IMG/VR virus record: IMGVR_UViG_3300021963_000021
Location: 299,944 to 363,943 of that record
Direction: 5' to 3' (one strand)
Length of the DNA: 64,000 nucleotides
Part shown: one piece after another, positions 1-64,000 of the stretch
Layout: each line of letters begins with the position of its first letter
How positions within the stretch are numbered: the first letter of the stretch is position 1
Translations under genes and position numbers: made by a program
The notes under the pieces: model-generated
The model's database searches: none
What the model was told of the DNA's origin: nothing
Seen by the model: only the letters and a program-made list of their open reading frames with translations

Positions 1-212
1 GCGTGTCCAACATCAGTTTCATCGCTCTCTCGAGCTACTGCCTTATCGTTGATTATTACAGTAGTCGATCCGTGTAGTATACAAGAACCAGAAGCTGTGA
101 TAGATCCAGCAGTGGCCACGTAAGCATCATTTATGATCACGTTATCAGAACCACTTAATATGGTAGCATCTGCTGAATCAAAATTAACACGAGCAATAGC
201 TTTATCAGTCAT
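1..212 (-). CDS. PAAR-like spike tip protein (runs off window start)
   Basis: Not in ORF track; hand translation MTDKAIARVNFDSADATILSGSDNVIINDAYVATAGSITASGSCILHGSTTVIINDKAVARESD shows the duplicated GSxxVxIN/ARxxD PAAR pattern. Confidence 0.75.
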   Translation of the reverse strand, partial: MTDKAIARVNFDSADATILSGSDNVIINDAYVATAGSITASGSCILHGSTTVIINDKAVARESDETDVGH

Positions 213-214
213 TA

Positions 215-871
215 TTAGCCACCAGTTTTTGCTTTAACTTCAGTTTCAGTCTTAAGAGCATTAGCATTTGATTTTTGGTTCGTTGTGTTAATGCCAATTG
301 CCTCTAATCCGCTTTCGAATTTCTTTTTAATCCAACCTGTTCCTGCTTTTAGTCCAGCTGTTACACCTGTGACATTACCAAGATAAGAAGCAGTACCTGC
401 TATAGCACTAGTCACTGCTCCACCTGCTGCCGCCGCTGCCGCCACATTAGTCGCACCGGTCACTGACTTATTAATCTGAGTTTGAAGATTAGGAGCTGGT
501 ACTGTAACTTCTGGCAAGTTATTTCTCTTAAGTGCTGCCTGTGTAGCAGCTTTGTCAAATTCGTCTTTGTCTATCTGTTGTGCTACTGCGATCTGCTGAG
601 TGGCTAACATCTGTGCTAGTATAGCATTTGTTATTTGAAGACTAGCATCCAAATCAGCTATAGCAGATTGAATAGAAGTTAGACTTTCGGTTCCGGTATT
701 TTGTTGGTTGTTTACACCAACTAATGCGGTTGCTATAGCATTTAACGATGCGGCTGTAGATCCAGGAATGCCTTTTCCTAACGCTCCCATTGACTCTCTA
801 ATTGCCAACGGAGCATCATCGGCAATTACAAAGGTACCTGGACCTCCTGTAAAATTTGCTGTAGTTGTCAT
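215..871 (-). CDS. hypothetical Ala/Thr-rich protein, probable virion component
   Basis: 218 aa ORF with RBS GGAG, directly upstream of the PAAR gene. Confidence 0.55.
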   Translation of the reverse strand: MTTTANFTGGPGTFVIADDAPLAIRESMGALGKGIPGSTAASLNAIATALVGVNNQQNTGTESLTSIQSAIADLDASLQITNAILAQMLATQQIAVAQQIDKDEFDKAATQAALKRNNLPEVTVPAPNLQTQINKSVTGATNVAAAAAAGGAVTSAIAGTASYLGNVTGVTAGLKAGTGWIKKKFESGLEAIGINTTNQKSNANALKTETEVKAKTGG

Positions 872-881
872 TTATGGTCTC

Positions 882-1178
882 CTATAGTGCCAACTTAATG
901 CCTGTAGTATTTTGTATGTACGCATCGGCAAATGATTTGTCTGTGGCTTCCATGATCACTAACACTGATCTTGATATCTTTACTGTCTTATCGGGATTAA
1001 CTGTGAAAAGGTAGGGCATCAATCCAGGACCCTGTTGGCCCATGGCCACTACCATTGGTTTGGACATCTTTATATGACAGTCTGCTGATTCGTCTTCCAA
1101 TTTACCAATAATTTCTTCACCTGAGGTCAATTTTATAGTAACGACTTCGCCTACTGCTACACCCTTATCAATTAACAT
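882..1178 (-). CDS. Sm/LSm-like small beta-barrel protein
   Basis: VTIKLTSGEEIIGKL resembles the Sm1 motif; ends in TAG. Confidence 0.5.
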   Translation of the reverse strand: MLIDKGVAVGEVVTIKLTSGEEIIGKLEDESADCHIKMSKPMVVAMGQQGPGLMPYLFTVNPDKTVKISRSVLVIMEATDKSFADAYIQNTTGIKLAL

Positions 1179-1179
1179 A

Positions 1180-1422
1180 TTATCCCTTTAATGTTTCAAA
1201 AAAATCTTCTGGTTTACCTGCTAAACCCTGATACCCGCCTGGTAGTAGTACACCGTCTTTGAAAACTTGCGGTACTGAACGCAGTCCTTGATCAACAAGG
1301 AATTCACGAGCATCGGGTTCGTCTTCGATATTTACTGTTTTAAATCCTACGCCCTTTGATTCTAGGAGAGCCTTAGCTCTATCGCAAAATGGGCAGTTAT
1401 TCTTTGAATAAATTGTAATCAT
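1180..1422 (-). CDS. glutaredoxin
   Basis: CPFC active site, SVPQVF, GGY; adjacent to nrdB. Confidence 0.95.
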   Translation of the reverse strand: MITIYSKNNCPFCDRAKALLESKGVGFKTVNIEDEPDAREFLVDQGLRSVPQVFKDGVLLPGGYQGLAGKPEDFFETLKG

Positions 1423-1431
1423 ATTTGTCTC

Positions 1432-2532
1432 TTATAATGCTGGTAATTCGTCATAGTCAATGGTATCGCTCATGACACCTATAACATAATTAGTCGACTC
1501 GTTCTCTTGGAGCGCAGTTTGTTTCTTATGGGTATCACTGTGTTTATTGAACCAAGGTATTGGTGTTGTTTTTGGAGCAGGCTGTTGATACTTGATGCCA
1601 ATATCTTTTAGGGCGGCCGCAGCAGTATAGTCTACGAAGTCTTTTAGAATGTTAGCATTAAGTCCAATAACAGGACCTTTCTTGAACAAGTAGTCTGCCC
1701 ATTCTTTTTCTTCACGGATAACATCTTCATAGAGAGCATAAACTTCAGCTTCACATTCTTCTTTGGCTTTGACAAATCTAGGATCTTCTTTGACTACCTG
1801 ATTGATCAAATAAGCAGTCCAACCTTTGTGTAGCAGTTCGTCTTGTAGGATCAAGCTGATGATGTTGCCATTACCAATAAAGATCTTGTTCTCTACCATT
1901 GCCAAACTTGTGGCAAACGACACCATAAAGCGGAACGCTTCTAGAGCATAGCTGGCATGTAGTGCTAGCCAAATTGCTTTGATGTGTGTTGCTTCATTGA
2001 TTTTTTCGCCTGTTTCTTTACGGCAGTTAATCAAATGTAAATCATCGTAATAACGGCCGACACTTGATGCCATGTCTACAATTTCTTTAGTGTCGTGGAT
2101 TGTGTTAAACACTTCCTTAGGCACGTTGTATATGTTACGGATGATATGGCTGTATGAACGACTGTGGATGTTAGTCTCAAAGAAACCCCAGTTATACATC
2201 AGTGCTTCTACTTCCGGTAAACTACATACAGGAGTAAACACCTGAGTTGGTCCACGACCCTGGATACTGTCCAAGGCTGTCTGTCTTAATAGGTTACTGG
2301 TAAAGATATGTTTAACAGCATCGCTAGAATCTTTAAAGTCGCTGGCATCTTTGGACAAACTGATCTCTTCAGGTACCCAAAAGAACCCACGTGCGGTTGT
2401 TTCAAAATTCTGTACCTTAGGATACTTGACTTCTTCAAATCGTTGAATAGTCACTGGACCCTCTGGATCCAAGAACATCTTACGACTTAGGTAGTCTGTT
2501 TTAGTGGTTAGATTGTATTGTGCTGTACTCAT
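1432..2532 (-). CDS. nrdB: ribonucleotide reductase class Ia beta subunit
   Basis: FWVPEEI, LDSIQ, ETNIHSRSY, LEAFRF, DELLH diiron motifs. Confidence 0.97.
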   Translation of the reverse strand: MSTAQYNLTTKTDYLSRKMFLDPEGPVTIQRFEEVKYPKVQNFETTARGFFWVPEEISLSKDASDFKDSSDAVKHIFTSNLLRQTALDSIQGRGPTQVFTPVCSLPEVEALMYNWGFFETNIHSRSYSHIIRNIYNVPKEVFNTIHDTKEIVDMASSVGRYYDDLHLINCRKETGEKINEATHIKAIWLALHASYALEAFRFMVSFATSLAMVENKIFIGNGNIISLILQDELLHKGWTAYLINQVVKEDPRFVKAKEECEAEVYALYEDVIREEKEWADYLFKKGPVIGLNANILKDFVDYTAAAALKDIGIKYQQPAPKTTPIPWFNKHSDTHKKQTALQENESTNYVIGVMSDTIDYDELPAL

Positions 2533-2795
2533 TGTTTATCCTGTTTTGTTAATTCAGTAGTATTCCAAATATTTCTATTATGAACAACCTTGTCTTTTAG
2601 TATTCTTATAACTTTCTCTTTCTCAGTTTCGGTCCATATAAAATGTAAACTATTTAACGGCGGTCTACCTGTTGTTTCATCGTACAAAGACTTATGTTGG
2701 TAGTATGATTTTAACCACACCCATTGTCCACTAGTGACTTTGACAGGCTTCCATGCAAATAGTTTACTTTCCATAATTTCCAGAAGCCAGAACAA
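2529..2795 (-). CDS. hypothetical protein
   Basis: 88 aa, overlaps neighbours in operon fashion. Confidence 0.55.
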   Translation of the reverse strand: MFWLLEIMESKLFAWKPVKVTSGQWVWLKSYYQHKSLYDETTGRPPLNSLHFIWTETEKEKVIRILKDKVVHNRNIWNTTELTKQDKQ

Positions 2796-3426
2796 TCTTA
2801 CAAATGTGTTCTAATCTTTCAATATGTTCGTACGCTCGCCACGGAGTCGTATCGATAGCAACTACACCGTGTCCTTTAATGCCTACAATATCGTAGGCAA
2901 CATTACCGTCTCTATCTAGTTGAAGATTCGTGTGGCACTGATCCGCAAGCTCTTGACTAATAGGCGGAACATCTCCGACATTGGGTGCTACTCGAGTATA
3001 ACGGTTAAGCTCCGGAAAAGCATCACTGATAGTACTAAGGTCGATACCGGCATGCATAGCCGCAATACTGTAAGTAGGATGTACATGTACAACTACTCTT
3101 ACCTCGTCCTTATGCTGACCCATTTCTTTTTGTAGACCAAAATGTAATGGTATCTCTCCGCTAGGTACTAGATTTTTACTGATGTCAGTATAGGGTACAT
3201 CTTCCCAAGAGTAGTTGAATGCCGCTGTTCCATATCCACTATGGATGCTTCTGTGTATAGCTATCTTCTTAAATTGGTCAGGTTGTAGTGTTTGCTTACG
3301 CACACCGCTTGGAGTAATGTAGAAGTGATCACGATCATGATGACGGATGCTGACGTTGCCATCACGACTGGTAATCCAATTACGCTTATAAGCGTCTACC
3401 ATAATATCACATATCGTTTCTAACAT
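2764..3426 (-). CDS. class II aldolase/adducin family protein (MtnB/FucA-like)
   Basis: RDGNVS, ITPSG, PSGEIPLH, HVHP metal motif, GHGVV. Confidence 0.88.
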   Translation of the reverse strand: MLETICDIMVDAYKRNWITSRDGNVSIRHHDRDHFYITPSGVRKQTLQPDQFKKIAIHRSIHSGYGTAAFNYSWEDVPYTDISKNLVPSGEIPLHFGLQKEMGQHKDEVRVVVHVHPTYSIAAMHAGIDLSTISDAFPELNRYTRVAPNVGDVPPISQELADQCHTNLQLDRDGNVAYDIVGIKGHGVVAIDTTPWRAYEHIERLEHICKIVLASGNYGK

Positions 3427-3958
3427 TTACATAATCCCAGTTTATTATTTTCCATTGATTTTCTAAATACTTTTTCTTGTCGTGTTGATAATCCAACGCC
3501 CAAGCATGTTCCCACCAATCAACTAATACTACTATATCTTTTTTTATTTCGTGATTCTTTATAGTTTTAATTTCGCCAGACTTAGAAAGATATACCCACC
3601 CACTACCTTGTATGCTCATGGCCACTTTGGTAAATTCTTCTTTAAACTTATCAAAGGATTTAAATTTTTCTTCAATAAGTTCTAGGGTCTTGCCGGATGG
3701 CTTATTGCTAGATTTTGGTGCTTGATATTGTTGGAACAGTATGTTATGTAAGAACACGCCAGCTTCATTGAAGTCAGGGTCACCTTCGCCTTTGTTGTAT
3801 CTGTCAGCATAGGTATGAGCTAGTTTACCATAGTGATAATCGATAGTATCCTCTGATATCGACGGATCTAGATCATCCTTGTCGTATGGCAATGCTTTGA
3901 TTTCTAATTTCTCAGCTTTGCCCTCTAACAGAAAATTTCGTATAAAGTTATAGGTCAT
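3407..3958 (-). CDS. sod: Fe/Mn superoxide dismutase
   Basis: HYGKL, HNILF, QGSGW, DWWEHAW metal-ligand motifs. Confidence 0.95.
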   Translation of the reverse strand: MTYNFIRNFLLEGKAEKLEIKALPYDKDDLDPSISEDTIDYHYGKLAHTYADRYNKGEGDPDFNEAGVFLHNILFQQYQAPKSSNKPSGKTLELIEEKFKSFDKFKEEFTKVAMSIQGSGWVYLSKSGEIKTIKNHEIKKDIVVLVDWWEHAWALDYQHDKKKYLENQWKIINWDYVNVRNDM

Positions 3959-6291
3959 AACTTACACGCCTCGCAATCATCTTCTAGTTCTTCGTTATGA
4001 TACCCGTTGACTTCTTTTTCTACATAAGCAGGTTCAGCATCCTGTGCCTTAGATCCATGCTTGTTGATCAAGCTGTAATAGAATGTCTTCAATCCCCACA
4101 TCTGTGCTTGCATTAAATTCTTAGCAATCAATGTGGTAGGAACTTTTCTGTCAGCGAACCAAGCAGGATTGTAGAATGTGTTTGTAGAAATACTTTGGTC
4201 AACATATGCTGCCAATACTGCGGCAGTTTTTAGATATCCAACGCAGTCTTTCTGTTCCCACATTAATTGATACTTGTTCTTTAACTTGTGATAGTCTGGT
4301 ACTACCTGTGTAAATGATCCTGCCTTTGATTCCTTAGTAGAAATCAAACTCATCGGAAGTTCAATACCATTGGTAGAATTAATAACCACACTACTGCTTT
4401 CCACAGGAGCAATAGCCATAAGTGTCGCATTTCTAACACCATACTGTTTCATGTCCTTTCTTAGAGGTTCCCAATCTAGTTCAGGTTTGAAGTTAGTAAG
4501 CTCATTAACGCCTTTGGCACGTAGTTCCCAAGGAAACTTGCCTTGACCGTATCGTGTCTTATCGCTGTCTTTACATGGGCCACGTTCTTTGGCCAATTCA
4601 ACTGTAGCTTCAGTGAGATAGAACGCTTGGTGTTCCATCCAAGATTTAACATCTTGTAGAGCATCCTTGTCACCGTAACGTAGTCCACGTTTGGCATGCC
4701 AGTAGGCTAAGTTTGTAACACCAATGCCCAGTGGTTGTATCTCATCGTTAGACAGTTTGCTCTGTATCGACAGGAAGTCTTGATAGTCTAGAATATTACA
4801 TAGACTACGCTGTAATATGCGACATGCTCTACGCATGTCTTCTGGGTTACGGAACGCACCCCAGTTAATGGATCCCAGTGTACATAACGCTATGCGCCCC
4901 TCCGCGTCGTCTAATCTCTTAAATGGACGGGTTGGTAATAAGATCTCACAGCACAAGTTACTTTGATAGATGGTATGATACTCAGGATCGAAAGGACCTT
5001 GATTCATGACATTATCAATAAACACCAAATAGATGCGACCTGTGTCTGTACGTTCCTTCAAGATGCCGCTTTTGAATACTTCTTCAGCTGACATTGTTTT
5101 CTTGCGTAGGTCTTTACGCTTTTCATACTCTGTGTATAGTTTTTCAAAACGTTCTGTATTTTGATAAAACGCTTCATATAGTTCTGGTACTTCGTTAGGG
5201 TCGAAGAATGTTATGTTTTCTTTATTCCTGAATCGTCTCCAGAAAAATGCTGACAAAACAACTCCGTAATCCATATGTCGTACCCGTGTTTCGTCTGTGC
5301 CTTGATTATTCTTAAGAACAATAAGATCATCAAACTGATAATGCCAAATGGGATAAAACACAGTAGCACTAGCATTACGGATTCCTCCCTGTGAGCACGA
5401 ACGCAGATCACCAAACCATTTTTTAAGGAACGGAATCATGCCAGTGTGCATAATTTCACCACCTCTGATGGGGCTACCCAATGGACGTAGTCTGCCAATC
5501 TCCAAACCAATGCCAGCACGTTTGCTGGCATACTTGGCCATCATTTCGCCACTAGCAAAAATGGAGTCAAGATCATCATCACTACGAATGAGTACACAGC
5601 TACTGAACTGCTTAGTGGGAGTCCCAAGGCCAGCAAGAACAGGAGTAGCGAGAGTAAATAGACCGTCTGAAGCCGCATTGTAGTATTCCTTGATAAATTT
5701 CATTCGAGCACTGTTAGGCTCTTCTTTGTGAAACACTGTAGCCGCAGCTACCATATAACGAACCTGTGGTGTTTCGTAAATTTCTTTAGTAGCACGATTG
5801 CGTACTAGATATTTTTCTATTAGTTGTTCAATGCTGGCATAACCGTACTGCTCATCTTTTTCGTGATCGAGCATGGCATCCATTTTATCCCAATCGTCTT
5901 CGCTGTACCAAACAAGAAGTTCAGGAGTATAAAGACCTACTTCAATATTCTTTTTAATGATGTCGTAGAGGCGCGGAGGGGTATAGGTTCCATATACATC
6001 TTTTCTCAGCATACTAAGACGTTGCTTACCTGCTACATATTGGTAATTGGTATGTCCTACACCCGGATTAGATTCTACATCAATTAGGTCTACTATGGCT
6101 CTTAATGTTAGAGAATCAATTGCTTGTGTTGTGATGCCATCATAAAAATGCGGACTTGCTTTGATTTCTATCATTGACTGACTGACGTCAGCTATACCTT
6201 TACATACTTTTGCTACCTGCGCTTGCCACTTTTCGATCATTAGTGGTTCTTTTGTTCCATCTCTTTTAATTACTGTGATAATGTCGTTCAT
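3955..6291 (-). CDS. nrdA: ribonucleotide reductase class Ia alpha subunit
   Basis: N-terminal ATP cone (VIKRDG), SSCVL, SNLCCEI, GLKTFYY, C-terminal CEAC. Confidence 0.97.
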   Translation of the reverse strand: MNDIITVIKRDGTKEPLMIEKWQAQVAKVCKGIADVSQSMIEIKASPHFYDGITTQAIDSLTLRAIVDLIDVESNPGVGHTNYQYVAGKQRLSMLRKDVYGTYTPPRLYDIIKKNIEVGLYTPELLVWYSEDDWDKMDAMLDHEKDEQYGYASIEQLIEKYLVRNRATKEIYETPQVRYMVAAATVFHKEEPNSARMKFIKEYYNAASDGLFTLATPVLAGLGTPTKQFSSCVLIRSDDDLDSIFASGEMMAKYASKRAGIGLEIGRLRPLGSPIRGGEIMHTGMIPFLKKWFGDLRSCSQGGIRNASATVFYPIWHYQFDDLIVLKNNQGTDETRVRHMDYGVVLSAFFWRRFRNKENITFFDPNEVPELYEAFYQNTERFEKLYTEYEKRKDLRKKTMSAEEVFKSGILKERTDTGRIYLVFIDNVMNQGPFDPEYHTIYQSNLCCEILLPTRPFKRLDDAEGRIALCTLGSINWGAFRNPEDMRRACRILQRSLCNILDYQDFLSIQSKLSNDEIQPLGIGVTNLAYWHAKRGLRYGDKDALQDVKSWMEHQAFYLTEATVELAKERGPCKDSDKTRYGQGKFPWELRAKGVNELTNFKPELDWEPLRKDMKQYGVRNATLMAIAPVESSSVVINSTNGIELPMSLISTKESKAGSFTQVVPDYHKLKNKYQLMWEQKDCVGYLKTAAVLAAYVDQSISTNTFYNPAWFADRKVPTTLIAKNLMQAQMWGLKTFYYSLINKHGSKAQDAEPAYVEKEVNGYHNEELEDDCEACKL

Positions 6292-6343
6292 TCTCGCCTC
6301 AATACGTACAAATTTTTTTATAGTGAGAGTATTTATGGTACTC

Positions 6344-6748
6344 TTAGATTGACCAAATCTTAATTGAATTAGACGGCAGTTTGTCTATAGTAGACACTTC
6401 TCTGTAATCTAAATTCAAGACCGCTTGGTTATCCACTACAAGATTATATCGCCTCTCGCTGGGCGACATAGACATATGTATCTCGTATTTGGACTCCTTA
6501 AAGCGACTAGTTAATTGTAAAGTGTAGCACATTCCTAATGCGATAGCAAGATCGCAAAAGCGGTTATCCATGATTAATCGCCATGGATCAGGCCAATCTT
6601 TAGGATTGTAAGGGTCTAGATATTTGCTAACAAATGGAGCCTGCGCCCAAAAGACTGCTACATCATTCAAAGGATCGGGAGAAGTTTCTAGAGTGTCTCT
6701 AAACTCTTTCCAGGCTTTTAGTTTTTCTGTATAATGGAGATCAAACAC
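6344..6748 (-). CDS. conserved phage hypothetical protein
   Basis: 134 aa, overlaps stop of upstream gene. Confidence 0.6.
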   Translation of the reverse strand: MFDLHYTEKLKAWKEFRDTLETSPDPLNDVAVFWAQAPFVSKYLDPYNPKDWPDPWRLIMDNRFCDLAIALGMCYTLQLTSRFKESKYEIHMSMSPSERRYNLVVDNQAVLNLDYREVSTIDKLPSNSIKIWSI

Positions 6749-8333
6749 CGTAGTTAACGAAATAGGTTATCTTATGTGAGCCAGCTAACACAGGGTTTTT
6801 ATATTTTAGAATCATAGATTCAGAACCTGCGGTTGAGTCACTTCGGTCTACTAACGTTACTGAAAATTCCAATGCTTCAAAATCCGACGATGGTGCCACC
6901 GATGGTGGAAACGCAGCATCATCTTGTGAAACAGAGTAACTGTCGGTTAGTATAGGATCCATAAGATTATCACCTACCGTTATAGTCAGTGTGCCATATC
7001 TTGAATTACCTGTACTGAACGTCACAATATAATTTAGTATTGTCTTACGGTTCAGTGTGGAGAACATGGCTAGTGGAGTTGGGGTTATCTGTTGATACAG
7101 TGTCTGTGTGATTTCGTCATTGATATAGACATTGCCTGCGTTGAGTACTTCAGGATATGCTACTCGCTCATCGCCAATGATGACATCGGAGTAAGCATTT
7201 TGTTGTCTGTTAAATGAACAGTTTTCTACTATGTTGTTACCAGGTTGTTCAAATACCACAACACTCTGTTCTGGATTAGAAGCAAGGTTGGCGTTATTTC
7301 CGCAGTCAATGAACCTACTGGTTAAAATTTTAGTACCTGTGCCGTAGTCGGCGGTAAAAGCTCTGCCAGCTATTTCTTGGAATTCACAACCGTCAAATGT
7401 CCATTGGTTAACTTGATCAACTACACCGTTGATCTCAACGCCGCCAGTTAACACATGGAAGTGACAGGTATTGAAAGCTACTTTAGATTCATATGCGTCG
7501 ACTTGTGTAAAGTTAACTGCTCGATATGCTTTTTCAAAAGTACAGTTATCAAACTCTAAGTGATCAACTGTTGTGCCGATCTTTTCTGAATTCTCAAAAT
7601 ATACCAGTGCGTTTCCGCTGAGTGTTTGAGCTGCTGTGCCAAGGTTAGATATAGGGCCCTGGAAGGACACATATTCAAACTCACTGTTTTTGATACCAGA
7701 TAGATCTATATGACCTGTGGTAAATCTAAAACTTAAATTTCTAACTAGGATATTTGTCGGACGGTCAGAGCTTTCAAATGCTGCTTTCAGCGTACCGTCT
7801 GTGGATTGTAGTTCTACTGTTGAGCTGTTTACTAACAGTACAGATCCAAACTGTGATTCACCGTCTAGGATAGCGTATGATGGTATTCTTAGAGTTCCGG
7901 CGATTCTATAATGTCCAGTCGGTATGAACAACTGCTTGCGGAATTCTGTGCTGGTGTTTCTATATAACTGATCTAAGGCTGTTTGAAATGATTCAGTGTC
8001 GTCAGTGCTGCCGTCGCCTGTGGCGCCAAAATCTTTGACGTTAACACGATCGTCTAACTTTTGTTGTAGTGTTCTAAAAACAGAACCCGTGATGCTAGGC
8101 TCACTTCGACCCCAACGATAACTTTCGATAAGTTCTAGTAGGTTATCGTGTTCTGTTAGTACTTTGGTATTTCCAACATACGGAGACCCGTCTGCGACGG
8201 CTCCATTACCAATGTAAAGTTCTTGAGAATCTAAAGCCCAGGCAAGTTCGCCGCTGGATAGTTGCGGGATTCCTGATTCACCATTTTTTCGTCCTCTGCG
8301 GACTTGTATTTTCGATATCTGTACGACAGCCAT
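6741..8333 (-). CDS. virion structural protein with pectate-lyase-3-like beta-helix
   Basis: N-terminal QISKIQVRRG/GELAW tail-fibre-type motif; NVKDFGATGDGSTDDT beta-helix start. Confidence 0.75.
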   Translation of the reverse strand: MAVVQISKIQVRRGRKNGESGIPQLSSGELAWALDSQELYIGNGAVADGSPYVGNTKVLTEHDNLLELIESYRWGRSEPSITGSVFRTLQQKLDDRVNVKDFGATGDGSTDDTESFQTALDQLYRNTSTEFRKQLFIPTGHYRIAGTLRIPSYAILDGESQFGSVLLVNSSTVELQSTDGTLKAAFESSDRPTNILVRNLSFRFTTGHIDLSGIKNSEFEYVSFQGPISNLGTAAQTLSGNALVYFENSEKIGTTVDHLEFDNCTFEKAYRAVNFTQVDAYESKVAFNTCHFHVLTGGVEINGVVDQVNQWTFDGCEFQEIAGRAFTADYGTGTKILTSRFIDCGNNANLASNPEQSVVVFEQPGNNIVENCSFNRQQNAYSDVIIGDERVAYPEVLNAGNVYINDEITQTLYQQITPTPLAMFSTLNRKTILNYIVTFSTGNSRYGTLTITVGDNLMDPILTDSYSVSQDDAAFPPSVAPSSDFEALEFSVTLVDRSDSTAGSESMILKYKNPVLAGSHKITYFVNYGV

Positions 8334-8357
8334 AGATGTTTACCCTTGTTAGAGTAT

Positions 8358-9059
8358 TTATCTGGCAGCGTTATAGTATTCCTCTACCTTATTGAGCCAC
8401 AGATCTTGATATTTGTTAAAGTCCTGCGGCAGTAGATCAAATTGCTGATACTCAAAAGCACGACTACACATAAAAACGTGCCCTTCACGAATGTCAGTTC
8501 CGTAGACTTCATTATGTGCTAAGATATATGCTATAAGTTGTAATTTGTAATCTTCAACCCATTCTTCTTTTTTGGGTTTGTTAGTCTGCTTGTAGTCACA
8601 GACGCTGGGATTGTCTTTGTAGACAGCTACTAGATCAGTGGTTCCTGAATACAGACCTGGGAAGTAAAGACTCTGTTCCATGGCCCAAACTTCATTAACG
8701 TGTGCTAGGCCATTTTTAATAATCTCGTCTGCCATTTTGTTAGCCTGGACGTGAACAGGATTGTTGCCAGGCTGTCGCTGTATGCCTGCGATAAATCTTT
8801 CTAGATTGGCGTGCATAGCAGTTCCAACGCCCGCAGCCTCAGTGGTTATCTGTTGTGCTTTTTGTTCACCAATACGTTTCTTCCATTCGTTTAAATGTGT
8901 CATGTCCTTGGTTGCTGAAAGGATCGTTGTGACACTAGGAAGACTTTCTCCGTCCGGAGTAAGATATACACGTTTACGTGTTACAGGGTCATTGACCTGC
9001 TTACACTCTTTGTACTGTATTTTTTGGACGTACGGTGGTGGTTGGATTTCTATTAGCAT
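8358..9059 (-). CDS. PD-(D/E)XK exonuclease (Cas4/RecB-like)
   Basis: PSVTTIL, GTAMH, E...GTTD...DYKQ, QLIAY motifs. Confidence 0.88.
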   Translation of the reverse strand: MLIEIQPPPYVQKIQYKECKQVNDPVTRKRVYLTPDGESLPSVTTILSATKDMTHLNEWKKRIGEQKAQQITTEAAGVGTAMHANLERFIAGIQRQPGNNPVHVQANKMADEIIKNGLAHVNEVWAMEQSLYFPGLYSGTTDLVAVYKDNPSVCDYKQTNKPKKEEWVEDYKLQLIAYILAHNEVYGTDIREGHVFMCSRAFEYQQFDLLPQDFNKYQDLWLNKVEEYYNAAR

Positions 9060-9093
9060 ATTAGATACATTATAAATTAAAGTTATTAAGTTG

Positions 9094-9438
9094 TCAAGCA
9101 GTCATTTGCTTATAGGCATTTGCCGCAGCAGTCTGATTGACATTGTCTTTAGATTTATCTATATCTGAACCTGGCTCTTCTCGATCCCGGCTTGTACCAG
9201 GTACTTTGAGTTCTATGCCACGTGGAGTGAAATTTCTAACCATGTTTTGGATCATAGGTGAAGCATCATAAATGCCCTTGAAAGTTTCCTGATCCAATTT
9301 GATACCCTGGCGGGCTAACACTTGATTGAGGTATTCCCAATTGATGTTTGCTGGCTGTCCGCGACTACCTGATCGTCCTATAATATTCTTTAGGACAAGA
9401 GCGACCTGCGAACCATCATCGAATTCATATAATCTCAT
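9094..9438 (-). CDS. hypothetical late protein
   Basis: 114 aa, MRLYEF start. Confidence 0.65.
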   Translation of the reverse strand: MRLYEFDDGSQVALVLKNIIGRSGSRGQPANINWEYLNQVLARQGIKLDQETFKGIYDASPMIQNMVRNFTPRGIELKVPGTSRDREEPGSDIDKSKDNVNQTAAANAYKQMTA

Positions 9439-9917
9439 TTTAATCCAGCATTTTGTTTTAATCCTGCTAGGGCTTTTTCAAGTTCTGCTACTTGCCCTGC
9501 TAGATTACTTTGATAGTCTTGGTGTGCTTGTGCTACCTGTGCTACCTGTTGTACTGCCTGTTGATTTGGTTGTTGTGCCTGTGCTGTGCTACTGCCGCCT
9601 GTGCTACCACCACTGCTTGGTGATGTTAGTTTGTCTACGGCTTTGGTAGCCAGATTTGATACTACATCTTTGCCTATGTTTTTTGCTCCCTGTACTGCTG
9701 CCTGACCAACTGATCGAGCACCAGACGCTGCTGCGCGGCCAGCAGCAGAAGCTGCTGAACTCACACCTCTACCTACAGCAGATGCTGCAGTACCAAGGCC
9801 TCTAAGAGCAGTTCCACCTACTGCTACTGCGCCTCTACCGATAGCGCCGAGCACAGCTGGCAATATTTCATCTAACTTCTCTTGTTCCTTGTTAGAAACA
9901 ATTTCGTCTAATCTCAT
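9435..9917 (-). CDS. hypothetical low-complexity late protein
   Basis: 160 aa Ala/Gly/Gln-rich, MRLDEI start. Confidence 0.65.
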   Translation of the reverse strand: MRLDEIVSNKEQEKLDEILPAVLGAIGRGAVAVGGTALRGLGTAASAVGRGVSSAASAAGRAAASGARSVGQAAVQGAKNIGKDVVSNLATKAVDKLTSPSSGGSTGGSSTAQAQQPNQQAVQQVAQVAQAHQDYQSNLAGQVAELEKALAGLKQNAGLK

Positions 9918-10744
9918 CCTGCTAATACTTTTAGTAAGTTGCCTGAACGATCAATGCTTTCTCTTTTTGCGCGGCCTGCTTCTTCTGGTCCGCCTGCTGC
10001 TGGTTCTGCTGCGGCAAATGCGTCTTCACCTTCGTCGCCCATAGCAGCATCTGGATTCATAGCATCTGGTTCTGCTGGAGCACCTAGATCATCTGGAGCA
10101 CCCATGTCAGCTGCTGGATCTGGTGTTTCTGCTCCAAGCATTTCTTCCGGCTGTTCTTCGCCAGTTAGACCACGCACACCAGATGATAGTGTTTCACGTG
10201 TTTGCTTGAGTGTTTCTAATGCTGCTTGAATAGCTGGAGCCACTGCGCTTAAGAATGCCTTAGCTTGTTGTTGTCCCATTTCGTCACGGATGGTATCACC
10301 TAGTTCTAATAGCTGATCATTTTCCATGCCGGCTAGTTCTTCAATCCAGCGACCTACTCTATCTACCATCGTTTTGGCAGTTACCACTGCGCTGGCTTTA
10401 TCAGTGGCGCTTTCTTGAACTCTAGTTGTCATATCTTCTTCCTTTGTTGTTTCGTCGGTTTCCTGGATTTCTTCGCCACCCACAATGTTCTCACCGCGCT
10501 CAGAAATCTCTGCGTTGATCGCATCTAGCATCCATTGTGCTTTAGTGTAAGCATCATTCTCTACAGTTTCGTTAAAGCTAGAACTTTGCTTGTACTGATG
10601 TACTTGTGTGCGAAGTCTGTTTCTAGCGTCTTGTAATTGCTCTAGAGTGTATGATTCTAAGTTGAGCTTCTGCCCAAACGTTTTTTCAATGGTTTCGTTG
10701 ATTTTGCGAGAATCAACTTTCTTAAAAATGTCTGTTGTTTTCAT
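9914..10744 (-). CDS. acidic coiled-coil protein, possible prohead core/scaffold
   Basis: 276 aa, highly acidic; TAAATA box upstream near 10771. Confidence 0.55.
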   Translation of the reverse strand: MKTTDIFKKVDSRKINETIEKTFGQKLNLESYTLEQLQDARNRLRTQVHQYKQSSSFNETVENDAYTKAQWMLDAINAEISERGENIVGGEEIQETDETTKEEDMTTRVQESATDKASAVVTAKTMVDRVGRWIEELAGMENDQLLELGDTIRDEMGQQQAKAFLSAVAPAIQAALETLKQTRETLSSGVRGLTGEEQPEEMLGAETPDPAADMGAPDDLGAPAEPDAMNPDAAMGDEGEDAFAAAEPAAGGPEEAGRAKRESIDRSGNLLKVLAG

Positions 10745-10780
10745 GAGTCCTCATCCAGGAGTTATTGTTATATTTAGTAG

Positions 10781-11224
10781 TTATCTTGCCAAAAGCTCAG
10801 CCTGAGATTTCCAGTGGGCAGCAGTGTCTTTGGCATAGCACAGTCTAGCTAGATACAGATCGATGCGAAATTGATCTTGATCTACCCTAGCCTTATGATA
10901 CTTATCTTTGAATAATTGATAGTCATCAAGGGCTTGGCCAAATTTAGTATCTGCGTCTATTAGATTACGGATTTTTTCCTGATATTTCATAGGACTCAAT
11001 GCTATAAAGTTTGCTACTTTGATTGCTACTTTATTCAGAGAAATGTTTCTATAAAGTAATTCACCATTTTGGTATAGGTTTTTTATAGGACCTTGACTTT
11101 CGATCAAGACGCTGCCTACAAGGATACCTTGCTCTGTTTTTACAGGTACGAGGAATTCTTTTTTAGCTAGATCTTTGTGTACTTTGGAAATTACACGATC
11201 TAACTGTCTTTTAATTTCAGTCAT
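10781..11224 (-). CDS. hypothetical protein
   Basis: 147 aa ORF with TAAATA box upstream. Confidence 0.6.
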   Translation of the reverse strand: MTEIKRQLDRVISKVHKDLAKKEFLVPVKTEQGILVGSVLIESQGPIKNLYQNGELLYRNISLNKVAIKVANFIALSPMKYQEKIRNLIDADTKFGQALDDYQLFKDKYHKARVDQDQFRIDLYLARLCYAKDTAAHWKSQAELLAR

Positions 11225-11250
11225 AAAAAAAGGACCTATGGTCCTTTATT
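11225..11250 (-). terminator. intrinsic terminator hairpin
   Basis: aaggac-ctatg-gtcctt with U tract on minus strand. Confidence 0.6.
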
Positions 11251-11264
11251 TAAGTATGTATATT

Positions 11265-11585
11265 TTATAGACCAAAGAACTTGATAATCGTGTGTATGTT
11301 AAGCTGTCCTGTCATTCCTAGTCCTGCTAAAAATGCCATACCAATCATTCCATACATCATCATTTTGTCTTTGGATTTTTCTAATTCTTTGATTTTTCCA
11401 GCTAGCTCGTTGTGCTGGGCTGTGGATTCTACTCTCATATCACCGAGCGTCTTACTCAGTGTCTCGCCTGTGCGGTCCAAGCAGTCGTGCATCTCCTTCA
11501 CGTCTACTTTGATATCATCTAGTTTATTATCTAAATTAGCAACCTGTACTTCTACAACGCTAACTCGCTCTGCTACTGTAGGCAT
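11265..11585 (-). CDS. coiled-coil protein with C-terminal TM helix (holin/XhlA-like)
   Basis: Heptad repeats then YGMIGMAFLAGLGM; start likely MPTVAER at 11585 (GGAG ~10 nt upstream). Confidence 0.5.
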   Translation of the reverse strand: MPTVAERVSVVEVQVANLDNKLDDIKVDVKEMHDCLDRTGETLSKTLGDMRVESTAQHNELAGKIKELEKSKDKMMMYGMIGMAFLAGLGMTGQLNIHTIIKFFGL

Positions 11586-11678
11586 CTGGGCCATCTCCAA
11601 TGTTATAAGTCAAGTGCTCGCTCCGAGCCATGTGCCTAATGTATGATTGAATGCCTAATAATGTTTGCCTATATGTTT

Positions 11679-11686
11679 TATTTATA
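11679..11686 (-). promoter_or_regulatory. T4-type late promoter TATAAATA
   Basis: Exact TATAAATA; also at 12586-12593(-), 14896-14903(+), 44307-44314(-); TAAATA variants precede many other minus-strand genes. Confidence 0.75.
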
Positions 11687-11689
11687 TCA

Positions 11690-12085
11690 CTAGTACAGTT
11701 TTTGGATTATGGTATTAAATTTGTCACCCTTGGTTTTGAATACAGGAACATCAAAATTGGTACTATTATTTAATCCATCTACTATTGGAACACCGTCTAG
11801 ATCGTCTAGTAATAGGCCAAAAGGCGATAGGTCGTTGGCATAAGATTCGGATCTTTCTACTTCAAACTCATAGGTCCAATACCTAGCTTTGCCTTTCCAC
11901 GGTTCGGGCAATCGTCCCTCGTCAGATATAGGATCTCGATCAGCTGCCACTATGCCACGTAGATTTATGGCCTGTAGTAGAGCGTTGAAGTTTGATTGTT
12001 GTGCGTGTTTAAGTTCACTAGGGTCACTCCTGTGCGGTCGTGTCCGTGTGATGTCTACTAGTGTTGTTATTCGGAACTTTTCCAT
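11690..12085 (-). CDS. conserved phage hypothetical protein
   Basis: 131 aa, ITTLVDIT start; ends TAG TGA. Confidence 0.65.
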   Translation of the reverse strand: MEKFRITTLVDITRTRPHRSDPSELKHAQQSNFNALLQAINLRGIVAADRDPISDEGRLPEPWKGKARYWTYEFEVERSESYANDLSPFGLLLDDLDGVPIVDGLNNSTNFDVPVFKTKGDKFNTIIQKLY

Positions 12086-12107
12086 AATCTGCTGTTATTT
12101 AAGCAGA

Positions 12108-12137
12108 TAAAAAAAGGCCGGAATAAATCCGGCCCTT
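12108..12137 (-). terminator. intrinsic terminator
   Basis: ggccgga-ataaa-tccggcc followed by U tract on minus strand. Confidence 0.7.
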
Positions 12138-12158
12138 CCTTCCCATCCCTAGGAAATA

Positions 12159-12539
12159 TTAATAACCTGTGTTGAATGAAACTACTTCAGTGATTGTGTA
12201 GCCACTTGGTGCTGAACCTAGTGTACCAGTACCTTGTAGTGCTACATAGCAAGAAGCATCTGTAGAACCGTCCCAGCTGAAGCCGACAATAGTGAAAGCG
12301 TCTGGACCGTTTGTATCTGTACCGTTACCAGATCCACCTGCTGCTTCAAATGTCTTTAGAGCTGCTAGAAGTTGTGCTTCTGTTGCGTCGCCGGAATCTT
12401 TAACAAGAGTAGCGATGATTGTACGACCGCCAAGACCTTGTGTAAGACCGTTGTTTCTTAGGTTGCTATTGAATAGTGATTCGTAGTTAGCTGCTACGGT
12501 TGCTCCTGGTGAAGGAACGTTTGTATATGACCATGCCAT
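12159..12539 (-). CDS. small structural protein (capsid-decoration-like)
   Basis: 126 aa Gly/Thr/Ala-rich; own late promoter, strong RBS and terminator. Confidence 0.55.
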   Translation of the reverse strand: MAWSYTNVPSPGATVAANYESLFNSNLRNNGLTQGLGGRTIIATLVKDSGDATEAQLLAALKTFEAAGGSGNGTDTNGPDAFTIVGFSWDGSTDASCYVALQGTGTLGSAPSGYTITEVVSFNTGY

Positions 12540-12632
12540 GATAAGTTCTCCTTAAGTTATAATCCCGCTCCGGGATTGGCATGTTTATTTATATGGTTTT
12601 TGGAAAATCAAGCGGAATGGGCTTAAAATCGC

Positions 12633-13751
12633 TCAATCTGTGCGGAAAGGTGTCCAGCGATCGCGTGGAACTAGTTTTACAGCATCTGCTGTTTTAATGT
12701 AGCCTTCACCGCCACGCTGTCCGTTTGTGTGTGCTACAACATCACCCTCTGATTGATCTAGTTCACGGATTACTTCGTTTTTAGCTTTCATAAGCTCACG
12801 AACCAGATATAGTAGGCTTTCTAATACATCACCCTGCTGACTGTTCAAATCAGCTACTTTCTTTTGTTTTGGAGCACTGACCTTGCTGGTAGATAACCAA
12901 GTAAAGAAATCTTTGCTGCTTAGACTATCTAAGGCTTTGGCTTTGCTGCGTTGATTTACATATGTATAGATTATGTTCTGTAGATCGCTTAGACCTGCCT
13001 GCGGTGTAAGGAATTGATCTATACGCTTAGAGTTTTTGTTTACTGCTGCTTCTATCTGTGCTAGATTATCAGCATTTACTTCTGGCTGATGTGTGACATA
13101 GTTTTGTCCAGTAACAAATACTGTGCCACTGTTAAACATTCCTGGATCTGTAACAGGCTCACCGGAGGTCAACGGGTCACCGAAGTTTTCTAATATAAAA
13201 TGAGCAGCCACAGCTACCTTGGCGTTAGACATCAGTTTACCTATGTCACTGCTAGGGTCAACGGTATAGGTAGTTTGATTGGGAGTAAACACCAATTTAC
13301 CGGCTTGCGGTTGTGCTGGTTTGCCAGGATGAAACAGTATGTCAGCATAGACATATCCACGGAAGTCCGCAGGGGTTGCTGCTTCAAACAAGGGCCATAG
13401 GCCTGCCATATCACTGGCAAATTTTTCTCGCCAGTCTTCACCCTTGCCGCGGCTTAGTATAAACTGTTTTAGTTCTTGCGGACTTGTGCTACGGCCTTCT
13501 TCTCTGCCCCAGTTGTTCTTACCAACTAAACGGAATTGTCCATCTGGCTCGCGTCCCCATAGCACTGTAGGAGCGCCGTCCCATTTTACTGAAATGTCCT
13601 TGGCATCTTGAGCTATGTTTTTTAAGATAGCAACAGCACGAGCACCACCGTTGGGCTCTGTGAACACAAGATCCTCTAGATGATTGAACTCACGTCCTAC
13701 TTTCTTAGGAGCAGGCGCTGCGGATTCTGTTAAAAATTCAAATGCTCTCAT
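12633..13751 (-). CDS. ligase-like nucleotidyltransferase-fold protein (DUF6267-like)
   Basis: SVKWDGAP (KxDG), YADILF, GEGYIK, KLV resemble ligase motifs I/III/IV/V. Confidence 0.55.
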   Translation of the reverse strand: MRAFEFLTESAAPAPKKVGREFNHLEDLVFTEPNGGARAVAILKNIAQDAKDISVKWDGAPTVLWGREPDGQFRLVGKNNWGREEGRSTSPQELKQFILSRGKGEDWREKFASDMAGLWPLFEAATPADFRGYVYADILFHPGKPAQPQAGKLVFTPNQTTYTVDPSSDIGKLMSNAKVAVAAHFILENFGDPLTSGEPVTDPGMFNSGTVFVTGQNYVTHQPEVNADNLAQIEAAVNKNSKRIDQFLTPQAGLSDLQNIIYTYVNQRSKAKALDSLSSKDFFTWLSTSKVSAPKQKKVADLNSQQGDVLESLLYLVRELMKAKNEVIRELDQSEGDVVAHTNGQRGGEGYIKTADAVKLVPRDRWTPFRTD

Positions 13752-14533
13752 GATACTAGATTAATCAACTTTCTCATCCAACCTATACTACCAGTTTGAT
13801 AACTTTCAAAGGCTTCTTTTTGAGGCAATTCCATGCCCTGTTTACCTAGTGTTTCTCTAGCTGCTGATATTAGTTCTTCGTAGTTAGGTAATTTTTTAAT
13901 GTAGTTTAAAATACTTTCAACGGATGTTATATCTTTAGGTGTAGCTGTTTGACCAAGCAGATCTTTGGCCATCTTGTTAGGGTCTTTGGTAATTGTAGTG
14001 TCAGTTGCTGGATCTACAAGACCATTTTTGTAGCTGTATTTGAAGCCACGTGCTCTAGCTATACTGGCCAACAATATATGTCTATGTTCGCCTCGGTAGG
14101 GACTGTCTTCTAGCCCACCTCGAACACTGAACTGTTGCCACTGTGGATCCGGACTAAACATAAAATCTGTTTGTGCGTATCCATTAGAATCTTCACCGCG
14201 TATAGGAGTCATTAGGTGTACGCTGTCACCACTCATTTTTACTCTTGATTTATCAATGCCAGCTGACAGCAGAGCATTCATAAGAGTCTTTTTATCAATT
14301 TGTGTTTCATCTACGGACAAGTCTAGATCGCCACTGTCTGTTTTGCGTCCTGTAGTCCCTAGCCATTTAATAGGAACTCCTGCTTCATCTTTGTCAGTGG
14401 TAAAATCAAGACCTGTGAGTTTTTCAAGATAAGCGATAGTGGCTGGAATTTCATCACGCTTGATTCTGCGTGTTAAAGGCTGTTTGTCGGCACCTTTGAA
14501 TACATTGCCGCCTTCTAGTAACTTATTCTCCAT
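13748..14533 (-). CDS. Pol-beta-type nucleotidyltransferase-like protein
   Basis: LGTTGRKTDSGDLDLSV and QTDFM match the hG[S/T]x9-13DhD..D pattern. Confidence 0.6.
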   Translation of the reverse strand: MENKLLEGGNVFKGADKQPLTRRIKRDEIPATIAYLEKLTGLDFTTDKDEAGVPIKWLGTTGRKTDSGDLDLSVDETQIDKKTLMNALLSAGIDKSRVKMSGDSVHLMTPIRGEDSNGYAQTDFMFSPDPQWQQFSVRGGLEDSPYRGEHRHILLASIARARGFKYSYKNGLVDPATDTTITKDPNKMAKDLLGQTATPKDITSVESILNYIKKLPNYEELISAARETLGKQGMELPQKEAFESYQTGSIGWMRKLINLVS

Positions 14534-14813
14534 CTTCTTGTGATTCCAATAATTTCTTGTTGGCCTTACGTGATTCTGCTACTTTGCGTATACCGCGAGT
14601 AAACTTCGCAGGATCTGAGCCTTTGATAGCATTTAGTAGCCTACGCATTAACTCGTCTGCTACTTCTGGCTCATAGTTCTTGTTTATAGACTCTATAAGG
14701 TTAATGGCAGAATTAATAATATTTGTGGCACGGCTTTCAATCAGAGCATCTGTGTTTCTAGTTGATGCTACTTGATTAAGCTCTTGTAATATCGATCTTG
14801 TTTTAACTTTCAT
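14523..14813 (-). CDS. conserved phage hypothetical protein
   Basis: 96 aa, TAAATA box upstream. Confidence 0.65.
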   Translation of the reverse strand: MKVKTRSILQELNQVASTRNTDALIESRATNIINSAINLIESINKNYEPEVADELMRRLLNAIKGSDPAKFTRGIRKVAESRKANKKLLESQEDGE

Positions 14814-14931
14814 TTCAGCGTATCCTGATGTTATATTTACCCAAATTCTATTAAGCCAAATAGTTTCTTTTTTGTGCGGTGCGCAACGCTCTCAGTATAA
14901 ATACTAATACACAGAACAAGGACACACTTAG

Positions 14932-15096
14932 ATGTTAACACAACTAAAGAAATTTATCAATAGCTGGTTTTCCCAGCGAAATTATAGCTCCGATATGGAA
15001 CGCTATATCGTATCAAAAAACCCACAAAACAACGCTCATGTAGAAGAATTAGAGCGAGAATTTAACCAAAGACTACTGGAAGGGAGATTCTTATGA
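14932..15096 (+). CDS. small protein, DUF3563-like (not in ORF track)
   Basis: 54 aa MLTQLKKFINSWFSQRNYSSDMERYIVSKNPQNNAHVEELEREF...; RBS AAGGA; late promoter 14896-14903. Confidence 0.55.
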   Translation: MLTQLKKFINSWFSQRNYSSDMERYIVSKNPQNNAHVEELEREFNQRLLEGRFL

Positions 15097-15215
15097 GATC
15101 CGTTTGGAACTATCTCATTGGCATGTCTGATAACCTCTACAGAGCACGATCAGCATCGATCGCAGCTAGAATGGGCAACTATCAGAAAGCTAAAGAAATA
15201 ATGATGAGCAAGTAA
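15093..15215 (+). CDS. 40 aa hypothetical protein (not in ORF track)
   Basis: ATGA overlap with upstream stop, TAATG overlap with downstream start. Confidence 0.5.
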   Translation: MRSVWNYLIGMSDNLYRARSASIAARMGNYQKAKEIMMSK

Positions 15216-15421
15216 TGATCGAATTTAAAGAAATACCCTTTCATACGTGGGGGCCATGGCGTAATCAGTGGGGTTACATTACCACTGTGGCTCAGTTCGA
15301 TGAAGACGATATTATCTTAAAAAGCATTACACCCTACGACAGCAAGATCGTTCGCAGATTCACTGACTGGGAAGACTGCGAACGATTGATAGAATTAATA
15401 GAGCAGGATCGGAGATTTTAA
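15215..15421 (+). CDS. hypothetical protein
   Basis: 68 aa, coupled start. Confidence 0.55.
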   Translation: MIEFKEIPFHTWGPWRNQWGYITTVAQFDEDDIILKSITPYDSKIVRRFTDWEDCERLIELIEQDRRF

Positions 15422-15492
15422 CCATGTTTAATCTTGCTTATTCGCCTACAGAGCTATATAATAATACATACACTAACACACAAGGAGAACTT

Positions 15493-15714
15493 ATGTTTAC
15501 ACCGCATTTTTTCATCGACACCTTTCAGGGCACAAAGAAAATTGTCACTGATCAGATTTTCAAAGATCCTGCTCTAAACAAAGCAGCTCACGCATATATC
15601 GAAGCACAAACACAATTTGCCAAGATGGCCGTTAATAACACCATTGATATGGCTAAGTATTCAGTGGAAAGCATATCTAATGTATGGTTTCCTAAGAAGG
15701 AAGGTACCGCCTAA
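15493..15714 (+). CDS. phasin-like protein
   Basis: FIDTFQGTKK...AHAYIEAQTQFAKMAV amphipathic helical pattern; RBS AAGGAG before 15493. Confidence 0.5.
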   Translation: MFTPHFFIDTFQGTKKIVTDQIFKDPALNKAAHAYIEAQTQFAKMAVNNTIDMAKYSVESISNVWFPKKEGTA

Positions 15715-15750
15715 GGTACAAACAGACATACACACATAAAGGAGAATATT

Positions 15751-16023
15751 ATGTCATTCGAAACACCAAAAGTTCCAGAAGTAAAATTCAATAAAAATGG
15801 CTACGAAATTCGTACAGATATCCTACACTTGGCCAAGGATCTTGTTTCTCAAGATTTCCAAGTTAAGTTCCAAGGTTGGGAAATGACCGCTACTCGCGAT
15901 GAGAAGACCGGTCAAATCGTTAGCACCGTCGCTATGCCAGAATTTCCTGGACTCGATAAAGTATTAGAAACCGCCGAAAAGATGTACACATTTGTTAATC
16001 AAGGTGCTGGCGCGAAGAAATAA
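15751..16023 (+). CDS. conserved phage hypothetical protein
   Basis: KNGYEIRTDILHLAKD motif; RBS AAGGAG. Confidence 0.7.
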   Translation: MSFETPKVPEVKFNKNGYEIRTDILHLAKDLVSQDFQVKFQGWEMTATRDEKTGQIVSTVAMPEFPGLDKVLETAEKMYTFVNQGAGAKK

Positions 16024-16063
16024 CTATTAGCCCGTAGGGCTTTATTATATTTTAGTAAGTAAA

Positions 16064-16090
16064 GAAAAGCACCCTTCGGGGTGCTTTTTA
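16064..16090. terminator. bidirectional terminator
   Basis: aaaagcaccc-ttcg-gggtgctttt between convergent genes. Confidence 0.85.
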
Positions 16091-16732
16091 TTTGTCTAGA
16101 ATTTTTCTAACAGCCATTTGTCTACTGTCTGCTTTTACAAAAGATTTCAAATCCATCTTGGATGCTAGCCATGCTTTAATCATGCTGTATTCTAATATCA
16201 CATCTATGTTGTCTTTGTTTAACAGTGTCTTGTGTTCTTTGTCAAAGATCTTAGTGTCTATGCTGAGATTTTGAGCGTAACCTCCCCAATGAGGTTTCAG
16301 TCTTTCTAGATTGTCTTCAGTGATATATGATCTATCTACTACTAAAAATCTGTAATGTGTAATCTGTTGTGATTTCATTACCAATAGTCGATCTTTACCA
16401 GGATGTGCGTAGTAGTGGGTTTCGTTGTTTGGAATGGCTACAACAGGATCTCGCCAGCGTTGATTTTTATGCCAATATTGGTACAGTCTGATTATTTTTT
16501 CTAGTCTATAGAAAAAACGGAACTGCTGTTTGTTACGTCTGTTTAGAAAGTTTTCTTTTATGATATCACGGTGCTGATCAAAAGTATTAGCATCGTTGTG
16601 GCAGGTCCAATTGAAGATAACTGTGGCTAGGTCGGAGCCATAATCTTGTAGACAGTTATCATAGAAGTTAGATTCTATTAGAACATGAACCCAGCCCAGC
16701 GGCAGATTTTCATACCTAATATCATTAGGCAT
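16088..16732 (-). CDS. hypothetical protein
   Basis: 214 aa. Confidence 0.55.
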   Translation of the reverse strand: MPNDIRYENLPLGWVHVLIESNFYDNCLQDYGSDLATVIFNWTCHNDANTFDQHRDIIKENFLNRRNKQQFRFFYRLEKIIRLYQYWHKNQRWRDPVVAIPNNETHYYAHPGKDRLLVMKSQQITHYRFLVVDRSYITEDNLERLKPHWGGYAQNLSIDTKIFDKEHKTLLNKDNIDVILEYSMIKAWLASKMDLKSFVKADSRQMAVRKILDK

Positions 16733-16735
16733 CTA

Positions 16736-17869
16736 TCAGTCTGCGGCTCTTTCTACTCGCAGATCCTCTGGGGTTATAGTTGGGTGTCGTTCTATGACTT
16801 TGCGAATAACATCTTCGGCACTATCGCCTTCTATGCTGATAGTTCTATTAGATGGAACGTGTGTCACGTTGAATGTGCCAGGTCCTTCTTCAGCTTCTGG
16901 TTCAGCTGCTTCTGGTTCTGAATTGTAAGACAACGGAAATTTGGATTTGAGTTCGTTGATTTCAGCATCAATGTCATAGCCTTTGCCGCGAGTGATTTCT
17001 TTGCTCAACTCAACGATTTCTCCAGACTTGGCTTTCATTGCTGCGCCAATCTTTTTCAATAGGCCGGGAAATAATTCAGCAAACTTTTGATCACCACGTG
17101 AGTAGCTGATAGATTGGTTACCGTTGTTCATTTGATTAGTAGGAGCATGTATCTGCCACTTACCGTTTACGTCATCTTGATTTTGTTTGTCAATAACACT
17201 GATGATAGGACCATCTGGGGCATAACGATTGAACCATTGCATGCCGCTACTGGAACCTGTACAGAAGCTGGCTTGGAAACCTTCTGAATTGTTAAATGTA
17301 TAACATGAACCGTAGTTGTAGGGAACTACTACTAGGAATTTTTCGTCGTCAATTAGAGTTGTTTCTTTCTTTTCACGCTTGTGTTTTTCAATAACTTCAG
17401 CGTCTTTGATTTTACGCAGCTCGTCTCGATACTCTCTAGTCTGTACAATGGCCTGAATCTGGCGTAGATTTTTATATCTATTAAAGTCTTGATGTGCGGG
17501 TTGAAGCTTGTTACGTATGCTTAGAGCCTTCCACGCACCTAGCGCATCTCCACCTTCTCCATTGATATCTTCGTAGTCTAAAACACCCTGTGTGTACAAA
17601 CGTGTTAGCCACTCATCGAATTTACCATCGGCAGAAATATCACCATAGTCTGTAGATCTCAATGATTGATCTAACAGTTTGCTCCAAAGAGCCATGACCT
17701 CTTCATCTGTTGGTTTAGTACCTAGTCTAGCAATTTCGTTCTTAGGAACAGTGGAATCGTGACGCATGGCAATGGCCACCAGTTTGATCGTTTTAGGATC
17801 TTTGATCTTAGCAGCCACATTAGCTTCTGAGATAACTTGTAATTCGTCGATAACGTCTAGTAGTTTCAT
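16736..17869 (-). CDS. hypothetical late protein
   Basis: 377 aa, MKLLDVIDE start. Confidence 0.7.
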   Translation of the reverse strand: MKLLDVIDELQVISEANVAAKIKDPKTIKLVAIAMRHDSTVPKNEIARLGTKPTDEEVMALWSKLLDQSLRSTDYGDISADGKFDEWLTRLYTQGVLDYEDINGEGGDALGAWKALSIRNKLQPAHQDFNRYKNLRQIQAIVQTREYRDELRKIKDAEVIEKHKREKKETTLIDDEKFLVVVPYNYGSCYTFNNSEGFQASFCTGSSSGMQWFNRYAPDGPIISVIDKQNQDDVNGKWQIHAPTNQMNNGNQSISYSRGDQKFAELFPGLLKKIGAAMKAKSGEIVELSKEITRGKGYDIDAEINELKSKFPLSYNSEPEAAEPEAEEGPGTFNVTHVPSNRTISIEGDSAEDVIRKVIERHPTITPEDLRVERAAD

Positions 17870-18738
17870 CCTGATATCAATGTCCTTTTAAAGAATGCCA
17901 GTACAGTGCCTAGCTTTGATGTGTCGCCTTGGGCGATATCAGTTAATAGTAGTGTCATTCCTTCTGAACGTTCTGGGCTTTGTCGGCCATTATACGATCT
18001 TTGGAATGCTCCTGTTTGATCCGGATAGTAATGGCTAGCGGCCATCGCTACTGCTATCGATATTGCGTTTTCTAAATTGCTGCTAAGACTGCCAACGTCG
18101 CCGCCAGTTTCGATCACATCCATCATTTGTTGTAATTTTCTAACTTGATTTAATTTTTTTTCAGCTTTCTCGTAGGCATCGTTTTTGATCATATTAGTAA
18201 TCATGCCTTTGATATCTGCGATAGCTGCTTGAATGGCTTTGGCCCATAAAGGTTTAAATTTCATTAGCAGTTTGTCGTTAGACATAGACTTTTCAGCTGA
18301 TTTGTTAAGTTCAGCTCTGTCTTTTTGTTTTGTCCTAACAGCACCTGTTTCACGCCCAATATAGATGTGCGTGATCTTACCTATACTTCCTTTAAAGAAA
18401 TCTAATATATTGCCACCGCGATCGTTTCTAACAACCTGTGGATCGTCACCTGTGCTGGCCAGTGCTGTGTAACTGCCATTCTTCTGTTGTATAGCACCCG
18501 AGCCTTTTTGTCCTTTGACTAAGACCCAACCTCCACGACTCATGTCTTTCAACACACTCCAACTGATTTTTTCAGTTGGTTGATATTCTTGATTGTGTGA
18601 TAGGGCATATTCACTGTGAAGTTTTCTAATCACAGCGTCGCCACCTGGATACCCTTTGAACAGATCTATACTTGAGCTAGCTTCAAATACGATGCTTTCA
18701 CAAAGAGCAGCAAAATTTTTATAACCTTGTGTATTCAT
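17866..18738 (-). CDS. hypothetical late protein
   Basis: 290 aa, TAAATA upstream. Confidence 0.7.
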   Translation of the reverse strand: MNTQGYKNFAALCESIVFEASSSIDLFKGYPGGDAVIRKLHSEYALSHNQEYQPTEKISWSVLKDMSRGGWVLVKGQKGSGAIQQKNGSYTALASTGDDPQVVRNDRGGNILDFFKGSIGKITHIYIGRETGAVRTKQKDRAELNKSAEKSMSNDKLLMKFKPLWAKAIQAAIADIKGMITNMIKNDAYEKAEKKLNQVRKLQQMMDVIETGGDVGSLSSNLENAISIAVAMAASHYYPDQTGAFQRSYNGRQSPERSEGMTLLLTDIAQGDTSKLGTVLAFFKRTLISG

Positions 18739-18749
18739 AGTAGTATTTA

Positions 18750-19712
18750 TTACCTTCCTAAACGAGGACGATCTTGAGCGATTTGTTGTTGGTTTCTTTG
18801 TTGTACGCTGTCTTGTTCTGGCCAGCTGTAAATGTAGTTGCCAAACTCATCACGCACTAACAACCAACGGATGCCGCCTGCGCTGTATTGCCTTATATCT
18901 GCTTGATAGCCCGGAATCGTTGTGTCAAAATCAATATTGCCGTCACCTAGATCATCGCCGTGATTGCGTACCCAGTTAGCCACTGCGTTTACTTCTTGTG
19001 TAGAGTTAGGCCCTTGTCCATTTAGATTACCAATCATCCAAATATCATTTGTTTCGGTGCGAGTAAAAGCACGGAATAAGTGTCTGCCTAGTGTACGGAT
19101 AGCACGATTCATATTCCCTGGCAAGTTTGCTACCTGATGGAAGTCGGGATTTTGTACACCAGCTCTGGTAAGATTAGCACCTGCTACTGCTGGTAGGTTT
19201 TCAGTGTCTACACGTACAGCAGGCACGTCTGCGTCTTCTGGTTCTGGGTATCCGGGATCATCTGGATCATTTTCTATGTCACGCATACGTCCTAGTAGAT
19301 CACGCATACGATCATTAGGGGCTATGTTGCCCGCAGCACGTTGAGTGTCACGCTGACTAGCACGTTGTTGTTGTGGAGCAGCTGGTTCTCCACGAGGTTC
19401 ATCTCTAGGTTCCGGTTCTGGAGTAGGTGCTGCTGGAAGATTAGCATCACTGGGTTGGCCAAAATAGTTGTCAAACGCTGACCAATCAGTTTTATCTTTA
19501 GTTTTGGTTTTCTTTTTATCTTCGTCTGCTTCGCGAACGTTTCGTGAACCAGTCTTGACGTCTTTGCCCTGCTCCTTGCGGAATTTGGCTACAAGACCGT
19601 TCTTACCATAATTGATCTCATAATCATCGTCACTGGGGTCCATGTTGGTCTTGACACCACTTGGACTTATATGTGTCTCTGTTTCTCTTAGATAATCTTT
19701 AAATGTTTTCAT
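18750..19712 (-). CDS. hypothetical protein, probable head-internal protein
   Basis: Start MKTFKDYLRE at 19712 resembles the T4 internal-protein capsid targeting sequence. Confidence 0.65.
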   Translation of the reverse strand: MKTFKDYLRETETHISPSGVKTNMDPSDDDYEINYGKNGLVAKFRKEQGKDVKTGSRNVREADEDKKKTKTKDKTDWSAFDNYFGQPSDANLPAAPTPEPEPRDEPRGEPAAPQQQRASQRDTQRAAGNIAPNDRMRDLLGRMRDIENDPDDPGYPEPEDADVPAVRVDTENLPAVAGANLTRAGVQNPDFHQVANLPGNMNRAIRTLGRHLFRAFTRTETNDIWMIGNLNGQGPNSTQEVNAVANWVRNHGDDLGDGNIDFDTTIPGYQADIRQYSAGGIRWLLVRDEFGNYIYSWPEQDSVQQRNQQQIAQDRPRLGR

Positions 19713-20524
19713 TCTGCGTTTTTCCCACACTTGGCACGTTTAGCGTTAGTCAGTGCGCCAAAGTCCACGGGCCATTCCTGTCCTGGCTGTAATTCTTTTG
19801 CGTTAGCAGGAAACTTGTAGTATACTCCTGCCTGTTTCTGTATATCTGCGATAGGCATGCGGAACTTAGTTAGATCGTTGCCTAGGTTAACATATGGTTT
19901 GGTATGTGGAAACGCCCAACCTGCTACAGCACCTGTTTGTTGATCAATGACAATTTTATAGTAGCCATGTGGAACGATAACTCCGTTGCCGATTACACCA
20001 TCACCAGCTCCATACAATGCCCCCACGTAGATAGTAAACGGACGATTCTGCTGAACTACCCACCCACGTATCGAGGTTTCTAGTAGTTTCCATATGCCAC
20101 GATTTAATGACCCGTGTTGTGGGTACATATTTGTCATTAGGAAACTCTCATACTCCACAATCTGTGACCAACTTAGGTCACCATCGGGAGCGGCATGTCC
20201 TTTGTCGTAGCCTGTGCCTGCGTAGTCATTAGGAGTAGCACCTCCAGGAACTGACTGATCCGCAACGAATGCGTTCGTACGGGGAAAGCATCCTAAAGCA
20301 TTTTGTGGAAGTAATGTGTAAGCTACGTAAGCAGGAATCTTTACAGGAGCATCATATGCTACTAGATATGCTTCACGGCAAATTAAACCAGCCTGACGAG
20401 CAGTTTGAGCTAATCCGTATGGACTATGAACTTGGCAGGATTGTACTGGTAGTGGAGCCCGTTGTTCCCAAGCATAGACTTGCGTCGAACAGACTAGTGC
20501 CAATAATAGTAGCAGTTTTCTCAT
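19709..20524 (-). CDS. DNA/RNA non-specific endonuclease (NucA/EndA family) with signal peptide
   Basis: YDKGHAAP, FLMTNMYPQ, LNRGIWKLLE, VPHGYYK; hydrophobic N-terminus. Confidence 0.92.
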   Translation of the reverse strand: MRKLLLLLALVCSTQVYAWEQRAPLPVQSCQVHSPYGLAQTARQAGLICREAYLVAYDAPVKIPAYVAYTLLPQNALGCFPRTNAFVADQSVPGGATPNDYAGTGYDKGHAAPDGDLSWSQIVEYESFLMTNMYPQHGSLNRGIWKLLETSIRGWVVQQNRPFTIYVGALYGAGDGVIGNGVIVPHGYYKIVIDQQTGAVAGWAFPHTKPYVNLGNDLTKFRMPIADIQKQAGVYYKFPANAKELQPGQEWPVDFGALTNAKRAKCGKNAE

Positions 20525-20555
20525 GTGAAAAGCCTTTGATATAATAATGTAATAT

Positions 20556-21179
20556 TTAGTTGGCTTTTTCTAAATGTTCTGCTTTATCCCATCCTAGTAT
20601 ATGCTTGGCTTTCCAGTGGTTTTGTTCAAATCCTTTAAGATCCTGCCAGCTATCTCTGCGATTCCATATATCTTTGGCCACAGTCAACCAATCAGTGTGA
20701 CGAACAATGTAGTCAAAATTTAGCATATAATTTTTAAAATACTCGTAGCTGCGACTGTCAAACTCTACGTGTATAACTTCGTAGACTGTGCCATCGCTGG
20801 CAATAGCATTTAGATCGAAATCAAATCCCCATTTGGTTTTTATGTCTAACAGCTGACGTGCTAGGGGATGTGTTTCTTGTAGATCAGTGAGCTGATCTCG
20901 GGCTTGTCCGCCGTATTCACAACGGCAAAGAAACATGCTGTGGTCTAAGAAAAGTCCTAGATCGTTGCGTTCTAATTCAAACCAGGGTTCTTGCCAACAG
21001 CAGTGATTTAGTATGGGATGATCAATAGGATGATTCATGGCAGCATAGTACTTGCGTTCTATACCGTTGAGTTCAAATCCGTCCTTGTCGAAGTATTTGA
21101 AATCAGCTGCGTCAATATCTGTGATCGCTTTAAAACATCGAGGGTCGGACATAAGTGTTACATTATGTCTGCGGAACAT
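20556..21179 (-). CDS. conserved phage hypothetical protein
   Basis: 207 aa, FDKDGFEL...KWGFDF. Confidence 0.65.
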   Translation of the reverse strand: MFRRHNVTLMSDPRCFKAITDIDAADFKYFDKDGFELNGIERKYYAAMNHPIDHPILNHCCWQEPWFELERNDLGLFLDHSMFLCRCEYGGQARDQLTDLQETHPLARQLLDIKTKWGFDFDLNAIASDGTVYEVIHVEFDSRSYEYFKNYMLNFDYIVRHTDWLTVAKDIWNRRDSWQDLKGFEQNHWKAKHILGWDKAEHLEKAN

Positions 21180-21349
21180 TAGCGGTATTTCTCTGCTTGT
21201 TCTCTACAATCAAAACACTGGCATTCTACGCAATCGCAGTCGTCTGTCATACAGCTATGCCCGCAGTGTTTGCCGCACCTACAGGTACAGCCTAGATTCT
21301 TATAAGGTTTATATGAATCGTTGTTATCATTCTGTTCTATCTTTGTCAT
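21179..21349 (-). CDS. Cys-rich metallothionein-like mini-protein (not in ORF track)
   Basis: 56 aa MTKIEQNDNNDSYKPYKNLGCTCRCGKHCGHSCMTDDCDCVECQCFDCREQAEKYR; 10 Cys + 2 His; GGAG upstream; TAATG coupling to next gene. Confidence 0.7.
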   Translation of the reverse strand: MTKIEQNDNNDSYKPYKNLGCTCRCGKHCGHSCMTDDCDCVECQCFDCREQAEKYR

Positions 21350-21749
21350 CTATTGCTCCACCATGTACCCATGCTGTACAGCTACGTGTGCCAGCACATT
21401 TAAAATGTAAAAAATTACAGTATCCTAGATCTGATTTTTCAATAGTGGCCATAGCATCTACGTTTTTGTATTCGCCTTTGATACCTGCTTCGATACAGGC
21501 CCACATCTTGTCACTGACATCGAAAGCAGCGCAGTTGCTACACAGCATGGTCTTTGCTGTCTTTTCGTCTATCTTCCATTCTTTAGCGGCGTCTTTCCAA
21601 TAGCTGCCTGGCTCATCAGGATTGGCAGGTCCATAATGATATTCGTCTATAGCCTTTTGTCTATTCTTTAAGTTAACATCTATGTCGTGTGTGGCGATAG
21701 GACAGCCTTTGTTGGCTGCTTCTACTATGTTGATATACTTGCGATACAT
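21327..21749 (-). CDS. Cys-containing conserved phage protein
   Basis: CSNC ... CNFLHFKCAGTRSC. Confidence 0.7.
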   Translation of the reverse strand: MYRKYINIVEAANKGCPIATHDIDVNLKNRQKAIDEYHYGPANPDEPGSYWKDAAKEWKIDEKTAKTMLCSNCAAFDVSDKMWACIEAGIKGEYKNVDAMATIEKSDLGYCNFLHFKCAGTRSCTAWVHGGAIDDKDRTE

Positions 21750-23371
21750 TAATCCTCACTCCATGTCAACCCTGCGATACAAGGACTGATTGAGTTTGTG
21801 CTCTTTACAGCGATGCTCAACCAACTGCCGGGTGGTATAGTAATACGGTAAGCACTTAGATCAATGTTAATAGTTCCGTTGATACCACAGAAACCTGTGT
21901 AGATAGGTGTGTCTATAGAGTTGTTAAATGTACCCGTAACTGTGCTACGAATTTCATTACAGCGTGTGATGGCGTAGTACTCGTGCTGACCTGAAAAACT
22001 ACTAGGTTCAAAGTAAAGATACACTTCCACAGGGTCTGTGCTCTGTACTGATAAACTTAAACTTTTAACAATGGCTTCTTTGGCATTTAGAATATAGTTG
22101 CCGTTGTTAGCACCAGCATATCCGTTTGTGACCACAGAGTTTTTAATAGTCAACATATGATGTATGTTGTCTTTGTTCAAGCCTGTTTTGCTTGTTGAAT
22201 ATGAACGTGTAAGTTCGTTTAGGTGAATAGTACCTTCAACTGCGGCATAGATACTGGCACCATATACCGTTATATCTGTAGTGTTGGTTGTATTGACAGC
22301 ATTGTAGGTAATCTTAAAACTGGGATTGGCAGTATGCGGTGTTGTATGTTGATTTACATAGTGCTCGCGATGTACATAGACCAGTGTACCACTAGCTTGA
22401 TCTTCTATGGCAAAACTGACGACACCTGCTCCTAGCCAACGCATAGCAATCTGATAGACGTTTAGCTTGGTATGATCCAACAACATACCGCTAGGGTTAG
22501 CGTCAATTGTTCCACTACCATCTAGTTTATCTATGTTCCAATCTTCTTGATAGGTCCAGTTGTCTGTTTGTGCTACACCTGCCTGTACTACAGTAAATGT
22601 AGCAGTAGCATTGCCTGTGCTGGTAAAACTAAAAGTACCCGTCATTGGGCCTAATCTAGGTGCTAGCCATAACATAGCGCCGTCTGTTTGTTGTACTAAC
22701 CAACCACCATAGCCGCCCACACGATCCACAATGTCCGAGACTGTTTGTGCGGCTGTGCCTGCGGTCAGTGCTACTGTATAGGCAACACCGTTTAAGGTGA
22801 TAGTAGCAGTCTGTCCAGCGTTTGGTGCTGTTCCTATTACCAAGGTTAGGATAGTGGCCTTGCCACCTGATGAACGAACAATACCAAAGCGGTTGCCGTT
22901 CCAACCAAAGCCTACTTTGTTTTCTTGATTGGCCAATCCAGCAAACTGTGTACTACCTGCCACTCCTGTAGTAAAGCCTGCGGTCATACGACATACAATA
23001 CCTTGTCCTGGGCGATAACGAACGAAACGTTTACTACGCAGTAAACCATAGCCTCCTGCGTCAGTGCCGCTACGTACTCTAAACATACCGTCAACTGACC
23101 CAGCACTAGATCCTGTACCGTTAGTGTATGTTTGTATGACGTCTGATGTAGCACCATAGATACCGTCTAACTGTATAACTGCTGTGGGACTGATTGCCAG
23201 TGGTTCGCCAAATGCTGATACCTGCCCAGCAACACTTGGACCAGATAACTTAGCAGCCACACGTATCTGTGGTTTGCCTGCGAAATCATACTCCATAGCA
23301 TTGTGTAAATCAGCTAGGTTAGGTTCCCAGGGATGTTCGTAGTTAGTGCTGTTTGGTAATAAGATTGGCAT
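21749..23371 (-). CDS. virion structural protein (beta-rich)
   Basis: 540 aa Gly/Thr-rich, within the structural block. Confidence 0.65.
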   Translation of the reverse strand: MPILLPNSTNYEHPWEPNLADLHNAMEYDFAGKPQIRVAAKLSGPSVAGQVSAFGEPLAISPTAVIQLDGIYGATSDVIQTYTNGTGSSAGSVDGMFRVRSGTDAGGYGLLRSKRFVRYRPGQGIVCRMTAGFTTGVAGSTQFAGLANQENKVGFGWNGNRFGIVRSSGGKATILTLVIGTAPNAGQTATITLNGVAYTVALTAGTAAQTVSDIVDRVGGYGGWLVQQTDGAMLWLAPRLGPMTGTFSFTSTGNATATFTVVQAGVAQTDNWTYQEDWNIDKLDGSGTIDANPSGMLLDHTKLNVYQIAMRWLGAGVVSFAIEDQASGTLVYVHREHYVNQHTTPHTANPSFKITYNAVNTTNTTDITVYGASIYAAVEGTIHLNELTRSYSTSKTGLNKDNIHHMLTIKNSVVTNGYAGANNGNYILNAKEAIVKSLSLSVQSTDPVEVYLYFEPSSFSGQHEYYAITRCNEIRSTVTGTFNNSIDTPIYTGFCGINGTINIDLSAYRITIPPGSWLSIAVKSTNSISPCIAGLTWSED

Positions 23372-23374
23372 CTG

Positions 23375-23611
23375 TTACGCCCATGGTCGACCAACAAGTA
23401 GTCCACCAACGTTAGGATTGTCTACTACGTTGTTAGTGTCATTGTCACCTGTTTTGTAACGTGTTGGTAGCTGAGTAGCATCAGCAGATGTATCAGCATA
23501 ACGACCGGGCTCTACGACATTCTGTGCGGCCCTGTCATTGCCAGCTAAAGTCAGCTTGGCATCTTGTCTTTGTCTTTTGTAGGTTAGTGTTGAAATGCCG
23601 TTGTCTGCCAT
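23375..23611 (-). CDS. hypothetical protein
   Basis: 78 aa with RBS GGAG. Confidence 0.6.
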   Translation of the reverse strand: MADNGISTLTYKRQRQDAKLTLAGNDRAAQNVVEPGRYADTSADATQLPTRYKTGDNDTNNVVDNPNVGGLLVGRPWA

Positions 23612-23614
23612 TTC

Positions 23615-23908
23615 TTACTCCTCTGGATATATCGGGAAGCTGTTTCCTCGCAGATCTCTAGGATGTTTTGGACCGTTAACTCCGCCGCCGGCGTCTGTGG
23701 TTACCGCATCAATTGGCAAGACTTTTGGATCAGGTGCTGTGGAATACGGTTTAGTAGACACTAGATCCACTATGTGTTTGAATCTGTTAACATCGCCGTC
23801 GGGCGCAGTTATAGTCACGTCTGCGTTGATACCTTTATCGGCAGGCTCGCTGGCTTCGATGCTGTCGATCAAGTCTAGTAGGTCACGTATTATTTCGGTT
23901 GCTCTCAT
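23615..23908 (-). CDS. hypothetical late protein
   Basis: 97 aa, MRATEII start, TAAATA upstream. Confidence 0.65.
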   Translation of the reverse strand: MRATEIIRDLLDLIDSIEASEPADKGINADVTITAPDGDVNRFKHIVDLVSTKPYSTAPDPKVLPIDAVTTDAGGGVNGPKHPRDLRGNSFPIYPEE

Positions 23909-23927
23909 AGTGATATTTACCGTTCAA

Positions 23928-26900
23928 TTAATCCCAAGCACCGCCACTTTGTTGCCAAGCACCGTCTGTAAAGATTATTGTACAGAACGCAAGGCTGTCA
24001 ACGAAACTTGCGTTGGCGCTGTTGAATATCCTAAATGGAAATAATAGCCCATCGGTTCCTGTATAACTGCCAATTCTAAAATTAGCCACACCAACAAACA
24101 CAGCATTGGGTGTTATTCCATTTTGCGGAACGAGATACATGATCTGTCCTTCAACGCCATCTGCTAGTGTATAATTACCATCTGTGAGTTTGTTGATAGA
24201 TTTAGTTAGATCTATGGCTGTGTATGCTTGTGTGACTGTAACTACACTGATGTTAGCATTATGAGATCCACTGCCGCCCATATCTGCTGAGTTCAATGTT
24301 CCAATGGTATCACCTACTACGCTGTTTCCGCTAGTACTGATTACTGTGTAAGCAGGCACACCTGATGTAACTATCACAGTAAACGACACTGGACCTAGAG
24401 TAAATGGACCATAGTTTCCATCTATCAGATCGGTCCAACCTCCAGAATCTTGTAATGTAGCGGCTGGTCCAGTATCGTTGCCTGTGCCAGTCTTAGATAC
24501 TGTGCTTTTGACTACAGCACCTGGTAATGTTGTAGTACCGCTTGGTTCAAAACTCCAAGTTTTGTTGTTGGCAACAATTTGAACTTGACCTGCTGAAATT
24601 GCTCCACCGCCAGAACGGATACGAACATCACCGCCAGTGTAGGCGCTACTATATCCGCCGTCAATATGTACGTGGCCGCCTTCGTTGTAACCATTACCGC
24701 CTGCGATGTTTACATAACCACCGTATCCTGATGATACTCCATCAGCATCGCCCGCATAGATCTTAATGTCTCCACCATTGCTATCAGCATCACCTGCCCA
24801 TAGATAAACATCACCACCTTCACCTGCGCCATTGCCGCGTTGTCCTTGGATGATTAAACGTTGTGCGTTTTGATCAGTACCAGGAGTTGGTCCAGTGATA
24901 ATTACTTGTTGACTTGCGTCACCGAACTGTAAGACTTGACCAGATTGACTGCCGCCATTGTGTAAGTTCACTGTCAGAGTTGGGAATGTTACAGAACCGT
25001 TTTGACCAAATACCCAATCATATGACGTAGTAGTATCAGAGTTGTATGTGCGTATTTTAATATACCCCTGATGATTGATATCTACAAATTGAGTATCATC
25101 ACCCAGGATCAAGTCGCCTGTGCTGTCAGTACCTTTACCTGCGGCAATGTGTATGTGCGGAGCATCCTGAGCCAGCGTTGGGTAAATGTCGATATACTGT
25201 CCGTAGTTTCTAAAACTTTGACTAATACTATTGGTATCAACGTGTGGTATTATGCTGATGCGACCATAGGAGAAGTTTTCTTCAGCGGCGCCGTTTCCTC
25301 TAATTTCGTTACCACTGAAACTGATAGTTCCAGTGGCCTCACCTGGTCTGTACAAGGTAGGTATTAGGAATTCAGAGTTGTCAACATCTGCGCCAAGAGC
25401 AGTGATACTAATAGCACCACTGATGTCACTGTCTGTTTTACCAGCATCATCTATAGTAAGATCGCTGGCTGAACTGTTTAACAGTCCTGAGAATGATGCT
25501 GGTGTATAGTCCCAGTCGCCTACAGTAAATGTAGTACCTTCGGTGTTAAACTGTGCTATCAAGGCATGTACCTGTTGTCCAGGATCACCAACTCCGCCGC
25601 CGATGGCCACGTAGCCATTCTTGACCGCGATGTTGCTGCCGCTGCCAGTGTTAGTATAGAAGCCACCGGCAAATGTCCAACTAGTAGTATTGTCTAATAG
25701 ACGTTGCCATGCTACCTGTCCATTTTCTAGATACTTGGCTACAACACAACTAAAGTCAGAGGTATCACCGTTGCCAGCGATGCCTGCTAGGTATAGATAA
25801 TCATCTGGTCCTATCGCTACACTGGTCGCCCAAGTATCACAGTTACCTACTACACGACGACTCCACTGTGCTGTACCCGAAGAATCAAACTTGACTAGAC
25901 TCATTGCGGTGTTAGTGCCGCCTTGACCGTTATCCTTTTGATATTGTCCAACTACATAGATATTACCTGCGCTGTCTATGTCAGCATCTGCTCCGTTACA
26001 GTTATATCCTGTGTCAAACAATACTGCCTTTTGCCAAGCGATAGCGCCGTTGGTGTCATACTTGACTACCAGCATACGGTCTTCTGTGTCACCAGATTCG
26101 CCTAGTTGATCCATGTAACCAATGACTACGACTTCACCGCTGGGTCCAACAGCCATACCATAGGCTTCTTCGTCGGACTGTCCATCTAAGACCCTAGCCC
26201 ATAGTATTGTTCCGTCTTCAAATAACAGTTTAATAACAGTTACTTGATCATCTGTGCCATTATAAGCATAACCAACTATAACCGCGTCTCCGTTACTGCT
26301 TATGTCAATGACACCGTTGGTGCTTGAGTATCCAAAGTCATAGACACTACTCCAATTGATAGTACCGTCAATCAGGCTTAATTGTGTTACGGTCGTTCTA
26401 TCATAGTCTCCTGATATCTTACCAGTGACATAGATCACACCGTTAGAAGAATCTACTGCTACACCCCAGCCATCTGTTGATCCAGCACCTTGATATCTGA
26501 CCTGCCATAACTTTGTGCCTGTGCTGGTAAACTTGGCCACAGAAGTATAGTTGTTGCCGCCCTGTGGATTGTAATGTACAAACAGGGCAATGATATTACC
26601 GTCACTGTCATATTCTATGCTGTTGGCGCTGCCTGGAACATCGTTATTTGTATCATTTGACTCAAATGTTGCTATCCAAACATTTTGATCTGAGGCAGTA
26701 CCGCCTGTTGGATCAGCGTAGGTCATTTCACCTGTTGTGGTATTGTAGTACACAGCCTTAGCGGTATTTTCTACGTCTTCACGAACTGGTTTAACAAACA
26801 AACCAGCACCAGTTGGATCTAAATTCTCACCTGTTGCGTTCAGTGTGATGCTGTTGTCTTCAGCAAAAGTGTATGCGGCTCTTGCGCCAATAGCGATAGC

Positions 26901-27686
26901 GTTCTCACCTTGAGGTGCTTCTGTTTCATTCCAACCTGCTTTAGCACCAATGTACACACCACCTGCTTTACTGTTGTAACCAACATCGTCGTTACCGATA
27001 GCAATAACACCCGCACGATGTGGGTCATGGATACCCTGTCCTAGACTAATGCCAGGCCCTAAATCTGTTGGACCAACATTAACACCTTGATATATTCTTA
27101 GCGTGATATCTTCATTGATGTTTAACTCATAGCGAGTGTCGCCTTCTGCTTCTGGGGTAAAATCAGTGTTGGCTTGTAATCCGTCAATACCATTAACTGA
27201 GAGTCCCACTAAGCCAGGTTCTATTTCTGTAACTGTACCGTTGATTAAAATTTCTGTGACATTTTCTACGCTAGGACCTTGACCGTTACCTACTGATATA
27301 GATCCGCCACCGATTTGACTAGTAGCATTTGAATCTTCTGGGTCTTCTGCTTCATTTTCTTCGCCTGGATTGATAACTTTGGTAGCAACAAACTTGCCGT
27401 TAACGTTGGTAAGTTTAATATTGTCAAGATAGATACTGCCGCCTGCGGTGTAAACGTGACGCCACTGTTTTGTTGGAGATCCTAAATCGTAAGTATTATC
27501 TGCGTCTGGAACAATGTTTGTCTTGGGATCGTAAATGCTGGGTAACAATGACCATATAGTTGAACCGTCACCAATTTTTAATATACCGTTAGTGGTATCG
27601 TAACCTGGTTCACCTTGCGCTAGTACTGGATCTTCTGACGCCCAGTTAGCTGCTGTGTCTCTTCTTAATTTAATCTGCGTTGCCAT
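23928..27686 (-). CDS. long tail fibre/receptor-binding protein
   Basis: Mtd-like N-terminus IKLRRDTAANWASEDPVLAQGEPGYDT; beta-propeller repeats (KYDTNGAIAWQK); Gly-rich GGxVxIxGG repeats. Confidence 0.85.
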   Translation of the reverse strand: MATQIKLRRDTAANWASEDPVLAQGEPGYDTTNGILKIGDGSTIWSLLPSIYDPKTNIVPDADNTYDLGSPTKQWRHVYTAGGSIYLDNIKLTNVNGKFVATKVINPGEENEAEDPEDSNATSQIGGGSISVGNGQGPSVENVTEILINGTVTEIEPGLVGLSVNGIDGLQANTDFTPEAEGDTRYELNINEDITLRIYQGVNVGPTDLGPGISLGQGIHDPHRAGVIAIGNDDVGYNSKAGGVYIGAKAGWNETEAPQGENAIAIGARAAYTFAEDNSITLNATGENLDPTGAGLFVKPVREDVENTAKAVYYNTTTGEMTYADPTGGTASDQNVWIATFESNDTNNDVPGSANSIEYDSDGNIIALFVHYNPQGGNNYTSVAKFTSTGTKLWQVRYQGAGSTDGWGVAVDSSNGVIYVTGKISGDYDRTTVTQLSLIDGTINWSSVYDFGYSSTNGVIDISSNGDAVIVGYAYNGTDDQVTVIKLLFEDGTILWARVLDGQSDEEAYGMAVGPSGEVVVIGYMDQLGESGDTEDRMLVVKYDTNGAIAWQKAVLFDTGYNCNGADADIDSAGNIYVVGQYQKDNGQGGTNTAMSLVKFDSSGTAQWSRRVVGNCDTWATSVAIGPDDYLYLAGIAGNGDTSDFSCVVAKYLENGQVAWQRLLDNTTSWTFAGGFYTNTGSGSNIAVKNGYVAIGGGVGDPGQQVHALIAQFNTEGTTFTVGDWDYTPASFSGLLNSSASDLTIDDAGKTDSDISGAISITALGADVDNSEFLIPTLYRPGEATGTISFSGNEIRGNGAAEENFSYGRISIIPHVDTNSISQSFRNYGQYIDIYPTLAQDAPHIHIAAGKGTDSTGDLILGDDTQFVDINHQGYIKIRTYNSDTTTSYDWVFGQNGSVTFPTLTVNLHNGGSQSGQVLQFGDASQQVIITGPTPGTDQNAQRLIIQGQRGNGAGEGGDVYLWAGDADSNGGDIKIYAGDADGVSSGYGGYVNIAGGNGYNEGGHVHIDGGYSSAYTGGDVRIRSGGGAISAGQVQIVANNKTWSFEPSGTTTLPGAVVKSTVSKTGTGNDTGPAATLQDSGGWTDLIDGNYGPFTLGPVSFTVIVTSGVPAYTVISTSGNSVVGDTIGTLNSADMGGSGSHNANISVVTVTQAYTAIDLTKSINKLTDGNYTLADGVEGQIMYLVPQNGITPNAVFVGVANFRIGSYTGTDGLLFPFRIFNSANASFVDSLAFCTIIFTDGAWQQSGGAWD

Positions 27687-27697
27687 TTTTATATTCC

Positions 27698-27988
27698 TTA
27701 ATATACCGTTGCTGCGTTACCGCCGTCGATAATTGCCATTAACTCGCCATCAACTACAAGGTTTGATTTAAGTCTTATTGATTGTTCTACAATAATTGAA
27801 CTGCTGTCAGTGGTGCTAATAGTACTGCCATTAAATTCAAATGCTCCTAGATTCAAGGCAGTGCCGTCATTAATTCCTAAAGCTACGTACAGTTCGGTAA
27901 AATTGTCATTGATCTTACTAAACGCTAGGCGTAAAGGATCACCTTTACCGCTGTTTGGTGTCGATACATTTATTATTTGTTTTGCCAT
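27698..27988 (-). CDS. baseplate/fibre attachment protein (gp9/gp10-like N-terminus)
   Basis: QIINVSTPNSGKGDPLRLAFSKINDNFTELY. Confidence 0.7.
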   Translation of the reverse strand: MAKQIINVSTPNSGKGDPLRLAFSKINDNFTELYVALGINDGTALNLGAFEFNGSTISTTDSSSIIVEQSIRLKSNLVVDGELMAIIDGGNAATVY

Positions 27989-28212
27989 TATATTCCACCT
28001 AACCTTCTAATTGTGTCAAGCTCGTCCTCTTGCCCCTGTCGTTTCATAAACTCTACGATCGTATCGTAGTCTTTCATTGTGGCCACTCGATTTTGGCTTA
28101 ATTTTGTAACGATTTCTGTGACGTCATGTAGATCCATGTCGTTCTTAATGTCCTCTCTGGCCAATTCCATCAAACGCAGGAATAGGGGAACATCAACTTT
28201 GATTATATCCAT
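27988..28212 (-). CDS. conserved phage hypothetical protein
   Basis: DVPLFLRLMELARED. Confidence 0.65.
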   Translation of the reverse strand: MDIIKVDVPLFLRLMELAREDIKNDMDLHDVTEIVTKLSQNRVATMKDYDTIVEFMKRQGQEDELDTIRRLGGI

Positions 28213-28257
28213 AGCGGCAGCACCTTAAATAGCTTATTAGATATTTATCGGACAAAC

Positions 28258-29436
28258 ATGATTAACAAAGAACCATTTCAGAGACTGATTGATCGGCTAA
28301 AAGCTGAAGGAAAATATAGGGTTTTTAACGACATCCTGCGAGAAGCCGGAGACTATCCTTACGCTATTTGGTACGGTCCCTACAACATTAAAAAGATCGT
28401 AAATTGGTGTAGCAACGACTATCTAGGCATGGGACAGCACAAAGTTGTTCTAGATGCCATGCACACTGCGTTAGATCAAACAGGAGCAGGATCGGGCGGC
28501 ACACGCAATATCGCAGGCACTAGCCACTATCACGTTGCTCTAGAGCACGAGCTTGCTACTTTACATAAAAAGAGCGGAGCACTGTTGTTCAGTTCTGCCT
28601 ACGTTGCCAACGAGTGGACATTGATCGCCTTGGCTAAAATCATTCCCGACATAGAGTTTGTTTCAGATTCTAAGAATCATGCTAGCCTCATAGAGGGTAT
28701 GCGCCATAGCCGGGCGCCTAAACACATCTTCCGACACAATGATCTAGCAGATCTCAAAGAGAAACTAGAAACCGTCAAGGGCAAGGCCTGTGTCGTACTA
28801 GAATCTGTTTACTCTATGGACGGGGATATATCTAAACTACCAGAGATCATCAAGCTGTGTAGATTATATGCCGCTATTATCTACGTAGATGAAGTACACG
28901 CTGTAGGACTCTACGGAGAGCAAGGAGGCGGCATCATAGAAAAGCTAGAACTTGAGAACGATGTCGACATCATCAACGGCACATTGGGCAAGGCCTACGG
29001 AGTACAGGGTGGCTACATCGCTGCTGACAAATTGATCATCGATGCTGTGCGCAGTATCGCCAGCGGATTTATCTTTACAACTTCTATGAGCCCGGTGACC
29101 TGTGCGGGTGCGCTGGCTGCTGTGAAATATCTAAAACAACACGAAGAACTGCGTGTCAAGCATCAAGAGCGAGCAGCTAAATTAAAGCAGTTATTCAAAG
29201 ACAATGGCATTCCTGTTATGGATTCTGAAACGCATATCGTGCCAGTTATGGTAGGCGATGCTTTCAAATGTAAGAAGATATCAGACGAGCTGTTGAACGA
29301 GCATAACATTTATGTACAGCCTATCAACTATCCCACAGTACCAGTGGGCACTGAACGATTAAGGTTCGCTCCTACACCTTATCACACAGATGCTATGATG
29401 GAAGATCTTGTAGCTAAACTAAAGACTCTGTTATAA
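28258..29436 (+). CDS. hemA: 5-aminolevulinate synthase (C4/Shemin pathway)
   Basis: YRVFNDI, WCSNDYLGM, GAGSGGTRNI, DEVHAVGLYG, GTLGKAYG (PLP Lys), VQPINYPTV. Confidence 0.93.
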   Translation: MINKEPFQRLIDRLKAEGKYRVFNDILREAGDYPYAIWYGPYNIKKIVNWCSNDYLGMGQHKVVLDAMHTALDQTGAGSGGTRNIAGTSHYHVALEHELATLHKKSGALLFSSAYVANEWTLIALAKIIPDIEFVSDSKNHASLIEGMRHSRAPKHIFRHNDLADLKEKLETVKGKACVVLESVYSMDGDISKLPEIIKLCRLYAAIIYVDEVHAVGLYGEQGGGIIEKLELENDVDIINGTLGKAYGVQGGYIAADKLIIDAVRSIASGFIFTTSMSPVTCAGALAAVKYLKQHEELRVKHQERAAKLKQLFKDNGIPVMDSETHIVPVMVGDAFKCKKISDELLNEHNIYVQPINYPTVPVGTERLRFAPTPYHTDAMMEDLVAKLKTLL

Positions 29437-30234
29437 TCCTGGAGCTCTGCTGTAGCAGATAGGATACCAAGACATGCGTTCTTGGAATATTTCTGCCGAG
29501 TCTATCAGTTCAAGGTCTTTAAAAACTTCTATAGATTTCTCGCAGAATTCTTCATCTAGGCTCACAGAAAGATTAGGTAACAGATGTGTCTTTAACCAAA
29601 GGTAGTGCTGCTCAGGACCTGGATGGTGATCCCAGATAGTCTTGCTTTGATCTCTGAGAATGCCTATCATTCCTAGCATAGGATTCAGTTGATATATCTT
29701 TAACTGTTTGCCTTTGTATCCTAGATCATCTGTAAACTTCTGTATAGGATACAGCCAGTCTTGAGTTATGCTGTCGTAGAATCGTAGGTCATCGAAGTGT
29801 TTGTATTCGTCTTTGATATCATAGTGACTGGTAACTATGAGCTTACAGCCTGTGTTCTTTAGCAGAGCCATAGCCATATTGATAAAGTTTAGGCTGTGTA
29901 AGCAATAGCTCTTTTCACGCCAACTTTCTGTTACAAACTTACTTTCCCAAGGATTGGTATGTATGTTGCCTGAACAACGCCAGCGTGTGTTAGGCATGAT
30001 ATCTTCTGCGTGTTGATCGTATCTGTGAAAGTTAGTCCACTGGACAATAACTGTGTCTGTTGAACTAATTTGCTTTGACAGCACACATTCTGAAATACGT
30101 TCAGCTATGGCTCGATTACCTGTGCCTCGTATAGCCCAATTTTCAAATTCGTTGTAGCTACGACCTATCATGTCAGCCCAAGTGGGCCAATTCCAATCAG
30201 TGTAGCTACAACCAAATGTAAAAAGTCTACTCAT
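29431..30234 (-). CDS. SGNH-hydrolase-like protein
   Basis: FGCSYT ... GTGN ... DHHP block motifs. Confidence 0.55.
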
Positions 30235-30818
30235 GGACGTTTGTCAATGACTTGATCTACTAGACCGTAATCTAATGCTTCCTGAGCACTCATGAAATAG
30301 TCACGTTCCATGTCTGCGGCAAACTGATCATAGGTCTTGCCCTTGCTGTTATGTTTGACATAGATGTTGGTAAGGTTCTCTTTCATCTTCTGAATCTCAC
30401 GAGCTTGAATCTGGATGTCAGTGGCCTGTCCACGAGCGCCGCCACTGGGCTGATGAATCATATGTCGAGCATTGGGCAGCATAAAACGTTTGCCTGCTGC
30501 CCCTGCCTGTGCTAGCAGACTGCCCATACTACAGGCCTGGCCCATTACAAACGTAGCCACGTCACATTTGATAAACTGCATTGTATCATAGATGCTCATG
30601 CCTGCGGTAACTACACCGCCCGGACTGTTGATAAACAGTGAAATATCTTTGTCTGGGTTTTCACTTTCAAGGAACAGTAGTTGTGCCACAACCAAATTGG
30701 CCATGTGGTCTTCAACTTCTCCGTTGAGCATAACGATTCTCTCTTTGAGCAAACGGCTATAGATATCATAAGCACGTTCGCCACGTGAGCTGGACTCAAC
30801 TACCATTGGTACTAACAT
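30231..30818 (-). CDS. clpP: ATP-dependent Clp protease proteolytic subunit
   Basis: LVPMVVE, DIYSRLL, INSPGG, ACSMGS (Ser), MIHQP (His); start likely 30818. Confidence 0.96.
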
Positions 30819-30969
30819 TGTTTTATTCTCCTTGGATGATTTAACATTTATAATAGCAGACTTGTCTTTGTAGGTCAAGTGTTATTATCTATGTCAAAAA
30901 CACTTGCTCGAAGGTTAAAATGACTGTACACTTGTTTAGTTAAATACTCGTATTAAGAACGGTAAAATC

Positions 30970-31485
30970 ATGTCAGATACACTATTACTAAACGCAGACG
31001 CTCAACCAGTGAGCCTATTGCCATTGAGCACAATCAATTGGCAGGATGCCATACGTTATCTCGTTCTAGACAAGGCACGAGTATTAGAGTGGCACGAAGA
31101 TTGGGTCGTTAGATCTGCTCGCTGGGAAACTCGTGTGCCTGCTGTTCTGATGTTAAAAGAATACTACAAAAAGAAAGGCGTTAGCCGTTTGAGCAAACGC
31201 AATGTATTCTTGCGAGACAACTACAAATGCCAGTACTGCGGCACAGATGTCAACGAGGATTCAGCTACACTAGATCATGTGCTGCCAATTTCTCTTGGCG
31301 GTAAAAGCACATGGCTGAACTTGTCTACAGCCTGTAAACCCTGTAACTATCGCAAGGCCAATCATACCAAAATGAAACCTGTGCGTTTGCCTTACAAGCC
31401 AGATTATTTTGAATTGGCTGAAAAACGCAGATCTCGCGGGTTCCATATCGGGCATCCAAGCTGGAAAGATTATCTAGGTAGTTAA
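30970..31485 (+). CDS. HNH endonuclease (McrA-like)
   Basis: CQYCG, TLDHVLP, ACKPCNYRK. Confidence 0.92.
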   Translation: MSDTLLLNADAQPVSLLPLSTINWQDAIRYLVLDKARVLEWHEDWVVRSARWETRVPAVLMLKEYYKKKGVSRLSKRNVFLRDNYKCQYCGTDVNEDSATLDHVLPISLGGKSTWLNLSTACKPCNYRKANHTKMKPVRLPYKPDYFELAEKRRSRGFHIGHPSWKDYLGS

Positions 31486-31530
31486 TCAAATCTCTTGACA
31501 TTAAATCTACTCATGCGTATAATTAAACGC

Positions 31531-32214
31531 ATGAGTACACAATTCCATTCTGCTTTACAGAGCATACTTGCGATGCCCTATTTTAAAAATGAACACGCCC
31601 GTTCTGGCGGAGCGGTGTTTGGTCACGAAGAAGCTGTGGCTGAAAAGATCAAGGCCGCAGGCTTTACAGAAGTAGATAAGAAACAATATCCTAAACTCAC
31701 AAAAGGTCTTCTTAAAAAATGGGCCAACAGCGGAAATGATGTTGATCTTAGGAAAGCCACAGAGGGATTGCCCGAAGGAACTTATATCTTACAGCCAGCT
31801 GGCACACAGGGATTTCCAGATGTGCTGGTCAAAGATTGGGGAGATCGTTTTGTCTCAGTAGAATGTAAGAGCGGCATGAATGGGTTATGCCCTATGTGGA
31901 ACGATAATATTCCTAAACCTAATTCCGTATATGTATTGAGTTCTGGCATACGTAATGAAACAACAGTGTTTATGGGCAAGGATGTTATTAGTCCAGAAGA
32001 ACAACAGCTAATGGACGAACAAGAAGCCGCTATCGCTAAATTGGTAAAAGAATACAACGATAAATTAAAGGCCATAGACAAGTTTAATCGTGGATGGATA
32101 CAGAAGAGTCGTAAGCAACATTTTCAAGGTGGCGGCAATCTAAAGACTAATTACTTTACTCACAGTTCTAGAACAGAATGTGAAAAGAATGCGTTAGAAT
32201 TTGCCCAGCAATGA
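31531..32214 (+). CDS. PD-(D/E)XK restriction-endonuclease-like protein
   Basis: QGFPDVLV...VECKS; own sigma70 promoter at 31496-31523; directly upstream of an MTase. Confidence 0.6.
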   Translation: MSTQFHSALQSILAMPYFKNEHARSGGAVFGHEEAVAEKIKAAGFTEVDKKQYPKLTKGLLKKWANSGNDVDLRKATEGLPEGTYILQPAGTQGFPDVLVKDWGDRFVSVECKSGMNGLCPMWNDNIPKPNSVYVLSSGIRNETTVFMGKDVISPEEQQLMDEQEAAIAKLVKEYNDKLKAIDKFNRGWIQKSRKQHFQGGGNLKTNYFTHSSRTECEKNALEFAQQ

Positions 32215-33170
32215 CCAAACCCTTAAAGCCAGTTAACCTACATCTCAGCTCTGTGACTATCACAGATGTAGAGAATCACAAGAACGTCACAACCAAAGAG
32301 CTACAGCGAGACCTCAAGAACCTAAACAAGTTTGATGCTCTCAGCAATGCCAACAACTTTGCTGGCAATCCATTCTTGTATCATTTCCAATTTAAAAATC
32401 TGTTGAAGTGTCGCAGGCAAGATGGCAAAACTATCTACGACATCTATAATGATTCCGCAGAGTGGGACAAGCTGATAGAGCAGACAAAGCTGCGTAATAG
32501 AGGCGGACGAACTGCTGCTGGCAATGTCTTTGAGTGCTTTCGTATCAACCTAGGCTCTGTTGTGATGTTCAAAGCAACCACAGCCAAATACCTATACAAA
32601 AAGTATAAGGCCAAAGCTGTGTTAGATCCCACAGCAGGGTGGGGTGGTCGTATGCTAGGTGCTTGGTCGTTGGGCATAGATTACACAGGCATTGATACTA
32701 ACGTTGAAATGATTCCTGCCTATGATGCTATGATGGCATTCTTAGATGCTGAACTAGAATCAGTCAATGGCATAGACAGCAATCTGTTTAGAATGGACAG
32801 AGACTTTGATCTAAAGATGATTTGGCAAAGTTGCTTAGATGTAGACTTTAGCCAAATCAACTATGACTTTGTATTAACTAGCCCTCCTTACATCAACTTA
32901 GAACTCTACGAACACATGGAGCCTTGGGAAACGGACAAGGCATTCTACGAACTGTTCTTCATTCCGCTTTGGCAAAAGTGCGTAGACAACATCCAAAAAG
33001 GTGGGCATGTAGCATTTAACATCTCGCCCAAAATGTATGCGGACGCACTCAAATACGGACTCACACCCTGCGACGAAGAAGAAGACCTATTACAACAAAT
33101 GGGTCAAAAAGTAGATGCTCTTAAAAAGGGCAAAAAGAAACAGGATAAGATCTACGTTTGGCATTGTTGA
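32211..33170 (+). CDS. amino-type DNA methyltransferase (m4C/m6A)
   Basis: VLDPTAGWGG (motif I), YTGID, TSPPY (motif IV). Confidence 0.88.
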   Translation: MTKPLKPVNLHLSSVTITDVENHKNVTTKELQRDLKNLNKFDALSNANNFAGNPFLYHFQFKNLLKCRRQDGKTIYDIYNDSAEWDKLIEQTKLRNRGGRTAAGNVFECFRINLGSVVMFKATTAKYLYKKYKAKAVLDPTAGWGGRMLGAWSLGIDYTGIDTNVEMIPAYDAMMAFLDAELESVNGIDSNLFRMDRDFDLKMIWQSCLDVDFSQINYDFVLTSPPYINLELYEHMEPWETDKAFYELFFIPLWQKCVDNIQKGGHVAFNISPKMYADALKYGLTPCDEEEDLLQQMGQKVDALKKGKKKQDKIYVWHC

Positions 33171-33269
33171 TCTTGACTTATAACTAAACCTTTAGTAAAC
33201 TGTAGTTACTTGTTAATCAAGTAATCACAGTCGTTTGTTAATCAAACGCATTAACTATAGGAAATTGTT

Positions 33270-34469
33270 ATGTATCATAAAAAGATAACCGATAAGTTCA
33301 GTACGGACTTGTTTGATGTTTTGGGTCCAAAAGAAAATCGTGTTCCTTGGAACTCACTTAGTCTCACAGAGCAAACAGCTCGAATCAATAGAATCCCCGA
33401 ATATGTTAATACTCGTTCGTTAGGTTCGCATCCAACGTTTGTAGACATGCTGATTTTCTGTTTTCAGAAATTAGTTAACATGGGAGATGAAAACCCGTTA
33501 AGGGGTATTGACCTACCTGAGTTTAGTTCACTCGGTGAAGCGGCAGAACAAATGAAAATGCCCGCTATGAACTACGATCCTACAAACTTACACGACATTG
33601 TAATTTTAGTTAAGAACGCTGCCAAGCAACGAGATATTTTCCTGCGTCACATCTTTGCTGATATTGTTTTCCGTTTCAATCCAGGACTTGTATTTCCAGG
33701 TATTGGCCGTATGAATTCAAAAGGTCAGTTATTTGTAAACGATGCTCAACATCGAACACTGGCATGTATGATTCTTGGCATTGAACAAGTGCCATTGAGC
33801 TTTATTCGTTCCGACGACGAGTATTGGGATGTTGCTCAATACGCTGCTATTAATATTCACAGTCTAAGTGCTAGCCCATTTGATCATTATCGTATTCGTG
33901 TACAACGAGCAAATGCCAGCGAAGAAGCAAATATGCCTGTAGAGAAAGAAGATATTATCTGTAGAGAAATGGATACACTGTTCAACGAACTTGAAGTTGT
34001 TGTAGTTGAAAAGAAAGACACAGTGGGCTCTAATTCTAAAGTGCTTACAGGCATTGGTAACATGGTCAAGTATCGTAAAGACTATTCTAAAGATGCCTTT
34101 GAGCGAGCAGTTACAATCAATGCTATTCTGTTTCCAACTTGTGTGTTTCAAACTGCTAATAGTTGGGGACTCATGGAGTTCTTAGAACATCAAGATAAGA
34201 AAGTAGACAAGAAAGAGTTTGATTACAAACTTCGTAATGCTTTACGCAAGGCTTGGCAAAAACCAAACCAAGGCAATCGTTTACACAAAGATATCAAAGA
34301 CTGTTACAAAGATCAAACAGACTCCGAAGCAAACAATAGTCGTGTCCCAGAGCCTGTGATCATCGCACACGGTATTTGGCAAGTGTGTAAAAAGTACGAG
34401 CCAGAAGGCAATTGGATTGAACCCCCGTGGCCTGCTAAAATGCAAAAGTTTACTATGGACTTGGTATGA
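33270..34469 (+). CDS. ParB/DndB-like DGQHR-domain protein
   Basis: FVNDAQHRTLA resembles the DGQHR motif. Confidence 0.55.
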   Translation: MYHKKITDKFSTDLFDVLGPKENRVPWNSLSLTEQTARINRIPEYVNTRSLGSHPTFVDMLIFCFQKLVNMGDENPLRGIDLPEFSSLGEAAEQMKMPAMNYDPTNLHDIVILVKNAAKQRDIFLRHIFADIVFRFNPGLVFPGIGRMNSKGQLFVNDAQHRTLACMILGIEQVPLSFIRSDDEYWDVAQYAAINIHSLSASPFDHYRIRVQRANASEEANMPVEKEDIICREMDTLFNELEVVVVEKKDTVGSNSKVLTGIGNMVKYRKDYSKDAFERAVTINAILFPTCVFQTANSWGLMEFLEHQDKKVDKKEFDYKLRNALRKAWQKPNQGNRLHKDIKDCYKDQTDSEANNSRVPEPVIIAHGIWQVCKKYEPEGNWIEPPWPAKMQKFTMDLV

Positions 34470-34942
34470 AGAACTGGACTATTGTAAACGAGTCTATCAA
34501 CGCTCGTGAACCATACACTAGTCCAGACGAGGGCACATACTATAATAGAGAACTGTTTAAACATTTTTGTAGGAACAGAGACTATAAGTATGTGGCTATA
34601 TTTGGTTACTATAAAATCAAATACAATTGGTCTGAAGAACAAGCTCAAAGCATGTATGACAAAAGTCCGGACGGATGGACGGATGGACTAGGTGTATATC
34701 GATTGTTTGACTGGGGCAAAGGCGAAAACAAACTTAAAATTGGTGATGATTGGGAATGGCACGAACCTCAGTTGGATCATATTATTCCTAGATCAAAAGG
34801 CGGGCAAGACACTCCTGAAAACTTTCAAGTGTTGCCTGCGATCATCAATAGGATTTTGAGTAACCTTACAGACGAGTCAGCACCCGCAGTGTTGCCTATT
34901 GTTTTAGCACAATTTTCAGCGGTTGACAATCTAGTAAAGTGA
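34466..34942 (+). CDS. HNH endonuclease domain protein
   Basis: QLDHIIPRSKGG...NFQVL...IN. Confidence 0.8.
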   Translation: MKNWTIVNESINAREPYTSPDEGTYYNRELFKHFCRNRDYKYVAIFGYYKIKYNWSEEQAQSMYDKSPDGWTDGLGVYRLFDWGKGENKLKIGDDWEWHEPQLDHIIPRSKGGQDTPENFQVLPAIINRILSNLTDESAPAVLPIVLAQFSAVDNLVK

Positions 34943-34982
34943 GCATATAATATACAAATAATAATAACAACAGGAGAAGTAA

Positions 34983-35156
34983 ATGGATACTATTTTGGTG
35001 CTATGGGCGTTAGCTTGGGGCAACAATGCCTACAACGAACTAACACAACCTCCTCCTGTTGTTAAAGTTGAAAAGCTAGAAGTGGATCCAAAATTGTATT
35101 ATCCAGATCTAGCAGAAGACATGTGGGACCCAAATTGGATTAATAAGAAAGGTTAA
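34983..35156 (+). CDS. 57 aa hypothetical protein (not in ORF track)
   Basis: Promoter TTGACA/TATAAT at 34922-34950, RBS AGGAG. Confidence 0.55.
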   Translation: MDTILVLWALAWGNNAYNELTQPPPVVKVEKLEVDPKLYYPDLAEDMWDPNWINKKG

Positions 35157-35157
35157 G

Positions 35158-36474
35158 ATGCGTACACAGCCCGAAAAGATCATACAGCAACTAGAAGCAG
35201 ACAACAGCCGTTTGGCCAAGGAAGCTATTTTAGAACAGGCAATGACCGAAGGGTTAGACGAGTTCTTTGAAGGGCTTCGAATGTGCTACGACACACTCTA
35301 TACCTTTGGAGTCAAGCAGGTTCCTATCAGCAAAGCCGACGGCCAAGGTCTGCCTTGGGATGCTTTCAAACAACTAGCAGAAGCATTGTATAAAAGAGAC
35401 CTCACAGGTCACGATGCTCGTGATGCTATTCAGTTAGCTATGGATGTTGCTACCAAAGAGCAATGGAACGATTTCTATCGACGCATCCTTATCAAAGACA
35501 TGCGAGCAGGCTTTAGCGAAAAAACAATTAACACCGTAGTTAAGAAAACAGGCAAAACTCAATACAAGGTTCCAGTGTTTGAGTGTATGCTCGCACACGA
35601 CGGAGCCAATCATGAAAAGAAAATTACGGGTGTTAAACTGCTCGAACCAAAGTTGGACGGAGTACGTTGTATCACAGTCGTCGATTACGAAAATAGAACA
35701 GTCGTTCAATACACACGCAATGGCAAAGTATTGGAGAACTTCGGTCACATTACTAGTGGCCTTCTTGAGCATATTGATGCTCTTGGTAGATCTTATGTAT
35801 TGGATGGTGAAGTAGTTTCTAACAGCTTCCAAGATCTAATGAAGCAGGTACATCGTAAGAGTGATGTACAGGCACAAGACGCACGACTGATGCTGTTTGA
35901 TATCATTCCATTAGTAGAGTTCAAACAGGGTGTCAGTGTCATGGGCCAACGTCGTCGTAGCAACTTCCTTAGGACATTTAAGGCTGTGTTTGACGAGATT
36001 GGTTCTATCGATATCATTCCGCAGAAAGAAGTCAATCTAGACGAATTTGTGGGAGATCTCGAATACAAAGAATACAACAAAGAAATGGTTAACGCAGGCT
36101 TCGAAGGGATCATGATCAAAGATCCTGAAGCCAAGTACGTGGCCAAAAGAGATACTGCTTGGCTGAAGCAGAAACCATTTATTGAAGTCAGCCTTACTGT
36201 TAAAGACATCGAAGAAGGCACAGGTCGTAACGAAGGACGCCTTGGTGCTTTAATATGCGAAGGAGAAGACGATGGAAAGTTTATTATGGTTAATGTTGGT
36301 AGTGGCTTCAGTGATGCCGATCGTGATTCTTTATATTCTAGCAAGGATCTCGTACTAGGACAGGTAGTAGAAGTACGTGCTGATGCTATCACACAGAATC
36401 AAGACGGTACCTACAGCCTGCGTTTTCCGAGATTCTTGAAGTTCCGTGGATTTACCAAAGGAGAAAAGATTTGA
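35158..36474 (+). CDS. lig: ATP-dependent DNA ligase
   Basis: EPKLDGVRC, LDGEV, EGIMIK, WLKQK, SLRFPRF. Confidence 0.96.
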   Translation: MRTQPEKIIQQLEADNSRLAKEAILEQAMTEGLDEFFEGLRMCYDTLYTFGVKQVPISKADGQGLPWDAFKQLAEALYKRDLTGHDARDAIQLAMDVATKEQWNDFYRRILIKDMRAGFSEKTINTVVKKTGKTQYKVPVFECMLAHDGANHEKKITGVKLLEPKLDGVRCITVVDYENRTVVQYTRNGKVLENFGHITSGLLEHIDALGRSYVLDGEVVSNSFQDLMKQVHRKSDVQAQDARLMLFDIIPLVEFKQGVSVMGQRRRSNFLRTFKAVFDEIGSIDIIPQKEVNLDEFVGDLEYKEYNKEMVNAGFEGIMIKDPEAKYVAKRDTAWLKQKPFIEVSLTVKDIEEGTGRNEGRLGALICEGEDDGKFIMVNVGSGFSDADRDSLYSSKDLVLGQVVEVRADAITQNQDGTYSLRFPRFLKFRGFTKGEKI

Positions 36475-36938
36475 AAGCACAGACACCTGCTGAAGGCATC
36501 CTAATACATAAAGATTATGGAGATGCCAAACAATACATTATCACGTGTGAATGTTGTGACGAAGGTCACAGCCATCATATTTGGGTAGAAGCCGAAGACG
36601 TTGGAGTTACTGTAACTACCTATGTAGATGTAAAGACCGACTATTGGTCAGAAAAAGTAGAACAGAGATATGATATCGACAATGAAATCTATCAGAACAT
36701 CCACTGGTATTTTGTTGGACTGTTTAATGATTGGCATCGTCGTTTTAAATTGATATGGCAGATACTGACTAAAGGTTATATCCAATATCAAGCTTCACTG
36801 ATCATGAGCCAACAGCAGGCTCTTAACTACGCCGAAACTCTTAAGAAAGCTGTAACTGATGTAGAAAAGTTTCGTGCCAGCAAAGATCCTAAAAACAAAG
36901 AAGCAGTCAAGGCCGCTCAGGAAGGAGATTGCGTATGA
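36471..36938 (+). CDS. hypothetical protein
   Basis: TTG start overlapping the ligase stop; CECCD motif. Confidence 0.65.
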   Translation: MKAQTPAEGILIHKDYGDAKQYIITCECCDEGHSHHIWVEAEDVGVTVTTYVDVKTDYWSEKVEQRYDIDNEIYQNIHWYFVGLFNDWHRRFKLIWQILTKGYIQYQASLIMSQQQALNYAETLKKAVTDVEKFRASKDPKNKEAVKAAQEGDCV

Positions 36939-37153
36939 ATTCTGTAGAGATGGCAAACGATTTAATCAATCGTGCTAAAAATCTTAAATTGTTTGAAGTG
37001 GAACGAGACATCAGCGATAGTAGTATTTTGTTTGATGGCCCGGTTCCGTTTGATCTACGTGCTAATCAAACAACTGCTTGGTTCAAAGTCTATGCTGTTA
37101 CTTTGGAAGAAGCAGAAGCACAAGTCGATAACTGGTTAAGCTGGAGGATATGA
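36935..37153 (+). CDS. hypothetical protein
   Basis: ATGA-coupled. Confidence 0.6.
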   Translation: MNSVEMANDLINRAKNLKLFEVERDISDSSILFDGPVPFDLRANQTTAWFKVYAVTLEEAEAQVDNWLSWRI

Positions 37154-37674
37154 TGTCTAGAGTATATAGGATCAAACCTTTACACAAGAAGAGTATCTGT
37201 TGGCACATAGAACTGTTCCGCGAAAACTCAGATGGATCTATCAGTTGGGTCAATATTGATGACCACTATCGTTGGGGGCAGGGCTTTGTCGAAGAAGACA
37301 TGTCCTGTAATCTGCCCTACGAAGGAGACACACAGGCAACTGCTCGTACAGATGTAGGTTGGGGAGCAGAACTAGATGACCAACACGCCTGCTGGTTTGA
37401 ATACAGCGAAGACTTTACTGACGAACAAAAAGAAGAGTTTGAATCATCCTATCACGATGGTAGTGCGGCATGGGTGTTCGACGGAGAACATGATTGGCAA
37501 ATTGAAGATGATTATCTAATCATTGATAGTCCTTTCCAGATAGATCTCTGCGATGAAGATGGCACAGTCATTGAAGAAAACGTAAAACTACGGACTCGTC
37601 CTGAACCTAGAACTAGCTGGCCGTTTAGCCCAGAAAATCCTGGTCCTGACAGCGAAGGTGGGGAGACAGACTAA
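37150..37674 (+). CDS. acidic hypothetical protein
   Basis: 174 aa. Confidence 0.65.
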   Translation: MMSRVYRIKPLHKKSICWHIELFRENSDGSISWVNIDDHYRWGQGFVEEDMSCNLPYEGDTQATARTDVGWGAELDDQHACWFEYSEDFTDEQKEEFESSYHDGSAAWVFDGEHDWQIEDDYLIIDSPFQIDLCDEDGTVIEENVKLRTRPEPRTSWPFSPENPGPDSEGGETD

Positions 37675-37862
37675 TGAGTGGACGAGGAATCATCTCACAA
37701 GAAGCAGAACAAGTCTGCGAACTCTGTGGCAAGATCGATGAGTGTAGACCTTACGGTGCTAATGATGAACAAATCTGTTTTGACTGTGCTACATCTACAC
37801 CAGAAGCAACTGCTATATCAGAAAAGAAAATGGCTGCTTATATCTTTGGAGAAACAGAATGA
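37674..37862 (+). CDS. small zinc-finger protein
   Basis: CELCG...ICFDC. Confidence 0.65.
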   Translation: MSGRGIISQEAEQVCELCGKIDECRPYGANDEQICFDCATSTPEATAISEKKMAAYIFGETE

Positions 37863-38035
37863 TAAGACTTTGGTTGGTATTTGCTATCCTTGCTGTTCTT
37901 ATTCACTTTGGCATTTCAACGTGGAGAAAGATGGAAGGCAAAGAGCGTCTGTCATTGACAAAATCCATTGCCTATAGTATAATTGTTTCATTGCTAGCGT
38001 TGCTGGTAATGACCACCCTTGTTATTTTATTTTAA
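37859..38035 (+). CDS. 58 aa two-TM membrane protein (not in ORF track)
   Basis: MIRLWLVFAILAVLIHFG...IIVSLLALLVMTTLVILF; precedes the SPFH gene. Confidence 0.6.
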   Translation: MIRLWLVFAILAVLIHFGISTWRKMEGKERLSLTKSIAYSIIVSLLALLVMTTLVILF

Positions 38036-38044
38036 GGAAACATA

Positions 38045-38854
38045 ATGAAGCGTATTTTCACCCTTTCTATTCTCGCCGCCGCTGTTTTGGCAACGGGTTG
38101 TACTCGTATCGAAACTGGTGAAGTTGGCCTCCGTGTTGGTTTTGACAAGCAGGTTAAGAACGAGGAATTGCTGCCTGGTTCGTTTAATCAAACAATCATC
38201 GGTGATGTTCTTACATTCCCTGTGAAAGAAGTTGCTGTCAAAGTCGATGACATTACTCCACAAGCCAGCGACAACTCGACAATGAAAGACTTTGATTTGA
38301 CTGTTATCTATAACATCAATCCAAGTCAAATCGCTGAGATTTATAATACAAAGAATAAGAGTTTCCACGCTAATCACAATGGTGACACTTATTTGATGTA
38401 CAACTACATTTTCAATGCCGCACGTAACGCAACCTATAAAGCTGCTCGTAAGTACGAAGCGTTGAATATGGGTGATAACCGTGCTACCATGGAAGCTGAT
38501 ATCAAAGATGGCGTTACCAAAACGCTAGCCGATGAAAAGCTAGACGGTACTATCACTGTTACGCAAGTATTAATTCGTAGCATTATTCCAGCAGACAGTG
38601 TTGTTGCCAGTGCTAACGAGTTAGTTCGTGCTAAGAACGAAACCAAGCAGAAAGAAGCAGAAGTTCGTACTGCTCAACTTGAAGCACAGCGTATCCAAGC
38701 ATTGGCACAAAACGCTGGTGCTATCCAATACATGGACGCACAGGCTCGCATGAAGCAGGCAGATGCTGCTCTTAAGGTTGCCGAAGCTATCGCTAATTTC
38801 AAAGGTCAAACTTTGGTAATCGGTGCTGGTGCTAACGTAAACGTTGGCAAGTAA
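38045..38854 (+). CDS. SPFH/band 7 (prohibitin-like) lipoprotein
   Basis: Lipobox LATGC, IETGEVG, coiled-coil AEVRTAQLEAQR. Confidence 0.88.
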   Translation: MKRIFTLSILAAAVLATGCTRIETGEVGLRVGFDKQVKNEELLPGSFNQTIIGDVLTFPVKEVAVKVDDITPQASDNSTMKDFDLTVIYNINPSQIAEIYNTKNKSFHANHNGDTYLMYNYIFNAARNATYKAARKYEALNMGDNRATMEADIKDGVTKTLADEKLDGTITVTQVLIRSIIPADSVVASANELVRAKNETKQKEAEVRTAQLEAQRIQALAQNAGAIQYMDAQARMKQADAALKVAEAIANFKGQTLVIGAGANVNVGK

Positions 38855-38855
38855 T

Positions 38856-39305
38856 ATGAAGCTGTTCGGACGTAGTAGTGGATACTACCTATTCTGGACA
38901 GGCTTTGTATATTTCTGGGTGGGCATGTATCTTGCGTTCACGCAGGCTGCTCGCCCAGAAATTGCCACACTAGGATTTATACTGGCTCTTAGTGTACCGC
39001 TTTGGTGTCCGCCAGTTGCTCGTCATTTCAATATGGAGCCTTTGATGTTTGATTTTTTTAAGAAAAGAGATTATTCTAACGTAGTCAAGTTTCCAGAAGC
39101 TAAAGAAGTTCCCTACGTCGAACCTCCTAAGGAAAAAGAAAAACCTACCCATACGTACTATCGGTTAGGACTTACTGACAATAACCGTGTTAGCTTTACG
39201 ATGGGCTATAGTGAAATTACTATGAATGCCGCAGGTATTGACAGTATGATTAAACTGCTAGAAACCTATCGAGATATGTTAAACGAAGAGCATGATGGTG
39301 AGTAA
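38856..39305 (+). CDS. membrane protein
   Basis: Two N-terminal TM segments. Confidence 0.6.
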   Translation: MKLFGRSSGYYLFWTGFVYFWVGMYLAFTQAARPEIATLGFILALSVPLWCPPVARHFNMEPLMFDFFKKRDYSNVVKFPEAKEVPYVEPPKEKEKPTHTYYRLGLTDNNRVSFTMGYSEITMNAAGIDSMIKLLETYRDMLNEEHDGE

Positions 39306-39592
39306 TGCTACAACTAAGATTTGAACTAAAGAATCCTTGGTCTAAAGATCGTTTTAAGAATCTAGGCTGTGTCAGCGGACGCATTTCCAAGAATAAAGCG
39401 TGGGAATTAGAACACACATTCTATGATGGTCTCATAGCAGACTGTGAGTTTAAGTTCACGACCAAAGAAGATCATGCTGGTCTAAACATTATGATAGGTG
39501 TTCTAGGCTACGCTGTTCATTTCAGCATCTACGATACTAGACACTGGGACTACGAAAACAACTGTTGGCAAGTTTATGAAGATTTGCGCTAG
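39305..39592 (+). CDS. hypothetical protein whose TAG stop lies inside the tRNA
   Basis: 95 aa; ends GATTTGCGC-TAG, with GCGCTAG as the tRNA acceptor 5' strand. Confidence 0.7.
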   Translation: MLQLRFELKNPWSKDRFKNLGCVSGRISKNKAWELEHTFYDGLIADCEFKFTTKEDHAGLNIMIGVLGYAVHFSIYDTRHWDYENNCWQVYEDLR

Positions 39593-39660
39593 AAGCCTAA
39601 TGGTCAGGCACGGGTCTCTAAAGCCCAGGATAGCAGGTTCGATTCCTGTCTAGCGCACCA
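39586..39660 (+). tRNA. amber suppressor tRNA (anticodon CUA)
   Basis: Acceptor GCGCTAG/CTAGCGC + ACCA; D-arm GCCT/AGGC; anticodon arm GGGT-CTCTAAA-GCCC (CTA at 39618-39620); T-arm GCAGG-TTCGATT-CCTGT. Confidence 0.85.
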
Positions 39661-39666
39661 CAAATT

Positions 39667-39876
39667 ATGGAAGTGACACGCATATATGACGGAGCAGATT
39701 GTTACCCCTGGCGAGAAGTTCGTGCTTGGTGGCCAGTTAAAACAATCGGTGGCCGATACATTTGGGGCAGCAAAGTCTACAAGCGTAGATTCTGGGCAGT
39801 ATGGGGTACAGGGTTCCATATGGAGCCAGAAGTTGAGTACGCAGAACTATTTGAGATATTAAAATATGAAGATTGA
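39667..39876 (+). CDS. hypothetical protein
   Basis: AWWPVKTIGG motif similar to ORF 2529-2795 (FAWKPVKVTSG). Confidence 0.55.
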   Translation: MEVTRIYDGADCYPWREVRAWWPVKTIGGRYIWGSKVYKRRFWAVWGTGFHMEPEVEYAELFEILKYED

Positions 39877-40324
39877 AACAGCCGAAATAACTCACATCTT
39901 TCCTACAGAAGTTTGGTTTGAAAAAGACTTCATGGGAACTGTTCATATTAAGATACAACACATGGCTCCTGGTACTGAGCCATTTACCTTTGTCACTATC
40001 AACTATGACTATGCCTATACCAGCAATAGTCACCAACGAGACTTTGCTAAAAAGATTGGCGAACTACTAGGACAGCCAGATATACAAGAGCGACCCTGGG
40101 TCATGCCCGATAGCTGGAAACAGGACCTGGAAGACCTACAGGATGTTGAATGCCATTGTTATAACTGTAACAAAGATGTAAAAACTAAATCTGGGTGGCC
40201 TTTGGTTATGACGCAGATGATCGTTTGTCCCGAGTGCGGCAATAAACGTTGTCCACACGCAACCGATCACAGTCTAGAATGTAGTAAATCAAACGATCCA
40301 GGACAGCCCGGAAGTAGATACTAA
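39866..40324 (+). CDS. hypothetical protein with C-terminal Zn-finger
   Basis: CHCYNC, CPECGNKRCPHA. Confidence 0.65.
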   Translation: MKIETAEITHIFPTEVWFEKDFMGTVHIKIQHMAPGTEPFTFVTINYDYAYTSNSHQRDFAKKIGELLGQPDIQERPWVMPDSWKQDLEDLQDVECHCYNCNKDVKTKSGWPLVMTQMIVCPECGNKRCPHATDHSLECSKSNDPGQPGSRY

Positions 40325-40572
40325 TGAATGTTCTAAAGATGACTCCCGAAGAAGCACAAGCCTTTATTAGAAGAATAATGGGTCCACCTAAGCGTAGACT
40401 CGAAGGCTCAGAACATGACAAGGTATGGCTGCTGTTACAAATGACAGAACCTGTGCGTGAAACCAACAATCAACACAGCTGGTGTGCTGAATATAACATT
40501 GGAGGAATAATGTATGATGTACATTATTTCCCAAACCAAGATCCGTTCATTGAGGTGTATCTAAATGATTGA
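40324..40572 (+). CDS. hypothetical protein
   Basis: Coupled ORF. Confidence 0.55.
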   Translation: MNVLKMTPEEAQAFIRRIMGPPKRRLEGSEHDKVWLLLQMTEPVRETNNQHSWCAEYNIGGIMYDVHYFPNQDPFIEVYLND

Positions 40573-40876
40573 TTATTTCGAAGCACTGAAAGAAATGCAT
40601 CAAGGCAAGGTTGTCAAATATGTTGGCACTGTAAATGGCAATGTGATGAGCGACCGTGGTGCCAGTTTCTGTATGTGCCGTGGTTGTATCTTTTTATTCG
40701 ACAACGGTGTAATCAAATGGAACAAGTTGGGATACATGGTTTACGATCCAGATTACAGATATGAACTAACCGGCGAAACTGTAGATCCAAGAGCGTGGAA
40801 ACCAGAAAAGAAAACGGACCGTAAAGAGATTAAATCAAAGTTAGGCTACAGTCGTATAGGAAGGAACAATGTATGA
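40565..40876 (+). CDS. hypothetical protein
   Basis: Coupled ORF. Confidence 0.55.
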   Translation: MIDYFEALKEMHQGKVVKYVGTVNGNVMSDRGASFCMCRGCIFLFDNGVIKWNKLGYMVYDPDYRYELTGETVDPRAWKPEKKTDRKEIKSKLGYSRIGRNNV

Positions 40877-41172
40877 ACGAACGAATCAAAGAACTCTGGG
40901 TCAAGGCTGCTGACTCTACAGCCGCTTTTCCTAGTGGACAAAATAATTCTTGGGAAACTCAGGTAAATTTTATGGAAAAGTTCGCCGAGTTGATTGTTCA
41001 GGAATGTGTTTCTATTGTAGATGATGCCGAACGAGGCGGTAGCAATGAAATCTGGGACAATGCGGTGAAGTTTATTAAACGAGATTTACAAGAACATTTC
41101 GGACTTGGATTGGCAACTGAAGATAAAAAGACCCTAATCAAAGAATTACTAGGAGTGAAAAATGTTCAATGA
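40873..41172 (+). CDS. hypothetical protein (MNERIKEL...EKFAELIV family)
   Basis: Recurrent phage motif. Confidence 0.6.
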   Translation: MNERIKELWVKAADSTAAFPSGQNNSWETQVNFMEKFAELIVQECVSIVDDAERGGSNEIWDNAVKFIKRDLQEHFGLGLATEDKKTLIKELLGVKNVQ

Positions 41173-41347
41173 ACACTTTAAAAATCAAATAGAGCAAGGT
41201 GCTAAAGAGATGTTTTTCTATGCACTTGAAAATGCAGATCAAACTCGAGTAGAAATCAAAAGCCATAAAGGCACTATTGATACGTTTCCCGATCTAGAAT
41301 ATATTCGCCATTTAAGTGATGGCGTGCCGTTATTCAAGAATAAATAA
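41162..41347 (+). CDS. hypothetical protein
   Basis: 61 aa. Confidence 0.5.
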   Translation: MFNEHFKNQIEQGAKEMFFYALENADQTRVEIKSHKGTIDTFPDLEYIRHLSDGVPLFKNK

Positions 41348-41423
41348 ATTTGTAGCGGGTGCTACAAACCAACACTCTTTAAACACTAGGTACTTAGAGT
41401 GTGTACCGTAACAAGGAGAAAAC

Positions 41424-42146
41424 ATGATGTATGAATCAAAGCTCGCCGCGGCTATCAAAGTAAACGGCAAAGTCCTCCGTGAATTCAAGGACACAGTCTA
41501 TATTCCATTTGCCAGTGAATATAGCATTCTACTAAAAAATCTCAATACAACTAGAGCAGTGGTCAATGTGTTCATTGATGGCGAAGATATGGTGCCTGGT
41601 GGTATCGTTCTTAACGCTGGACAGGAAGTTGATCTAGAACGTTCTGTAAAAAACGGCAATCTCAACGAAGGCAACAAGTTTAAGTTCATCGAGCGTACAG
41701 GTGCTGTAGAACAGCATCGCGGAGTTAAACTAGAAGACGGTCTTGTTCGTGTAGAGTTCCAGTTTGAACAGCCGTATCGCCCAATCTGGAATACTTCTAA
41801 TATCTCAGGAGGTATCTATCCACAGGGCAGCATCTTAAGAAGCAGCGATGTTTCTTACAGCACCAACGCTTCACTGAACTCTGTGACGGCTTCTGCTACA
41901 TCTGCTACCTTCGATGCTGGCATCACTGTGCCAGGCTCAAAGAGCGAACAGAAGTTTTCTACTACCTATGTAGGCACATTAGAAAGTGTTAAACATAGCA
42001 TAGTATTCCGTCTACTAGGCGGAGAAGCTGTTAAAGAAGCTGTGACTGTTAAGCATAAACCAAAATGTGTTACCTGCGGCAAACAGAACAAAGCCACTGC
42101 CAAGTTCTGTACCGAATGTGGCACTGCTTTGGAAATATTCGCTTAA
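41424..42146 (+). CDS. hypothetical protein with C-terminal zinc ribbon
   Basis: CVTCG...FCTECG; RBS AAGGAG. Confidence 0.75.
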   Translation: MMYESKLAAAIKVNGKVLREFKDTVYIPFASEYSILLKNLNTTRAVVNVFIDGEDMVPGGIVLNAGQEVDLERSVKNGNLNEGNKFKFIERTGAVEQHRGVKLEDGLVRVEFQFEQPYRPIWNTSNISGGIYPQGSILRSSDVSYSTNASLNSVTASATSATFDAGITVPGSKSEQKFSTTYVGTLESVKHSIVFRLLGGEAVKEAVTVKHKPKCVTCGKQNKATAKFCTECGTALEIFA

Positions 42147-42153
42147 AAATCAC

Positions 42154-42192
42154 GCAGCGGGTCTTGACAGGTCCGCTGCTTTCACTTATACT
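42154..42192 (+). promoter_or_regulatory. terminator hairpin whose loop is the -35 box of the next promoter
   Basis: GCAGCGGGTC-TTGACA-GGTCCGCTGC then TTT; -10 TATACT at 42187-42192. Confidence 0.7.
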
Positions 42193-42226
42193 GTATAGAC
42201 ATAAACAACTTCATAGAAAGACACAC

Positions 42227-43294
42227 ATGACTTACTTTCTTAAAATGGGCACCACTTTCCGTGTCAGCACCAAAGAAGCTCTTGACCTACATGAGCAACT
42301 GCCTGCTGGCAACTACGTGGTTAAGAAAGACGAAATGACTGGACAACTGTTCTTGGAACAGATTGACAAGTTCGAGTTCAAAGGCAAGATCTACGGCGAT
42401 GCTAATCGTCGTGCTGAACGTATCCTTAACACATTTATGGATCGAGATAACAGCACTGGCGTTATGCTCAACGGTGAGAAAGGTTCAGGCAAGACTCTGT
42501 TGGCTAAGACGCTGAGTATCAAAGGCTACGACATGGGCATTCCTACTATTGTTATCAATGCTCCTTGGTGTGGTGACAAGTTCAATGCGTTCATTCAAAT
42601 GATTGAACAGCCTGTGATTATCATCTTTGACGAGTTTGAAAAGGTCTACGATGAGCAGGAACAGGAACAGATGCTGACATTGTTGGATGGTGTTTACCCT
42701 TCAAAGAAAATGTTTGTATTAACCTGTAACGACAAATGGCGTGTAAACAGCCATATGCGTAATCGTCCTGGTCGTATCTTTTACTCACTGGAGTACAAGG
42801 GTCTTGAAGAAGACTTTATTCGTGAGTACTGCGAAGACAATCTCAATGCTAAAGAGCACATCGAAAAGATCGTGGGCATCGCTGGCACGTTTGATCAGTT
42901 CAACTTCGACATGCTGAAAGCCATGGTCGAAGAAATGAATCGATACAACGAGACTCCGCAAGAAGTCATGATCATGATCAATGCTCGTCCTGAGTACAGC
43001 AACACCAGCCGTTACGCTGTCAAGTTGGTGCGCAATGGTGAAGAGCAGGACATCGAGTTCCGCGAGTGGGAAGGCAATCCTTTGACCAAACACATTTCTA
43101 TCGACTACAAGGTCGTGGAAAACAAAGGTACAGAGGAAGAAGAATGGGACTGGAACAATGTTCGATTCACTCCTGCGGATCTCAAGAAGATCGACGATGC
43201 TGGACAGAAGTTTGTGTTTGCCAACGCAGATGGGTCACAACTGGTGCTTCAGAAAGCCAAAGAGAAAGAATACCGTTACTGGGACGCTTTCTAA
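42227..43294 (+). CDS. AAA+ ATPase
   Basis: GEKGSGKT, IIFDEFEK, RNRPGR; start MTYFLK at 42227 after RBS GAAAG. Confidence 0.9.
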   Translation: MTYFLKMGTTFRVSTKEALDLHEQLPAGNYVVKKDEMTGQLFLEQIDKFEFKGKIYGDANRRAERILNTFMDRDNSTGVMLNGEKGSGKTLLAKTLSIKGYDMGIPTIVINAPWCGDKFNAFIQMIEQPVIIIFDEFEKVYDEQEQEQMLTLLDGVYPSKKMFVLTCNDKWRVNSHMRNRPGRIFYSLEYKGLEEDFIREYCEDNLNAKEHIEKIVGIAGTFDQFNFDMLKAMVEEMNRYNETPQEVMIMINARPEYSNTSRYAVKLVRNGEEQDIEFREWEGNPLTKHISIDYKVVENKGTEEEEWDWNNVRFTPADLKKIDDAGQKFVFANADGSQLVLQKAKEKEYRYWDAF

Positions 43295-43296
43295 TA

Positions 43297-43319
43297 AAAG
43301 CCCCGCAAGGGGCTTTTTT
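43297..43319. terminator. bidirectional terminator
   Basis: aaagcccc-gcaa-ggggcttt. Confidence 0.8.
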
Positions 43320-43491
43320 ATTCTCTACCCCAATTGATGTTTAACCATGCTCTTTCGTGTATGTAATGTAATACAGTCAATACAATGTTGGCCATGATTG
43401 CTCCGCTCCATCCTGCCCATATCGCAGTAATCAGTGTTGCTATGATTCTCCAGCATATTGCTCTTGCTATAGTCCGTTTGTGTGTTTCCAT
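43318..43491 (-). CDS. DUF2061-like small membrane protein (not in ORF track)
   Basis: METHKRTIARAICWRIIATLIT...YIHERAWLNINWG. Confidence 0.75.
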   Translation of the reverse strand: METHKRTIARAICWRIIATLITAIWAGWSGAIMANIVLTVLHYIHERAWLNINWGRE

Positions 43492-43528
43492 TTATACTCC
43501 AATAAAAAAGCCCCTTCCGGGGCTTTGA

Positions 43529-44203
43529 TTAATTTTTCTTTCTTATCTCTGTTCGGTAATACTGTTTAGCAGTAAGAATAACAGCACCAACAAATGGTAA
43601 TATCTTTTCTACAAAATCATGTAGTGGGTCATTCCATTTGTCAATAAAAGGTTCGTGTACTATCATATTGCCTGCCACATAGTATAAAACAAAAGCACCA
43701 ATGTAAATTGTGCTAGGATATTTATCAAGTATGTTAGCGACTAACGTGCTACCAAACAAGATGATAGGTACACTAATTAGTAGTCCAGCGATGATTAAAA
43801 TCCAATTACCACTTGCGGCACCTGCGATTGCTAGTGCGTTATCTAAGCCCATGACAGCATCTGCCATTACGATTGTGCCCATTGCTCCCCAGAATGTTGT
43901 AGCAGCTCTGACATTACTATGATCGTTGTTGTTAGAAGTTAACTTCCAAGCGATGTAGATCAACGCAAGTCCGCCGACTAGTCTTAGCCCAGGAATCATT
44001 AGCAAATATGTAAGAGCCGCAACACAGGCAAAGCGAACACCTACAGCACCAAAGGTACCCCAAAGCATAGCTCGTTTACGTAGGGGTTCTGGTAGTTGTT
44101 TAGACGCCATTGCTATAACCAGTGCGTTTTCGCCTCCTAGTACAACGTCTATTAAGATGATGGCTATTAAAGCCCATAAGAATTGAAGTGAGAGAATTTC
44201 CAT
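43529..44203 (-). CDS. TerC/YjbE family membrane transporter (putative Mn2+ efflux)
   Basis: IDVVLGGENALVIA, ADAVMGLDNALAIAGAA, multiple TM helices. Confidence 0.92.
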   Translation of the reverse strand: MEILSLQFLWALIAIILIDVVLGGENALVIAMASKQLPEPLRKRAMLWGTFGAVGVRFACVAALTYLLMIPGLRLVGGLALIYIAWKLTSNNNDHSNVRAATTFWGAMGTIVMADAVMGLDNALAIAGAASGNWILIIAGLLISVPIILFGSTLVANILDKYPSTIYIGAFVLYYVAGNMIVHEPFIDKWNDPLHDFVEKILPFVGAVILTAKQYYRTEIRKKN

Positions 44204-44220
44204 AAGTTTCCTTTAAATTT

Positions 44221-44306
44221 ATGGTCTCGTCTCTTTGTCTACACACCGGGCTTGCGCCGTGATGACGATGTATAAAACCTTTTCAGGTTGACTACTCCCC
44301 AGGAAA
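44221..44306 (-). ncRNA. yybP-ykoY manganese riboswitch
   Basis: Minus strand TGGGGAGTAGTC...ATCGTCATCACGG-CGCAAG-CCCGGT...GACGAGACCA matches the GGGGAGUAG/CGUCA/CGGU/CRAGACC landmarks; sits between TATAAATA and the TerC RBS. Confidence 0.82.
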
Positions 44307-44349
44307 TATTTATAATAAGTAACATAGACATTAACAAAAGGAGATTAAC

Positions 44350-44928
44350 ATGTCAAAATAGATTGAATATGCTTGTAAGGACATAGTGTTTCACTTTAAC
44401 AAGAAGCACTTAGAAGATCAGACCATTCCCATGTGGGTCTTAAAATTCCATGGCGAAACCCTGTATGTAAATCACGTTGATTGTACTGTTGCTTGGTCAA
44501 CAAAAGAAACGCCTGATAACACACATACCAAAGGCAGCATCAAAGTCAAAGACGTACTGCTACGTATCAATGATGCCAACGAAGCCCAAATATCTCAATT
44601 AACACTGGTAGACAAGTTTAGGTTACGAAACCAAAAGCTGGGTATCACACGAGTGATGTTTAGCCCTAATGTCGCATTCCATAAAGCTCTACAGAACAAC
44701 GAGTTCAAGCATGGTCCGTTGAAACACATCCGTGGTGCTTGTGCCAGTTCGTTCGTGATCACTGATCTCACTGTGAAATCAGAAGTCACTATGGCCCTGT
44801 TAAAGTACAGCAACCAATTTAGGATTGTACAGCCCAACGAAACTTATTATCAGCAGTATGACAATGTCAAGGGCGAGAACCTACATGTGGATTATGGACA
44901 TCCTAGCACACCTTTTGAGTACAGTTAA
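44350..44928 (+). CDS. conserved phage protein with in-frame TAG at codon 4 (MSK*IEYACKDIVFHFNKKH...)
   Basis: RBS AAAAGGAG 7 nt before ATG 44350; TAG 44359-44361; same frame as ORF-track GTG 44386, which has no comparable RBS. Confidence 0.7.
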
Positions 44929-44991
44929 CTTGACAGTTTGATAATATGAGCATATAATTAAACATCGTAACAAATCTTTGAAAGGTACATC

Positions 44992-45441
44992 ATGGCCAGA
45001 GGTCGAGCACAACTTCCTGAAAAGCTAGAACGCATTATGGTACAGGCCACTCTCACAGGCTTGACCACTGCTGACATGATCAAGATCGCTAATCGTATGC
45101 GAGCCCTAGACGAAGAACGTCGTCAACGTGCTGACATCGATGAAACTATTGCGGGCTACACCTGGACAGCGATCAAAAGTGGTTGGCGAATTGTTGGCAC
45201 TGAAGGCCATGTGTTCGACTGTATCCGTAGTGTCAAGCGTCGACGTGAGCAATGGCGTGGACTAGAAACAGTTTGGACTATCACTGTGACTAAACCAGGA
45301 ACTCGATACAAGACCCGCGAGATCAAGGATAGATCACTGCGCATTGGCCACGACTGGAAGAAGCATATGATGCCCGAAACCAGCAAAGATCTCTATGCGT
45401 TGATCAGATTCATCGGCGGCACTAACTGGAGTCAAGAATGA
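44992..45441 (+). CDS. hypothetical early protein
   Basis: Promoter TTGACA/TATAAT at 44930-44958, RBS GAAAGG. Confidence 0.7.
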   Translation: MARGRAQLPEKLERIMVQATLTGLTTADMIKIANRMRALDEERRQRADIDETIAGYTWTAIKSGWRIVGTEGHVFDCIRSVKRRREQWRGLETVWTITVTKPGTRYKTREIKDRSLRIGHDWKKHMMPETSKDLYALIRFIGGTNWSQE

Positions 45442-45541
45442 ACGGCGATGGAGCATTTTTTGGCACAATCTTAGCTATGATGGCTCTGCTGTTTGGGCAC
45501 CCTGTTGCTGCGGTGTTTATTTTTCTAATCGGAGTGCTGGT

Positions 45542-45772
45542 ATGAACATCAAGATCGAAGGACTGACTAAAAAGCAGAAGGCTATCATGGAGATCCTTTG
45601 GAACTGTAACAGCATGGACCAAGCACAGTTGTTCATACGCAGTATGCCCACACATCGTGATCGCTGTGACGCACAGAGCCTTATGATGCTGGCTCTTTGG
45701 GAAACACTGGAGTCCAAAGGCGGCCTAGATGAGTGGGCTGAGTTTGCCAACGAATGGATAGCCACACTATGA
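45542..45772 (+). CDS. hypothetical protein
   Basis: 76 aa. Confidence 0.6.
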   Translation: MNIKIEGLTKKQKAIMEILWNCNSMDQAQLFIRSMPTHRDRCDAQSLMMLALWETLESKGGLDEWAEFANEWIATL

Positions 45773-46116
45773 TCAATTGGGCACAGGGTGTGGAAGATCT
45801 CAAATATGTGGGAATGGTTATTCCGCCAGAATGCCAGCAGAGTCTAGAAAGCTATCTAGTACGAGGATGGGCACCTGGGGGTTTCTTGACCAGTTGCCTA
45901 GCTGGAGATATGTTTCGTGCTGTGCGTGTAGCAGACACAGGCAATCGTCGTATGCTGTGGGCTATCGTTACTTGGATCATGGACAATGCGCCTGAGCATA
46001 GTTGGGGAAGTTATGAACTTGTGGAAGATTGGCAGAACGATAAAGATGGCCGTCGTTCGAATTATGCCTTGGCCTGTGAAAAAACTCGTGTATGGGAGAT
46101 TCTTAAAGATGGATAA
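45769..46116 (+). CDS. hypothetical protein
   Basis: PGGFL...APEHSWGS. Confidence 0.65.
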   Translation: MINWAQGVEDLKYVGMVIPPECQQSLESYLVRGWAPGGFLTSCLAGDMFRAVRVADTGNRRMLWAIVTWIMDNAPEHSWGSYELVEDWQNDKDGRRSNYALACEKTRVWEILKDG

Positions 46117-46348
46117 AGCATTCTGTAAAGACCTATTGTATGCGGGCATAACTGAGCTGATGGAAAACCGCAGATACTACTATACCAGCACTGTGGGTGT
46201 CAACTACAGCCATTGGACCGAAGAAGGCAAACAAGCAGTCAATGAATTGTTGGAGTTGATGACGCCTAAGATACAACAAGCACAGCACAACGAACTAGAT
46301 CGTCGTGCCAAAGATATGGTTATGAAAGAACTTAAGAAATCCAGTTAG
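46109..46348 (+). CDS. hypothetical protein
   Basis: Start MDKAF at 46109; ends TAG. Confidence 0.6.
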   Translation: MDKAFCKDLLYAGITELMENRRYYYTSTVGVNYSHWTEEGKQAVNELLELMTPKIQQAQHNELDRRAKDMVMKELKKSS

Positions 46349-46908
46349 AACCAGTTTGTCACAGCCTGTTTGGCTGATTCCTGTACAGCCCAATCCCACA
46401 TGTTTTCAGGGTCTGTTTCGTAGACAAAGTCTATGCTGGGCTGTGACAGTGTCAGCCAACTGTGACTGGGCTTCCAAGGACCTTCCCCTGATAGCTCGCC
46501 TGTGAGCTGCCCTGGTGCCCATCCAGCATGTCCAAAGTAGGCCTGCCAGTATTCGGGCTGTTCACCAGTCATCATGTATTCAAACATCTTGACATCTGAA
46601 GTCAAACCCAAACGTCCGTCAATGACCTGTGTTTTGTTGGTCTGCCAGTCTAGACTGTGTAGTAGGAACACCACGTGAGGCTGTACAGGTCCACCCCAAT
46701 AGAGCTGATGCTCTGCGATGTTGTCAGTCATGCCATCTACTAGACTGCCCACACAGTGTTCTGAGGGTCTGTTTAGCACTATGCCCATGCTGCCCTGATT
46801 GTCACTGTGATCTGTGAGCATGACCACAGTCTTGTGAAATCTAGTGTCTTTGTTAGTTGGGGGTGCGATCAAACAATCGCCAGGTTTGAGTTGTTGTGTT
46901 TTAATCAT
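46345..46908 (-). CDS. YqgE/AlgH (DUF179) family protein
   Basis: RFHKTVVM, GSMGIVLNRP, WGGPV, GHAGWAPGQL. Confidence 0.9.
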   Translation of the reverse strand: MIKTQQLKPGDCLIAPPTNKDTRFHKTVVMLTDHSDNQGSMGIVLNRPSEHCVGSLVDGMTDNIAEHQLYWGGPVQPHVVFLLHSLDWQTNKTQVIDGRLGLTSDVKMFEYMMTGEQPEYWQAYFGHAGWAPGQLTGELSGEGPWKPSHSWLTLSQPSIDFVYETDPENMWDWAVQESAKQAVTNWF

Positions 46909-47150
46909 TAAGACCAATCTGGTAGGGGACCACCATACTTTTTGCCCTTGATTCGCTTGCCGCGAACCTTGATGCGATCACTGCCGATCTTGTGACTCTT
47001 GCCACCCTCACGACTGCGATAGCCCTGACTCTTACAGCTAGCTAGGTTACTGGCACCCAGAGCTGAGTCAGGCTTGCCCGAAGTGCACAGAGCACGACTG
47101 GCCTTTTCTTCATCTACTGTGAGATCTTGTATGACTTCTGATATACGCAT
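46908..47150 (-). CDS. basic hypothetical late protein
   Basis: MRISEVI start; TAAATA upstream. Confidence 0.65.
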   Translation of the reverse strand: MRISEVIQDLTVDEEKASRALCTSGKPDSALGASNLASCKSQGYRSREGGKSHKIGSDRIKVRGKRIKGKKYGGPLPDWS

Positions 47151-47161
47151 ACAGTTATTTA

Positions 47162-47386
47162 TTAGCCCACAGCAGTTGCGGCCACACTGACCGCAGCCAC
47201 GACCAATCGCATGGCTGTTTCGTTGCCAGCCAGTCGTTCAGCAGCCACAACATCACGCAGTTCTGTGAGTAGATATTCATACTCTGATCTGCTGATCTCT
47301 TTGGCTAGAAAAGTCTGTGTTATCTGATCTAACTGCTCAGCTATGTGTGCGTCAGCTTCTCTTAGTTCTTGGAATACATCTGTCAT
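47162..47386 (-). CDS. hypothetical protein
   Basis: 74 aa. Confidence 0.55.
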   Translation of the reverse strand: MTDVFQELREADAHIAEQLDQITQTFLAKEISRSEYEYLLTELRDVVAAERLAGNETAMRLVVAAVSVAATAVG

Positions 47387-47387
47387 G

Positions 47388-47759
47388 TTATCGCCCCTCC
47401 CAGGCTGATCTAGCAGCAGCTAGTCTTGCTTCTGCGGTTTTTATGCCCAGCTTACAGAACGCTGGTTTAGTAGCAGGTTCACTCATCTTTTGCGCATGTT
47501 CGTAGAGGCCCCGCATGTTCTTGCTCTGTGGATCTCTACGGAACTCTGTGTAGTCAGCCAATCGTTGACTGTGATCAGCTACCCTGGCCCAGCCTGTGTC
47601 TTTACCGTCACAGTTGACACGACCCAGGGCTATGCGGGTGTCAACCCACAGTTCAACCATCACAGGGTCATGTGCTCGGGGCCATACTTCACGTACACGA
47701 TCTATGACAGCACAGCCCGAGACAGTGGCTGCTAACAACACTAGAGCTATGATTCTCAC
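47388..47759 (-). CDS. lipoprotein
   Basis: Lipobox VSGC. Confidence 0.65.
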   Translation of the reverse strand: MRIIALVLLAATVSGCAVIDRVREVWPRAHDPVMVELWVDTRIALGRVNCDGKDTGWARVADHSQRLADYTEFRRDPQSKNMRGLYEHAQKMSEPATKPAFCKLGIKTAEARLAAARSAWEGR

Positions 47760-48004
47760 TTCTTAGCTGCCTTGTCTGCAGGTTTCTTACATTTGGCTAG
47801 CGTGGGATCTGCTCGACACTCTGCTTGCCGTTTACTGAGACTGTTGTTTTTCCATTTAGGATCGTTCTTGGGTTTAGCAGCAGCTTTCTTGTTATCGTCG
47901 GCTTTCTTAGCAGCTTCTTTCTTTTGCTGAGGTGCTTTATCTAATGCGAAACTTGGTGTAACTACCGCAACTGCGACGAGGGCAGCTAGTATATATTTGA
48001 TCAT
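47756..48004 (-). CDS. small Lys/Ala-rich exported protein
   Basis: Signal peptide SFA; RBS GGAG; TAAATA upstream. Confidence 0.6.
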   Translation of the reverse strand: MIKYILAALVAVAVVTPSFALDKAPQQKKEAAKKADDNKKAAAKPKNDPKWKNNSLSKRQAECRADPTLAKCKKPADKAAKK

Positions 48005-48043
48005 TGGTATATCTCCATAAACAGCAACAGTGCTGTTGAGTAT

Positions 48044-48298
48044 TTAACCTGATCCTGCCCACTTAAGGAGAAATAGGCATTGATCCTGATCCCAACGAAA
48101 AGCCACAGCCATTTCCCAACTAGCATTAGCATTAGCCCATGCCCAACGTGTCCAATGATCGCCTATATTACTATTAAGCCACGACTCCATATGACTAACA
48201 CTGCTGACCCAATCCAATTGATCCTGACCTAGATTGGGCCAAGGTAAACGTGCTATGTGTGCGAAGTCGTGCCATTCCGGCAGGTAGAATGATCTCAT
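48044..48298 (-). CDS. Trp-rich hypothetical protein
   Basis: Start MRSFYLPEW, TAAATA just upstream. Confidence 0.55.
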   Translation of the reverse strand: MRSFYLPEWHDFAHIARLPWPNLGQDQLDWVSSVSHMESWLNSNIGDHWTRWAWANANASWEMAVAFRWDQDQCLFLLKWAGSG

Positions 48299-48422
48299 GA
48301 TAATATTTACTGTTTGGACGAGGATCAAGAGTCCATGGCTGCTCGAAGAGCAGCGCGAAGCGCAATTTTTAGCAAAAATTCTCAGCTTGACCAATACTGT
48401 ATTTCCAGTGTATAATAAGCTA

Positions 48423-48743
48423 ATGAAAAGACCTCGCAGATGGCTGGAAGCACGTCAAACACTCACAGGTAAAACACACTGGCATTTGACTGATCACGCA
48501 CATAAGATGTTGACCTACTGGTGTTTGGGTTTAGCTGCTGTGTTCTTTACCATAAGTGTCACATGGGCTGTGGTCAGCTGTGCAGTATTCAAAGACTGCG
48601 GAGTGGGTCAAAGACAACCCGTTAAACCTGCTGCTGACACAGATCCTCACATTCGACAATGGCAGCGTCAGCAACAGCAGATCGAACAGTTCCGTGAGCA
48701 ACTGCGTAAGCAACAACAGCAACAACAACAAGAAAAGCAGTAA
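48423..48743 (+). CDS. membrane protein with poly-Gln tail
   Basis: TM segment and CAG/CAA run. Confidence 0.5.
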   Translation: MKRPRRWLEARQTLTGKTHWHLTDHAHKMLTYWCLGLAAVFFTISVTWAVVSCAVFKDCGVGQRQPVKPAADTDPHIRQWQRQQQQIEQFREQLRKQQQQQQQEKQ

Positions 48744-48788
48744 ATATCACAGACACTGGGAACAAGATCTCCGAGTGGGGAGCGAACA

Positions 48789-48989
48789 ATGACCTATAGA
48801 GATTACATACGCACAGAGCTGTTAGAACGAGCAGCTAAAAGATACCCTAATAACACACGACTACAGATGCTGTATCAAATTGGATTCTTACAAGCACAGC
48901 TGGCTGAGGCAATTAGAGCTGACAACTATAATTACTATAGATTTAAACAAGCATTGGCTCGATCTGAACACTGGGAGCGGGAACTATGA
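48789..48989 (+). CDS. hypothetical protein
   Basis: RBS GGAGCGAA. Confidence 0.65.
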   Translation: MTYRDYIRTELLERAAKRYPNNTRLQMLYQIGFLQAQLAEAIRADNYNYYRFKQALARSEHWEREL

Positions 48990-49104
48990 ACACGTTATTA
49001 GCTATAGTGGAAGATGACTTATACTACGTGATACTGCTATTAACAGTCTCCGTGTGGAGTTTCTTCGCGGGCATGTCGTTAGGCTGGCTTTGGTGTATAT
49101 TACT

Positions 49105-49260
49105 ATGACAGTGCTATGGCTATTAGTGGTATACACACTACAGGGTGAACCTAGAGTACTGGCAGCTTATACAGATCGCAGCTACTGCGAATCGCAGGCA
49201 CAACAATGGATTGATCAGGGCAGTCACGCAGAATGCCGCAGTAAACTCACTCAGAGCTAA
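49105..49260 (+). CDS. small hypothetical protein
   Basis: MTVLWLLVVY...C...C. Confidence 0.5.
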   Translation: MTVLWLLVVYTLQGEPRVLAAYTDRSYCESQAQQWIDQGSHAECRSKLTQS

Positions 49261-49261
49261 A

Positions 49262-49481
49262 GGCCCCGCTGCAGCATATAGCCGGGGAGTCTAGGGTGGG
49301 AGATCATTTTGGACTGTTGAGAGAGTATTTTTACTAAGCCTCACATACCACACTCTTTTGAATCGTTTTACCACAGTGATCACTGCCCCGACCACAGTCT
49401 TTTGAACCATAAACCACCATTTACCACCGTAGGCCAGTAAATCTGATCCTTAAAACGGTTCTCTCACAGTGGCCCCGCTGC
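49262..49481. repeat. non-coding phased repeat array flanked by GGCCCCGCTGC direct repeats
   Basis: ACCAC at 49347, 49370, 49391, 49413, 49423; ACCACA(C/G)TCTTTTGAA twice; 11-mer at 49262 and 49471. Confidence 0.65.
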
Positions 49482-49548
49482 GACTGAATTGACATTTGTC
49501 TAGAATGATCGTATAATATATGTACATTAACACTCAGTGAGACACACG

Positions 49549-49710
49549 ATGACGAGACTTATACTACTAGCACTCTTAGCTACACAGCTGGCAGCATGTA
49601 TGACACCTTTGACTGTGGCAAAGCAGCATCGTGCGCCATGGGACCCGGATCCCAGCGAAGGTGGTTCACTGTTGAATCAGCGTAGACCTACCTGTAACGG
49701 TCACTGCTGA
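49549..49710 (+). CDS. 53 aa lipoprotein-like peptide (not in ORF track)
   Basis: LAAC lipobox; promoter at 49489-49517. Confidence 0.5.
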   Translation: MTRLILLALLATQLAACMTPLTVAKQHRAPWDPDPSEGGSLLNQRRPTCNGHC

Positions 49711-49753
49711 TCTCTGCATGCAGTAGAAAGGCCCCGCTGCTAGGACGTAGACT

Positions 49754-50014
49754 ATGACATTACCCGACGAAAGATATCGTGCTGTATCGCAGACTCGCAG
49801 GTTTCTTCTGGATCTCTGTAACCCTGAACACACGCCCAGAGTGCCTAGGCTGGTAAGGGAAACTGCTCGCAGCATGTTGAGACACTATCCCTCTGACTGG
49901 GAACTAGATCAGCTAGCTGCTGCTGCGCCTGAGCTTTTACAGCAGCGTATGGAACCTTTGTATAGGATGATCAAGCAATATGAACTGGACTCTGACCACA
50001 CAGATCCCACATAA
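49754..50014 (+). CDS. conserved phage hypothetical protein
   Basis: MTLPDERYRAV...TPRVP...LRHYP. Confidence 0.75.
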   Translation: MTLPDERYRAVSQTRRFLLDLCNPEHTPRVPRLVRETARSMLRHYPSDWELDQLAAAAPELLQQRMEPLYRMIKQYELDSDHTDPT

Positions 50015-50612
50015 GTGCGTCGTAGCTGTGTCGGGCGGTGCGGACAGCATGGCTCTGTTACACTTTGCTGCGCAGGACTCACGTAGGGAAGTCACTGCTG
50101 CTGTATACGATCACGGCACGGGTGCTCACACTAGTGCGTTTCCACTAGTAGAGGCCCTGTGTGATCGACTAGGGATTGATGTTGTAACTGCCCGGCTAGC
50201 AGCTGAGAGATCACGTGGGCAATCTAGGGAAGATCACTGGCGCCAGCAACGTTACAGATGGTTGCGCACATTGGGTCAGCCGGTGTTAACTGCTCACAAT
50301 CTAGATGATGTCGCTGAGACCTGGCTGTGGAGCACGTTACATGGTCAGCCCACATTAATGCCAGCAGAGAACCAGGCGGTGCTGCGTCCACTGTTGGCGG
50401 TCCGGCATGCGGAGCTGGCTAAGTACTGTGAGCAGCATTCAATTGACTACTGGCTGGACCCTGCGAACACAGATCACGATCAGTTCGCGAGACCCCGTGT
50501 ACGATATGTGCTCAAGCCCGCAGCAGAGTACGTCCACCCAGGATTTTTCACTGTCTTGCGCAAAAAACTGTTGACACGTCGGCAGTTAGATCATATACTA
50601 GAACACTGTTAA
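49980..50612 (+). CDS. tilS: tRNA(Ile)-lysidine synthetase, N-terminal catalytic domain only
   Basis: AVSGGADSMALL PP-loop, TAHNLDDVAET, RPLL, DPAN, R.RVR; directly upstream of tRNA-CAT. Confidence 0.9.
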   Translation: MNWTLTTQIPHKCVVAVSGGADSMALLHFAAQDSRREVTAAVYDHGTGAHTSAFPLVEALCDRLGIDVVTARLAAERSRGQSREDHWRQQRYRWLRTLGQPVLTAHNLDDVAETWLWSTLHGQPTLMPAENQAVLRPLLAVRHAELAKYCEQHSIDYWLDPANTDHDQFARPRVRYVLKPAAEYVHPGFFTVLRKKLLTRRQLDHILEHC

Positions 50613-50620
50613 GAGATAAC

Positions 50621-50697
50621 GCCCCTATAGCTCAATAGGTAAGAGCACCCGACTCATAATCGGTAGGTTCCTGGTTCAAATCCAGGTGGGGGCACCA
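50621..50697 (+). tRNA. tRNA-Ile2 (CAU, lysidine-modified)
   Basis: Cloverleaf with CCGA-CTCATAA-TCGG anticodon arm typical of ileX, CCA end, adjacent tilS. Confidence 0.88.
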
Positions 50698-50700
50698 AAT

Positions 50701-50784
50701 GCCCGCGTGGTGGAAGTGGTAGACACAAGAGACTTAAAATCTCTCGCTTATGGCGTGCCGGTTCGAGTCCGGCCGCGGGCACCA
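50701..50784 (+). tRNA. tRNA-Leu (UAA)
   Basis: AGAGA-CTTAAAA-TCTCT, long variable arm, CCA end. Confidence 0.93.
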
Positions 50785-50873
50785 TTGACGAGTTGGAGTG
50801 CCTAGGCATTGACCCTGGAGCCGTTAGGGTCTTTGTTTCTGTGCTATAATACGTTTTTTAACTAGGAGCGAGT

Positions 50874-51056
50874 ATGAAGATGGTTTTTGTAGTACAAGCA
50901 CAGGGATTCGGAGACGACGAAGCTGCCTTTGAGAACATTGCTGCTTTCACTCGTAGACCACTGGCCCAGCAGTATGTTGCTGATCTCCAGGAGCAGGATC
51001 TAGTGGACGACATGGAGCATGTGTACAGAGTAGAAGAAATAACCCTACAGGCCTAA
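50874..51056 (+). CDS. hypothetical early protein
   Basis: AGGAGCGA RBS. Confidence 0.65.
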   Translation: MKMVFVVQAQGFGDDEAAFENIAAFTRRPLAQQYVADLQEQDLVDDMEHVYRVEEITLQA

Positions 51057-51134
51057 GGGCTTGCGAAAATAGGGGTTGACAAACTCTACAGACGTGCTAT
51101 AATACACACTCAACAACACACACAGGAGCGCACT

Positions 51135-51488
51135 ATGCAAGAAGATCAGAAGCAGTATTTTGTCCGTCGTCTCAACGAGATCGCACGTGAAAAGATCAAC
51201 GCTAAGGCTGTAGCATTGTTTGGACCCGCAGGACGTCCAGAGCAACCCACTTGGGGCCAGGTCTTTGCTGCGATCAAAGCAGGCGAGATCACCCTGCGCG
51301 AAGACAAGGTGGACTACACCGGCGCTTACCTTAACCCCTCTGATGTCGTGTGGCCTGCTATGGAAGCAAAGAAAGCAGAGCTCGCAGACTATCGCAAGAC
51401 CGTAGAAGCAGAACGTCAGCGTGCAGAAGATTCTGTGATGTTGGACGCAGACGCACAACAAGCCCTGACTGCTTTCCAGGGTATTTAA
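51135..51488 (+). CDS. hypothetical early protein
   Basis: Own promoter and RBS. Confidence 0.7.
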   Translation: MQEDQKQYFVRRLNEIAREKINAKAVALFGPAGRPEQPTWGQVFAAIKAGEITLREDKVDYTGAYLNPSDVVWPAMEAKKAELADYRKTVEAERQRAEDSVMLDADAQQALTAFQGI

Positions 51489-51553
51489 CGAGTGGTTGAC
51501 AGGGCCTTCGGGCCCTGTTATAATATGGCTATATTAACACTAAGGAGCGAGCT

Positions 51554-51985
51554 ATGGGTACACGTTGTTTGACTTTTGTCTACGAGGGCGCGACGCCTGT
51601 GGTCAATCTCTATCGTCAGTACGATGGTTACCCTGAGGGTCACGGTCGCGAGCTGGCTCTGCTGCTGACCCGCGGTGAATTGATCAATGGGCTCACAGGT
51701 GAAGATCGCCCCGCATTCAACGGCATGGGCTGCTTGGCTGCGCAGGTCGTAGCACACTTCAAACAGAGTGTGGGTGGCTTCTATATCTACTCTGTAGAGC
51801 AGACTGACTGCGGTCAGGACTACGAGTATCACGTCTATGAGCAGGAGCAGCAGCTGATGGTCCGTGTGGTGAACCGTGGCTGCAACATGTTTGGGCTCAC
51901 TATGAGCGATACCAACACGGTGATCTTTGAGGGCACAGCACAAGAGTTCTATAGTTACTGTGAACCCAAAAAACAATCTGCATAG
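51554..51985 (+). CDS. conserved phage protein (MGTR...YRQYDGYP family)
   Basis: 143 aa; ends TAG. Confidence 0.75.
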   Translation: MGTRCLTFVYEGATPVVNLYRQYDGYPEGHGRELALLLTRGELINGLTGEDRPAFNGMGCLAAQVVAHFKQSVGGFYIYSVEQTDCGQDYEYHVYEQEQQLMVRVVNRGCNMFGLTMSDTNTVIFEGTAQEFYSYCEPKKQSA

Positions 51986-52047
51986 GGGTTGACAAACGGT
52001 CAGCGACGTGCTATAATACATTTTTTAACACACATAGGAGCGAACTT

Positions 52048-53118
52048 ATGCCAGCAATCATCGAACTTCGTAGCGGTACGTACCGTATCCGTGGGCAGGA
52101 AACGTCCATGGCGGGCTTCCGTTTCGAGCTCGTAGAAGGTTTCAAAGAGGGTGCCCAAGGGGGCTTTGTTACTGTTAACGGTGGTTCAGTACAGCCCGCA
52201 AACGCAGGTATCCCAGATCGAAGCATCCGTATCCGTTGCGCATCAGCTCAGGACTATGTTGTGGTCACGGGTACTGCTCCAGCAACTCCAGCAGGCGATA
52301 AGAGCCTAGAGCAGATCAAAGTCTCGGACGCTGTGGTAGCACATGAGACTGACGAAGAGATCATCGAACGACTGCGTGGCCGTTTCGAAGTACTCAAGGA
52401 CATGACCAAAGCTGTGAAAGAGGGTACAGTACGTGCCATGATCGTCACAGGCCCTCCAGGTGTGGGCAAATCCTTTGGCGTAGAAGAAGTACTCAGCAAG
52501 GATGATCTGTTCGATACCCTGGGCCAGCGCAAGCCCAAATACGAGATCGTCAAGGGCGCAATGTCAGCCGTGGGTTTGTACAGCAAGCTCTATCACTACA
52601 GCGAGAAAGGCAATGTTATCGTGTTCGATGACTGCGACTCTGTGCTGTTAGACGATCTGTCGCTGAACATCCTTAAGGCTGCTTTGGATAGCTCTAAGAA
52701 GCGTACCATCTCGTGGAACACGGACTCACGTGTACTGCGTTCAGAGGGTGTGCCGGACAAGTTCGAGTTCAAGGCGGGTGCCATCTTTATCACCAACATC
52801 AAGTTCGAGAATGTACGCTCTAAGAAGCTACAGGATCACTTGGCTGCTTTGGAATCACGTTGCCACTACATCGACCTCCAGATGGACACAGACCGTGAAA
52901 AGGTACTGCGCATCAAGCAGATCACCACAGACGGCATGTTGGACAGCTACGAGTTCGAAGACTGCGTCAAGGACGAGATCACAGACTACATCGTCGAGAA
53001 TCGTGCTAAGATGCGTGAGCTGAGCCTGCGTACTGTACTGAAAGTCGCTGACCTGCGCAAGAGCTTTCCTACAACTTGGAAGAGCATGGCTGAAGTAACT
53101 GTCATGAAGCGAGGTTAA
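52048..53118 (+). CDS. AAA+ ATPase
   Basis: GPPGVGKS, VFDDCD, LESRC. Confidence 0.9.
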   Translation: MPAIIELRSGTYRIRGQETSMAGFRFELVEGFKEGAQGGFVTVNGGSVQPANAGIPDRSIRIRCASAQDYVVVTGTAPATPAGDKSLEQIKVSDAVVAHETDEEIIERLRGRFEVLKDMTKAVKEGTVRAMIVTGPPGVGKSFGVEEVLSKDDLFDTLGQRKPKYEIVKGAMSAVGLYSKLYHYSEKGNVIVFDDCDSVLLDDLSLNILKAALDSSKKRTISWNTDSRVLRSEGVPDKFEFKAGAIFITNIKFENVRSKKLQDHLAALESRCHYIDLQMDTDREKVLRIKQITTDGMLDSYEFEDCVKDEITDYIVENRAKMRELSLRTVLKVADLRKSFPTTWKSMAEVTVMKRG

Positions 53119-53119
53119 T

Positions 53120-53362
53120 ATGATAGACGGACCCAGCAGGACATGTACGTGGATTGGGCCCGATCAGGACCCACTGATCCATCACCCGATCCACTACTGT
53201 GGGGCGCCCAGCGTCCAGGGCAAGAGCTACTGCCATGAGCACTACCAGCGAGTCTACATTGGCGGCACAGCTCTAACAGGCAAGAAGAAGCTGAAGAATC
53301 TTCTTAAAGAAATCGACAGGGCTCACGATCGTGACCCTGAACTGGAGATGGTAAATGAATAA
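53120..53362 (+). CDS. small Cys/His zinc-binding protein (GcrA C-terminus-like)
   Basis: CTWIG...YCGAP...SYCHEH. Confidence 0.55.
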   Translation: MIDGPSRTCTWIGPDQDPLIHHPIHYCGAPSVQGKSYCHEHYQRVYIGGTALTGKKKLKNLLKEIDRAHDRDPELEMVNE

Positions 53363-53552
53363 AGGTTTGGTTGCGTTGTTCTTGATCATAGCCCTGGTTG
53401 TGGCCGTGATCGTGGGTCCGATCTTAACGATTTGGGCATTGAACCAGCTGTTCCCTGTGTTGGCTATTCCCTACACGGTTTGGAACTGGTTGGCTGTTGT
53501 GATCATCGGTGCGTTCATCCGCGCTAAGGTCAGCATCAGCAAAAATGGTTAA
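53355..53552 (+). CDS. small membrane protein
   Basis: Two TM helices. Confidence 0.65.
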   Translation: MNKGLVALFLIIALVVAVIVGPILTIWALNQLFPVLAIPYTVWNWLAVVIIGAFIRAKVSISKNG

Positions 53553-53642
53553 CCTCAGGGTTGACTTTGTGATAGTAAGGTAGTAAACTGTATAAACGCT
53601 GAAGACATTCAGCCATTTAACTTAAATGAAAGGTACACACAC

Positions 53643-53918
53643 ATGAAGTATTTGTTCTCGAAGGACTCTAAGACGTTCAAGATCCAGTCAGCTCTTAAGG
53701 CTGGTGAAACTCTAACCCAAGCACAGGCTACTAAGCGTTTCGGCGTTAAGAACCTGTCAGCAGAAGTAAGCCGCATTCGTCAGAACGGCTATGCTGTCTA
53801 CAGCAACACTCGTGTCGCTGGCAATGGTGTTAAGGTTACTGAGTACGCTATCGGTACACCGTCACGTGAAATCGTTGCTCTTGGCTATGCAGCTAAGGCA
53901 ATGGGCATGACTGTTTAA
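53643..53918 (+). CDS. winged helix-turn-helix protein
   Basis: LKAGETLTQAQATKRFGVKNLSAEVSRIRQNGY. Confidence 0.7.
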   Translation: MKYLFSKDSKTFKIQSALKAGETLTQAQATKRFGVKNLSAEVSRIRQNGYAVYSNTRVAGNGVKVTEYAIGTPSREIVALGYAAKAMGMTV

Positions 53919-53946
53919 TCACAGTCTGTACTAGTTCAAACAACTG

Positions 53947-54003
53947 ATCCGATTCGCTCCCGGGGATGCTGTTTGGGGAAGGGCCTTTAGGGCCCTTTCT
54001 TTT
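53947..54003 (+). other. 3' hairpin with anti-RBS loop (TCGCTCC) followed by terminator
   Basis: TCCG-ATTCGCTCC-CGGG, then AAGGGCC-TTTAG-GGCCCTT-TCTTTT. Confidence 0.55.
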
Positions 54004-54117
54004 TGGCCCTGGTGGCACTCCGCTCAGTCACTGTGGCAAAAATACAACAGATATTTTGGTTGACAGCCCTGAGTAAATACCGTATAATAGAGGCATAGTT
54101 AAACAAAGGAGCGAACT

Positions 54118-54750
54118 ATGTTTACAGCTGATCAAGTTTGGGGTCTTGCCATAGCAGCAGATCGTATCAATGGGGGATACCTCAAAGAGCCCGTCTATGA
54201 CTTTGAAGTGGATCAGCGTAATCCTGTCAAAGAAGCCAACAAGGCCATCGTCAAGCGTTGGCTGCGTGAACAGGACTTCTCAGCAGCAACAGCTGAAGAT
54301 ATCGACCGTGGCCGTGTAGTTCGACACTACTTCAACGGCTTCCTACTCAAAGAACTCTCTGGAAAGATCAACGACTTCGAGCGCCAGGCTTTGAAGATCG
54401 CACAGAAGGACGAGTTCACGGGCCGCGATATGCTGGACTTCTCCATCGTCAGCTGCTTGCCCTCAGTGATGCTGCGTGATCAGGCTCGCAACGAGATCGC
54501 ACGTGAGATCCGCGTCAGTGAACAGCTGGCCGCCAAGGAAGGGGACGCTGTAGTCATGGACATCGAAGTGATCAGCAGCCGCTTCAACCCTGAGTATAAC
54601 AAGCATCGAGTCACTGCTCGCGCAGGGGAAAGCTTCGTGGACTTCTGGATCGGCACAGAGCTCAAGGGCACACACCGCATCAAGGCCAAGGTCAAACGGC
54701 ACCGTGGCGATAATACAACACAGCTTAACTATGTGAAAATCATCGGTTGA
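54118..54750 (+). CDS. hypothetical protein with possible C-terminal OB-fold
   Basis: Own promoter and RBS. Confidence 0.7.
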   Translation: MFTADQVWGLAIAADRINGGYLKEPVYDFEVDQRNPVKEANKAIVKRWLREQDFSAATAEDIDRGRVVRHYFNGFLLKELSGKINDFERQALKIAQKDEFTGRDMLDFSIVSCLPSVMLRDQARNEIAREIRVSEQLAAKEGDAVVMDIEVISSRFNPEYNKHRVTARAGESFVDFWIGTELKGTHRIKAKVKRHRGDNTTQLNYVKIIG

Positions 54751-54824
54751 CAGACCGATTAACTGAGCATATAATAGAAGCATAGTTAGAAACAACTGGG
54801 CACAAATTTTACTAGGAGGTCTCA

Positions 54825-55913
54825 ATGGCAAAAAGCACAGAAGCAAGCAACATCCGCACCGTAGGTCCTAAGGGTGCTATCAAGGCAATTAGCAAGGCTA
54901 TTGCCAAGCGTCGTCCACTCTTCCTCTGGGGTCCCCCCGGCATTGGTAAGAGTGATATCGTCAAGCAGATTGGCGATACAGCAGGCCGCGAAGTCATTGA
55001 CATTCGCTTGCCACTTTGGGAGCCCACTGACATCAAGGGTATCCCTTATTACAACTCAGACAGCAAGAGCATGGTGTGGGCACCTCCTAGTGAATTGCCT
55101 ATGGACCCAGATAGCAACGCTATCATCTTCTTGGACGAGCTTAACTCTGCTCCTCCGGCTGTCCAGGCTGCGGCCTATCAGTTAGTTCTGAATCGCCGTG
55201 TTGGCACCTATGTGCTTCCCAAGGGTGTAGATATTGTAGCGGCAGGTAACCGTGACGGTGACCGTGGTGTTACCTATCGTATGCCTAAGCCACTGGCTAA
55301 CCGCTTCCTACACTTGGAAATGAAACCTGACTTCGATGACTTCCAAGAGTGGGCTGTTATGAACAAAGTCCACGCAGAGGTTGTGGGTTACCTGGGCTTT
55401 GCCAAGCAGGACTTGTTCGACTTCGATCCTAAGTCTAGCTCACACGCATTCGCAACTCCTCGCTCTTGGAGTTTCGTTAGCGATCTGTTGGCAGACGACG
55501 ATGTCGACACTGACACGCTGACTAACTTGGTCGCAGGTGCTGTAGGTGACGGCCTCGCACACAAGTTCATGGCTCACCGTAAGGTTGCGGGCAAGATGCC
55601 TAAGGCCGCAGACATTGTCGACGGCAAAGAGAAAGAGCTTAAGATCAAGGAAGTGTCTGCGATGTATTCCTTGACCGTTAGCCTGTGCTATGAGCTCAAG
55701 GATCGTGCGGACAAGAAGGTCAAGGGTTGGGACTCTATGGCAGACAACTTCTTCCGCTACATGATGGATAACTTCCCAACAGAGTTGGTAGTGATGGGTG
55801 CCAAGGTTGCCCTTACCAACTACAACTTGCCCTTGGACGCTTCGAAGATGAAAAACTTCGACGAGTTCCATCAGCGTTTTGGCAAGTATGTTTTGAAAGC
55901 CATGGAGAACTGA
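54825..55913 (+). CDS. MoxR-like AAA+ ATPase
   Basis: WGPPGIGKS, FLDELN, AAGN, PLANRF. Confidence 0.9.
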   Translation: MAKSTEASNIRTVGPKGAIKAISKAIAKRRPLFLWGPPGIGKSDIVKQIGDTAGREVIDIRLPLWEPTDIKGIPYYNSDSKSMVWAPPSELPMDPDSNAIIFLDELNSAPPAVQAAAYQLVLNRRVGTYVLPKGVDIVAAGNRDGDRGVTYRMPKPLANRFLHLEMKPDFDDFQEWAVMNKVHAEVVGYLGFAKQDLFDFDPKSSSHAFATPRSWSFVSDLLADDDVDTDTLTNLVAGAVGDGLAHKFMAHRKVAGKMPKAADIVDGKEKELKIKEVSAMYSLTVSLCYELKDRADKKVKGWDSMADNFFRYMMDNFPTELVVMGAKVALTNYNLPLDASKMKNFDEFHQRFGKYVLKAMEN

Positions 55914-56026
55914 GACCTCGCTATGGCGTTCAGGGTGGAGTGCCAGCCCAGGTGCTCCGCCCACCTATTCGGTTGACAAGCAGGGCAGATGATAGTATAA
56001 TATATACATACTAAGGAGAGCGAACA

Positions 56027-57232
56027 ATGGATCCAATCGTAGAGAAACTAACAACTGCCCGTATCGGCCTTCTTCTCAAGCACCCTTTCTTTGGCAACAT
56101 GGCTACTCGTATGCGTCTTATCGACGCCAGCGACTGGTGCCCTACAGCGGCAACTAACGGCCGTGACTTTATGTATAACAAGGACTTCGTTACCAAGCTC
56201 AGCGAAAAGAAGCTGGAGTTCCTGTTCGCACATGAGATCTGCCATGGTATCTTTGATCACTTTGGTCGTGTTGGTAGCCGCGATCGGCAACTGTCTAACA
56301 TCGCACAAGACTACGCTGTGAACCAGATCCTTGTGGACGAGCGTATCGGCGACAAGATCACTGAAGTTAAGATCTGCTATGATCCAAAGTATCGTGGCAT
56401 GGCTTGGGAAGAGATCTACGATATCCTTTGGGAGAAGGCAGAGAAGATTCCTATGGATCAGCTCTTGGCTCAGTTGGGTGACCTGCTTGACGAGCATATC
56501 AAAGAGCAAGAGGGTGCGGGTGCCGGCGATGACAAGACCAAAGACGGCAAAGACAAGCCTACTATGAGCAAAGAAGAAGCTCAGAAGATCCGTGATGAGC
56601 TCAAAGAAGCCATGATCCAATCCGCACAGGCCGCAGGTGCTGGTAAGGTGCCCGCAGGTATCCAGCGTATGATCAAGGACTTGACTGAGCCTAAGATGAA
56701 CTGGCGTGAAGTGCTACAGATGAATATCCAAAGCATTATCCGCAACGACTACTCCTTCCAACGCCCTAACCGCAAGAGCCAGCACAGTGGTGCTATTCTT
56801 CCAGGTATGAAGAACGATCAGACTGTGGATGTGGCTATTGGCATTGATATGTCAGGCAGTATCGGGCAAGAGGATGCTACCGTCTTCTTGAGTGAGGTCA
56901 AGGGCATCATGGAGCAATACGAAGACTATGCTATCGATATCTGGTGCTTTGACACAGAGATCTACAACCACAAGCGTTTCACACACGACGACGGTGACGC
57001 TCTGTTGAGCTATGAGCCTCAGGGTGGTGGTGGCACAGACTTCGAAGTCAATTGGGAGTTCATGAAGGACATTGACTTGGTACCTAAGAAGTTCATTATG
57101 TTTACTGACGGTTACCCATGCGGTGGCTGGGGTGACGAGGACTACTGCGATACCCTGTTCATTGTCAAAGGCTCTAACAACGAAGCACCGTTTGGACAGA
57201 CTGTGATCTATGATGAAAAGGTTACTGCGTAA
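56027..57232 (+). CDS. metallopeptidase + vWA domain protein (DUF2201-like)
   Basis: HEICH (HExxH); DMSGS MIDAS, GGGTDF, FTDG. Confidence 0.88.
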   Translation: MDPIVEKLTTARIGLLLKHPFFGNMATRMRLIDASDWCPTAATNGRDFMYNKDFVTKLSEKKLEFLFAHEICHGIFDHFGRVGSRDRQLSNIAQDYAVNQILVDERIGDKITEVKICYDPKYRGMAWEEIYDILWEKAEKIPMDQLLAQLGDLLDEHIKEQEGAGAGDDKTKDGKDKPTMSKEEAQKIRDELKEAMIQSAQAAGAGKVPAGIQRMIKDLTEPKMNWREVLQMNIQSIIRNDYSFQRPNRKSQHSGAILPGMKNDQTVDVAIGIDMSGSIGQEDATVFLSEVKGIMEQYEDYAIDIWCFDTEIYNHKRFTHDDGDALLSYEPQGGGGTDFEVNWEFMKDIDLVPKKFIMFTDGYPCGGWGDEDYCDTLFIVKGSNNEAPFGQTVIYDEKVTA

Positions 57233-57824
57233 GTTCTGGGGGCGGAGTGCCCCTAAGGTAGACCTAGACGCTTTCAGCTCGAGTCAAGTAGGCAGCAAAC
57301 TATGGCTGACCGAACGGCTCGAGTCTGTGCTTGCGGATCAGGTACAGGCTCCCGTGGCTGGCTACAAGATCTGGATCTACGGTGGTTGGTACGGCATCAC
57401 TAATCTGATCATGCGGGTACGCGGAGTTATCCCGGTCGAGTATGTGCGCTGCATTGACCGGGATCCCGCATGTGAACCTATCGCTGATAAGATCAACAAG
57501 TTCTGGGAATGGCAGGACTGGCAGTTCAAGAGCATAACAGGTGACGTCAACGAAGTCAACTACAGCCAAGACAACCCCCATATCGTAATCAACAGCAGCG
57601 TAGAACATATGGGGCCAGGGAAGTGGTTTGATATGATTCCAAAGGGAACTATCGTGGTCTTACAGGGCAGCGATTTACCCCACCCTGATCACGTGCGACG
57701 CATACATAGCGTCGATGAATTACGGAGTGCCTGCCCGATGTCCAGCGAGTTCTACTCTGGATCAATGACCTTTAACTACCCTGGGCTAGAGCTAAAAAGG
57801 TTCATGATCATAGGGATCAAGTAA
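57210..57824 (+). CDS. class I SAM-dependent methyltransferase-like protein
   Basis: IYGGWYG, IDRD, INSSVEHM. Confidence 0.6.
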   Translation: MMKRLLRKFWGRSAPKVDLDAFSSSQVGSKLWLTERLESVLADQVQAPVAGYKIWIYGGWYGITNLIMRVRGVIPVEYVRCIDRDPACEPIADKINKFWEWQDWQFKSITGDVNEVNYSQDNPHIVINSSVEHMGPGKWFDMIPKGTIVVLQGSDLPHPDHVRRIHSVDELRSACPMSSEFYSGSMTFNYPGLELKRFMIIGIK

Positions 57825-57917
57825 ACGGCCCCGCTGCATATGTGTGCGTACAACCCGGTTGACAACAACATAAACTGAGCATATAATACATACATCATAA
57901 CAGCATAGGAGCGACAC

Positions 57918-58286
57918 ATGCGATACTACGATACACTGCTTGAGACCAAGCGCGGGCCCTACACTGTGATCGTGGACAAGACCTGGGAAGATCTACACCC
58001 TAGGGACTGCTTCGATGACACTGTCACAGACATCAACGAGATCTGTAAAGACATCGATCGTGGTCATCTTGAATGGTTTATGCTGCGCACTCGAGTGTTC
58101 TACGAAGGGGTAGAACTCAGCTGTGAATACCTCGGCGGCATGCTCTACGAAGATCCTTCGGAGTGCCTCACAGACGGATCAGCAGAAGATCAGATCTGGA
58201 TGGCCCTGGATTCAGCTAAGAAAACTGCGCTAGAATACAAACAAAAGTTCGCGGACCTTGATGTAAATATTGAGGAGACCGCATAA
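57918..58286 (+). CDS. hypothetical early protein
   Basis: Promoter + GGAGCGA RBS. Confidence 0.7.
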   Translation: MRYYDTLLETKRGPYTVIVDKTWEDLHPRDCFDDTVTDINEICKDIDRGHLEWFMLRTRVFYEGVELSCEYLGGMLYEDPSECLTDGSAEDQIWMALDSAKKTALEYKQKFADLDVNIEETA

Positions 58287-58660
58287 TGGAAACACTAACA
58301 ATCATGGCCCTAGTGGCTATAGCATTCTATCTAGGCTGGAGAGCCAATGAATTCATGACTAAGATCATGATTAGATCTTTGATGGACGACATGGGCATCA
58401 CTCCAGATCAACGGCAGCAACTGATCGAACGCTGCGCTGAAGAGATCAAAGAGATGAACAGCGAGGAAGACGATCTAGCAGAGATCAGCATCAAACTCGA
58501 GCAGCATCAGGGCGTGATCTTCGCCTACAGCGAGGATGACGGCATGTTCATGGGTCAAGGCAAGGACCGCGAAGAACTGTTCAAGAATCTAGGAGATCGC
58601 TTCAAGAATCTACGCTGCGTGGTCAAGGCCGAGAATGGGGCGGAGCTAATCCGTGGTTGA
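58286..58660 (+). CDS. hypothetical protein with N-terminal TM
   Basis: TAATG-coupled. Confidence 0.65.
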   Translation: METLTIMALVAIAFYLGWRANEFMTKIMIRSLMDDMGITPDQRQQLIERCAEEIKEMNSEEDDLAEISIKLEQHQGVIFAYSEDDGMFMGQGKDREELFKNLGDRFKNLRCVVKAENGAELIRG

Positions 58661-58691
58661 CAGATTGGAAAAATGGTTGTACAATACGATC

Positions 58692-58907
58692 ATGAATACA
58701 GACTTTTACCTAAAATGGACAGCTTGCGCAGCTACACTCGTAGGGGCGTTGTTTACTTCGCTGCGATGGGATCCGTTCAACATTTGGTTCCTCAACGTGG
58801 GTGCGCTGCTGTACTTGATCTGGTCGCTGAGGATCCGCGAATGGAATCTCGTGGCTATCAACGGAGGACTGTTAACCATATACTTCGTAGGGTTATTCCT
58901 TCGATAG
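58692..58907 (+). CDS. small membrane protein (PnuC-like fragment)
   Basis: KWTACAATLVGAL...WNLVAIN; ends TAG. Confidence 0.55.
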   Translation: MNTDFYLKWTACAATLVGALFTSLRWDPFNIWFLNVGALLYLIWSLRIREWNLVAINGGLLTIYFVGLFLR

Positions 58908-59239
58908 GTTGACAGATTGAGCAACTGGACGTATACTACACACACTAAACACACAGAAGGAGAGCGCAATGGGTTATGTAATCGCATTTGTTTTCGGTAT
59001 CATCGTGGCAACTGTGGGATTCACAGGCATCGCTAAGATCGGCGATCAGGCCGTGGACAAAGTTCAAACCATCACCAAGGAAGCCGCAAAATGAGCTATC
59101 CTGGTCAACTCTTCGAAGATCCCTTCTACGATGATGATGGTGTTCTCGTTGACGAGGACGCTGAGTTATCGCCCGAGGAACAGCTGGCCATCATTGAAGA
59201 TGTGCTTGCGGACTTTGATCCTTTCAGCACAGTCAACTC

Positions 59240-59473
59240 ATGATCGCAGAGTGGGTCTTGATCCTAGAACTCATGAGTCCCGGTGGGGATTTCATGGGCA
59301 AGATCGCACTGCCCTTCCACGATCAGAAGTCATGTAAGTTCGTACTAGATCAGGTTAAAAAACCTGTGGATACAGAGTATCCATTAGCGCCAAAAGCACG
59401 TGGAATCGTCTGCGTAACTAGGGATCATTGGACGGGCAAGAAGCTGATGCCCGGAGTTCCCTTAGACTACTAA
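59240..59473 (+). CDS. hypothetical protein
   Basis: 77 aa. Confidence 0.55.
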   Translation: MIAEWVLILELMSPGGDFMGKIALPFHDQKSCKFVLDQVKKPVDTEYPLAPKARGIVCVTRDHWTGKKLMPGVPLDY

Positions 59474-59560
59474 GTCACTGAATTCATTGACGAATCTTTC
59501 CGGTTGACAGGGTGGGCAACTGCTGCTATTATAGGCACAGTTAGCAAGAGGAGCACAGCA

Positions 59561-59698
59561 ATGCGCAAGTTCAAGTTCATTATGGATAACCAGGAAGTCT
59601 TCCACGTGGTCGCTCGTGACTTCCGGGCTGCATGCCTAGCTTGGGAACAGTTCGGCAAAGACCCTAGAGACATCTGGGCTATTGAACAAACTGGTTGA
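59561..59698 (+). CDS. small hypothetical protein
   Basis: RBS GAGGAG. Confidence 0.55.
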   Translation: MRKFKFIMDNQEVFHVVARDFRAACLAWEQFGKDPRDIWAIEQTG

Positions 59699-59746
59699 CA
59701 GTTTGGCTAACTGGTGCTATAATATACACATACTAAGGAGAGCGAC

Positions 59747-59965
59747 ATGGGTTATTTTAAAGATCTAGAAATCGAAGTAATGACCATGGCCCACGAGATG
59801 GGTGATGACTTTGGCGATGACGCTATGACTGTGATCACCATCGCTAGAATCCTTGAAATGTCACCAACGGATGTCCAGGATATCCTCGCCGCAGACTTCG
59901 ATGAAGATCCACGTGAGTTTGCCGAGAGAGCCGCAGACTTGGACGCGGAGTATTACGGTGCCTAA
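59747..59965 (+). CDS. acidic hypothetical protein
   Basis: Promoter + RBS. Confidence 0.65.
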   Translation: MGYFKDLEIEVMTMAHEMGDDFGDDAMTVITIARILEMSPTDVQDILAADFDEDPREFAERAADLDAEYYGA

Positions 59966-60188
59966 GTTCAAATACATCCTAGTCAGGGCCGCTGTGATCG
60001 ACGAATACTACGAGGTCGAAGCGGATTCCGAAGAAGAAGCCCTGAGCATGGCCTACGATGGCAACTTGGGAGATCCTGTAAAGACCGAATTCATCGATTG
60101 GCGTGATGATGAGTATCAGATCGCTGACACAGAGGAGATCGAGCCCTTGTATCAAATGGTTAAAGACTATGACACCACAAGAACTTGA
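59958..60188 (+). CDS. acidic hypothetical protein
   Basis: GTG start; YEVEADSEEEA. Confidence 0.55.
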   Translation: MPKFKYILVRAAVIDEYYEVEADSEEEALSMAYDGNLGDPVKTEFIDWRDDEYQIADTEEIEPLYQMVKDYDTTRT

Positions 60189-60357
60189 ATACATCCGTAA
60201 GGCCAACTTGGTCCTAGCTGACCCCGAGACTACACCCATGGCTGCTGCCAAGATCTGTAGAGTGATCAGTCAGATCTACAAGAAGCAGGCAGAGAACCTG
60301 GAGTTTGCTTTGGTTGACAAGGTGGAGAATCGGTTGTATAATACGATTACTGATTAA
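60169..60357 (+). CDS. hypothetical protein
   Basis: MTPQELEY start. Confidence 0.55.
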   Translation: MTPQELEYIRKANLVLADPETTPMAAAKICRVISQIYKKQAENLEFALVDKVENRLYNTITD

Positions 60358-60372
60358 CAAAAGGAGCGACTT

Positions 60373-60993
60373 ATGCCAAATTGGTGCAACAACAACTTGA
60401 CCCTACATCACGAAGATCCAGCAATGATCCAGCGAGCCTATGATGCTCTGGAACGCGGAGAGTTCTTACAGGAATTCATTCCAGTGCCAGAATCACTCAA
60501 GATCGTCGCGGGGTCCGTTGGTGATCCTGATGAACAACGCAAGTTAGAGGAAGCAACTGCTCGCAATGTAGAAGTCTACGGTTATGGCAACTGGTATGAC
60601 TACTGCGTGGGCGAATGGGGCACCAAGTGGGATGTAGGCGAGCAGGGTGCCAGCGATATCCATCCAGATGGCCGGCTCTTACACACCTCGTTCGACTCAG
60701 CATGGTCGCCACCGATCGAAGCCTATGTGAAGTTGAAAGAGATGGGCTTTACCGTGGGTGCGTTCTACTACGAACCCGGCATGTGCTACGCAGGCCACTG
60801 GGACGATGGCGATGATTGCTACTTCGATCTCTCTGAGATGAAGAGCCATGAGGTAGCACAGACATTGCCCAGTGATCTAGATGAGGCTTTTGCCATCTCA
60901 GAATCTATGGCTGAGTATGAGGCTGAGAACGAAGAAGAGCTCACACAGTGGATCCGTGAGGGAGTGGAGGCCAAGAATGGCACGGACTCTTAA
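60373..60993 (+). CDS. DUF1281/YubB ferredoxin-like protein
   Basis: MPNWCNN, WYDYC..WGTKWD, FDSAWSPP, YYEPGM. Confidence 0.82.
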   Translation: MPNWCNNNLTLHHEDPAMIQRAYDALERGEFLQEFIPVPESLKIVAGSVGDPDEQRKLEEATARNVEVYGYGNWYDYCVGEWGTKWDVGEQGASDIHPDGRLLHTSFDSAWSPPIEAYVKLKEMGFTVGAFYYEPGMCYAGHWDDGDDCYFDLSEMKSHEVAQTLPSDLDEAFAISESMAEYEAENEEELTQWIREGVEAKNGTDS

Positions 60994-61180
60994 GTATCTA
61001 CTGACCATAAAGACTGGAACAGACGGCCCGGGTGATCTCGCCCAGGTCGAGAACTTGATAGCCTTGGCTTTCAAGGATCTGCTCTACGATGACGAATTCG
61101 TGGAAGCTCTTGGGGAGACCCAGAGCATCTCGAGTCAGGTAACACCCATTTTGGACAATCAACCGCCACAAAGTGGTTGA
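60977..61180 (+). CDS. hypothetical protein
   Basis: RBS GGAGG. Confidence 0.55.
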   Translation: MARTLKYLLTIKTGTDGPGDLAQVENLIALAFKDLLYDDEFVEALGETQSISSQVTPILDNQPPQSG

Positions 61181-61265
61181 CAATTGGCTAGGATGATGTT
61201 ATAGTTAATATACTACCAATAGTGGTAGATGTACACAACACACACACTTTGAAAGGCAACTTAAA

Positions 61266-61568
61266 ATGGCAACTGAAAAAATGTTCTCCGTCGCTGGTGT
61301 TTCCACCCAAGCTGGGAAGACCAAGATCCGTTTCGCAAACGACACCATGCGCATCAAGATCCTGGCCAAGAATGGCCACACTGACATCGACCTCGTGGAG
61401 CTGCCCACAGCTATGACCAAGGGTGAGATCGCAGAGCATCTTAAGACCGTCGAATTCGGCAAGGGCAATCCAGCTGTAGAAGCTGCCATCGCTTACATTG
61501 CCAAGAAGAATCCCGTGGCAGTAGCCACGGTGAAGGCCACTGCTAAGACAGCGGCCGTTGCTGCCTAA
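61266..61568 (+). CDS. conserved phage hypothetical protein
   Basis: FSVAGVS...KIRFAND..RIKILAKNGH. Confidence 0.75.
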   Translation: MATEKMFSVAGVSTQAGKTKIRFANDTMRIKILAKNGHTDIDLVELPTAMTKGEIAEHLKTVEFGKGNPAVEAAIAYIAKKNPVAVATVKATAKTAAVAA

Positions 61569-61569
61569 A

Positions 61570-61636
61570 TATCCGACTCGCTCCCGGATAGCAGCAATCC
61601 TTTGCCCTGTTGTGTAAAAGCAACAGGGCTTTTTTT
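61570..61636 (+). other. 3' hairpin with anti-RBS loop (TCGCTCC) followed by terminator
   Basis: TATCCG-ACTCGCTCC-CGGATA, then GCCCTGTTG...CAACAGGGC-TTTTTTT. Confidence 0.6.
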
Positions 61637-61695
61637 TGGTTGACAACTGACTGTTTTGGCCGTACAATAGAGTCATAGTTAGATAAGGAGCGAAA

Positions 61696-61956
61696 ATGAT
61701 CATAGAACAAACAGAACAACAGCGTGTAGTCCAAGCCCTCAAGGGATGGCAATTTGTCAGAGGTACACACGGCTGCTTGTATGATCGTGGTTCAGCAGAC
61801 AGCTACTACGGCCGACCACGTAATCCGCACTATGGCGGTGTGGGTGGTGACAGTGGTCCGCGTGTTGACCAAGGCTTGAGCATAGACGAAATTAAAGAAT
61901 ACTACGCCGGCTATGAATACAACGAACGCTTCGGTGACAAGAAGGACTATCGGTAA
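61696..61956 (+). CDS. hypothetical early protein
   Basis: YDRGSADSYYGR motif. Confidence 0.7.
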   Translation: MIIEQTEQQRVVQALKGWQFVRGTHGCLYDRGSADSYYGRPRNPHYGGVGGDSGPRVDQGLSIDEIKEYYAGYEYNERFGDKKDYR

Positions 61957-62183
61957 TGGGCTGGGTAGTCTACGATGATCAGTACCGCTTGGTCAAGTAC
62001 CACAAACGGGCTTCCACGGCCCGGGCTGCTGTGACTCGATACCGGAACGAACTGGAGAAAGGATATCGAAGCTATCCTAGGATCCTGGGCTGCTGCTCAT
62101 ATCAAGACTTCGAAGGGATCCTGATGGGCTTACGCGGTGATCAGTTCAAGATGTGGCAGTTTTGTAACAGTCAAATTGGTTGA
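61956..62183 (+). CDS. hypothetical protein
   Basis: TAATG-coupled. Confidence 0.6.
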   Translation: MGWVVYDDQYRLVKYHKRASTARAAVTRYRNELEKGYRSYPRILGCCSYQDFEGILMGLRGDQFKMWQFCNSQIG

Positions 62184-62652
62184 CATTTTGGACAAAGCAC
62201 AGTATAATACACACATGAACAAAGCAAAACTTTACCTACTACTGGCCCTGATCTGCACACTACAAGTCCTGGCCATCTTCACACTAACCTAAGGAGCTGA
62301 CAATGACACTAGCAGAAGCCTGCGAAATCATCCGAATCAAAGCCTATGGCGCTGATCAACCCTTCCTGGAGCAGCTGATGGCCATCAAGGCCCGTCCAGA
62401 GGAATACAATCTTGAAACTCTCAAAGCCTACTACGTGGTCATGGATGCTGGCCAGAAGATGTTTGCGCCGGCATGATGCCCTACACTGTTGTTTACCCAA
62501 ATGGCCGTCAACAGCAGTTCTACATCAGATCAGTGGCTGACATGTACGCAGCAGTCAATGGGGGACGTGTTGTAGGGCCGCCACAGTTGAAATTGGTTGA
62601 CAAACGGGCTGCTTGATCATATAATACACACACTGAAACAAAGGAGCGAACC

Positions 62653-62862
62653 ATGAAGAACCCAATACAGAAAAACGGCTTTTTTGCCACTCCAGACTCA
62701 ATGCAGGCCCTGGAAGATCAGATCATGGCATTCACTGGTCAGGAACGTATGGTAGCAATGACCGCAGCACTGATGGCTCTGAATCTAGCCAGCAAAATGG
62801 TTGACGAAGCTATCCAAAACCAGTATAATACAAACACTGAAACACGCACACAAGGAGCCTAA
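62653..62862 (+). CDS. hypothetical early protein
   Basis: Promoter + AGGAGCGA RBS. Confidence 0.65.
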   Translation: MKNPIQKNGFFATPDSMQALEDQIMAFTGQERMVAMTAALMALNLASKMVDEAIQNQYNTNTETRTQGA

Positions 62863-62863
62863 C

Positions 62864-63049
62864 ATGTCAGAACGTTCAGCAATGTTTCTCTTGGTCACGG
62901 GCATACTGGTAACAGCATTCGGCGTAGGCGGCATTGAGTCTAGCTTGGATGATCAAGGACTGTTAGCTGGGGTAGCTGTCAGTGCCGTGGGCCTATTGAT
63001 CATGTGGTCGGGCACACTGGGTCTGCGCAACGCAGATCTTTATCGTTAA
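62864..63049 (+). CDS. small membrane protein
   Basis: Two TM helices. Confidence 0.6.
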   Translation: MSERSAMFLLVTGILVTAFGVGGIESSLDDQGLLAGVAVSAVGLLIMWSGTLGLRNADLYR

Positions 63050-63058
63050 GGAGCTGCT

Positions 63059-63346
63059 ATGAGACAACTGATCACAGCGATCATCCTCGCAACAGTAGCG
63101 GTAACAGCACAGGCGGCAGAACTTACCCCTACTCAGCAGCGTTGGTTGTATGTATATAACGAACAGATAGCCAAAGTTAAGTTTGCTATTCAAGTACAGA
63201 ACAATGATGCGATCTGTATGGGGATGAATGTAGCTAAAGAGGCGGCGCTGAACATAGGAGATAAATCCTTCTATGAGAGTCACATTAAGCTAATGAAGAA
63301 TCTACGTGATCGCGGGGCCCTATGCTACGGGTGGAGTTCGTTGTAA
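63059..63346 (+). CDS. exported hypothetical protein
   Basis: Signal peptide AQA. Confidence 0.6.
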   Translation: MRQLITAIILATVAVTAQAAELTPTQQRWLYVYNEQIAKVKFAIQVQNNDAICMGMNVAKEAALNIGDKSFYESHIKLMKNLRDRGALCYGWSSL

Positions 63347-63424
63347 AAATACAACAACAAATTGGTTGACAGGGTGCCTGTTTGAGCTTATAATATACGC
63401 ATACTAAGAAATTAGGAGCGAACT

Positions 63425-63739
63425 ATGAAGCTGGAGAACCGCAGGCACATCGTGTATGCTATCAACATAGCAGGTGCTCAGTACATAGGCTGTACCAATG
63501 TAGAGCCCCGTCTGGGAGTAGCTGGTAGCCTAGCACGACGCATAGCCAAGCACTGGTATAGACTCAAGGATGAGCGCAGAAGCAAGTGGGCACTGTATCA
63601 GGCATTGGCCACACTGCCCTGTAAGGAAGCAGTACCAGCAGAAGTCATAGTGGTAGCCGCTAGCAAAGCAGAGGGCCATGCTGAAGAGCAAAGGCTAATT
63701 AAGTTATTGGATCCCAAATTGAATTCAGACAAGGACTGA
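63425..63739 (+). CDS. GIY-YIG-like nuclease
   Basis: IVYAINIAGAQYIGCT...H...E...LN. Confidence 0.65.
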   Translation: MKLENRRHIVYAINIAGAQYIGCTNVEPRLGVAGSLARRIAKHWYRLKDERRSKWALYQALATLPCKEAVPAEVIVVAASKAEGHAEEQRLIKLLDPKLNSDKD

Positions 63740-63740
63740 T

Positions 63741-64000
63741 ATGAATGACAAAGACTACACCGAGTACGACAATCAAGAAGAAGCAGAGATAGCACAGATA
63801 GCTAACTTGAATGCCAACACTGCTGCTATCAACGCAGCACGTAGACAGCTAGCCAAGCAGGCCGAGCAGCCCAGCGCAGAAGAGTGCGAGGACTGCGGCG
63901 AGGACATCCCCAAGGCACGTCGAGAGATGATCTTAGGCGTACAACGCTGCGTCTCATGCCAGGACATATGGGAACGACGCCGAAGGATGTACGGCACTGG
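63741..64000 (+). CDS. TraR/DksA C4 zinc-finger protein (runs off window end; not in ORF track)
   Basis: MNDKDYTEYDNQEEAEIAQ...CEDCGEDIPKARREMILGVQRCVSCQ. Confidence 0.88.
   Translation, partial: MNDKDYTEYDNQEEAEIAQIANLNANTAAINAARRQLAKQAEQPSAEECEDCGEDIPKARREMILGVQRCVSCQDIWERRRRMYGT

What the first reader, a model, noticed from the sequence alone, without database searches (positions are those of the whole stretch)
21179..21349. Unlisted metallothionein-like mini-protein
Seen: a 56-aa ORF below the track cutoff with C-x-C-x-C-x2-H-C-x-H-x-C-x4-C-x-C-x2-C-x-C-x2-C (10 Cys, 2 His in 28 residues), an RBS and coupling to both neighbours. Known: bacterial metallothioneins (SmtA/BmtA) use Cys/His clusters. 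Inference: a phage metal buffer, consistent with the SOD and TerC/riboswitch genes, or a structural Zn cluster.
Basis: partly seen in the sequence, partly recalled or inferred. Interest (0 to 1): 0.6.

Follow-up and report, generated by a model that had tools for sequence, protein, structure and literature searches.

The report
Phage-only cysteine-cluster mini-protein gene
The 56-codon reading frame is a real, conserved gene found only in aquatic phages; it encodes a tiny protein that almost certainly folds around a few metal ions, belongs to no known metallothionein family, and often sits beside iron-sulfur and other metalloprotein genes.

Summary
Window 21179-21349 (-) encodes a 56-aa protein with 10 Cys and 2 His in 28 residues. 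It has a GGAG ribosome-binding site, overlaps the upstream gene by 23 nt, and shares a TAATG stop/start with the downstream gene.

It is a real gene. I found 128 distinct homologous loci in viral and metagenome contigs and none in about 185,000 prokaryote genomes. dN/dS is 0.17-0.28, and near-identical contigs occur in freshwater RNA libraries.

Eleven ligand positions are fixed: nine Cys, one His, and one position that is Cys or His. There are two subtypes: A (as here) and B (9 Cys + 3 His, mostly missed by gene callers).

No Pfam, PHROG, NCBIfam, PADLOC or PDB match exists, and the bacterial metallothionein model (PF02069) fails. AlphaFold gives no confident metal-free fold.

The gene moves between contexts. 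It often precedes an orphan-fold 207-aa protein and follows a 7-Cys 140-aa protein. In three divergent lineages it directly precedes IscU or A-type carrier genes, and in one lineage a fatty-acid desaturase.

Best reading (0.4): a self-contained metal-cluster mini-protein that serves phage metalloproteins, not a bulk metal buffer. Metal identity and role are untested.

The parts
21179..21349 (-). Mini-protein gene, 56 codons plus stop (type A member of the family)
   Evidence: ORF list and sequence. Homologs. Purifying selection. RNA-library contigs lie over it at 97-99% identity.
21206..21289 (-). Cys/His core, residues 21-48. Fixed ligand positions are C21 C23 C/H25 H28 C29 C33 C38 C40 C43 C45 C48.
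   Evidence: Translation. Invariant columns in 37 and in 52 aligned sequences.
21356..21359 (-). Shine-Dalgarno-like GGAG, 6 nt before the ATG, inside the coding end of the upstream gene
   Evidence: Read directly from the minus strand. The same arrangement occurs in L019.
21327..21349 (-). 23-nt overlap between the end of the 140-aa gene and the start of the mini gene (different frames)
   Evidence: The overlap explains why the N-terminus M-T-K-T/I-E-Q is conserved wherever the mini follows the 140-aa gene.
21177..21181 (-). TAATG: the mini gene's stop overlaps the start of the 207-aa gene (translational coupling)
   Evidence: In 80 loci seeded with the 207-aa gene, about 48 have a mini ORF ending within 0 to 12 nt of that gene's start.
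21327..21749 (-). Upstream neighbour H140: a 140-aa protein with 7 invariant Cys, very strongly conserved
   Evidence: Alignment A6. More than 6000 clusters at 75-89% identity, all unnamed. GenBank depositors-46% identical phage proteins 'high potential iron-sulfur protein', but there is no Pfam or PDB sequence support.
20556..21179 (-). Downstream neighbour F207: a 207-aa protein with an orphan fold and conserved His/Cys/Asp/Glu residues
   Evidence: 731 clusters at E<=0.001, the 120 listed all without a Pfam family. AlphaFold pLDDT 92. No PDB, Atlas or named viral fold match. Conserved C15 H59 C61 H80 H137 H161.

Best explanation
The ORF is a real phage gene for a small, acidic, self-contained metalloprotein of a virus-only family.

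Its 28-residue core carries eleven fixed ligand positions: nine Cys, one His, and one Cys-or-His. Type B carries 9 Cys + 3 His. The peptide can therefore only fold by wrapping three or four metal ions into a compact cluster, as a metallothionein domain does. That leaves a loose N-terminal tail and a short C-terminal helix.

It is translated together with whatever accessory gene lies behind it. Here that is the orphan-fold F207, with the 7-Cys H140 in front. In related phages it is IscU or an A-type Fe-S carrier, a di-iron fatty-acid desaturase, or other unknown 200-aa proteins. The core stays almost unchanged while these neighbours vary.

The most likely job is therefore a generic one: handing metal (Fe or Zn) or electrons to phage-encoded metalloproteins, above all the phage's iron-sulfur proteins. 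Bulk metal buffering is less likely.

Shown: the gene is real, the ligand pattern is conserved, it is virus-only, the synteny and coupling hold, and it is present in RNA libraries. Inferred: metal binding, the number and kind of metal, and the hand-over role.
For: - Gene reality. Near-identical contigs in two freshwater metatranscriptome libraries cover the ORF and bridge both gene junctions.
- Ligand pattern: invariant C21 C23 H28 C29 C33 C38 C40 C43 C45 C48, with C/H at position 25. Type B has 9 Cys + 3 His invariant.
- No confident metal-free fold: pLDDT 59.8, only helix 46-54.
- Virus-only: no relative in 185,579 prokaryote species genomes. An all-length HMMER scan of 1.84 billion representatives found only 49-71-aa proteins, so no fusions.
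- Generic rather than partner-specific role. Directly downstream genes differ: F207 in about 48 of 128 distinct loci, FamX in 13, FA_desaturase in 6, IscU or an A-type carrier in L010, L185 and L175/L178. FamX is not homologous to F207.
- On the F207 tree the mini needs at least 17 gains, losses or swaps, and the window's closest F207 relatives lack it within 3 kb.
- Iron-sulfur link: the mini-Isc adjacency recurs with three divergent mini subtypes. H140-mini lies 1.6 kb from IscU in G002. The order IscA-H140-PCD-mini-F207 occurs in L152.
- This phage encodes IscU and IscA but no IscS and no Fer2 ferredoxin.
- Phage IscU and A-type carriers are known auxiliary genes (PMC5332604).
Against: - No experiment or confident model shows metal binding or any partner contact. 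The complex prediction could not be run.
- The Cys spacing (C-x-C-x-C and C-x-C-x2-C-x-C-x2-C) is typical of Zn/Cd/Cu thiolate clusters. To my knowledge it is not found in any ferredoxin or rubredoxin.
- 72 of the 128 distinct loci show neither H140 nor F207 within 4 kb, though many of those contigs are short. Only a handful of loci carry Isc genes next to the mini.
- Accessory-gene islands of aquatic phages hold many iron enzymes anyway, so adjacency could reflect an insertion hot spot at the end of the structural block rather than function.
- The 'HiPIP' label of H140 rests only on depositors' annotation.
Confidence: 0.4

Rival explanations
1. Metallothionein-like metal store or buffer. The protein soaks up or releases Zn, Cu or Cd in the infected cell and acts alone.
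For: High Cys density with CxC and CxxC motifs. Eleven ligand positions equals the count in a Zn4 cluster of the SmtA or MT alpha-domain type (my knowledge). The last five Cys are spaced as in the vertebrate MT beta-domain (alignment). No metal-free fold. The gene occurs in many genomic contexts, as a stand-alone function would allow.
Against: No match to any metallothionein Pfam family; the PDB profile hit to MT1A has E=1.2 with strong composition bias. Non-ligand core residues are nearly invariant across deep divergence. It is acidic rather than Lys-rich. The gene is usually frame-coupled to the next gene. SOD and TerC are 18-22 kb away and no riboswitch was found.
Confidence: 0.2
2. A dedicated zinc-knot subunit of F207 (or of H140), made in fixed ratio by translational coupling and needed for that protein's stability or activity.
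For: TAATG overlap with F207 here. Adjacency to F207 in about 48 of 128 distinct loci, including the deeply divergent F207 clade (30% identity) and in either gene order.
Against: 25 of 80 F207 loci lack the mini within 3 kb, including the window's six closest F207 relatives. In G002 the mini stays with H140 while F207 is 12 kb away. Unrelated genes take F207's place behind the mini. F207's Cys/His pattern does not differ with or without the mini.
Confidence: 0.15
3. A zinc-knotted binder of a constant host protein (host take-over or counter-defence). This would explain an invariant surface despite changing phage neighbours.
For: Small, virus-only, mobile accessory gene with frequent gain and loss. 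The surface residues are conserved.
Against: No match in PADLOC or any anti-defence family. It lies in a late/structural operon rather than an early region. The recurrent link to Fe-S genes would be left unexplained.
Confidence: 0.12
4. Not a metalloprotein: a disulfide-knotted secreted peptide or a precursor of a modified peptide.
For: Cys-rich and short.
Against: The N-terminus is hydrophilic, with no signal peptide or membrane segment. There is an invariant His and a Cys/His swap. No modifying enzyme recurs next to it. The core, not a leader, is the conserved part.
Confidence: 0.04
5. A chance ORF, or conservation mirrored from the opposite strand.
For: A 183-aa ORF lies on the + strand over the same DNA (21052..21603).
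Against: dN/dS is 0.17-0.28 in the minus-strand frame, with synonymous TGT/TGC switching at every Cys. The mini keeps its frame in loci where the neighbours differ.
Confidence: 0.01

Closest known systems
Bacterial metallothioneins SmtA/BmtA (Pfam PF02069)
   Same: About 56 residues. Mixed Cys/His ligands. Eleven ligand positions, equal to the 9 Cys + 2 His of the Zn4 cluster (my knowledge). Fold expected to depend on metal.
   Different: No sequence match. Different Cys spacing. Acidic, with strongly conserved non-ligand residues. Found only in phages.
Vertebrate metallothionein beta-domain (M3Cys9 cluster)
   Same: The last five Cys follow C-x-C-x2-C-x-C-x2-C, as at the end of the beta-domain (alignment). 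No regular secondary structure is predicted in the core.
   Different: The hit has E=1.2 and is driven by composition. The mini has an invariant His, two extra Cys and an acidic surface. No common descent is indicated.
Rubredoxin and small ferredoxins (electron donors to AlkB/desaturase-type di-iron enzymes and to ISC Fe-S assembly)
   Same: Size (about 50-55 aa) and acidity. Gene position directly upstream of a FA_desaturase gene or of IscU/A-type carrier genes. The phage has no Fer2 ferredoxin of its own.
   Different: Neither the CxxCG knuckle pair nor the CxxCxxCxxxCP motif is present. No Pfam match. Iron binding is untested.
Zn3Cys9 cluster domains (CXC/tesmin, pre-SET)
   Same: A dense run of Cys, including C-x-C, that could share bridging thiolates round three Zn ions (my knowledge).
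   Different: No Pfam match. Those are domains of eukaryotic chromatin proteins; this is a free-standing phage protein with a His ligand.

Membership tests
Bacterial metallothionein SmtA/BmtA (PF02069 Metallothio_Pro) | Sequence matches the family model | tested here: not met
   hmmscan of the protein found no family at E<=1. A six-frame search of the whole genome with PF02069 found no match at E<=1, while the control Synechococcus elongatus scored above the cut-off.
Bacterial metallothionein SmtA/BmtA (PF02069 Metallothio_Pro) | Eleven Cys/His ligands forming a Zn4 cluster | tested here: inconclusive
   Eleven conserved ligand positions exist, and 12 in type B. Their spacing differs from SmtA, and the cluster geometry cannot be derived from a model with pLDDT 59.8.
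Metallothioneins in the operational sense | Small size and high Cys content with CxC/CxxC motifs | tested here: met
   56 aa, 10 Cys (18%), 36% within the core. CxC and CxxC motifs are present.
Metallothioneins in the operational sense | Binds several metal ions in thiolate clusters | not testable with these tools
   Needs ICP-MS or native mass spectrometry on purified protein.
Rubredoxin (PF00301) and 4Fe-4S ferredoxins (PF00037 and relatives) | Family model match and the CxxCG pair or CxxCxxCxxxCP motif | tested here: not met
   No Pfam family at E<=1. The motifs are absent from the sequence.
CXC/tesmin (PF03638) and pre-SET (PF05033) Zn3Cys9 domains | Family model match | tested here: not met
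   No Pfam family at E<=1. The profile search against PDB chains found only MT1A at E=1.2.
HiPIP (for the upstream 140-aa neighbour, as named in GenBank records) | Match to the HiPIP family model or to solved HiPIP chains | tested here: not met
   No Pfam family at E<=1. No PDB chain matched by sequence or by profile. None of the 120 best of more than 6000 homologs carries a Pfam domain or a name. Seven invariant Cys remain unexplained.

The most novel reading that the evidence does not exclude
The mini-protein is a new kind of iron or iron-sulfur mini-carrier. It supplies electrons or iron to phage-encoded IscU/A-type carriers, di-iron desaturases and the H140/F207 pair. In effect it would be a virus-specific stand-in for the ferredoxin of the ISC system, built on a metallothionein-like Cys/His scaffold of under 60 residues.
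Probability: 0.17. Interest if true: 0.75.

Novelty: new variant of a known kind. Interest (0 to 1): 0.5.

Why it matters
Small Cys-rich metal-binding proteins are a known kind, but this family is unrelated in sequence to any described one and is restricted to phages. It is widespread in freshwater, estuarine and marine viromes, and gene callers largely miss it because it overlaps the preceding gene.

Its repeated position in front of phage IscU/A-type carrier genes, a desaturase and two very abundant uncharacterised phage proteins gives a concrete, cheap test: express it, then measure metal content, colour and EPR signal. That test could show how phages equip their own metalloproteins during infection. 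It would also give a first functional handle on H140 (more than 6000 clusters) and F207 (more than 700 clusters), which have no annotation at all.

Tried and rejected
Family and structure searches on the mini-protein:
- Pfam, PHROGs, NCBIfam and PADLOC gave nothing for the mini, F207 or H140.
- tblastn of the mini against 50,697 phage records gave only a chance hit at E=9.
- The profile search against PDB sequences gave only MT1A at E=1.2 with high bias, which I take as composition and spacing, not homology.
- AlphaFold of the mini with 37 sequences gave pLDDT 59.8. Foldseek on that model gave no hit and the protein Atlas gave no lead.

Searches on the neighbours:
- F207 has a confident model but no PDB match by Foldseek and a best VIA Z of 3.4. 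Atlas TM was at most 0.41, and the BFVD hits are uncharacterised phage proteins only. The Atlas feature hit to DUF3626 (0.90, 158 shared features) is too weak to use.
- The F207 profile hit phycobilisome linker proteins CpcN/CpcJ (E=1.2e-5, summed over six weak repeats of one 35-residue stretch). I reject it as chance, because the model puts beta-strands there.
- H140 as a HiPIP: no sequence support, and the DSL-LC01 paper does not discuss it.
- FamX, which takes F207's slot in other phages, is not homologous to F207 by hhalign (probability 0.9%).
- F207's Cys/His pattern does not differ between loci with and without the mini.

Other searches:
- Two scans of 185,579 prokaryote genomes found no relative. 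The combined alignment A4 was too variable to scan with.
- No riboswitch or other RNA family at the locus or near TerC. No Cu/Zn or Ni SOD.
- No Terminase_6C match, so the phage was not placed taxonomically.
- Literature searches for a phage metallothionein or phage HiPIP found nothing relevant.

Full report
**1. The observation**

Window 21179..21349 (minus strand) is an ATG-started ORF of 56 codons. On the minus strand a GGAG lies six bases before the ATG. The start lies 23 nt inside the end of the upstream 140-aa ORF (21327..21749). The TAA stop shares its last A with the ATG of the downstream 207-aa ORF (20556..21179), reading TAATG.

The window is the last 64 kb of a 363,943-bp virus record rated complete. 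In that genome only two of 2861 ORFs of 30 aa or more reach ten Cys within 30 residues. The other has a GTG start and was not examined further.

**2. It is a real gene**

Sequence searches found:
- three close proteins in ENA assemblies;
- 18 representative proteins of 49-71 aa in a full HMMER scan of 1.84 billion representatives, none longer, so no fusions;
- 16 IMG/VR loci.

Later scans seeded with the mini-protein itself added 80 type B loci in IMG/VR and 80 type A loci in JGI metagenomes. Together these give 128 distinct loci.

Pairwise dN/dS is 0.28 (type A, 44 pairs) and 0.17 (type B, 125 pairs). Every conserved Cys codon alternates freely between TGT and TGC. Selection therefore acts on this frame, not on the 183-aa ORF on the opposite strand.

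Contigs from two freshwater metatranscriptome libraries lie over the ORF at 97-99% identity and bridge both gene junctions. Contigs cannot show strand and RNA libraries can hold DNA, so this is only modest support for expression.

Runs that hold the stretch are marine (the likely source), estuarine, riverine and freshwater. No relative was found in one genome each of 185,579 prokaryote species. The family looks virus-only.

**3. Anatomy of the family**

In 52 aligned members the invariant columns are C21, C23, H28, C29, C33, C38, C40, C43, C45 and C48. G30 and E42 are nearly invariant. Position 25 is Cys in most members and His in the rest.

There are two subtypes:
- Type A, as in the window: C-x-C-x-[C/H]-x2-H-C-x3-C-x4-C-x-C-x2-C-x-C-x2-C.
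- Type B: C-x2-C-x-H-x2-H-C-x3-C-x4-C-D-H-C-x2-C-x-C-x2-C, with nine Cys and three His invariant.

A Cys/His exchange at one fixed site, and a gain of His where Cys is lost, is what metal ligands do. Disulfide partners do not behave this way.

Eleven or twelve ligands in under 30 residues implies one of two arrangements. Either three separate tetrahedral sites interleave, or a thiolate-bridged cluster holds three or four ions. The count of eleven equals that of the Zn4 clusters of SmtA and the MT alpha-domain (my knowledge). The last five Cys are spaced as at the end of the vertebrate MT beta-domain (alignment).

AlphaFold with 37 sequences gives no confident fold: pLDDT 59.8, with only a helix at residues 46-54. 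That fits a fold that needs metal. The N-terminus is hydrophilic, so there is no signal peptide. Type B is strongly acidic.

Where the gene follows the 140-aa gene, its first residues (M-T-K-T/I-E-Q) are fixed by the overlap with that gene's conserved C-terminus. Elsewhere a different conserved N-terminal motif appears: M-E-N-[FY]-[IV]-D-D-x-[DE]-A-Y.

**4. It belongs to no known family**

Pfam, PHROGs, NCBIfam and PADLOC give nothing at E<=1. PF02069, the bacterial metallothionein model, finds nothing in any frame of the genome, while the Synechococcus control scores above the cut-off. A profile search of PDB sequences gives only a metallothionein-1A fusion at E=1.2 with heavy composition bias. 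The Atlas and Foldseek give nothing. I found no paper on a phage metallothionein.

**5. Neighbours in the window**

The gene lies in a long, tightly packed minus-strand block:
- a tail-fibre-like 1252-aa protein with an Mtd_N domain;
- two small ORFs;
- a 540-aa virion structural protein (phrog_1645, related to Synechococcus phages S-B05 and S-T4);
- H140, then the mini, then F207;
- a DNA/RNA non-specific endonuclease with a signal-like N-terminus;
- three unknown proteins, ending at a hairpin near 16064-16089.

H140 has seven invariant Cys. It is extraordinarily conserved and abundant: more than 6000 clusters, 75-89% identity among the best 120, all unnamed. GenBank depositors-46% identical phage proteins 'high potential iron-sulfur protein'. 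I found no Pfam or PDB support for that name.

F207 has 731 clusters at E<=0.001. It folds with pLDDT 92 into a fold with no match in PDB or the Atlas; in BFVD it matches only uncharacterised phage proteins. It keeps C15, H59, C61, H80, H137 and H161, plus several Asp/Glu on adjacent strands. It may itself be a metalloenzyme.

**6. How tightly is the mini tied to these neighbours?**

Among 80 IMG/VR loci seeded with F207, 55 carry the mini motif and about 48 have it abutting the F207 start; 25 lack it within 3 kb. Many of the type B genes are uncalled in public assemblies, for example L019 3858..4001.

Gene order can change:
- F207 then mini in L003;
- mini, H140, then F207 in L070 and L079;
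- a GIY-YIG endonuclease between H140 and the mini in L015.

In one 112-kb record the mini stays with H140 while F207 lies 12 kb away.

On an F207 tree (quick IQ-TREE method, SH-aLRT support, midpoint root for drawing only) the labels A, B and none need at least 17 changes. Sister F207s carry different mini types (L015 A, L092 B, 97*). The window's F207 groups (97*) with six loci that lack the mini within 3 kb.

Among the 128 distinct mini-seeded loci:
- F207 is directly adjacent in about 48;
- H140 is directly upstream in about 26;
- 72 show neither within 4 kb, many of them on short contigs.

Other genes directly downstream are:
- FamX, about 210 aa, directly downstream in 13 loci, no Pfam family, not homologous to F207;
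- FamY, about 205 aa;
- a fatty-acid desaturase (PF00487), directly downstream in 6 loci of one mini lineage;
- iron-sulfur assembly genes (next section).

So the mini is a mobile accessory gene. It usually opens the accessory block behind the structural genes, and it is not an obligate subunit of F207.

**7. The iron-sulfur link**

In L010 the order is mini, IscU (NifU_N, 1.7e-54), IscA, with a second A-type carrier diverging upstream. In L185 the order is mini, IscU, IscA and an ErpA-like carrier, with overlapping frames. In L175-L178 a type B-like mini overlaps the start of an A-type carrier. These three minis belong to clearly different subtypes, so the association recurs across the family.

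Further links:
- In G002, H140-mini lies 1.6 kb from IscU-IscA-IscA.
- In L152 the order is IscA, H140, PCD, mini, F207.
- A ferritin/Dps gene lies 1.2 kb upstream of the mini in L008.

The window's own genome encodes IscU and IscA at about 210.8 kb. It has no cysteine desulfurase and no Fer2 ferredoxin. Phage IscU and A-type carriers are known auxiliary genes of aquatic viruses (PMC5332604).

In cellular genomes, small iron proteins encoded next to ISC genes or next to AlkB/desaturase-type di-iron enzymes are typically their electron donors, ferredoxin or rubredoxin (my knowledge). That makes a carrier role a reasonable lead. The Cys spacing itself looks like a Zn/Cu-thiolate cluster rather than any known iron centre.

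**8. Weighing the readings**

That this is a real gene for a metal-cluster protein I hold at about 0.85-0.95. What it does is open.

The near-invariant core despite changing downstream partners argues for a generic task or a constant target. It argues against a subunit tailored to F207.

The recurrent iron-sulfur and di-iron neighbours, the acidity, and the absence of a phage ferredoxin favour a metal- or electron-handing helper for phage metalloproteins (0.4 for this class of explanation; 0.17 for the sharper claim that it is an iron-based ferredoxin substitute). Rivals:
- a free metallothionein-like buffer, 0.2;
- a dedicated F207/H140 subunit, 0.15;
- a binder of a host protein, 0.12;
- a non-metal peptide, 0.04;
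- a chance ORF, 0.01.

The SOD is an Fe/Mn type at window ~3422-3700. TerC is at ~43655-44164. Both are about 18-22 kb away. Rfam finds no riboswitch in the window at gathering score, or near TerC at E<=1.

**9. What could not be done**

No tool here can place metals.

**10. Verdict**

It is a new, virus-only variant of the small Cys-rich metal-protein kind. It is widespread and largely unannotated, with a testable link to phage iron-sulfur biology. Interest 0.5.

Noticed in passing
window 21327-21749 (-): H140 is a 140-aa protein with seven invariant Cys. It has more than 6000 database clusters at 75-89% identity, all unnamed. It is called HiPIP only in a few GenBank phage records, with no Pfam or PDB support. 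It is one of the most conserved genes of this phage group and is uncharacterised.
   Followed up: partly
window 20556-21179 (-): F207 is a 207-aa protein with a confident AlphaFold model (pLDDT 92). It has no fold match in PDB or the Atlas and matches only uncharacterised phage proteins in BFVD. It keeps His/Cys/Asp/Glu on neighbouring strands, which suggests a metal site.
   Followed up: partly
L019 3858-4001; L025-L092 upstream of the F207 start: Type B mini genes (47-52 codons) are mostly not called in public assemblies because their start overlaps the end of H140. The protein databases therefore understate the size of the family.
   Followed up: yes
G000:C1:210855-211229 and the adjacent gene (outside the window; L102 1185-1878): The phage encodes IscU and an A-type carrier, but no cysteine desulfurase (PF00266) and no Fer2 ferredoxin.
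   Followed up: partly
window ~3422-3700 (-) and ~43655-44164 (-): An Fe/Mn-type superoxide dismutase and a TerC-family gene are present. No Cu/Zn SOD was found; the Ni SOD search found nothing but its controls also failed, so it is uninformative. No riboswitch was found by Rfam near TerC. There is only a sub-threshold Trp_leader-like hit at 43502-43595 (28.6 bits against a gathering score of 41).
   Followed up: partly
window 19709-20524 (-): A DNA/RNA non-specific endonuclease (PF01223, 1.5e-36) with a hydrophobic signal-like N-terminus. In related phages an SNase-like secreted nuclease takes the same position.
   Followed up: no
window 23928-27686 (-): A 1252-aa protein with an Mtd_N (major tropism determinant N-terminal) domain, probably a tail fibre.
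   Followed up: no
L195-L261 downstream of the mini: Two further unannotated families of about 200 aa, FamX and FamY, take the place of F207 between the mini and the nuclease gene. FamX is not homologous to F207 by hhalign.
   Followed up: partly
L015 4246-4965: A GIY-YIG/NUMOD3 homing endonuclease gene is inserted between H140 and the mini. This suggests the junction is an insertion hot spot.
   Followed up: no
window 46629-46817 (+) (G000 346572-346760): This is the only other ORF in the genome with 10 Cys in 30 residues. It has a GTG start and was not checked for conservation; it may be spurious.
   Followed up: no
window 39586-39657, 50621-50694, 50701-50781 (+): Three tRNA genes.
   Followed up: no
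window 21052-21603 (+): A 183-aa ORF antisense to the mini and H140. Its apparent conservation in related loci mirrors the minus-strand genes.
   Followed up: yes
window 16064-16089: A strong two-way hairpin followed by T runs on both strands. It is probably the terminator that closes the minus-strand block.
   Followed up: no

What the first reader, a model, noticed from the sequence alone, without database searches (positions are those of the whole stretch)
39586..39660. Amber-suppressor tRNA (CUA) in a phage that still uses TAG as a stop
Seen: a full cloverleaf with encoded CCA and a 7-nt loop CT-CTA-AA, so it reads UAG. By my tally only about 6 of about 100 likely genes end in TAG (882, 11690, 39592, 46348, 51985, 58907), and long conserved genes (nrdA, nrdB, ligase, hemA) are intact in code 11. 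Known: CUA tRNAs occur in TAG-recoded (code 15) phages. Inference: this is conditional suppression or an early stage of recoding rather than full reassignment. Caveats: A8 instead of U8, a C27-A43 mismatch and a U31-G39 pair suggest a weak or tuned suppressor. The charged amino acid cannot be read from the sequence.
Basis: partly seen in the sequence, partly recalled or inferred. Interest (0 to 1): 0.9.

Follow-up and report, generated by a model that had tools for sequence, protein, structure and literature searches.

The report
Conserved amber-suppressor tRNA in jumbo phage
The window carries a real tRNA that reads the UAG stop codon. It belongs to an old, well-conserved family found in many giant phages that otherwise use the normal genetic code; this kind is already reported (phage XacN1), its purpose is still unknown, and the family has an unusual loosened anticodon stem that can now be tested.

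Summary
Observation confirmed. Window 39586-39660 (+) is a full tRNA with anticodon CTA and encoded CCA (ARAGORN; Rfam tRNA 57.2 bits against a threshold of 29). A second assembly has the identical sequence.

The phage is a 364-kb jumbo phage that uses the standard code. Code-11 genes cover about 90% of the window. TAG ends 4-6 of about 104 genes. No gene is split by TAG, and 158 related loci (1.97 Mb) hold no in-frame TAG inside conserved coding alignments.

The tRNA is not a one-off. At least 40 distinct variants exist in related phages, all with CUA, U33 and A37. 16 of 20 stem pairs show compensatory changes. 60 of 73 loci carry it next to the same conserved gene. Cultured relatives XacN1 and Xoo-sp13 carry homologous copies, and XacN1's were published in 2018 with no target found. 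"Early stage of recoding" is therefore not supported: this is an old, stable state.

New here: 33 of 40 family members have a mismatch at anticodon-stem pair 31-39, against 1 of 106 other tRNAs from the same phages. The window copy has C27·A43 plus U31·G39. Published mutant work links such loosened stems to stronger or broader stop-codon reading, not weaker.

The amino acid is unresolved; Lys is most likely and Gln second. The biological purpose remains unknown.

The parts
39586..39660 (+). Amber-suppressor tRNA gene (anticodon CTA, CCA encoded)
   Evidence: ARAGORN; Rfam tRNA 57.2 bits; family model R1 86.4 bits; identical in a second assembly
39618..39620 (+). Anticodon CTA, which reads UAG, in the 7-nt loop C-U-CUA-A-A
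   Evidence: Sequence. CUA, U33 and A37 are invariant and A38 is present in 39 of 40 family members
39611..39628 (+). Anticodon arm with a loosened stem: C27·A43 mismatch at the top, three G-C pairs, U31·G39 wobble at the bottom
   Evidence: Rfam marks C·A as non-standard. In the family, 31-39 is mismatched in 33/40 against 1/106 other phage tRNAs, and 35/40 have a mismatch at one end of the stem
39305..39592 (+). Upstream 95-aa gene whose TAG stop (39590-39592) lies inside the tRNA's acceptor stem
   Evidence: Positive coding score; 40-47% identical homologues in six related loci
37955..37983 (+). Perfect sigma-70-type promoter match (TTGACA, 17 nt, TATAAT) upstream of the gene block that holds the tRNA
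   Evidence: Consensus scan, 12 of 12 matches. This is a pattern match only, and its function is inferred
38045..38854 (+). Band_7/SPFH-like gene (phrog_200), the first gene of the block; 350 relatives in IMG/VR
   Evidence: XacN1 also has a Band 7 gene about 4 kb upstream of its suppressor tRNAs
40324..40572 (+). Conserved 82-aa gene that usually follows the tRNA directly in relatives
   Evidence: 31 tblastn matches in related loci, up to 89% identity, typically starting 11-24 nt after the tRNA (L091/L092 24, L090 11, L100/L147 23; in L112 246 nt)
41424..42146 (+). Conserved 240-aa protein (beta-sandwich plus C-terminal zinc ribbon) that marks the tRNA's locus across the clade
   Evidence: 73 loci, 60 of them with a CTA tRNA, mostly 80-1500 nt upstream on the same strand. 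4828 homologues. The fold gives no translation-related match
42154..42179 (+). Strong terminator-like hairpin (11 pairs, then a T-run) closing the block
   Evidence: This is a pattern match only

Best explanation
Window 39586-39660 encodes a functional elongator-type tRNA whose CUA anticodon decodes UAG. It is one member of an old family of amber-suppressor tRNAs, kept by selection and inherited with a conserved gene block in a large clade of standard-code jumbo phages. That clade is distantly related to Xanthomonas phages XacN1 and Xoo-sp13. Shown: the gene, its cloverleaf, strict conservation of CUA/U33/A37, compensatory evolution of all four stems, linkage to one locus, standard-code use, and absence of in-frame TAG. 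Inferred: it is transcribed within the operon that runs from the promoter-like site at 37955 to the terminator-like site at 42154. It is cut out by host RNase P and 3' trimming, and needs no CCA addition. It is charged by a host synthetase, most likely LysRS (A73, U35, short variable loop, closest paralogues are tRNA-Lys), with GlnRS second. During infection it competes with release factor 1 at every UAG. Because the phage's own genes rarely end in TAG (about 4-6%), the cost to the phage is small, while host genes ending in TAG are read through. The effect is therefore global and not the decoding of a recoded gene set. The family's loosened anticodon stem (mismatch at 31-39 and/or 27-43) is a selected feature. 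By analogy with published mutants, it most likely adjusts decoding strength or range, or synthetase choice, rather than crippling the tRNA.
For: The gene is real. Family and selection: 40 distinct variants with CUA, U33 and A37 invariant, G1-C72 in 40/40 and A73 in 39/40. 16 of 20 pairs change on both sides and 93.4% of cells are paired, against 33-44% when partners are slid; 0 of 500 shuffles reach any of the five measures. Locus linkage: 56 of 73 loci by ARAGORN plus 4 more by covariance model, all on the same strand as the 240-aa gene. Standard code: 89-93% coding in code 11, and no convincing gene pair joined by TAG. In 1.97 Mb of related loci, the in-frame stops inside conserved alignments are 13 TAA, 12 TGA and 0 TAG. 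TAG makes up 4.2% of stops (68 of 1606), and no gene family larger than three members keeps a TAG stop (one three-member cluster does). Precedent and homology: XacN1 has two CUA tRNAs, the standard code and no target found (PMC5852040). Their anticodon arm is identical to that of L091 (its loop and the central stem pairs recur in many members), including C31·A39. Hallmark: 31-39 is mismatched in 33/40 against 1/106 controls, Fisher p about 1e-24, and 35/40 have a mismatch at an end of the stem. Xoo-sp13, BUCT-ZZ01 and Summit suppressors each have one too. Identity lead: XacN1's suppressors are closest to its own tRNA-Lys(UUU) and to roseophage tRNA-Lys(CUU). LysRS and GlnRS are the two synthetases shown to charge the heterologous amber suppressor tested in E. 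coli, and pair 31-39 shifts the balance between them (PMC1483225).
Against: No expression, charging or read-through data exist for any member. The window tRNA has no clearly closest isotype among the phage tRNAs: the best are Met(CAT), Arg and Lys at about 72-75% identity. The only cellular 3'-half match is a tRNA-Arg(CCG), which is probably chance. The genome carries no signature of strong read-through. Back-up stops after TAG are not enriched (23.5% within 3 codons, against 22-26% after TAA and TGA), and the base after TAG is not biased. About 13 of 73 loci lack the tRNA (about 3-4 of them have under 1.4 kb of upstream sequence), so it is dispensable in some lineages. Only about 92 kb of the 364-kb genome, plus two neighbourhoods in relatives, were examined. 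A few TAG-containing genes elsewhere cannot be excluded. A8 in place of the near-universal U8 could lower stability.
Confidence: 0.7

Rival explanations
1. Selective recoding or programmed read-through. The tRNA exists to decode one or a few specific phage UAG codons, either an in-frame TAG in an essential or late gene or a TAG stop with a functional C-terminal extension, located outside the regions examined.
For: Strict conservation of CUA across the clade implies that UAG reading matters to the phage. Only about a quarter of this genome was seen. In recoded phages, in-frame stops concentrate in late and lysis genes (bioRxiv 10.1101/2021.08.26.457843).
Against: No in-frame TAG in conserved alignments across 1.97 Mb of 158 loci, while 25 TAA/TGA cases were detectable by the same test. 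No gene family larger than three members keeps a TAG stop. The structural genes in the window are intact. The XacN1 authors read through all 18 amber stops of a complete genome and found no added similarity (PMC5852040). In the window, the read-through extensions of the four securely called TAG-ending genes are 0-49 codons long and run into other stops or other frames.
Confidence: 0.15
2. Transitional state on the way to full TAG reassignment (code 15).
For: A CUA tRNA together with rare TAG stops (4-6%) is the pre-condition proposed for recoding; depletion of a stop codon in standard-code relatives of recoded phages was reported.
Against: The state is shared by a deep clade and by XacN1 and Xoo-sp13, and no recoded member was found among 158 loci. 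TAG stops are gained and lost freely among orthologues, as ordinary stops are. No RF2 or dedicated synthetase gene appears in the roughly 92 kb seen.
Confidence: 0.07
3. The tRNA's main role is not translation of UAG. It could be an RNA-processing punctuation mark in the operon, a decoy for a host anticodon nuclease or other tRNA-targeting defence, or a decaying pseudogene.
For: It is embedded between protein genes on one strand, and the upstream gene's stop codon lies inside it. It has unusual core features: A8 or G8 in 21/40, and a mismatched anticodon stem. Some lineages have lost it.
Against: A processing signal or a pseudogene would not keep C34-U35-A36, U33 and A37 invariant while every stem co-varies. 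The acceptor end, T-loop and G18G19 are intact. A nuclease decoy would be expected to mimic a sense anticodon loop that hosts target, and no such target with CUA is known to me (own knowledge).
Confidence: 0.05
4. It is tRNA-Pyl, as the ARAGORN label says, inserting pyrrolysine.
For: Anticodon CUA.
Against: It has a standard 7-nt D-loop with G18G19, a TTCGA T-loop, a 5-position (effectively shorter) anticodon stem and a 5-nt variable loop. From my own knowledge, tRNA-Pyl has a 6-bp anticodon stem, a 3-nt variable loop, a tiny D-loop and no G18G19/T-psi-C. No pylS or pylBCD-like domain turned up in the Pfam, NCBIfam and PHROGs scans of window genes or in the contig gene tables.
Confidence: 0.01

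Closest known systems
tRNA-Sup(CUA) genes of Xanthomonas jumbo phage XacN1 (AP018399, 36047-36122 and 36130-36205; Yoshikawa et al. 2018, PMC5852040), and the unannotated copy in Xoo-sp13
   Same: A jumbo myovirus-type genome with the standard code, few amber stops (18 of 592 genes in XacN1) and no identifiable target. The XacN1 anticodon arm is the same as in many members of this family, including C31·A39 and A27·C43. Both have a short variable loop and an encoded CCA. The phages also share the 240-aa zinc-ribbon protein (35-39% identity) and a Band 7 gene near the tRNA.
   Different: The XacN1 copies have different acceptor stems (one has G73). They are duplicated and sit in the terminal repeats among a 26-tRNA set, not beside the 240-aa gene. 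The window copy has U31·G39 rather than C·A, and A8.
Suppressor tRNAs of TAG-recoded (code 15) phages: crAss-like, Lak and other gut phages (Borges et al., bioRxiv 10.1101/2021.08.26.457843; PMC9523058)
   Same: A phage-encoded CUA tRNA, presumably charged by a host synthetase, active in a host that uses the standard code.
   Different: Those phages have many in-frame TAG codons (read as Gln), low code-11 coding density and often RF2. Here coding density is about 90% in code 11, there is no in-frame TAG, and TAG ends genes.
tRNAs with 4-bp ('unpinned') anticodon stems: Blastocrithidia-like tRNA-Trp(CCA), E. coli Su7-CUA 27-43 mutants, tRNA-Thr2-CUA with G27·A43 (PMC13092985 and the Schultz and Yarus 1994 papers cited there); yeast sup70-65 with A31·C39 (PMC3664417)
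   Same: C34, and a terminal anticodon-stem pair that is not Watson-Crick: the top pair in the window copy, the bottom pair in most of the family. In the published cases this raises read-through or lets C34 pair with A (UGA or UAA), or relaxes first-codon-base reading.
   Different: The published cases are sense tRNAs or laboratory mutants. Here the feature is natural, conserved across a family of cognate UAG readers, and mostly at the bottom pair (31-39), which the 2026 survey set aside as unstudied. No decoding data exist for these tRNAs.
Classical E. coli and T4 amber suppressors (supE, supF, supD; T4 psu1+)
   Same: A cognate CUA anticodon in a loop with A37 and A38. From my own knowledge, A36-A37-A38 is the context that MiaA modifies.
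   Different: Those are single-step laboratory mutants of sense tRNAs with normal stems. This one is a wild-type, anciently conserved gene with no recognisable sense-tRNA parent.

Membership tests
Canonical elongator tRNA (Rfam RF00005) | Covariance-model score above the curated threshold over the full model | tested here: met
   57.2 bits against a threshold of 29, model positions 1-71 of 71
Canonical elongator tRNA (Rfam RF00005) | Cloverleaf kept by compensatory changes in homologues | tested here: met
   16 of 20 pairs change on both sides; covariation score 0.527 against 0.07-0.12 with slid partners
Canonical elongator tRNA (Rfam RF00005) | Universal core bases U8, G18G19, U33, T54-psi55-C56 | tested here: inconclusive
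   G18G19, U33 and TTCGA are present. Position 8 is A here, and A or G in 21 of 40 family members against 12 of 106 other phage tRNAs
Amber suppressor tRNA | Anticodon CUA at positions 34-36 of a 7-nt loop with U33 and a purine at 37 | tested here: met
   C-U-CUA-A-A; invariant in 40 variants
Amber suppressor tRNA | Aminoacylation and actual UAG read-through | not testable with these tools
   Needs a reporter assay and mass spectrometry
XacN1-type suppressor tRNA of standard-code jumbo phages | Sequence homology to the XacN1 tRNA-Sup genes | tested here: met
   The XacN1 anticodon arm is identical to that of L091 and differs by one or two stem bases from other family members, and the T arm is shared with family members. 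The XacN1 copies align with the family in A3, though they were used to build model R1 and so are not an independent test of it. The window copy itself differs in the arm's stem bases
XacN1-type suppressor tRNA of standard-code jumbo phages | Host phage uses the standard code with TAG as a stop | tested here: met
Code-15 (TAG to Gln) recoded phage system | In-frame TAG at sense positions of conserved genes | tested here: not met
   0 TAG among 25 in-frame stops in conserved alignments over 1.97 Mb; no split genes in the window
Code-15 (TAG to Gln) recoded phage system | Low coding density under code 11 | tested here: not met
   89-93% coding under code 11
Code-15 (TAG to Gln) recoded phage system | Phage-encoded RF2 or a dedicated synthetase | tested here: inconclusive
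   None found among the larger window ORFs scanned or in the gene tables of about 28 kb more of the contig. About 270 kb of the genome was not seen
tRNA-Pyl | 6-bp anticodon stem, 3-nt variable loop, reduced D-loop without G18G19 (own knowledge of the family) | tested here: not met
   Standard D-loop and T-loop, 5-nt variable loop, and an anticodon stem of 5 positions or fewer
4-bp anticodon-stem ('unpinned') tRNAs with C34 | Terminal anticodon-stem pair (27-43 or 31-39) not Watson-Crick, with C at position 34 | tested here: met
   Window: C27·A43 and U31·G39. Family: 35 of 40 have a terminal mismatch
4-bp anticodon-stem ('unpinned') tRNAs with C34 | Expanded or enhanced decoding (C34:A pairing, higher read-through) | not testable with these tools
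   The genome shows no excess of back-up stops after TAA or TAG, which argues against very strong UAA reading but does not measure it

The most novel reading that the evidence does not exclude
The conserved loosening of the anticodon stem is an adaptive design that makes these phage tRNAs unusually effective or broad stop-codon readers. The stem has an A·C, C·A or C·C mismatch at 31-39 in 33 of 40 members, against 1 of 106 other tRNAs of the same phages, and a 27-43 mismatch in the window copy, Summit and BUCT-ZZ01. Such tRNAs could out-compete RF1 at UAG and might also read UAA through C34:A pairing. On this reading the phage uses the tRNA as a host-takeover or anti-defence weapon that corrupts termination of host (or rival phage) genes, while its own TAG-poor genome is largely spared. 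This would be the first natural case of the 'unpinned stem' principle applied to a cognate suppressor, and it would explain why standard-code phages keep suppressor tRNAs.
Probability: 0.25. Interest if true: 0.85.

Novelty: new member of a known kind. Interest (0 to 1): 0.55.

Why it matters
Suppressor tRNAs in phages that do not use an altered code have been noted several times (XacN1, RsoM2USA, Summit), each time with the remark that no target could be found. This window shows that the phenomenon is not sporadic. One such tRNA family is old, under clear purifying selection, tied to a fixed locus, and widespread in environmental jumbo phages. Reading UAG therefore has value to a standard-code phage.

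The family also gives that puzzle a concrete handle: a statistically overwhelming structural hallmark, the mismatched 31-39 or 27-43 pair. Published mutant studies connect that hallmark to altered stop-codon decoding and to the choice between lysyl- and glutaminyl-tRNA synthetase. This turns 'why do these phages carry suppressors?' into a set of simple reporter experiments.

There are two practical consequences. Annotation pipelines label these genes 'tRNA-Pyl' or miss them altogether: ARAGORN missed four family members, and Xoo-sp13 and BUCT-ZZ01 carry unannotated copies. And the presence of a CUA tRNA alone should not be taken as evidence of code 15.

Tried and rejected
1. Nucleotide searches of the tRNA and its 4-kb surroundings against 50,697 phage records found nothing. 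Relatives had to be reached through proteins and exact patterns.

2. I looked for the parent isotype in three ways.
- Pairwise comparison with 50 phage tRNAs gave no clear winner: Met(CAT), Arg(TCT), Lys(TTT) and Leu(TAA) all fall at 70-76%.
It shares the acceptor stem and T arm but not the D arm or anticodon arm. I treat it as chance among millions of tRNA genes.
- Model R1 scores sense tRNAs (Met-CAT 55.7 bits, Trp-CCA 54.1 bits) far below family members.

3. I first compared TAG use in loci 'with' and 'without' the tRNA (9.1% against 6.5%). I dropped this as uninformative once it became clear that the tRNA travels with a different gene, so the 'without' contigs probably carry it elsewhere.

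4. I tested whether the linked 240-aa gene explains the tRNA, for example as a synthetase, release factor or tRNA enzyme. Pfam finds only a zinc ribbon. The AlphaFold model (pLDDT 61) has an Ig-like beta-sandwich with no significant PDB match, and resembles only uncharacterised giant-virus and iridovirus proteins. No functional link was found, and the linkage looks positional.

5. I considered that the TilS-like enzyme at 49980-50612 might convert C34 of the CUA tRNA to lysidine and so redirect it to UAA. I rejected this as the primary reading, because the enzyme sits directly before a tRNA(CAT), its natural substrate type, and because TAA is the phage's main stop.

6. I walked the contig upstream with three look-ups. 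This gave chaperone, S21 and pigment genes but no RF or synthetase. I stopped because each step adds only about 10 kb.

7. An in-frame-stop screen without a coding filter was swamped by antisense ORFs of conserved genes. It was redone with queries filtered by codon usage.
Full report
**1. The observation**

ARAGORN finds three tRNA genes in the window. One lies at 39586-39660 (+) and has anticodon cta. The 'tRNA-Pyl' label only reflects that anticodon. Rfam's tRNA model matches it end to end at 57.2 bits (threshold 29) and flags a single non-standard pair, the first pair of the anticodon stem.

Read from the sequence, the gene has these features:
- a G1-C72 acceptor stem of seven pairs, with A73 and an encoded CCA;
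- A8, a 4-bp D stem and a 7-nt D loop with GG;
- an anticodon arm with C27·A43, three G-C pairs and U31·G39;
- the loop C-U-CUA-A-A, with CTA at 39618-39620;
- a 5-nt variable loop and a normal TTCGA T loop.

The minimum-energy fold is the cloverleaf, with z = -2.5 against shuffles. An independent ENA assembly of the same phage is identical over the tRNA and 45 flanking bases.

**2. The genome and its code**

An exact-pattern scan places the window at the last 64 kb of IMG/VR contig 3300021963_000021, which is 363,943 bp. The phage is therefore a jumbo phage.

Recognisable genes in the window and just upstream include:
- ribonucleotide reductase, both subunits;
- ATP-dependent DNA ligase;
- 5-aminolevulinate synthase (TIGR01821, 575 bits);
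- ClpP, TerC, a MoxR/VWA pair and HNH endonucleases;
- long Mtd_N-headed fibre-type proteins;
- upstream of the window: S21, DnaK, Hsp20, ClpS, heme oxygenase and a bilin reductase.

A structural protein is 39% identical to proteins of the 180-214-kb Synechococcus phages S-B05, S-B43 and S-T4.

Under code 11 a greedy ORF map covers 93% of the window. A map filtered by a codon-usage score trained on 22 long genes gives 104 genes and 89% coverage, with stops TAA 59, TGA 41 and TAG 4. Two more TAG ORFs remain ambiguous.

I treated TAG as a sense codon and looked for ORF pairs that fuse into one gene. The hits were almost entirely antisense or off-frame shadows of real genes; a few (for example 37678-38121) were not followed up individually, and none joined two coding-positive ORFs. 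The phage uses the standard code in this 64 kb, and its structural genes are included in that.

**3. The tRNA is not a one-off**

The Band_7-like gene at 38045-38854 has 350 relatives in IMG/VR. Among the 80 loci fetched, only the window's own contig and one other lineage had a CTA tRNA nearby. A 31-nt pattern from the shared 3' half found further contigs. Together these gave three sequence variants with the same acceptor stem and T arm but co-varying D and anticodon stems.

What travels with the tRNA is the 240-aa gene at 41424-42146. Searching with that protein returned 73 loci. ARAGORN finds a CTA tRNA in 56 of them. All are on the gene's strand, usually 80-1500 nt upstream and most often 327 nt. 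A covariance model built from the family recovers four more that ARAGORN missed, giving 60 of 73. Several of the rest are truncated upstream.

The local gene order is conserved: an AAA ATPase or a 172-aa gene, then the tRNA, an 82-aa gene, the 240-aa gene, a 180-aa gene and a 179-aa gene, all on one strand.

In the window, a perfect sigma-70-type promoter match at 37955-37983 and a strong terminator-like hairpin at 42154-42179 bracket the block. These are pattern matches only. Co-transcription and excision of the tRNA by RNase P are inferred.

**4. Selection on the tRNA**

An alignment of 40 distinct variants, including the two XacN1 copies, shows the following:
- CUA, U33 and A37 are invariant;
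- A38 and A73 are each present in 39 of 40;
- G1-C72 is present in 40 of 40 and C2-G71 in 39 of 40.

16 of 20 cloverleaf pairs change on both sides while staying paired. 93.4% of cells are standard pairs, against 33-44% when partners are slid by 1-3 columns. None of 500 shuffles reaches any of the five observed measures. This is the signature of a working tRNA whose UAG-reading anticodon is itself under selection. It rules out a pseudogene or a mere processing signal.

**5. No sign of recoding or of a target**

I took 2,157 ORFs of at least 100 aa that passed a coding-potential filter, drawn from 158 loci (1.97 Mb). I aligned them by tblastn against all the loci and counted in-frame stops flanked on both sides by at least 25 aligned residues. 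There were 25: 13 TAA, 12 TGA and no TAG.

TAG ends 68 of 1,606 non-redundant genes, or 4.2%. In gene families, TAG stops are scattered singletons that alternate with TAA and TGA. Only one three-member cluster has TAG throughout. Back-up stops within three codons are no more frequent after TAG (23.5%) than after TAA (22%) or TGA (26%), and the base after TAG is unremarkable.

In the window, read-through of the four securely called TAG-ending genes would add 0, 21, 27 and 49 codons; the two ambiguous ones were not computed.

The limit of this evidence is coverage. Only about 92 kb of this genome, and two neighbourhoods in relatives, were sampled.

**6. What is already known**

The 240-aa protein has homologues at 35-39% identity in the cultured jumbo phages XacN1, Xoo-sp13, CM1 and RAS14.

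The XacN1 paper reports two CUA suppressor tRNAs per terminal repeat, the standard code and 18 amber stops. In-silico read-through revealed no target (PMC5852040). RsoM2USA and the siphophage Summit are described in the same way (PMC8504454; PMC9022506).

The XacN1 genes share their anticodon arm base for base with L091, and all but one or two stem bases with many other members of the present family. Xoo-sp13 and the cyanophage BUCT-ZZ01, whose host is Synechococcus elongatus PCC 7942, carry unannotated CUA tRNAs.

This window adds a new member and shows how widespread and old the family is.

Because the state is shared across such depth without any recoded member, 'an early stage of recoding' is not supported. 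Depletion of a stop codon was proposed as a precursor to recoding (bioRxiv 10.1101/2021.08.26.457843). Here it looks like a stable equilibrium instead.

**7. The hallmark**

| Pair 31-39 | Count |
|---|---|
| C·A | 20 |
| A·C | 9 |
| U·G | 4 |
| C·C | 3 |
| alignment gap at position 39 (L044; C·C when read from the sequence) | 1 |
| Watson-Crick | 3 |

Among 106 other tRNAs from the same loci and from XacN1, the same pair is Watson-Crick in 101, G·U in 4 and mismatched in 1. Fisher's test gives p of about 1e-24.

Counting the top pair 27-43 as well, 35 of 40 suppressors have a terminal mismatch and only 2 are Watson-Crick at both ends. The window copy has C27·A43 and U31·G39. Summit has C27·A43, BUCT-ZZ01 has A27·G43 and Xoo-sp13 has C31·A39. 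U8 is replaced by A or G in 21 of 40, against 12 of 106.

The swap between C·A and A·C suggests that a particular non-canonical geometry is kept, or that pairing is deliberately absent.

Published work bears on this:
- Mismatches at 27-43 in an E. coli CUA suppressor allowed reading of UAA through C34:A pairing.
- A natural G27·A43 made tRNA-Thr2-CUA a better amber suppressor.
[quoted passage not shown] These three results are summarised in PMC13092985, which cites Schultz and Yarus 1994.
- The yeast sup70-65 mutation creates exactly an A31·C39 mismatch and relaxes decoding, at some cost in stability and charging (PMC3664417).
- Pair 31-39 shifts a heterologous amber suppressor between LysRS and GlnRS (PMC1483225).

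The irregularities are tuned, that is selected. But the precedents point towards stronger or broader decoding, or a choice of synthetase, rather than weakness. I found no report of this hallmark in phage suppressors, though my literature search was limited to the held library.

**8. Which amino acid**

I worked by elimination from identity rules (own knowledge; a review was listed):
- No long variable arm, so not Ser, Leu or bacterial Tyr.
- G3-C70, so not Ala.
- No G-1, so not His.
- A73 with G1-C72 and C2-G71, which argues against bacterial Trp and Gln, both of which use G73.
- U35 with A73 fits LysRS.

The loop is one base change away from tRNA-Lys(CUU). XacN1's suppressors are closest to its own tRNA-Lys(UUU), with which they share the T arm and nearly the whole D arm, and to roseophage tRNA-Lys(CUU). 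GlnRS is the known alternative for CUA anticodons.

My estimate is Lys about 45%, Gln about 25% and other about 30%. For the window copy itself, no closest isotype emerges.

**9. Mechanism and purpose**

The most likely mechanism has three steps. The tRNA is made from the operon transcript. It is charged by a host enzyme. It then competes with RF1 at all UAG codons during infection.

The phage's own exposure is small, since 4-6% of its genes end in TAG and the added tails would be short. Any benefit therefore probably comes from effects on host or competitor gene expression, or from a target not yet seen. This last step is inference, and I hold it with low confidence.

Rivals, in order: a specific read-through or in-frame TAG target elsewhere in the genome (0.15), a transitional recoding state (0.07), a non-decoding role (0.05), and tRNA-Pyl (0.01).

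**10. Verdict**

The tRNA is a new member of a known but unexplained kind.

The value of the finding lies in two things: the demonstration that this is a large, old, selected family, and the loosened-stem hallmark, which makes the open question experimentally approachable.

Noticed in passing
window 49980-50784: A 210-aa TilS N-terminal-domain protein (lysidine synthase; TIGR02432, 105 bits against a cut-off of 93.6; PF01171) ends 8 nt before a tRNA(CAT) at 50621-50697, which is followed by tRNA-Leu(TAA). The 'tRNA-Met' is therefore probably a tRNA-Ile2 that the phage's own enzyme converts to read AUA.
   Followed up: partly
window 39590-39592: The TAG stop of the real 95-aa gene 39305-39592 lies inside the suppressor tRNA, at acceptor-stem positions 5-7. 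RNase P cleavage at the tRNA's 5' end would remove that gene's stop codon and leave a non-stop mRNA. Read-through would run 27 codons across the whole tRNA to TGA at 39674-39676.
   Followed up: partly
window 28258-29436; L167 13406-14615: The phage encodes 5-aminolevulinate synthase (TIGR01821, 575 bits). About 25 kb upstream in the same contig it also encodes heme oxygenase and a ferredoxin-dependent bilin reductase. This is a tetrapyrrole/bilin gene set of the kind seen in cyanophages.
   Followed up: no
L165 18325-18573; L167 10370-13125; window 30231-30878: The contig encodes ribosomal protein S21, DnaK/Hsp70, Hsp20, ClpS and ClpP, and also CsgF/CsgG-like, FecR-like and autotransporter-domain proteins.
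   Followed up: no
window 41424-42146: The 240-aa protein is very widespread (4828 homologues, many 75-88% identical). It has an N-terminal Ig-like beta-sandwich, a disordered middle and a C-terminal CxxC...CxxC zinc ribbon. The predicted fold matches only uncharacterised proteins of giant viruses, nudiviruses and iridoviruses, including the 'immediate early protein ICP-18'. In XacN1 it lies next to the tail sheath gene.
   Followed up: partly
L020 4694-5054; L044 4921-5323; L047 4644-5019; L048 1598-1970; L056 2033-2428; L062 2840-3210: Several related jumbo phages encode their own tmRNA. The tags are ANDELFAIAA, ANDESFRIAA, ANDTQFALAA, ANDESYALAA, and a long one, ANASTFEYFTVEGFTADNGLVAA. Some also carry arrays of 20 or more tRNAs.
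   Followed up: no
L169 294-369 (Xoo-sp13, MN047793 about 36791-36866); L170 294-369 (BUCT-ZZ01, ON615601): Two cultured phages carry CUA suppressor tRNAs that their GenBank records do not annotate. One is a T4-like cyanophage of the laboratory strain Synechococcus elongatus PCC 7942.
   Followed up: partly
L161 4102-4176; L129, L152 and L154 2732-2805: ARAGORN missed four CUA family members that the covariance model found, at 80.7 and 59.5 bits. The latter three have G73 and a weaker D stem.
   Followed up: partly
L151 5400-5516: A tRNA-like sequence with a normal acceptor stem, D arm and T arm, but an insertion of about 42 nt in the anticodon region. It lies about 110 nt upstream of a tRNA(CAT), at the position where other phages have the CUA tRNA. 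It may be an intron-bearing or disrupted tRNA.
   Followed up: no
L057 3039; L029 1246; L038 6243; L044 8994 and others: 25 in-frame TAA or TGA codons lie inside otherwise conserved coding alignments in related loci. One TGA aligns to Trp in seven loci, six of them near-identical contigs of the L044 lineage plus L008. They may be pseudogenes, sequencing errors or alignment artefacts.
   Followed up: no
window 23928-27686 and 6741-8333: Two large proteins begin with an Mtd_N (major tropism determinant N-terminal) domain. One is 1252 aa. The other, 530 aa, also has a pectate-lyase-like beta-helix. They are likely receptor-binding fibre or depolymerase proteins.
   Followed up: no

What the first reader, a model, noticed from the sequence alone, without database searches (positions are those of the whole stretch)
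43529..44314. Phage-encoded yybP-ykoY Mn2+ riboswitch controlling a TerC/YjbE transporter, under a late promoter
Seen (minus strand): exact TATAAATA (44314-44307), then TTTCCTGGGGAGTAGTC...CGTCATCACGG...CCGGT...GACGAGACCA, then the RBS AAAGGAAA and a TerC/YjbE ORF. The 5' TTTCCT (44306-44301) is complementary to the RBS AGGAAA (44212-44207), a plausible translational platform. Known: yybP-ykoY senses Mn2+ and commonly controls TerC-family genes (alx, yjbE) in bacteria; riboswitches are rarely reported in phages. Inference: a host cassette rewired to a phage late promoter to manage Mn during infection.
Basis: partly seen in the sequence, partly recalled or inferred. Interest (0 to 1): 0.8.

Follow-up and report, generated by a model that had tools for sequence, protein, structure and literature searches.

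The report
Compact manganese riboswitch in a jumbo phage
A 364-kb uncultured phage carries a real but stripped-down manganese-sensing RNA switch, fused directly to a phage promoter, in front of a TerC-family membrane metal protein; about 30 related phage sequences share the design, so these phages probably tune this gene to the infected cell's manganese level.

Summary
The 78-nt leader (44300-44223, minus strand) is a genuine yybP-ykoY (Mn2+) aptamer, although Rfam RF00080 does not report it. That model, in this copy, also leaves E. coli mntP (41.6 bits) and an L. lactis-type element (38.7) under its 45-bit threshold. Twenty compact phage leaders share invariant L1, L3 and AGACC blocks, and 13 of 23 helix pairs covary. 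A model built without the window's clade hits the window once (84.8 bits, E 4e-19) and also finds the mntP, L. lactis-type and Paenibacillus riboswitches. The aptamer is the three-way-junction subtype (no P4), already known from E. coli alx and S. pneumoniae mgtA. It precedes a TerC/YjbE gene. The packaging is distinctive. A [C/A]TAAATA box of T4-late type lies 5-8 nt before the first G, so the mRNA should begin at the aptamer. P1.1 is trimmed to 2-3 bp. Its CC, plus AUAA, can instead pair with the start codon (CCAUAA/UUAUGG). 'Late' timing is unproven. I found no report of a phage-borne Mn riboswitch.

The parts
44307..44314 (-). Promoter box TATAAATA (general form [C/A]TAAATA), T4-late type, with no -35 element
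   Evidence: Exact match. TAAATA lies 5-8 nt upstream of the first aptamer G in 29 related leaders, with a 5-nt spacer in 16 of them. Upstream positions carry 0.36 bits or less (0.47 at the most in the 3 positions next to the box), and the base before TAAATA is C or A only. NTAAATA is enriched in intergenic DNA of the window, mostly 5-46 nt before gene starts.
44301..44301 (-). Predicted transcription start (inferred): the 6th base after the box, one base before GGGG
   Evidence: Inference from the established T4 late promoter geometry (box at -13 to -6; my knowledge) and the fixed box-to-aptamer spacing. Three window genes have box, 5 nt, then ATG, which fits the same start distance. Not measured.
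44223..44300 (-). Mn2+-type (yybP-ykoY) aptamer, 78 nt, three-way-junction form
   Evidence: Models R1 and R2 hit 44301-44222 at 91.2 and 84.8 bits. The consensus fold has 23 pairs, 13 with compensatory changes. 98.9% of cells pair, against 22-49% when partners are slid.
44292..44298 (-). L1 5' strand GGAGUAG; the two preceding G (44300-44299) form P1.1 with C44223-C44224, plus U44301-A44222
   Evidence: Invariant in all 29 aligned leaders. The register is taken from the canonical L074 element, where CAAAGG pairs with CCUUUG. RNAalifold shifts the register by one within the G run.
44259..44265 (-). L3 loop UCAUCAC, with the Mn-contacting adenosine at 44263
   Evidence: CGUCA is invariant in the alignment, although the search pattern required it. 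The loop matches the published L3 forms UCA41AUUC (L. lactis) and ACA48UACU (X. oryzae), in which this adenosine's N7 contacts Mn2+ (PMC6754395).
44232..44238 (-). Junction linker ACAAAGA, occupying the place of helix P4
   Evidence: In the R1 alignment the E. coli mntP P4 hairpin is an insertion at exactly this point. A longer phage class (L059, L060, L071 and others) has a hairpin here.
44200..44224 (-). Expression platform: hairpin CCAUAA (44224-44219) / UUAUGG (44205-44200), with the Shine-Dalgarno AAGGA (44213-44209) in the loop and the start codon in the 3' arm
   Evidence: Present in the MFE fold. The CCAU:AUGG anchor is found in 19 of 19 compact leaders, and positions 5-8 pair in 17, 13, 14 and 12 of 19 with both A-U and U-A. 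Anchored stems average about 6 bp in the compact leaders, against about 3.5 in shuffles. The hairpin state is at -22.1 and the P1.1 state at -20.9 kcal/mol.
43529..44203 (-). TerC-family gene, YjbE subfamily, 224 aa
   Evidence: PF03741 at 3.8e-43 over profile positions 2-177 of 178. TIGR03717 at 203.2 bits (cutoff 134.8) over positions 2-176 of 176.
43507..43526 (-). Intrinsic terminator, an 8-bp G+C-rich stem followed by a T run (TTTATT), closing a one-gene transcription unit
   Evidence: it starts 3 nt after the stop codon.

Best explanation
This is a one-gene phage transcription unit made of a promoter box, an aptamer, a 19-nt platform, a TerC/YjbE gene and a terminator. The leader is a compact three-way-junction member of the yybP-ykoY manganese riboswitch class. 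Transcription probably starts one base before the aptamer, so P1.1 is only U-A, G-C, G-C. Without Mn2+, the two C's of P1.1 and the following AUAA pair with UUAUGG, burying the start codon in a hairpin with the Shine-Dalgarno in its loop, and translation is low. When Mn2+ docks L1 against L3, as in the solved structures, P1.1 is held shut and takes the two C's. The remaining A/U-only stem is unstable, the start codon opens and TerC is made. This is an ON switch, like all characterised members. TerC would then export Mn2+ or load it onto membrane or secreted proteins in the infected cell. Shown here: the aptamer's identity and fold, the conserved box and its spacing, the conserved hairpin, and the TerC family assignment. 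Inferred: the transcription start, the ligand, the ON direction and the role of TerC.
For: Aptamer: covariation in 13 of 23 pairs with 98.9% pairing. The leave-clade-out model hits the window once at E 4e-19. Phage-only models recover validated riboswitches at the positions RF00080 reports: the L. lactis-type L074 at 26 bits, E. coli mntP at 22.3, Paenibacillus yjbE at 19.5 and alx at 14.7. RF00080 itself hits phage relatives that keep P4: L071 at 34.3 bits (E 1.2e-5), L085 at 24.5 and L060 at 23.1. The L3 adenosine is retained. Platform: the hairpin is conserved with A-U/U-A exchanges and beats shuffles. CCAT follows the aptamer in 25 of 29 box-bearing leaders against 7 of 69 bacterial-type leaders, and ATGG lies 14-25 nt on in 24 of 29 against 2 of 69. 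The two states are within 1.2 kcal/mol, and the residual A/U stem costs +2.7. The literature describes Mn2+ stabilising a weak P1.1 against strand invasion, and P1.1's 3' half alternating with the platform (PMC6754395, PMC12153347). Promoter.
Against: There is no experimental datum of any kind. RF00080 gives no hit on the window even at E<=10. A 2-3 bp P1.1 is far shorter than the bacterial median of 6 bp, and it is not shown that so short a helix can transmit binding. The window's hairpin is weak (-3.4 kcal/mol; anchored-stem shuffle p = 0.054). Slid controls pair fairly often in these A/U-rich arms. A subgroup of relatives (L060, L066, L078, L082) lacks the hairpin. The transcription start is inferred only. 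Close TerC relatives (76-77% identity: L008, L015, L018) have no aptamer at all, so the switch is dispensable.
Confidence: 0.6

Rival explanations
1. The aptamer is real, but it signals by another route than the start-codon hairpin. Candidates are the reader's 5' UUUCCU pairing with the RBS in transcripts that start further upstream, Rho-dependent termination, or mRNA decay.
For: UUUCCU and AGGAAA are complementary in the window. The E. coli mntP leader is also subject to Rho (PMC11647493, title and abstract). The window's hairpin is weak.
Against: The UUUCCU segment is not conserved in any relative. No minus-strand sigma-70-type promoter upstream of the box passed the scan. The CCAU...AUGG arrangement is the feature that separates phage-type from bacterial-type leaders.
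Confidence: 0.2
2. The three-way-junction aptamer responds mainly to a signal other than Mn2+ alone, such as alkaline pH together with Mn2+ (as in E. coli alx) or Ca2+ (which binds the S. pneumoniae mgtA aptamer more tightly).
For: Both characterised three-way-junction members show such behaviour (PMC12153347, PMC13594968, PMC6649816). The phage aptamer shares their junction type and, with alx, a TerC-family target.
Against: By sequence the phage aptamer aligns better to mntP (22.3 bits, end to end) than to alx (14.7 bits). The Mn-selective adenosine is kept.
Confidence: 0.15
3. The leader is an inactive relic: the aptamer-like leader no longer switches, and TerC is made constitutively from the phage promoter.
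For: P1.1 is reduced to 2-3 bp. Close relatives express TerC from the same kind of box without any aptamer (L008, L015, L018).
Against: L1, L3 and AGACC are invariant, and helices covary across leaders whose TerC proteins have diverged to 55% identity and even to a different TerC subfamily. That pattern indicates purifying selection on the fold.
Confidence: 0.05

Closest known systems
E. coli alx riboswitch (yybP-ykoY class, controls the TerC-family exporter Alx)
   Same: Three-way-junction aptamer, a TerC-family target and translational control in which the 3' half of P1.1/L1 alternates with the ribosome-binding region (PMC12153347). Detected by the phage model at L098:1879-1951.
   Different: The alx platform is long (helices P5 and P6, with a terminator) and is pH-tuned. 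The phage platform is about 19 nt, a single hairpin. The match is weak (14.7 bits). The phage P1.1 is 2-3 bp and begins at the predicted 5' end of the mRNA.
E. coli mntP riboswitch (yybP-ykoY class)
   Same: It has the same ends (UGGGGAGUAGCC ... GGCGAGACCA) and aligns end to end with the phage model. It is also a translational ON switch (PMC12153347).
   Different: mntP has a four-way junction, and its P4 hairpin is an insertion where the phage has ACAAAGA. Its platform exceeds 100 nt, and its target, MntP, is not a TerC protein.
L. lactis yoaB and X. oryzae aptamers (solved structures of the class)
   Same: L1 and L3 sequence blocks, the Mn-contacting adenosine, and a weak P1.1 switch helix stabilised by Mn2+ (PMC6754395). 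The L. lactis-type element L074 is found by the phage models at 26 bits.
   Different: These have four-way junctions, a 6-7 bp P1.1 and transcriptional terminator platforms (L074).
S. pneumoniae mgtA riboswitch
   Same: Described as a canonical yybP-ykoY structure with a three-way junction, P2 stacked on P1 plus P3 (PMC6649816).
   Different: Transcriptional control of a P-type ATPase, and Ca2+ also binds. Not compared by sequence here.
Phage-encoded glutamine riboswitches (Melnitz, Mosig, cyanophages)
   Same: Riboswitches carried by T4-like aquatic phages. The authors call riboswitches 'a rare feature in phages' (PMC9004378).
   Different: A different class and ligand, with different controlled genes (tmRNA, psbA). 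No fusion to a promoter box has been described for them.

Membership tests
yybP-ykoY (manganese) riboswitch, Rfam RF00080 | Conserved L1 strands: GGGGAGUAG on the 5' side and (A/G)AGACC on the 3' side | tested here: met
   Present at 44300-44292 and 44228-44223. Invariant in 29 aligned leaders and identical to E. coli mntP.
yybP-ykoY (manganese) riboswitch, Rfam RF00080 | L3 loop with the invariable adenosine whose N7 contacts Mn2+ | tested here: met
   GUC-A(44263)-UCAC, compared with UCA41AUUC and ACA48UACU (PMC6754395). Metal contact itself was not tested.
yybP-ykoY (manganese) riboswitch, Rfam RF00080 | Helices P1.1, P1.2, P2, P3.1 and P3.2 supported by covariation | tested here: met
   23 pairs, 13 with changes on both sides, and 98.9% of cells paired against 22-49% slid. 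P1.1 itself never varies, so it is uninformative.
yybP-ykoY (manganese) riboswitch, Rfam RF00080 | Four-way junction including helix P4 | tested here: not met
   The window has a 7-nt linker in place of P4. Validated members alx and mgtA also have three-way junctions, so this feature is typical rather than obligatory.
yybP-ykoY (manganese) riboswitch, Rfam RF00080 | Score at or above the RF00080 gathering threshold (45 bits) | tested here: not met
   No hit on the window at gathering or at E<=10. Controls also fail the threshold: mntP 41.6, L074 38.7 and Paenibacillus 15.4 bits. Phage relatives with P4 score 23-34 bits at E down to 1.2e-5.
yybP-ykoY (manganese) riboswitch, Rfam RF00080 | Reciprocal recognition: a model of the candidate's family finds validated members | tested here: met
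   R1 and R2 find L074, mntP and Paenibacillus, and R1 also finds alx. There were no other hits at E<=1 in 269 kb.
yybP-ykoY (manganese) riboswitch, Rfam RF00080 | P1.1 switch helix of several base pairs whose 3' strand alternates with the expression platform | tested here: inconclusive
   Alternation is supported by the CC shared between P1.1 and the hairpin. P1.1 is only 2-3 bp, against a median of 6 in 69 bacterial-type leaders.
yybP-ykoY (manganese) riboswitch, Rfam RF00080 | Located upstream of a Mn-homeostasis gene | tested here: met
   The TerC/YjbE gene starts 19 nt after the aptamer. The other phage class precedes an Alx-like TerC.
yybP-ykoY (manganese) riboswitch, Rfam RF00080 | Mn2+ binding and Mn2+-dependent gene activation | not testable with these tools
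   Needs probing, binding and reporter assays.
TerC family, YjbE subfamily (PF03741 / TIGR03717) | Full-length match above the curated cutoffs | tested here: met
   PF03741 at 147.7 bits (cutoff 27.8) and TIGR03717 at 203.2 bits (cutoff 134.8). Transport or metalation activity was not tested.
T4-type late promoter | TATAAATA-like box as the only conserved element, at a fixed short distance from the transcript start | tested here: met
   Exact 8-mer in the window. [C/A]TAAATA is the only conserved block in 30 upstream regions, with a 5-8 nt spacing.
T4-type late promoter | Used for late (virion) genes and read by a phage gp55-type factor | tested here: inconclusive
   In the window the box precedes virion and tail genes, but also nrdA, a nuclease and an HNH gene. 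I did not look for gp55 or gp33 homologues, because the rest of the 364-kb contig was not read.

The most novel reading that the evidence does not exclude
A lineage of large aquatic phages has evolved a self-contained regulatory module of about 110 nt, comprising a late-type promoter box, an aptamer that starts at +1, and a one-hairpin platform ending in AUGG. The module signals Mn2+ binding through only two or three P1.1 base pairs and has been moved between two unrelated TerC subfamilies. It would be the smallest natural complete Mn2+ riboswitch, and it would show that phages monitor and manage the infected cell's manganese in real time.
Probability: 0.4. Interest if true: 0.7.

Novelty: new variant of a known kind. 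Interest (0 to 1): 0.55.

Why it matters
Riboswitches are rarely reported in phages, and I found no report of a manganese riboswitch or a riboswitch-controlled TerC gene in one. If the switch works, it shows a phage reading a host metal signal directly through RNA to set the level of a metal-handling membrane protein. It would also provide a natural minimal design for studying how little P1.1 the Mn2+ aptamer needs to transmit binding: transcript start at the aptamer, 2-3 bp of P1.1 and a 19-nt platform. There is a practical point for annotation as well. The current RF00080 model misses this whole class and leaves even E. coli mntP under its threshold in this copy. Surveys of viromes with Rfam thresholds will therefore undercount such elements.

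Tried and rejected
- RF00080 on the window found nothing, at gathering and at E<=10 on 351 nt. I rejected this as a refutation after controls showed that mntP, L074 and a Paenibacillus leader also fall under the threshold.
- DNA searches of 50,697 phage records with the locus, a 20-kb stretch and the leader alone gave no relative. The only hits were 22-nt chance matches in rIIA genes.
- TerC genes of isolated phages (Bacillus JL and CP-51, Pseudomonas phiPsa374, Rhizobium RHph_I1_18, Acinetobacter 313) have only 1-78 nt upstream, and R1 finds nothing there. They are therefore not precedents.
- No minus-strand sigma-70 promoter upstream of the box passed the scan. The TTGACA...TAATGT I saw by eye fails its criteria.
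- The search for a cellular donor was inconclusive. The only species-representative genomes above 50% identity are four MAG contigs (73-76%) that lack the aptamer. I ran no further search on this.
- The exact 8-mer TATAAATA is not enriched in the window. I replaced it with the NTAAATA analysis.

Full report
**Observation.** On the minus strand the window reads TATAAATA (44314-44307), TTTCCT (44306-44301) and GGGGAGTAGTC from 44300. Then come CGTCATCACGG, CCGGT, GACGAGACCA ending at 44222, AAAGGAAA, and ATG at 44203. The 224-aa ORF 44203-43529 is a TerC protein (PF03741, 3.8e-43). It reaches the TIGR03717 'R_switched_YjbE' model at 203 bits against a cutoff of 134.8. A terminator follows at 43526-43507. 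The window is part of IMG/VR contig UViG_3300021963_000021, 363,943 bp, a jumbo phage. It has no DNA relative among 50,697 deposited phage genomes.

**The Rfam test and why it does not decide.** RF00080 gives no hit on the window at the gathering score, or at E<=10 on a 351-nt stretch. I calibrated the model on tool-fetched controls:

| Sequence | RF00080 bits |
|---|---|
| E. coli mntP leader (validated) | 41.6 |
| L074, L. lactis yoaB-type element on a viral contig | 38.7 |
| Paenibacillus yjbE leader, textbook-looking | 15.4 |
| Phage relative L071 (keeps a fourth hairpin) | 34.3 (E 1.2e-5) |
| Phage relative L085 | 24.5 |
| Phage relative L060 (keeps a fourth hairpin) | 23.1 |

All three bacterial controls fall under the 45-bit threshold. 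The model is present in the library but is insensitive to compact forms.

**Comparative evidence.**
- The TerC protein finds 42 viral loci.
- A core pattern (GGGGAGTAG, TCGTCA...CG, CCGG) finds 42 viral stretches and at least 120 metagenome stretches (80 listed and read).
- After de-replication, 29 leaders share one layout. The layout is a TAAATA box, a 5-8 nt spacer, an aptamer of 77-99 nt ending in AGACC, and then, 14-25 nt later, the ATG of a TerC-family gene.
- In one group of seven contigs a 19-codon leader ORF lies between the aptamer and TerC.
- The downstream gene is either YjbE-like (190-233 aa, 55-100% identical to the window's) or Alx-like (313-318 aa; PF03741, 6.8e-53).
- The two protein classes cannot be aligned by BLASTP (E = 19), yet their leaders are 62-76% identical.

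**Fold.** For the 20 compact leaders RNAalifold predicts P1.1, P1.2, P2, P3.1 and P3.2: 23 pairs, 13 with compensatory double changes. On that structure 98.9% of cells form standard pairs, against 22-49% when partners are slid. There are 84 cells with double changes, against 26 in shuffles. L1 (GGGGAGUAG), L3 (UCGUCA..CG) and AGACC are invariant, although the search pattern imposed part of that. The window's L3, GUC-A-UCAC, keeps the adenosine (44263) that contacts Mn2+ through N7 in the L. lactis (A41) and X. oryzae (A48) structures (PMC6754395).

**Reciprocal and independent tests.** Model R1, built only from compact phage leaders, was searched over 269 kb. Besides phage leaders it found only three elements, all at the coordinates RF00080 reports: L074 at 26 bits, E. 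coli mntP at 22.3 and the Paenibacillus leader at 19.5. R1 aligns mntP end to end, and mntP's P4 hairpin is an insertion exactly where the phage has ACAAAGA. It also finds the alx aptamer at 14.7 bits. Model R2, built without the window and its nearest relatives, gives one hit in the 64-kb window, at 44301-44222(-), with 84.8 bits and E 4e-19.

**Junction type.** The window's aptamer is a three-way junction. This is not new. The E. coli alx aptamer is drawn as a three-way junction, against four-way for mntP (PMC12153347). The S. pneumoniae mgtA aptamer is described as a canonical yybP-ykoY structure with a three-way junction (PMC6649816).

**Promoter.**
- Across 30 upstream regions, only [C/A]TAAATA is conserved. 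Positions further upstream carry at most 0.36 bits (0.47 at the most in the 3 positions next to the box), so there is no -35 element.
- The spacer to the first G is 5 nt in 16 leaders, 6 in 7, 7 in 5 and 8 in 1.
- In the window, 19 of 31 NTAAATA copies lie in the 13% of DNA that is intergenic. Most are 5-46 nt before a gene start in the sense orientation.
- With T4 geometry (box at -13 to -6; established knowledge, not measured here) the window's mRNA would start at U44301.
- The genes behind the box are mixed: nrdA, a tail-spike-like protein, virion proteins, a nuclease and an HNH gene. 'Late' timing is therefore not established.
- On the plus strand a sigma-70-type site, TTGACT-17-TATAAT (44288-44316, 11 of 12), overlaps the box and faces the divergent gene at 44386. 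This may contribute to the exact 8-mer in this particular window.

**Platform.**
- What is conserved is complementarity between the aptamer's last bases and the start codon: CCAUAA (44224-44219) with UUAUGG (44205-44200), with the Shine-Dalgarno in the loop.
- CCAU:AUGG is present in 19 of 19 compact leaders. Positions 5-8 pair in 17, 13, 14 and 12 of 19 leaders, with both A-U and U-A.
- Anchored stems are longer than in shuffled spacers in most compact leaders, with p<=0.06 in 15 of the 18 scored compact leaders and 18 of all 28.
- Slid controls in these A/U-rich arms also pair fairly often, so I rate this evidence as moderate.
- Box-bearing leaders differ sharply from 69 bacterial-type leaders:

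| Feature | Box-bearing (29) | Bacterial-type (69) | p |
|---|---|---|---|
| P1.1, median bp | 3 | 6 | 9e-10 |
| Aptamer, median nt | 82 | 101 | 3e-9 |
| CCAT after the aptamer | 25 | 7 | |
| ATGG 14-25 nt downstream | 24 | 2 | |

- In the nearest-neighbour model, the state with P1.1 formed is at -20.9 kcal/mol and the hairpin state at -22.1. Once P1.1 holds the two C's, the leftover A/U stem is unfavourable by 2.7 kcal/mol.

This matches the published mechanism, in which Mn2+ stabilises an inherently weak P1.1 against an invading strand (PMC6754395), with the start-codon segment acting as the invader. I infer an ON switch. The ligand, the direction and the transcription start are inferences.

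**Limits.**
- Four relatives with P4 (L060, L066, L078, L082) lack the hairpin.
- TerC genes 76-77% identical to the window's (L008, L015, L018) have a terminator, a TTAAATA box and a short leader with no aptamer.
- Many other phage TerC genes are coupled behind an AhpC/TSA peroxiredoxin or a class II aldolase.
- No cellular donor was found.

**Novelty.** The aptamer belongs to a known class and a known junction subtype, in front of the class's usual kind of gene. Three things are new:
- the phage setting, for which I found no published report, while phage riboswitches are called rare (PMC9004378);
- fusion to a phage promoter box, so that the transcript begins at the aptamer;
- the minimal P1.1 and the one-hairpin platform.

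I rate it a new variant of a known kind, with interest 0.55.

Noticed in passing
window 44288-44316 (+): A sigma-70-type promoter match, TTGACT-17-TATAAT (11 of 12), lies on the opposite strand. It overlaps the TATAAATA box and aptamer L1, and faces the divergent ORF that starts at 44386.
   Followed up: partly
window 43318-43491 (-): A small 57-aa membrane ORF with a sub-threshold DUF2061 match (22 bits, cutoff 23.1) lies just after the TerC terminator and has its own terminator (43296-43317). In L023 and L024 the DNA just before TerC appears, by eye, to encode a similar C-terminus, suggesting a recurring DUF2061-TerC pairing.
   Followed up: partly
window 18750, 23920, 47162 (-): Three genes have an NTAAATA box, exactly 5 nt, then ATG. 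If transcription starts 6 nt after the box, these mRNAs would be leaderless.
   Followed up: no
window 39586-39657, 50621-50694, 50701-50781 (+): Three tRNA genes (57-72 bits), two of them adjacent.
   Followed up: no
L011:532-906 and L020:4164-4529: Related TerC-carrying phage contigs encode permuted (two-piece) tmRNA genes of the betaproteobacterial type (123-146 bits). This hints at betaproteobacterial hosts for those relatives.
   Followed up: no
L011:2471-3010 and L010:2374-2997: In phage loci without a riboswitch, TerC directly follows and overlaps an AhpC/TSA peroxiredoxin gene (L011; similar upstream ends by eye in L021, L028, L030 and others) or a class II aldolase-like gene (L010). 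This links phage TerC to oxidative-stress genes.
   Followed up: partly
L051:6598-6770 (also L056, L068, L070, L072, L077, L087): In seven contigs the hairpin's AUGG starts a 19-codon leader ORF (translated by eye) whose stop lies 1 nt before the TerC AUG. This would make the riboswitch act through translational coupling.
   Followed up: no
L060, L066, L078, L082 (aptamer 3' end to start codon): This subgroup with P4 has CCAA instead of CCAU and no start-codon hairpin. The 3' strand of P4 (UCCUUGG) is complementary to the Shine-Dalgarno region (UUAAGGA), a possible second platform type.
   Followed up: no
L008, L015, L018 (about 60 nt before TerC): TerC genes 76-77% identical to the window's have a terminator, a TTAAATA box and a short leader with no aptamer. 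The riboswitch has therefore been gained or lost within this clade.
   Followed up: partly
L061:7865-7947 (-): A 356-kb viral contig carries an aptamer without a promoter box. It has a 5-bp P1.1, ends in AGACU, and is followed not by TerC but by an ORF whose N-terminus looks, by eye, like a lipoprotein signal peptide.
   Followed up: no
Rfam RF00080 on L050:3462-3558 and L074:2299-2393: In this Rfam 15 copy the manganese model (177 positions, gathering 45 bits) leaves the validated E. coli mntP riboswitch (41.6) and an L. lactis-type element (38.7) under the threshold. This is a sensitivity gap that matters for annotation surveys.
   Followed up: yes
window 42227-43294 (+): An AAA-family ATPase ORF (PF00004, 4.3e-12) converges on the TerC/DUF2061 pair.
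   Followed up: no
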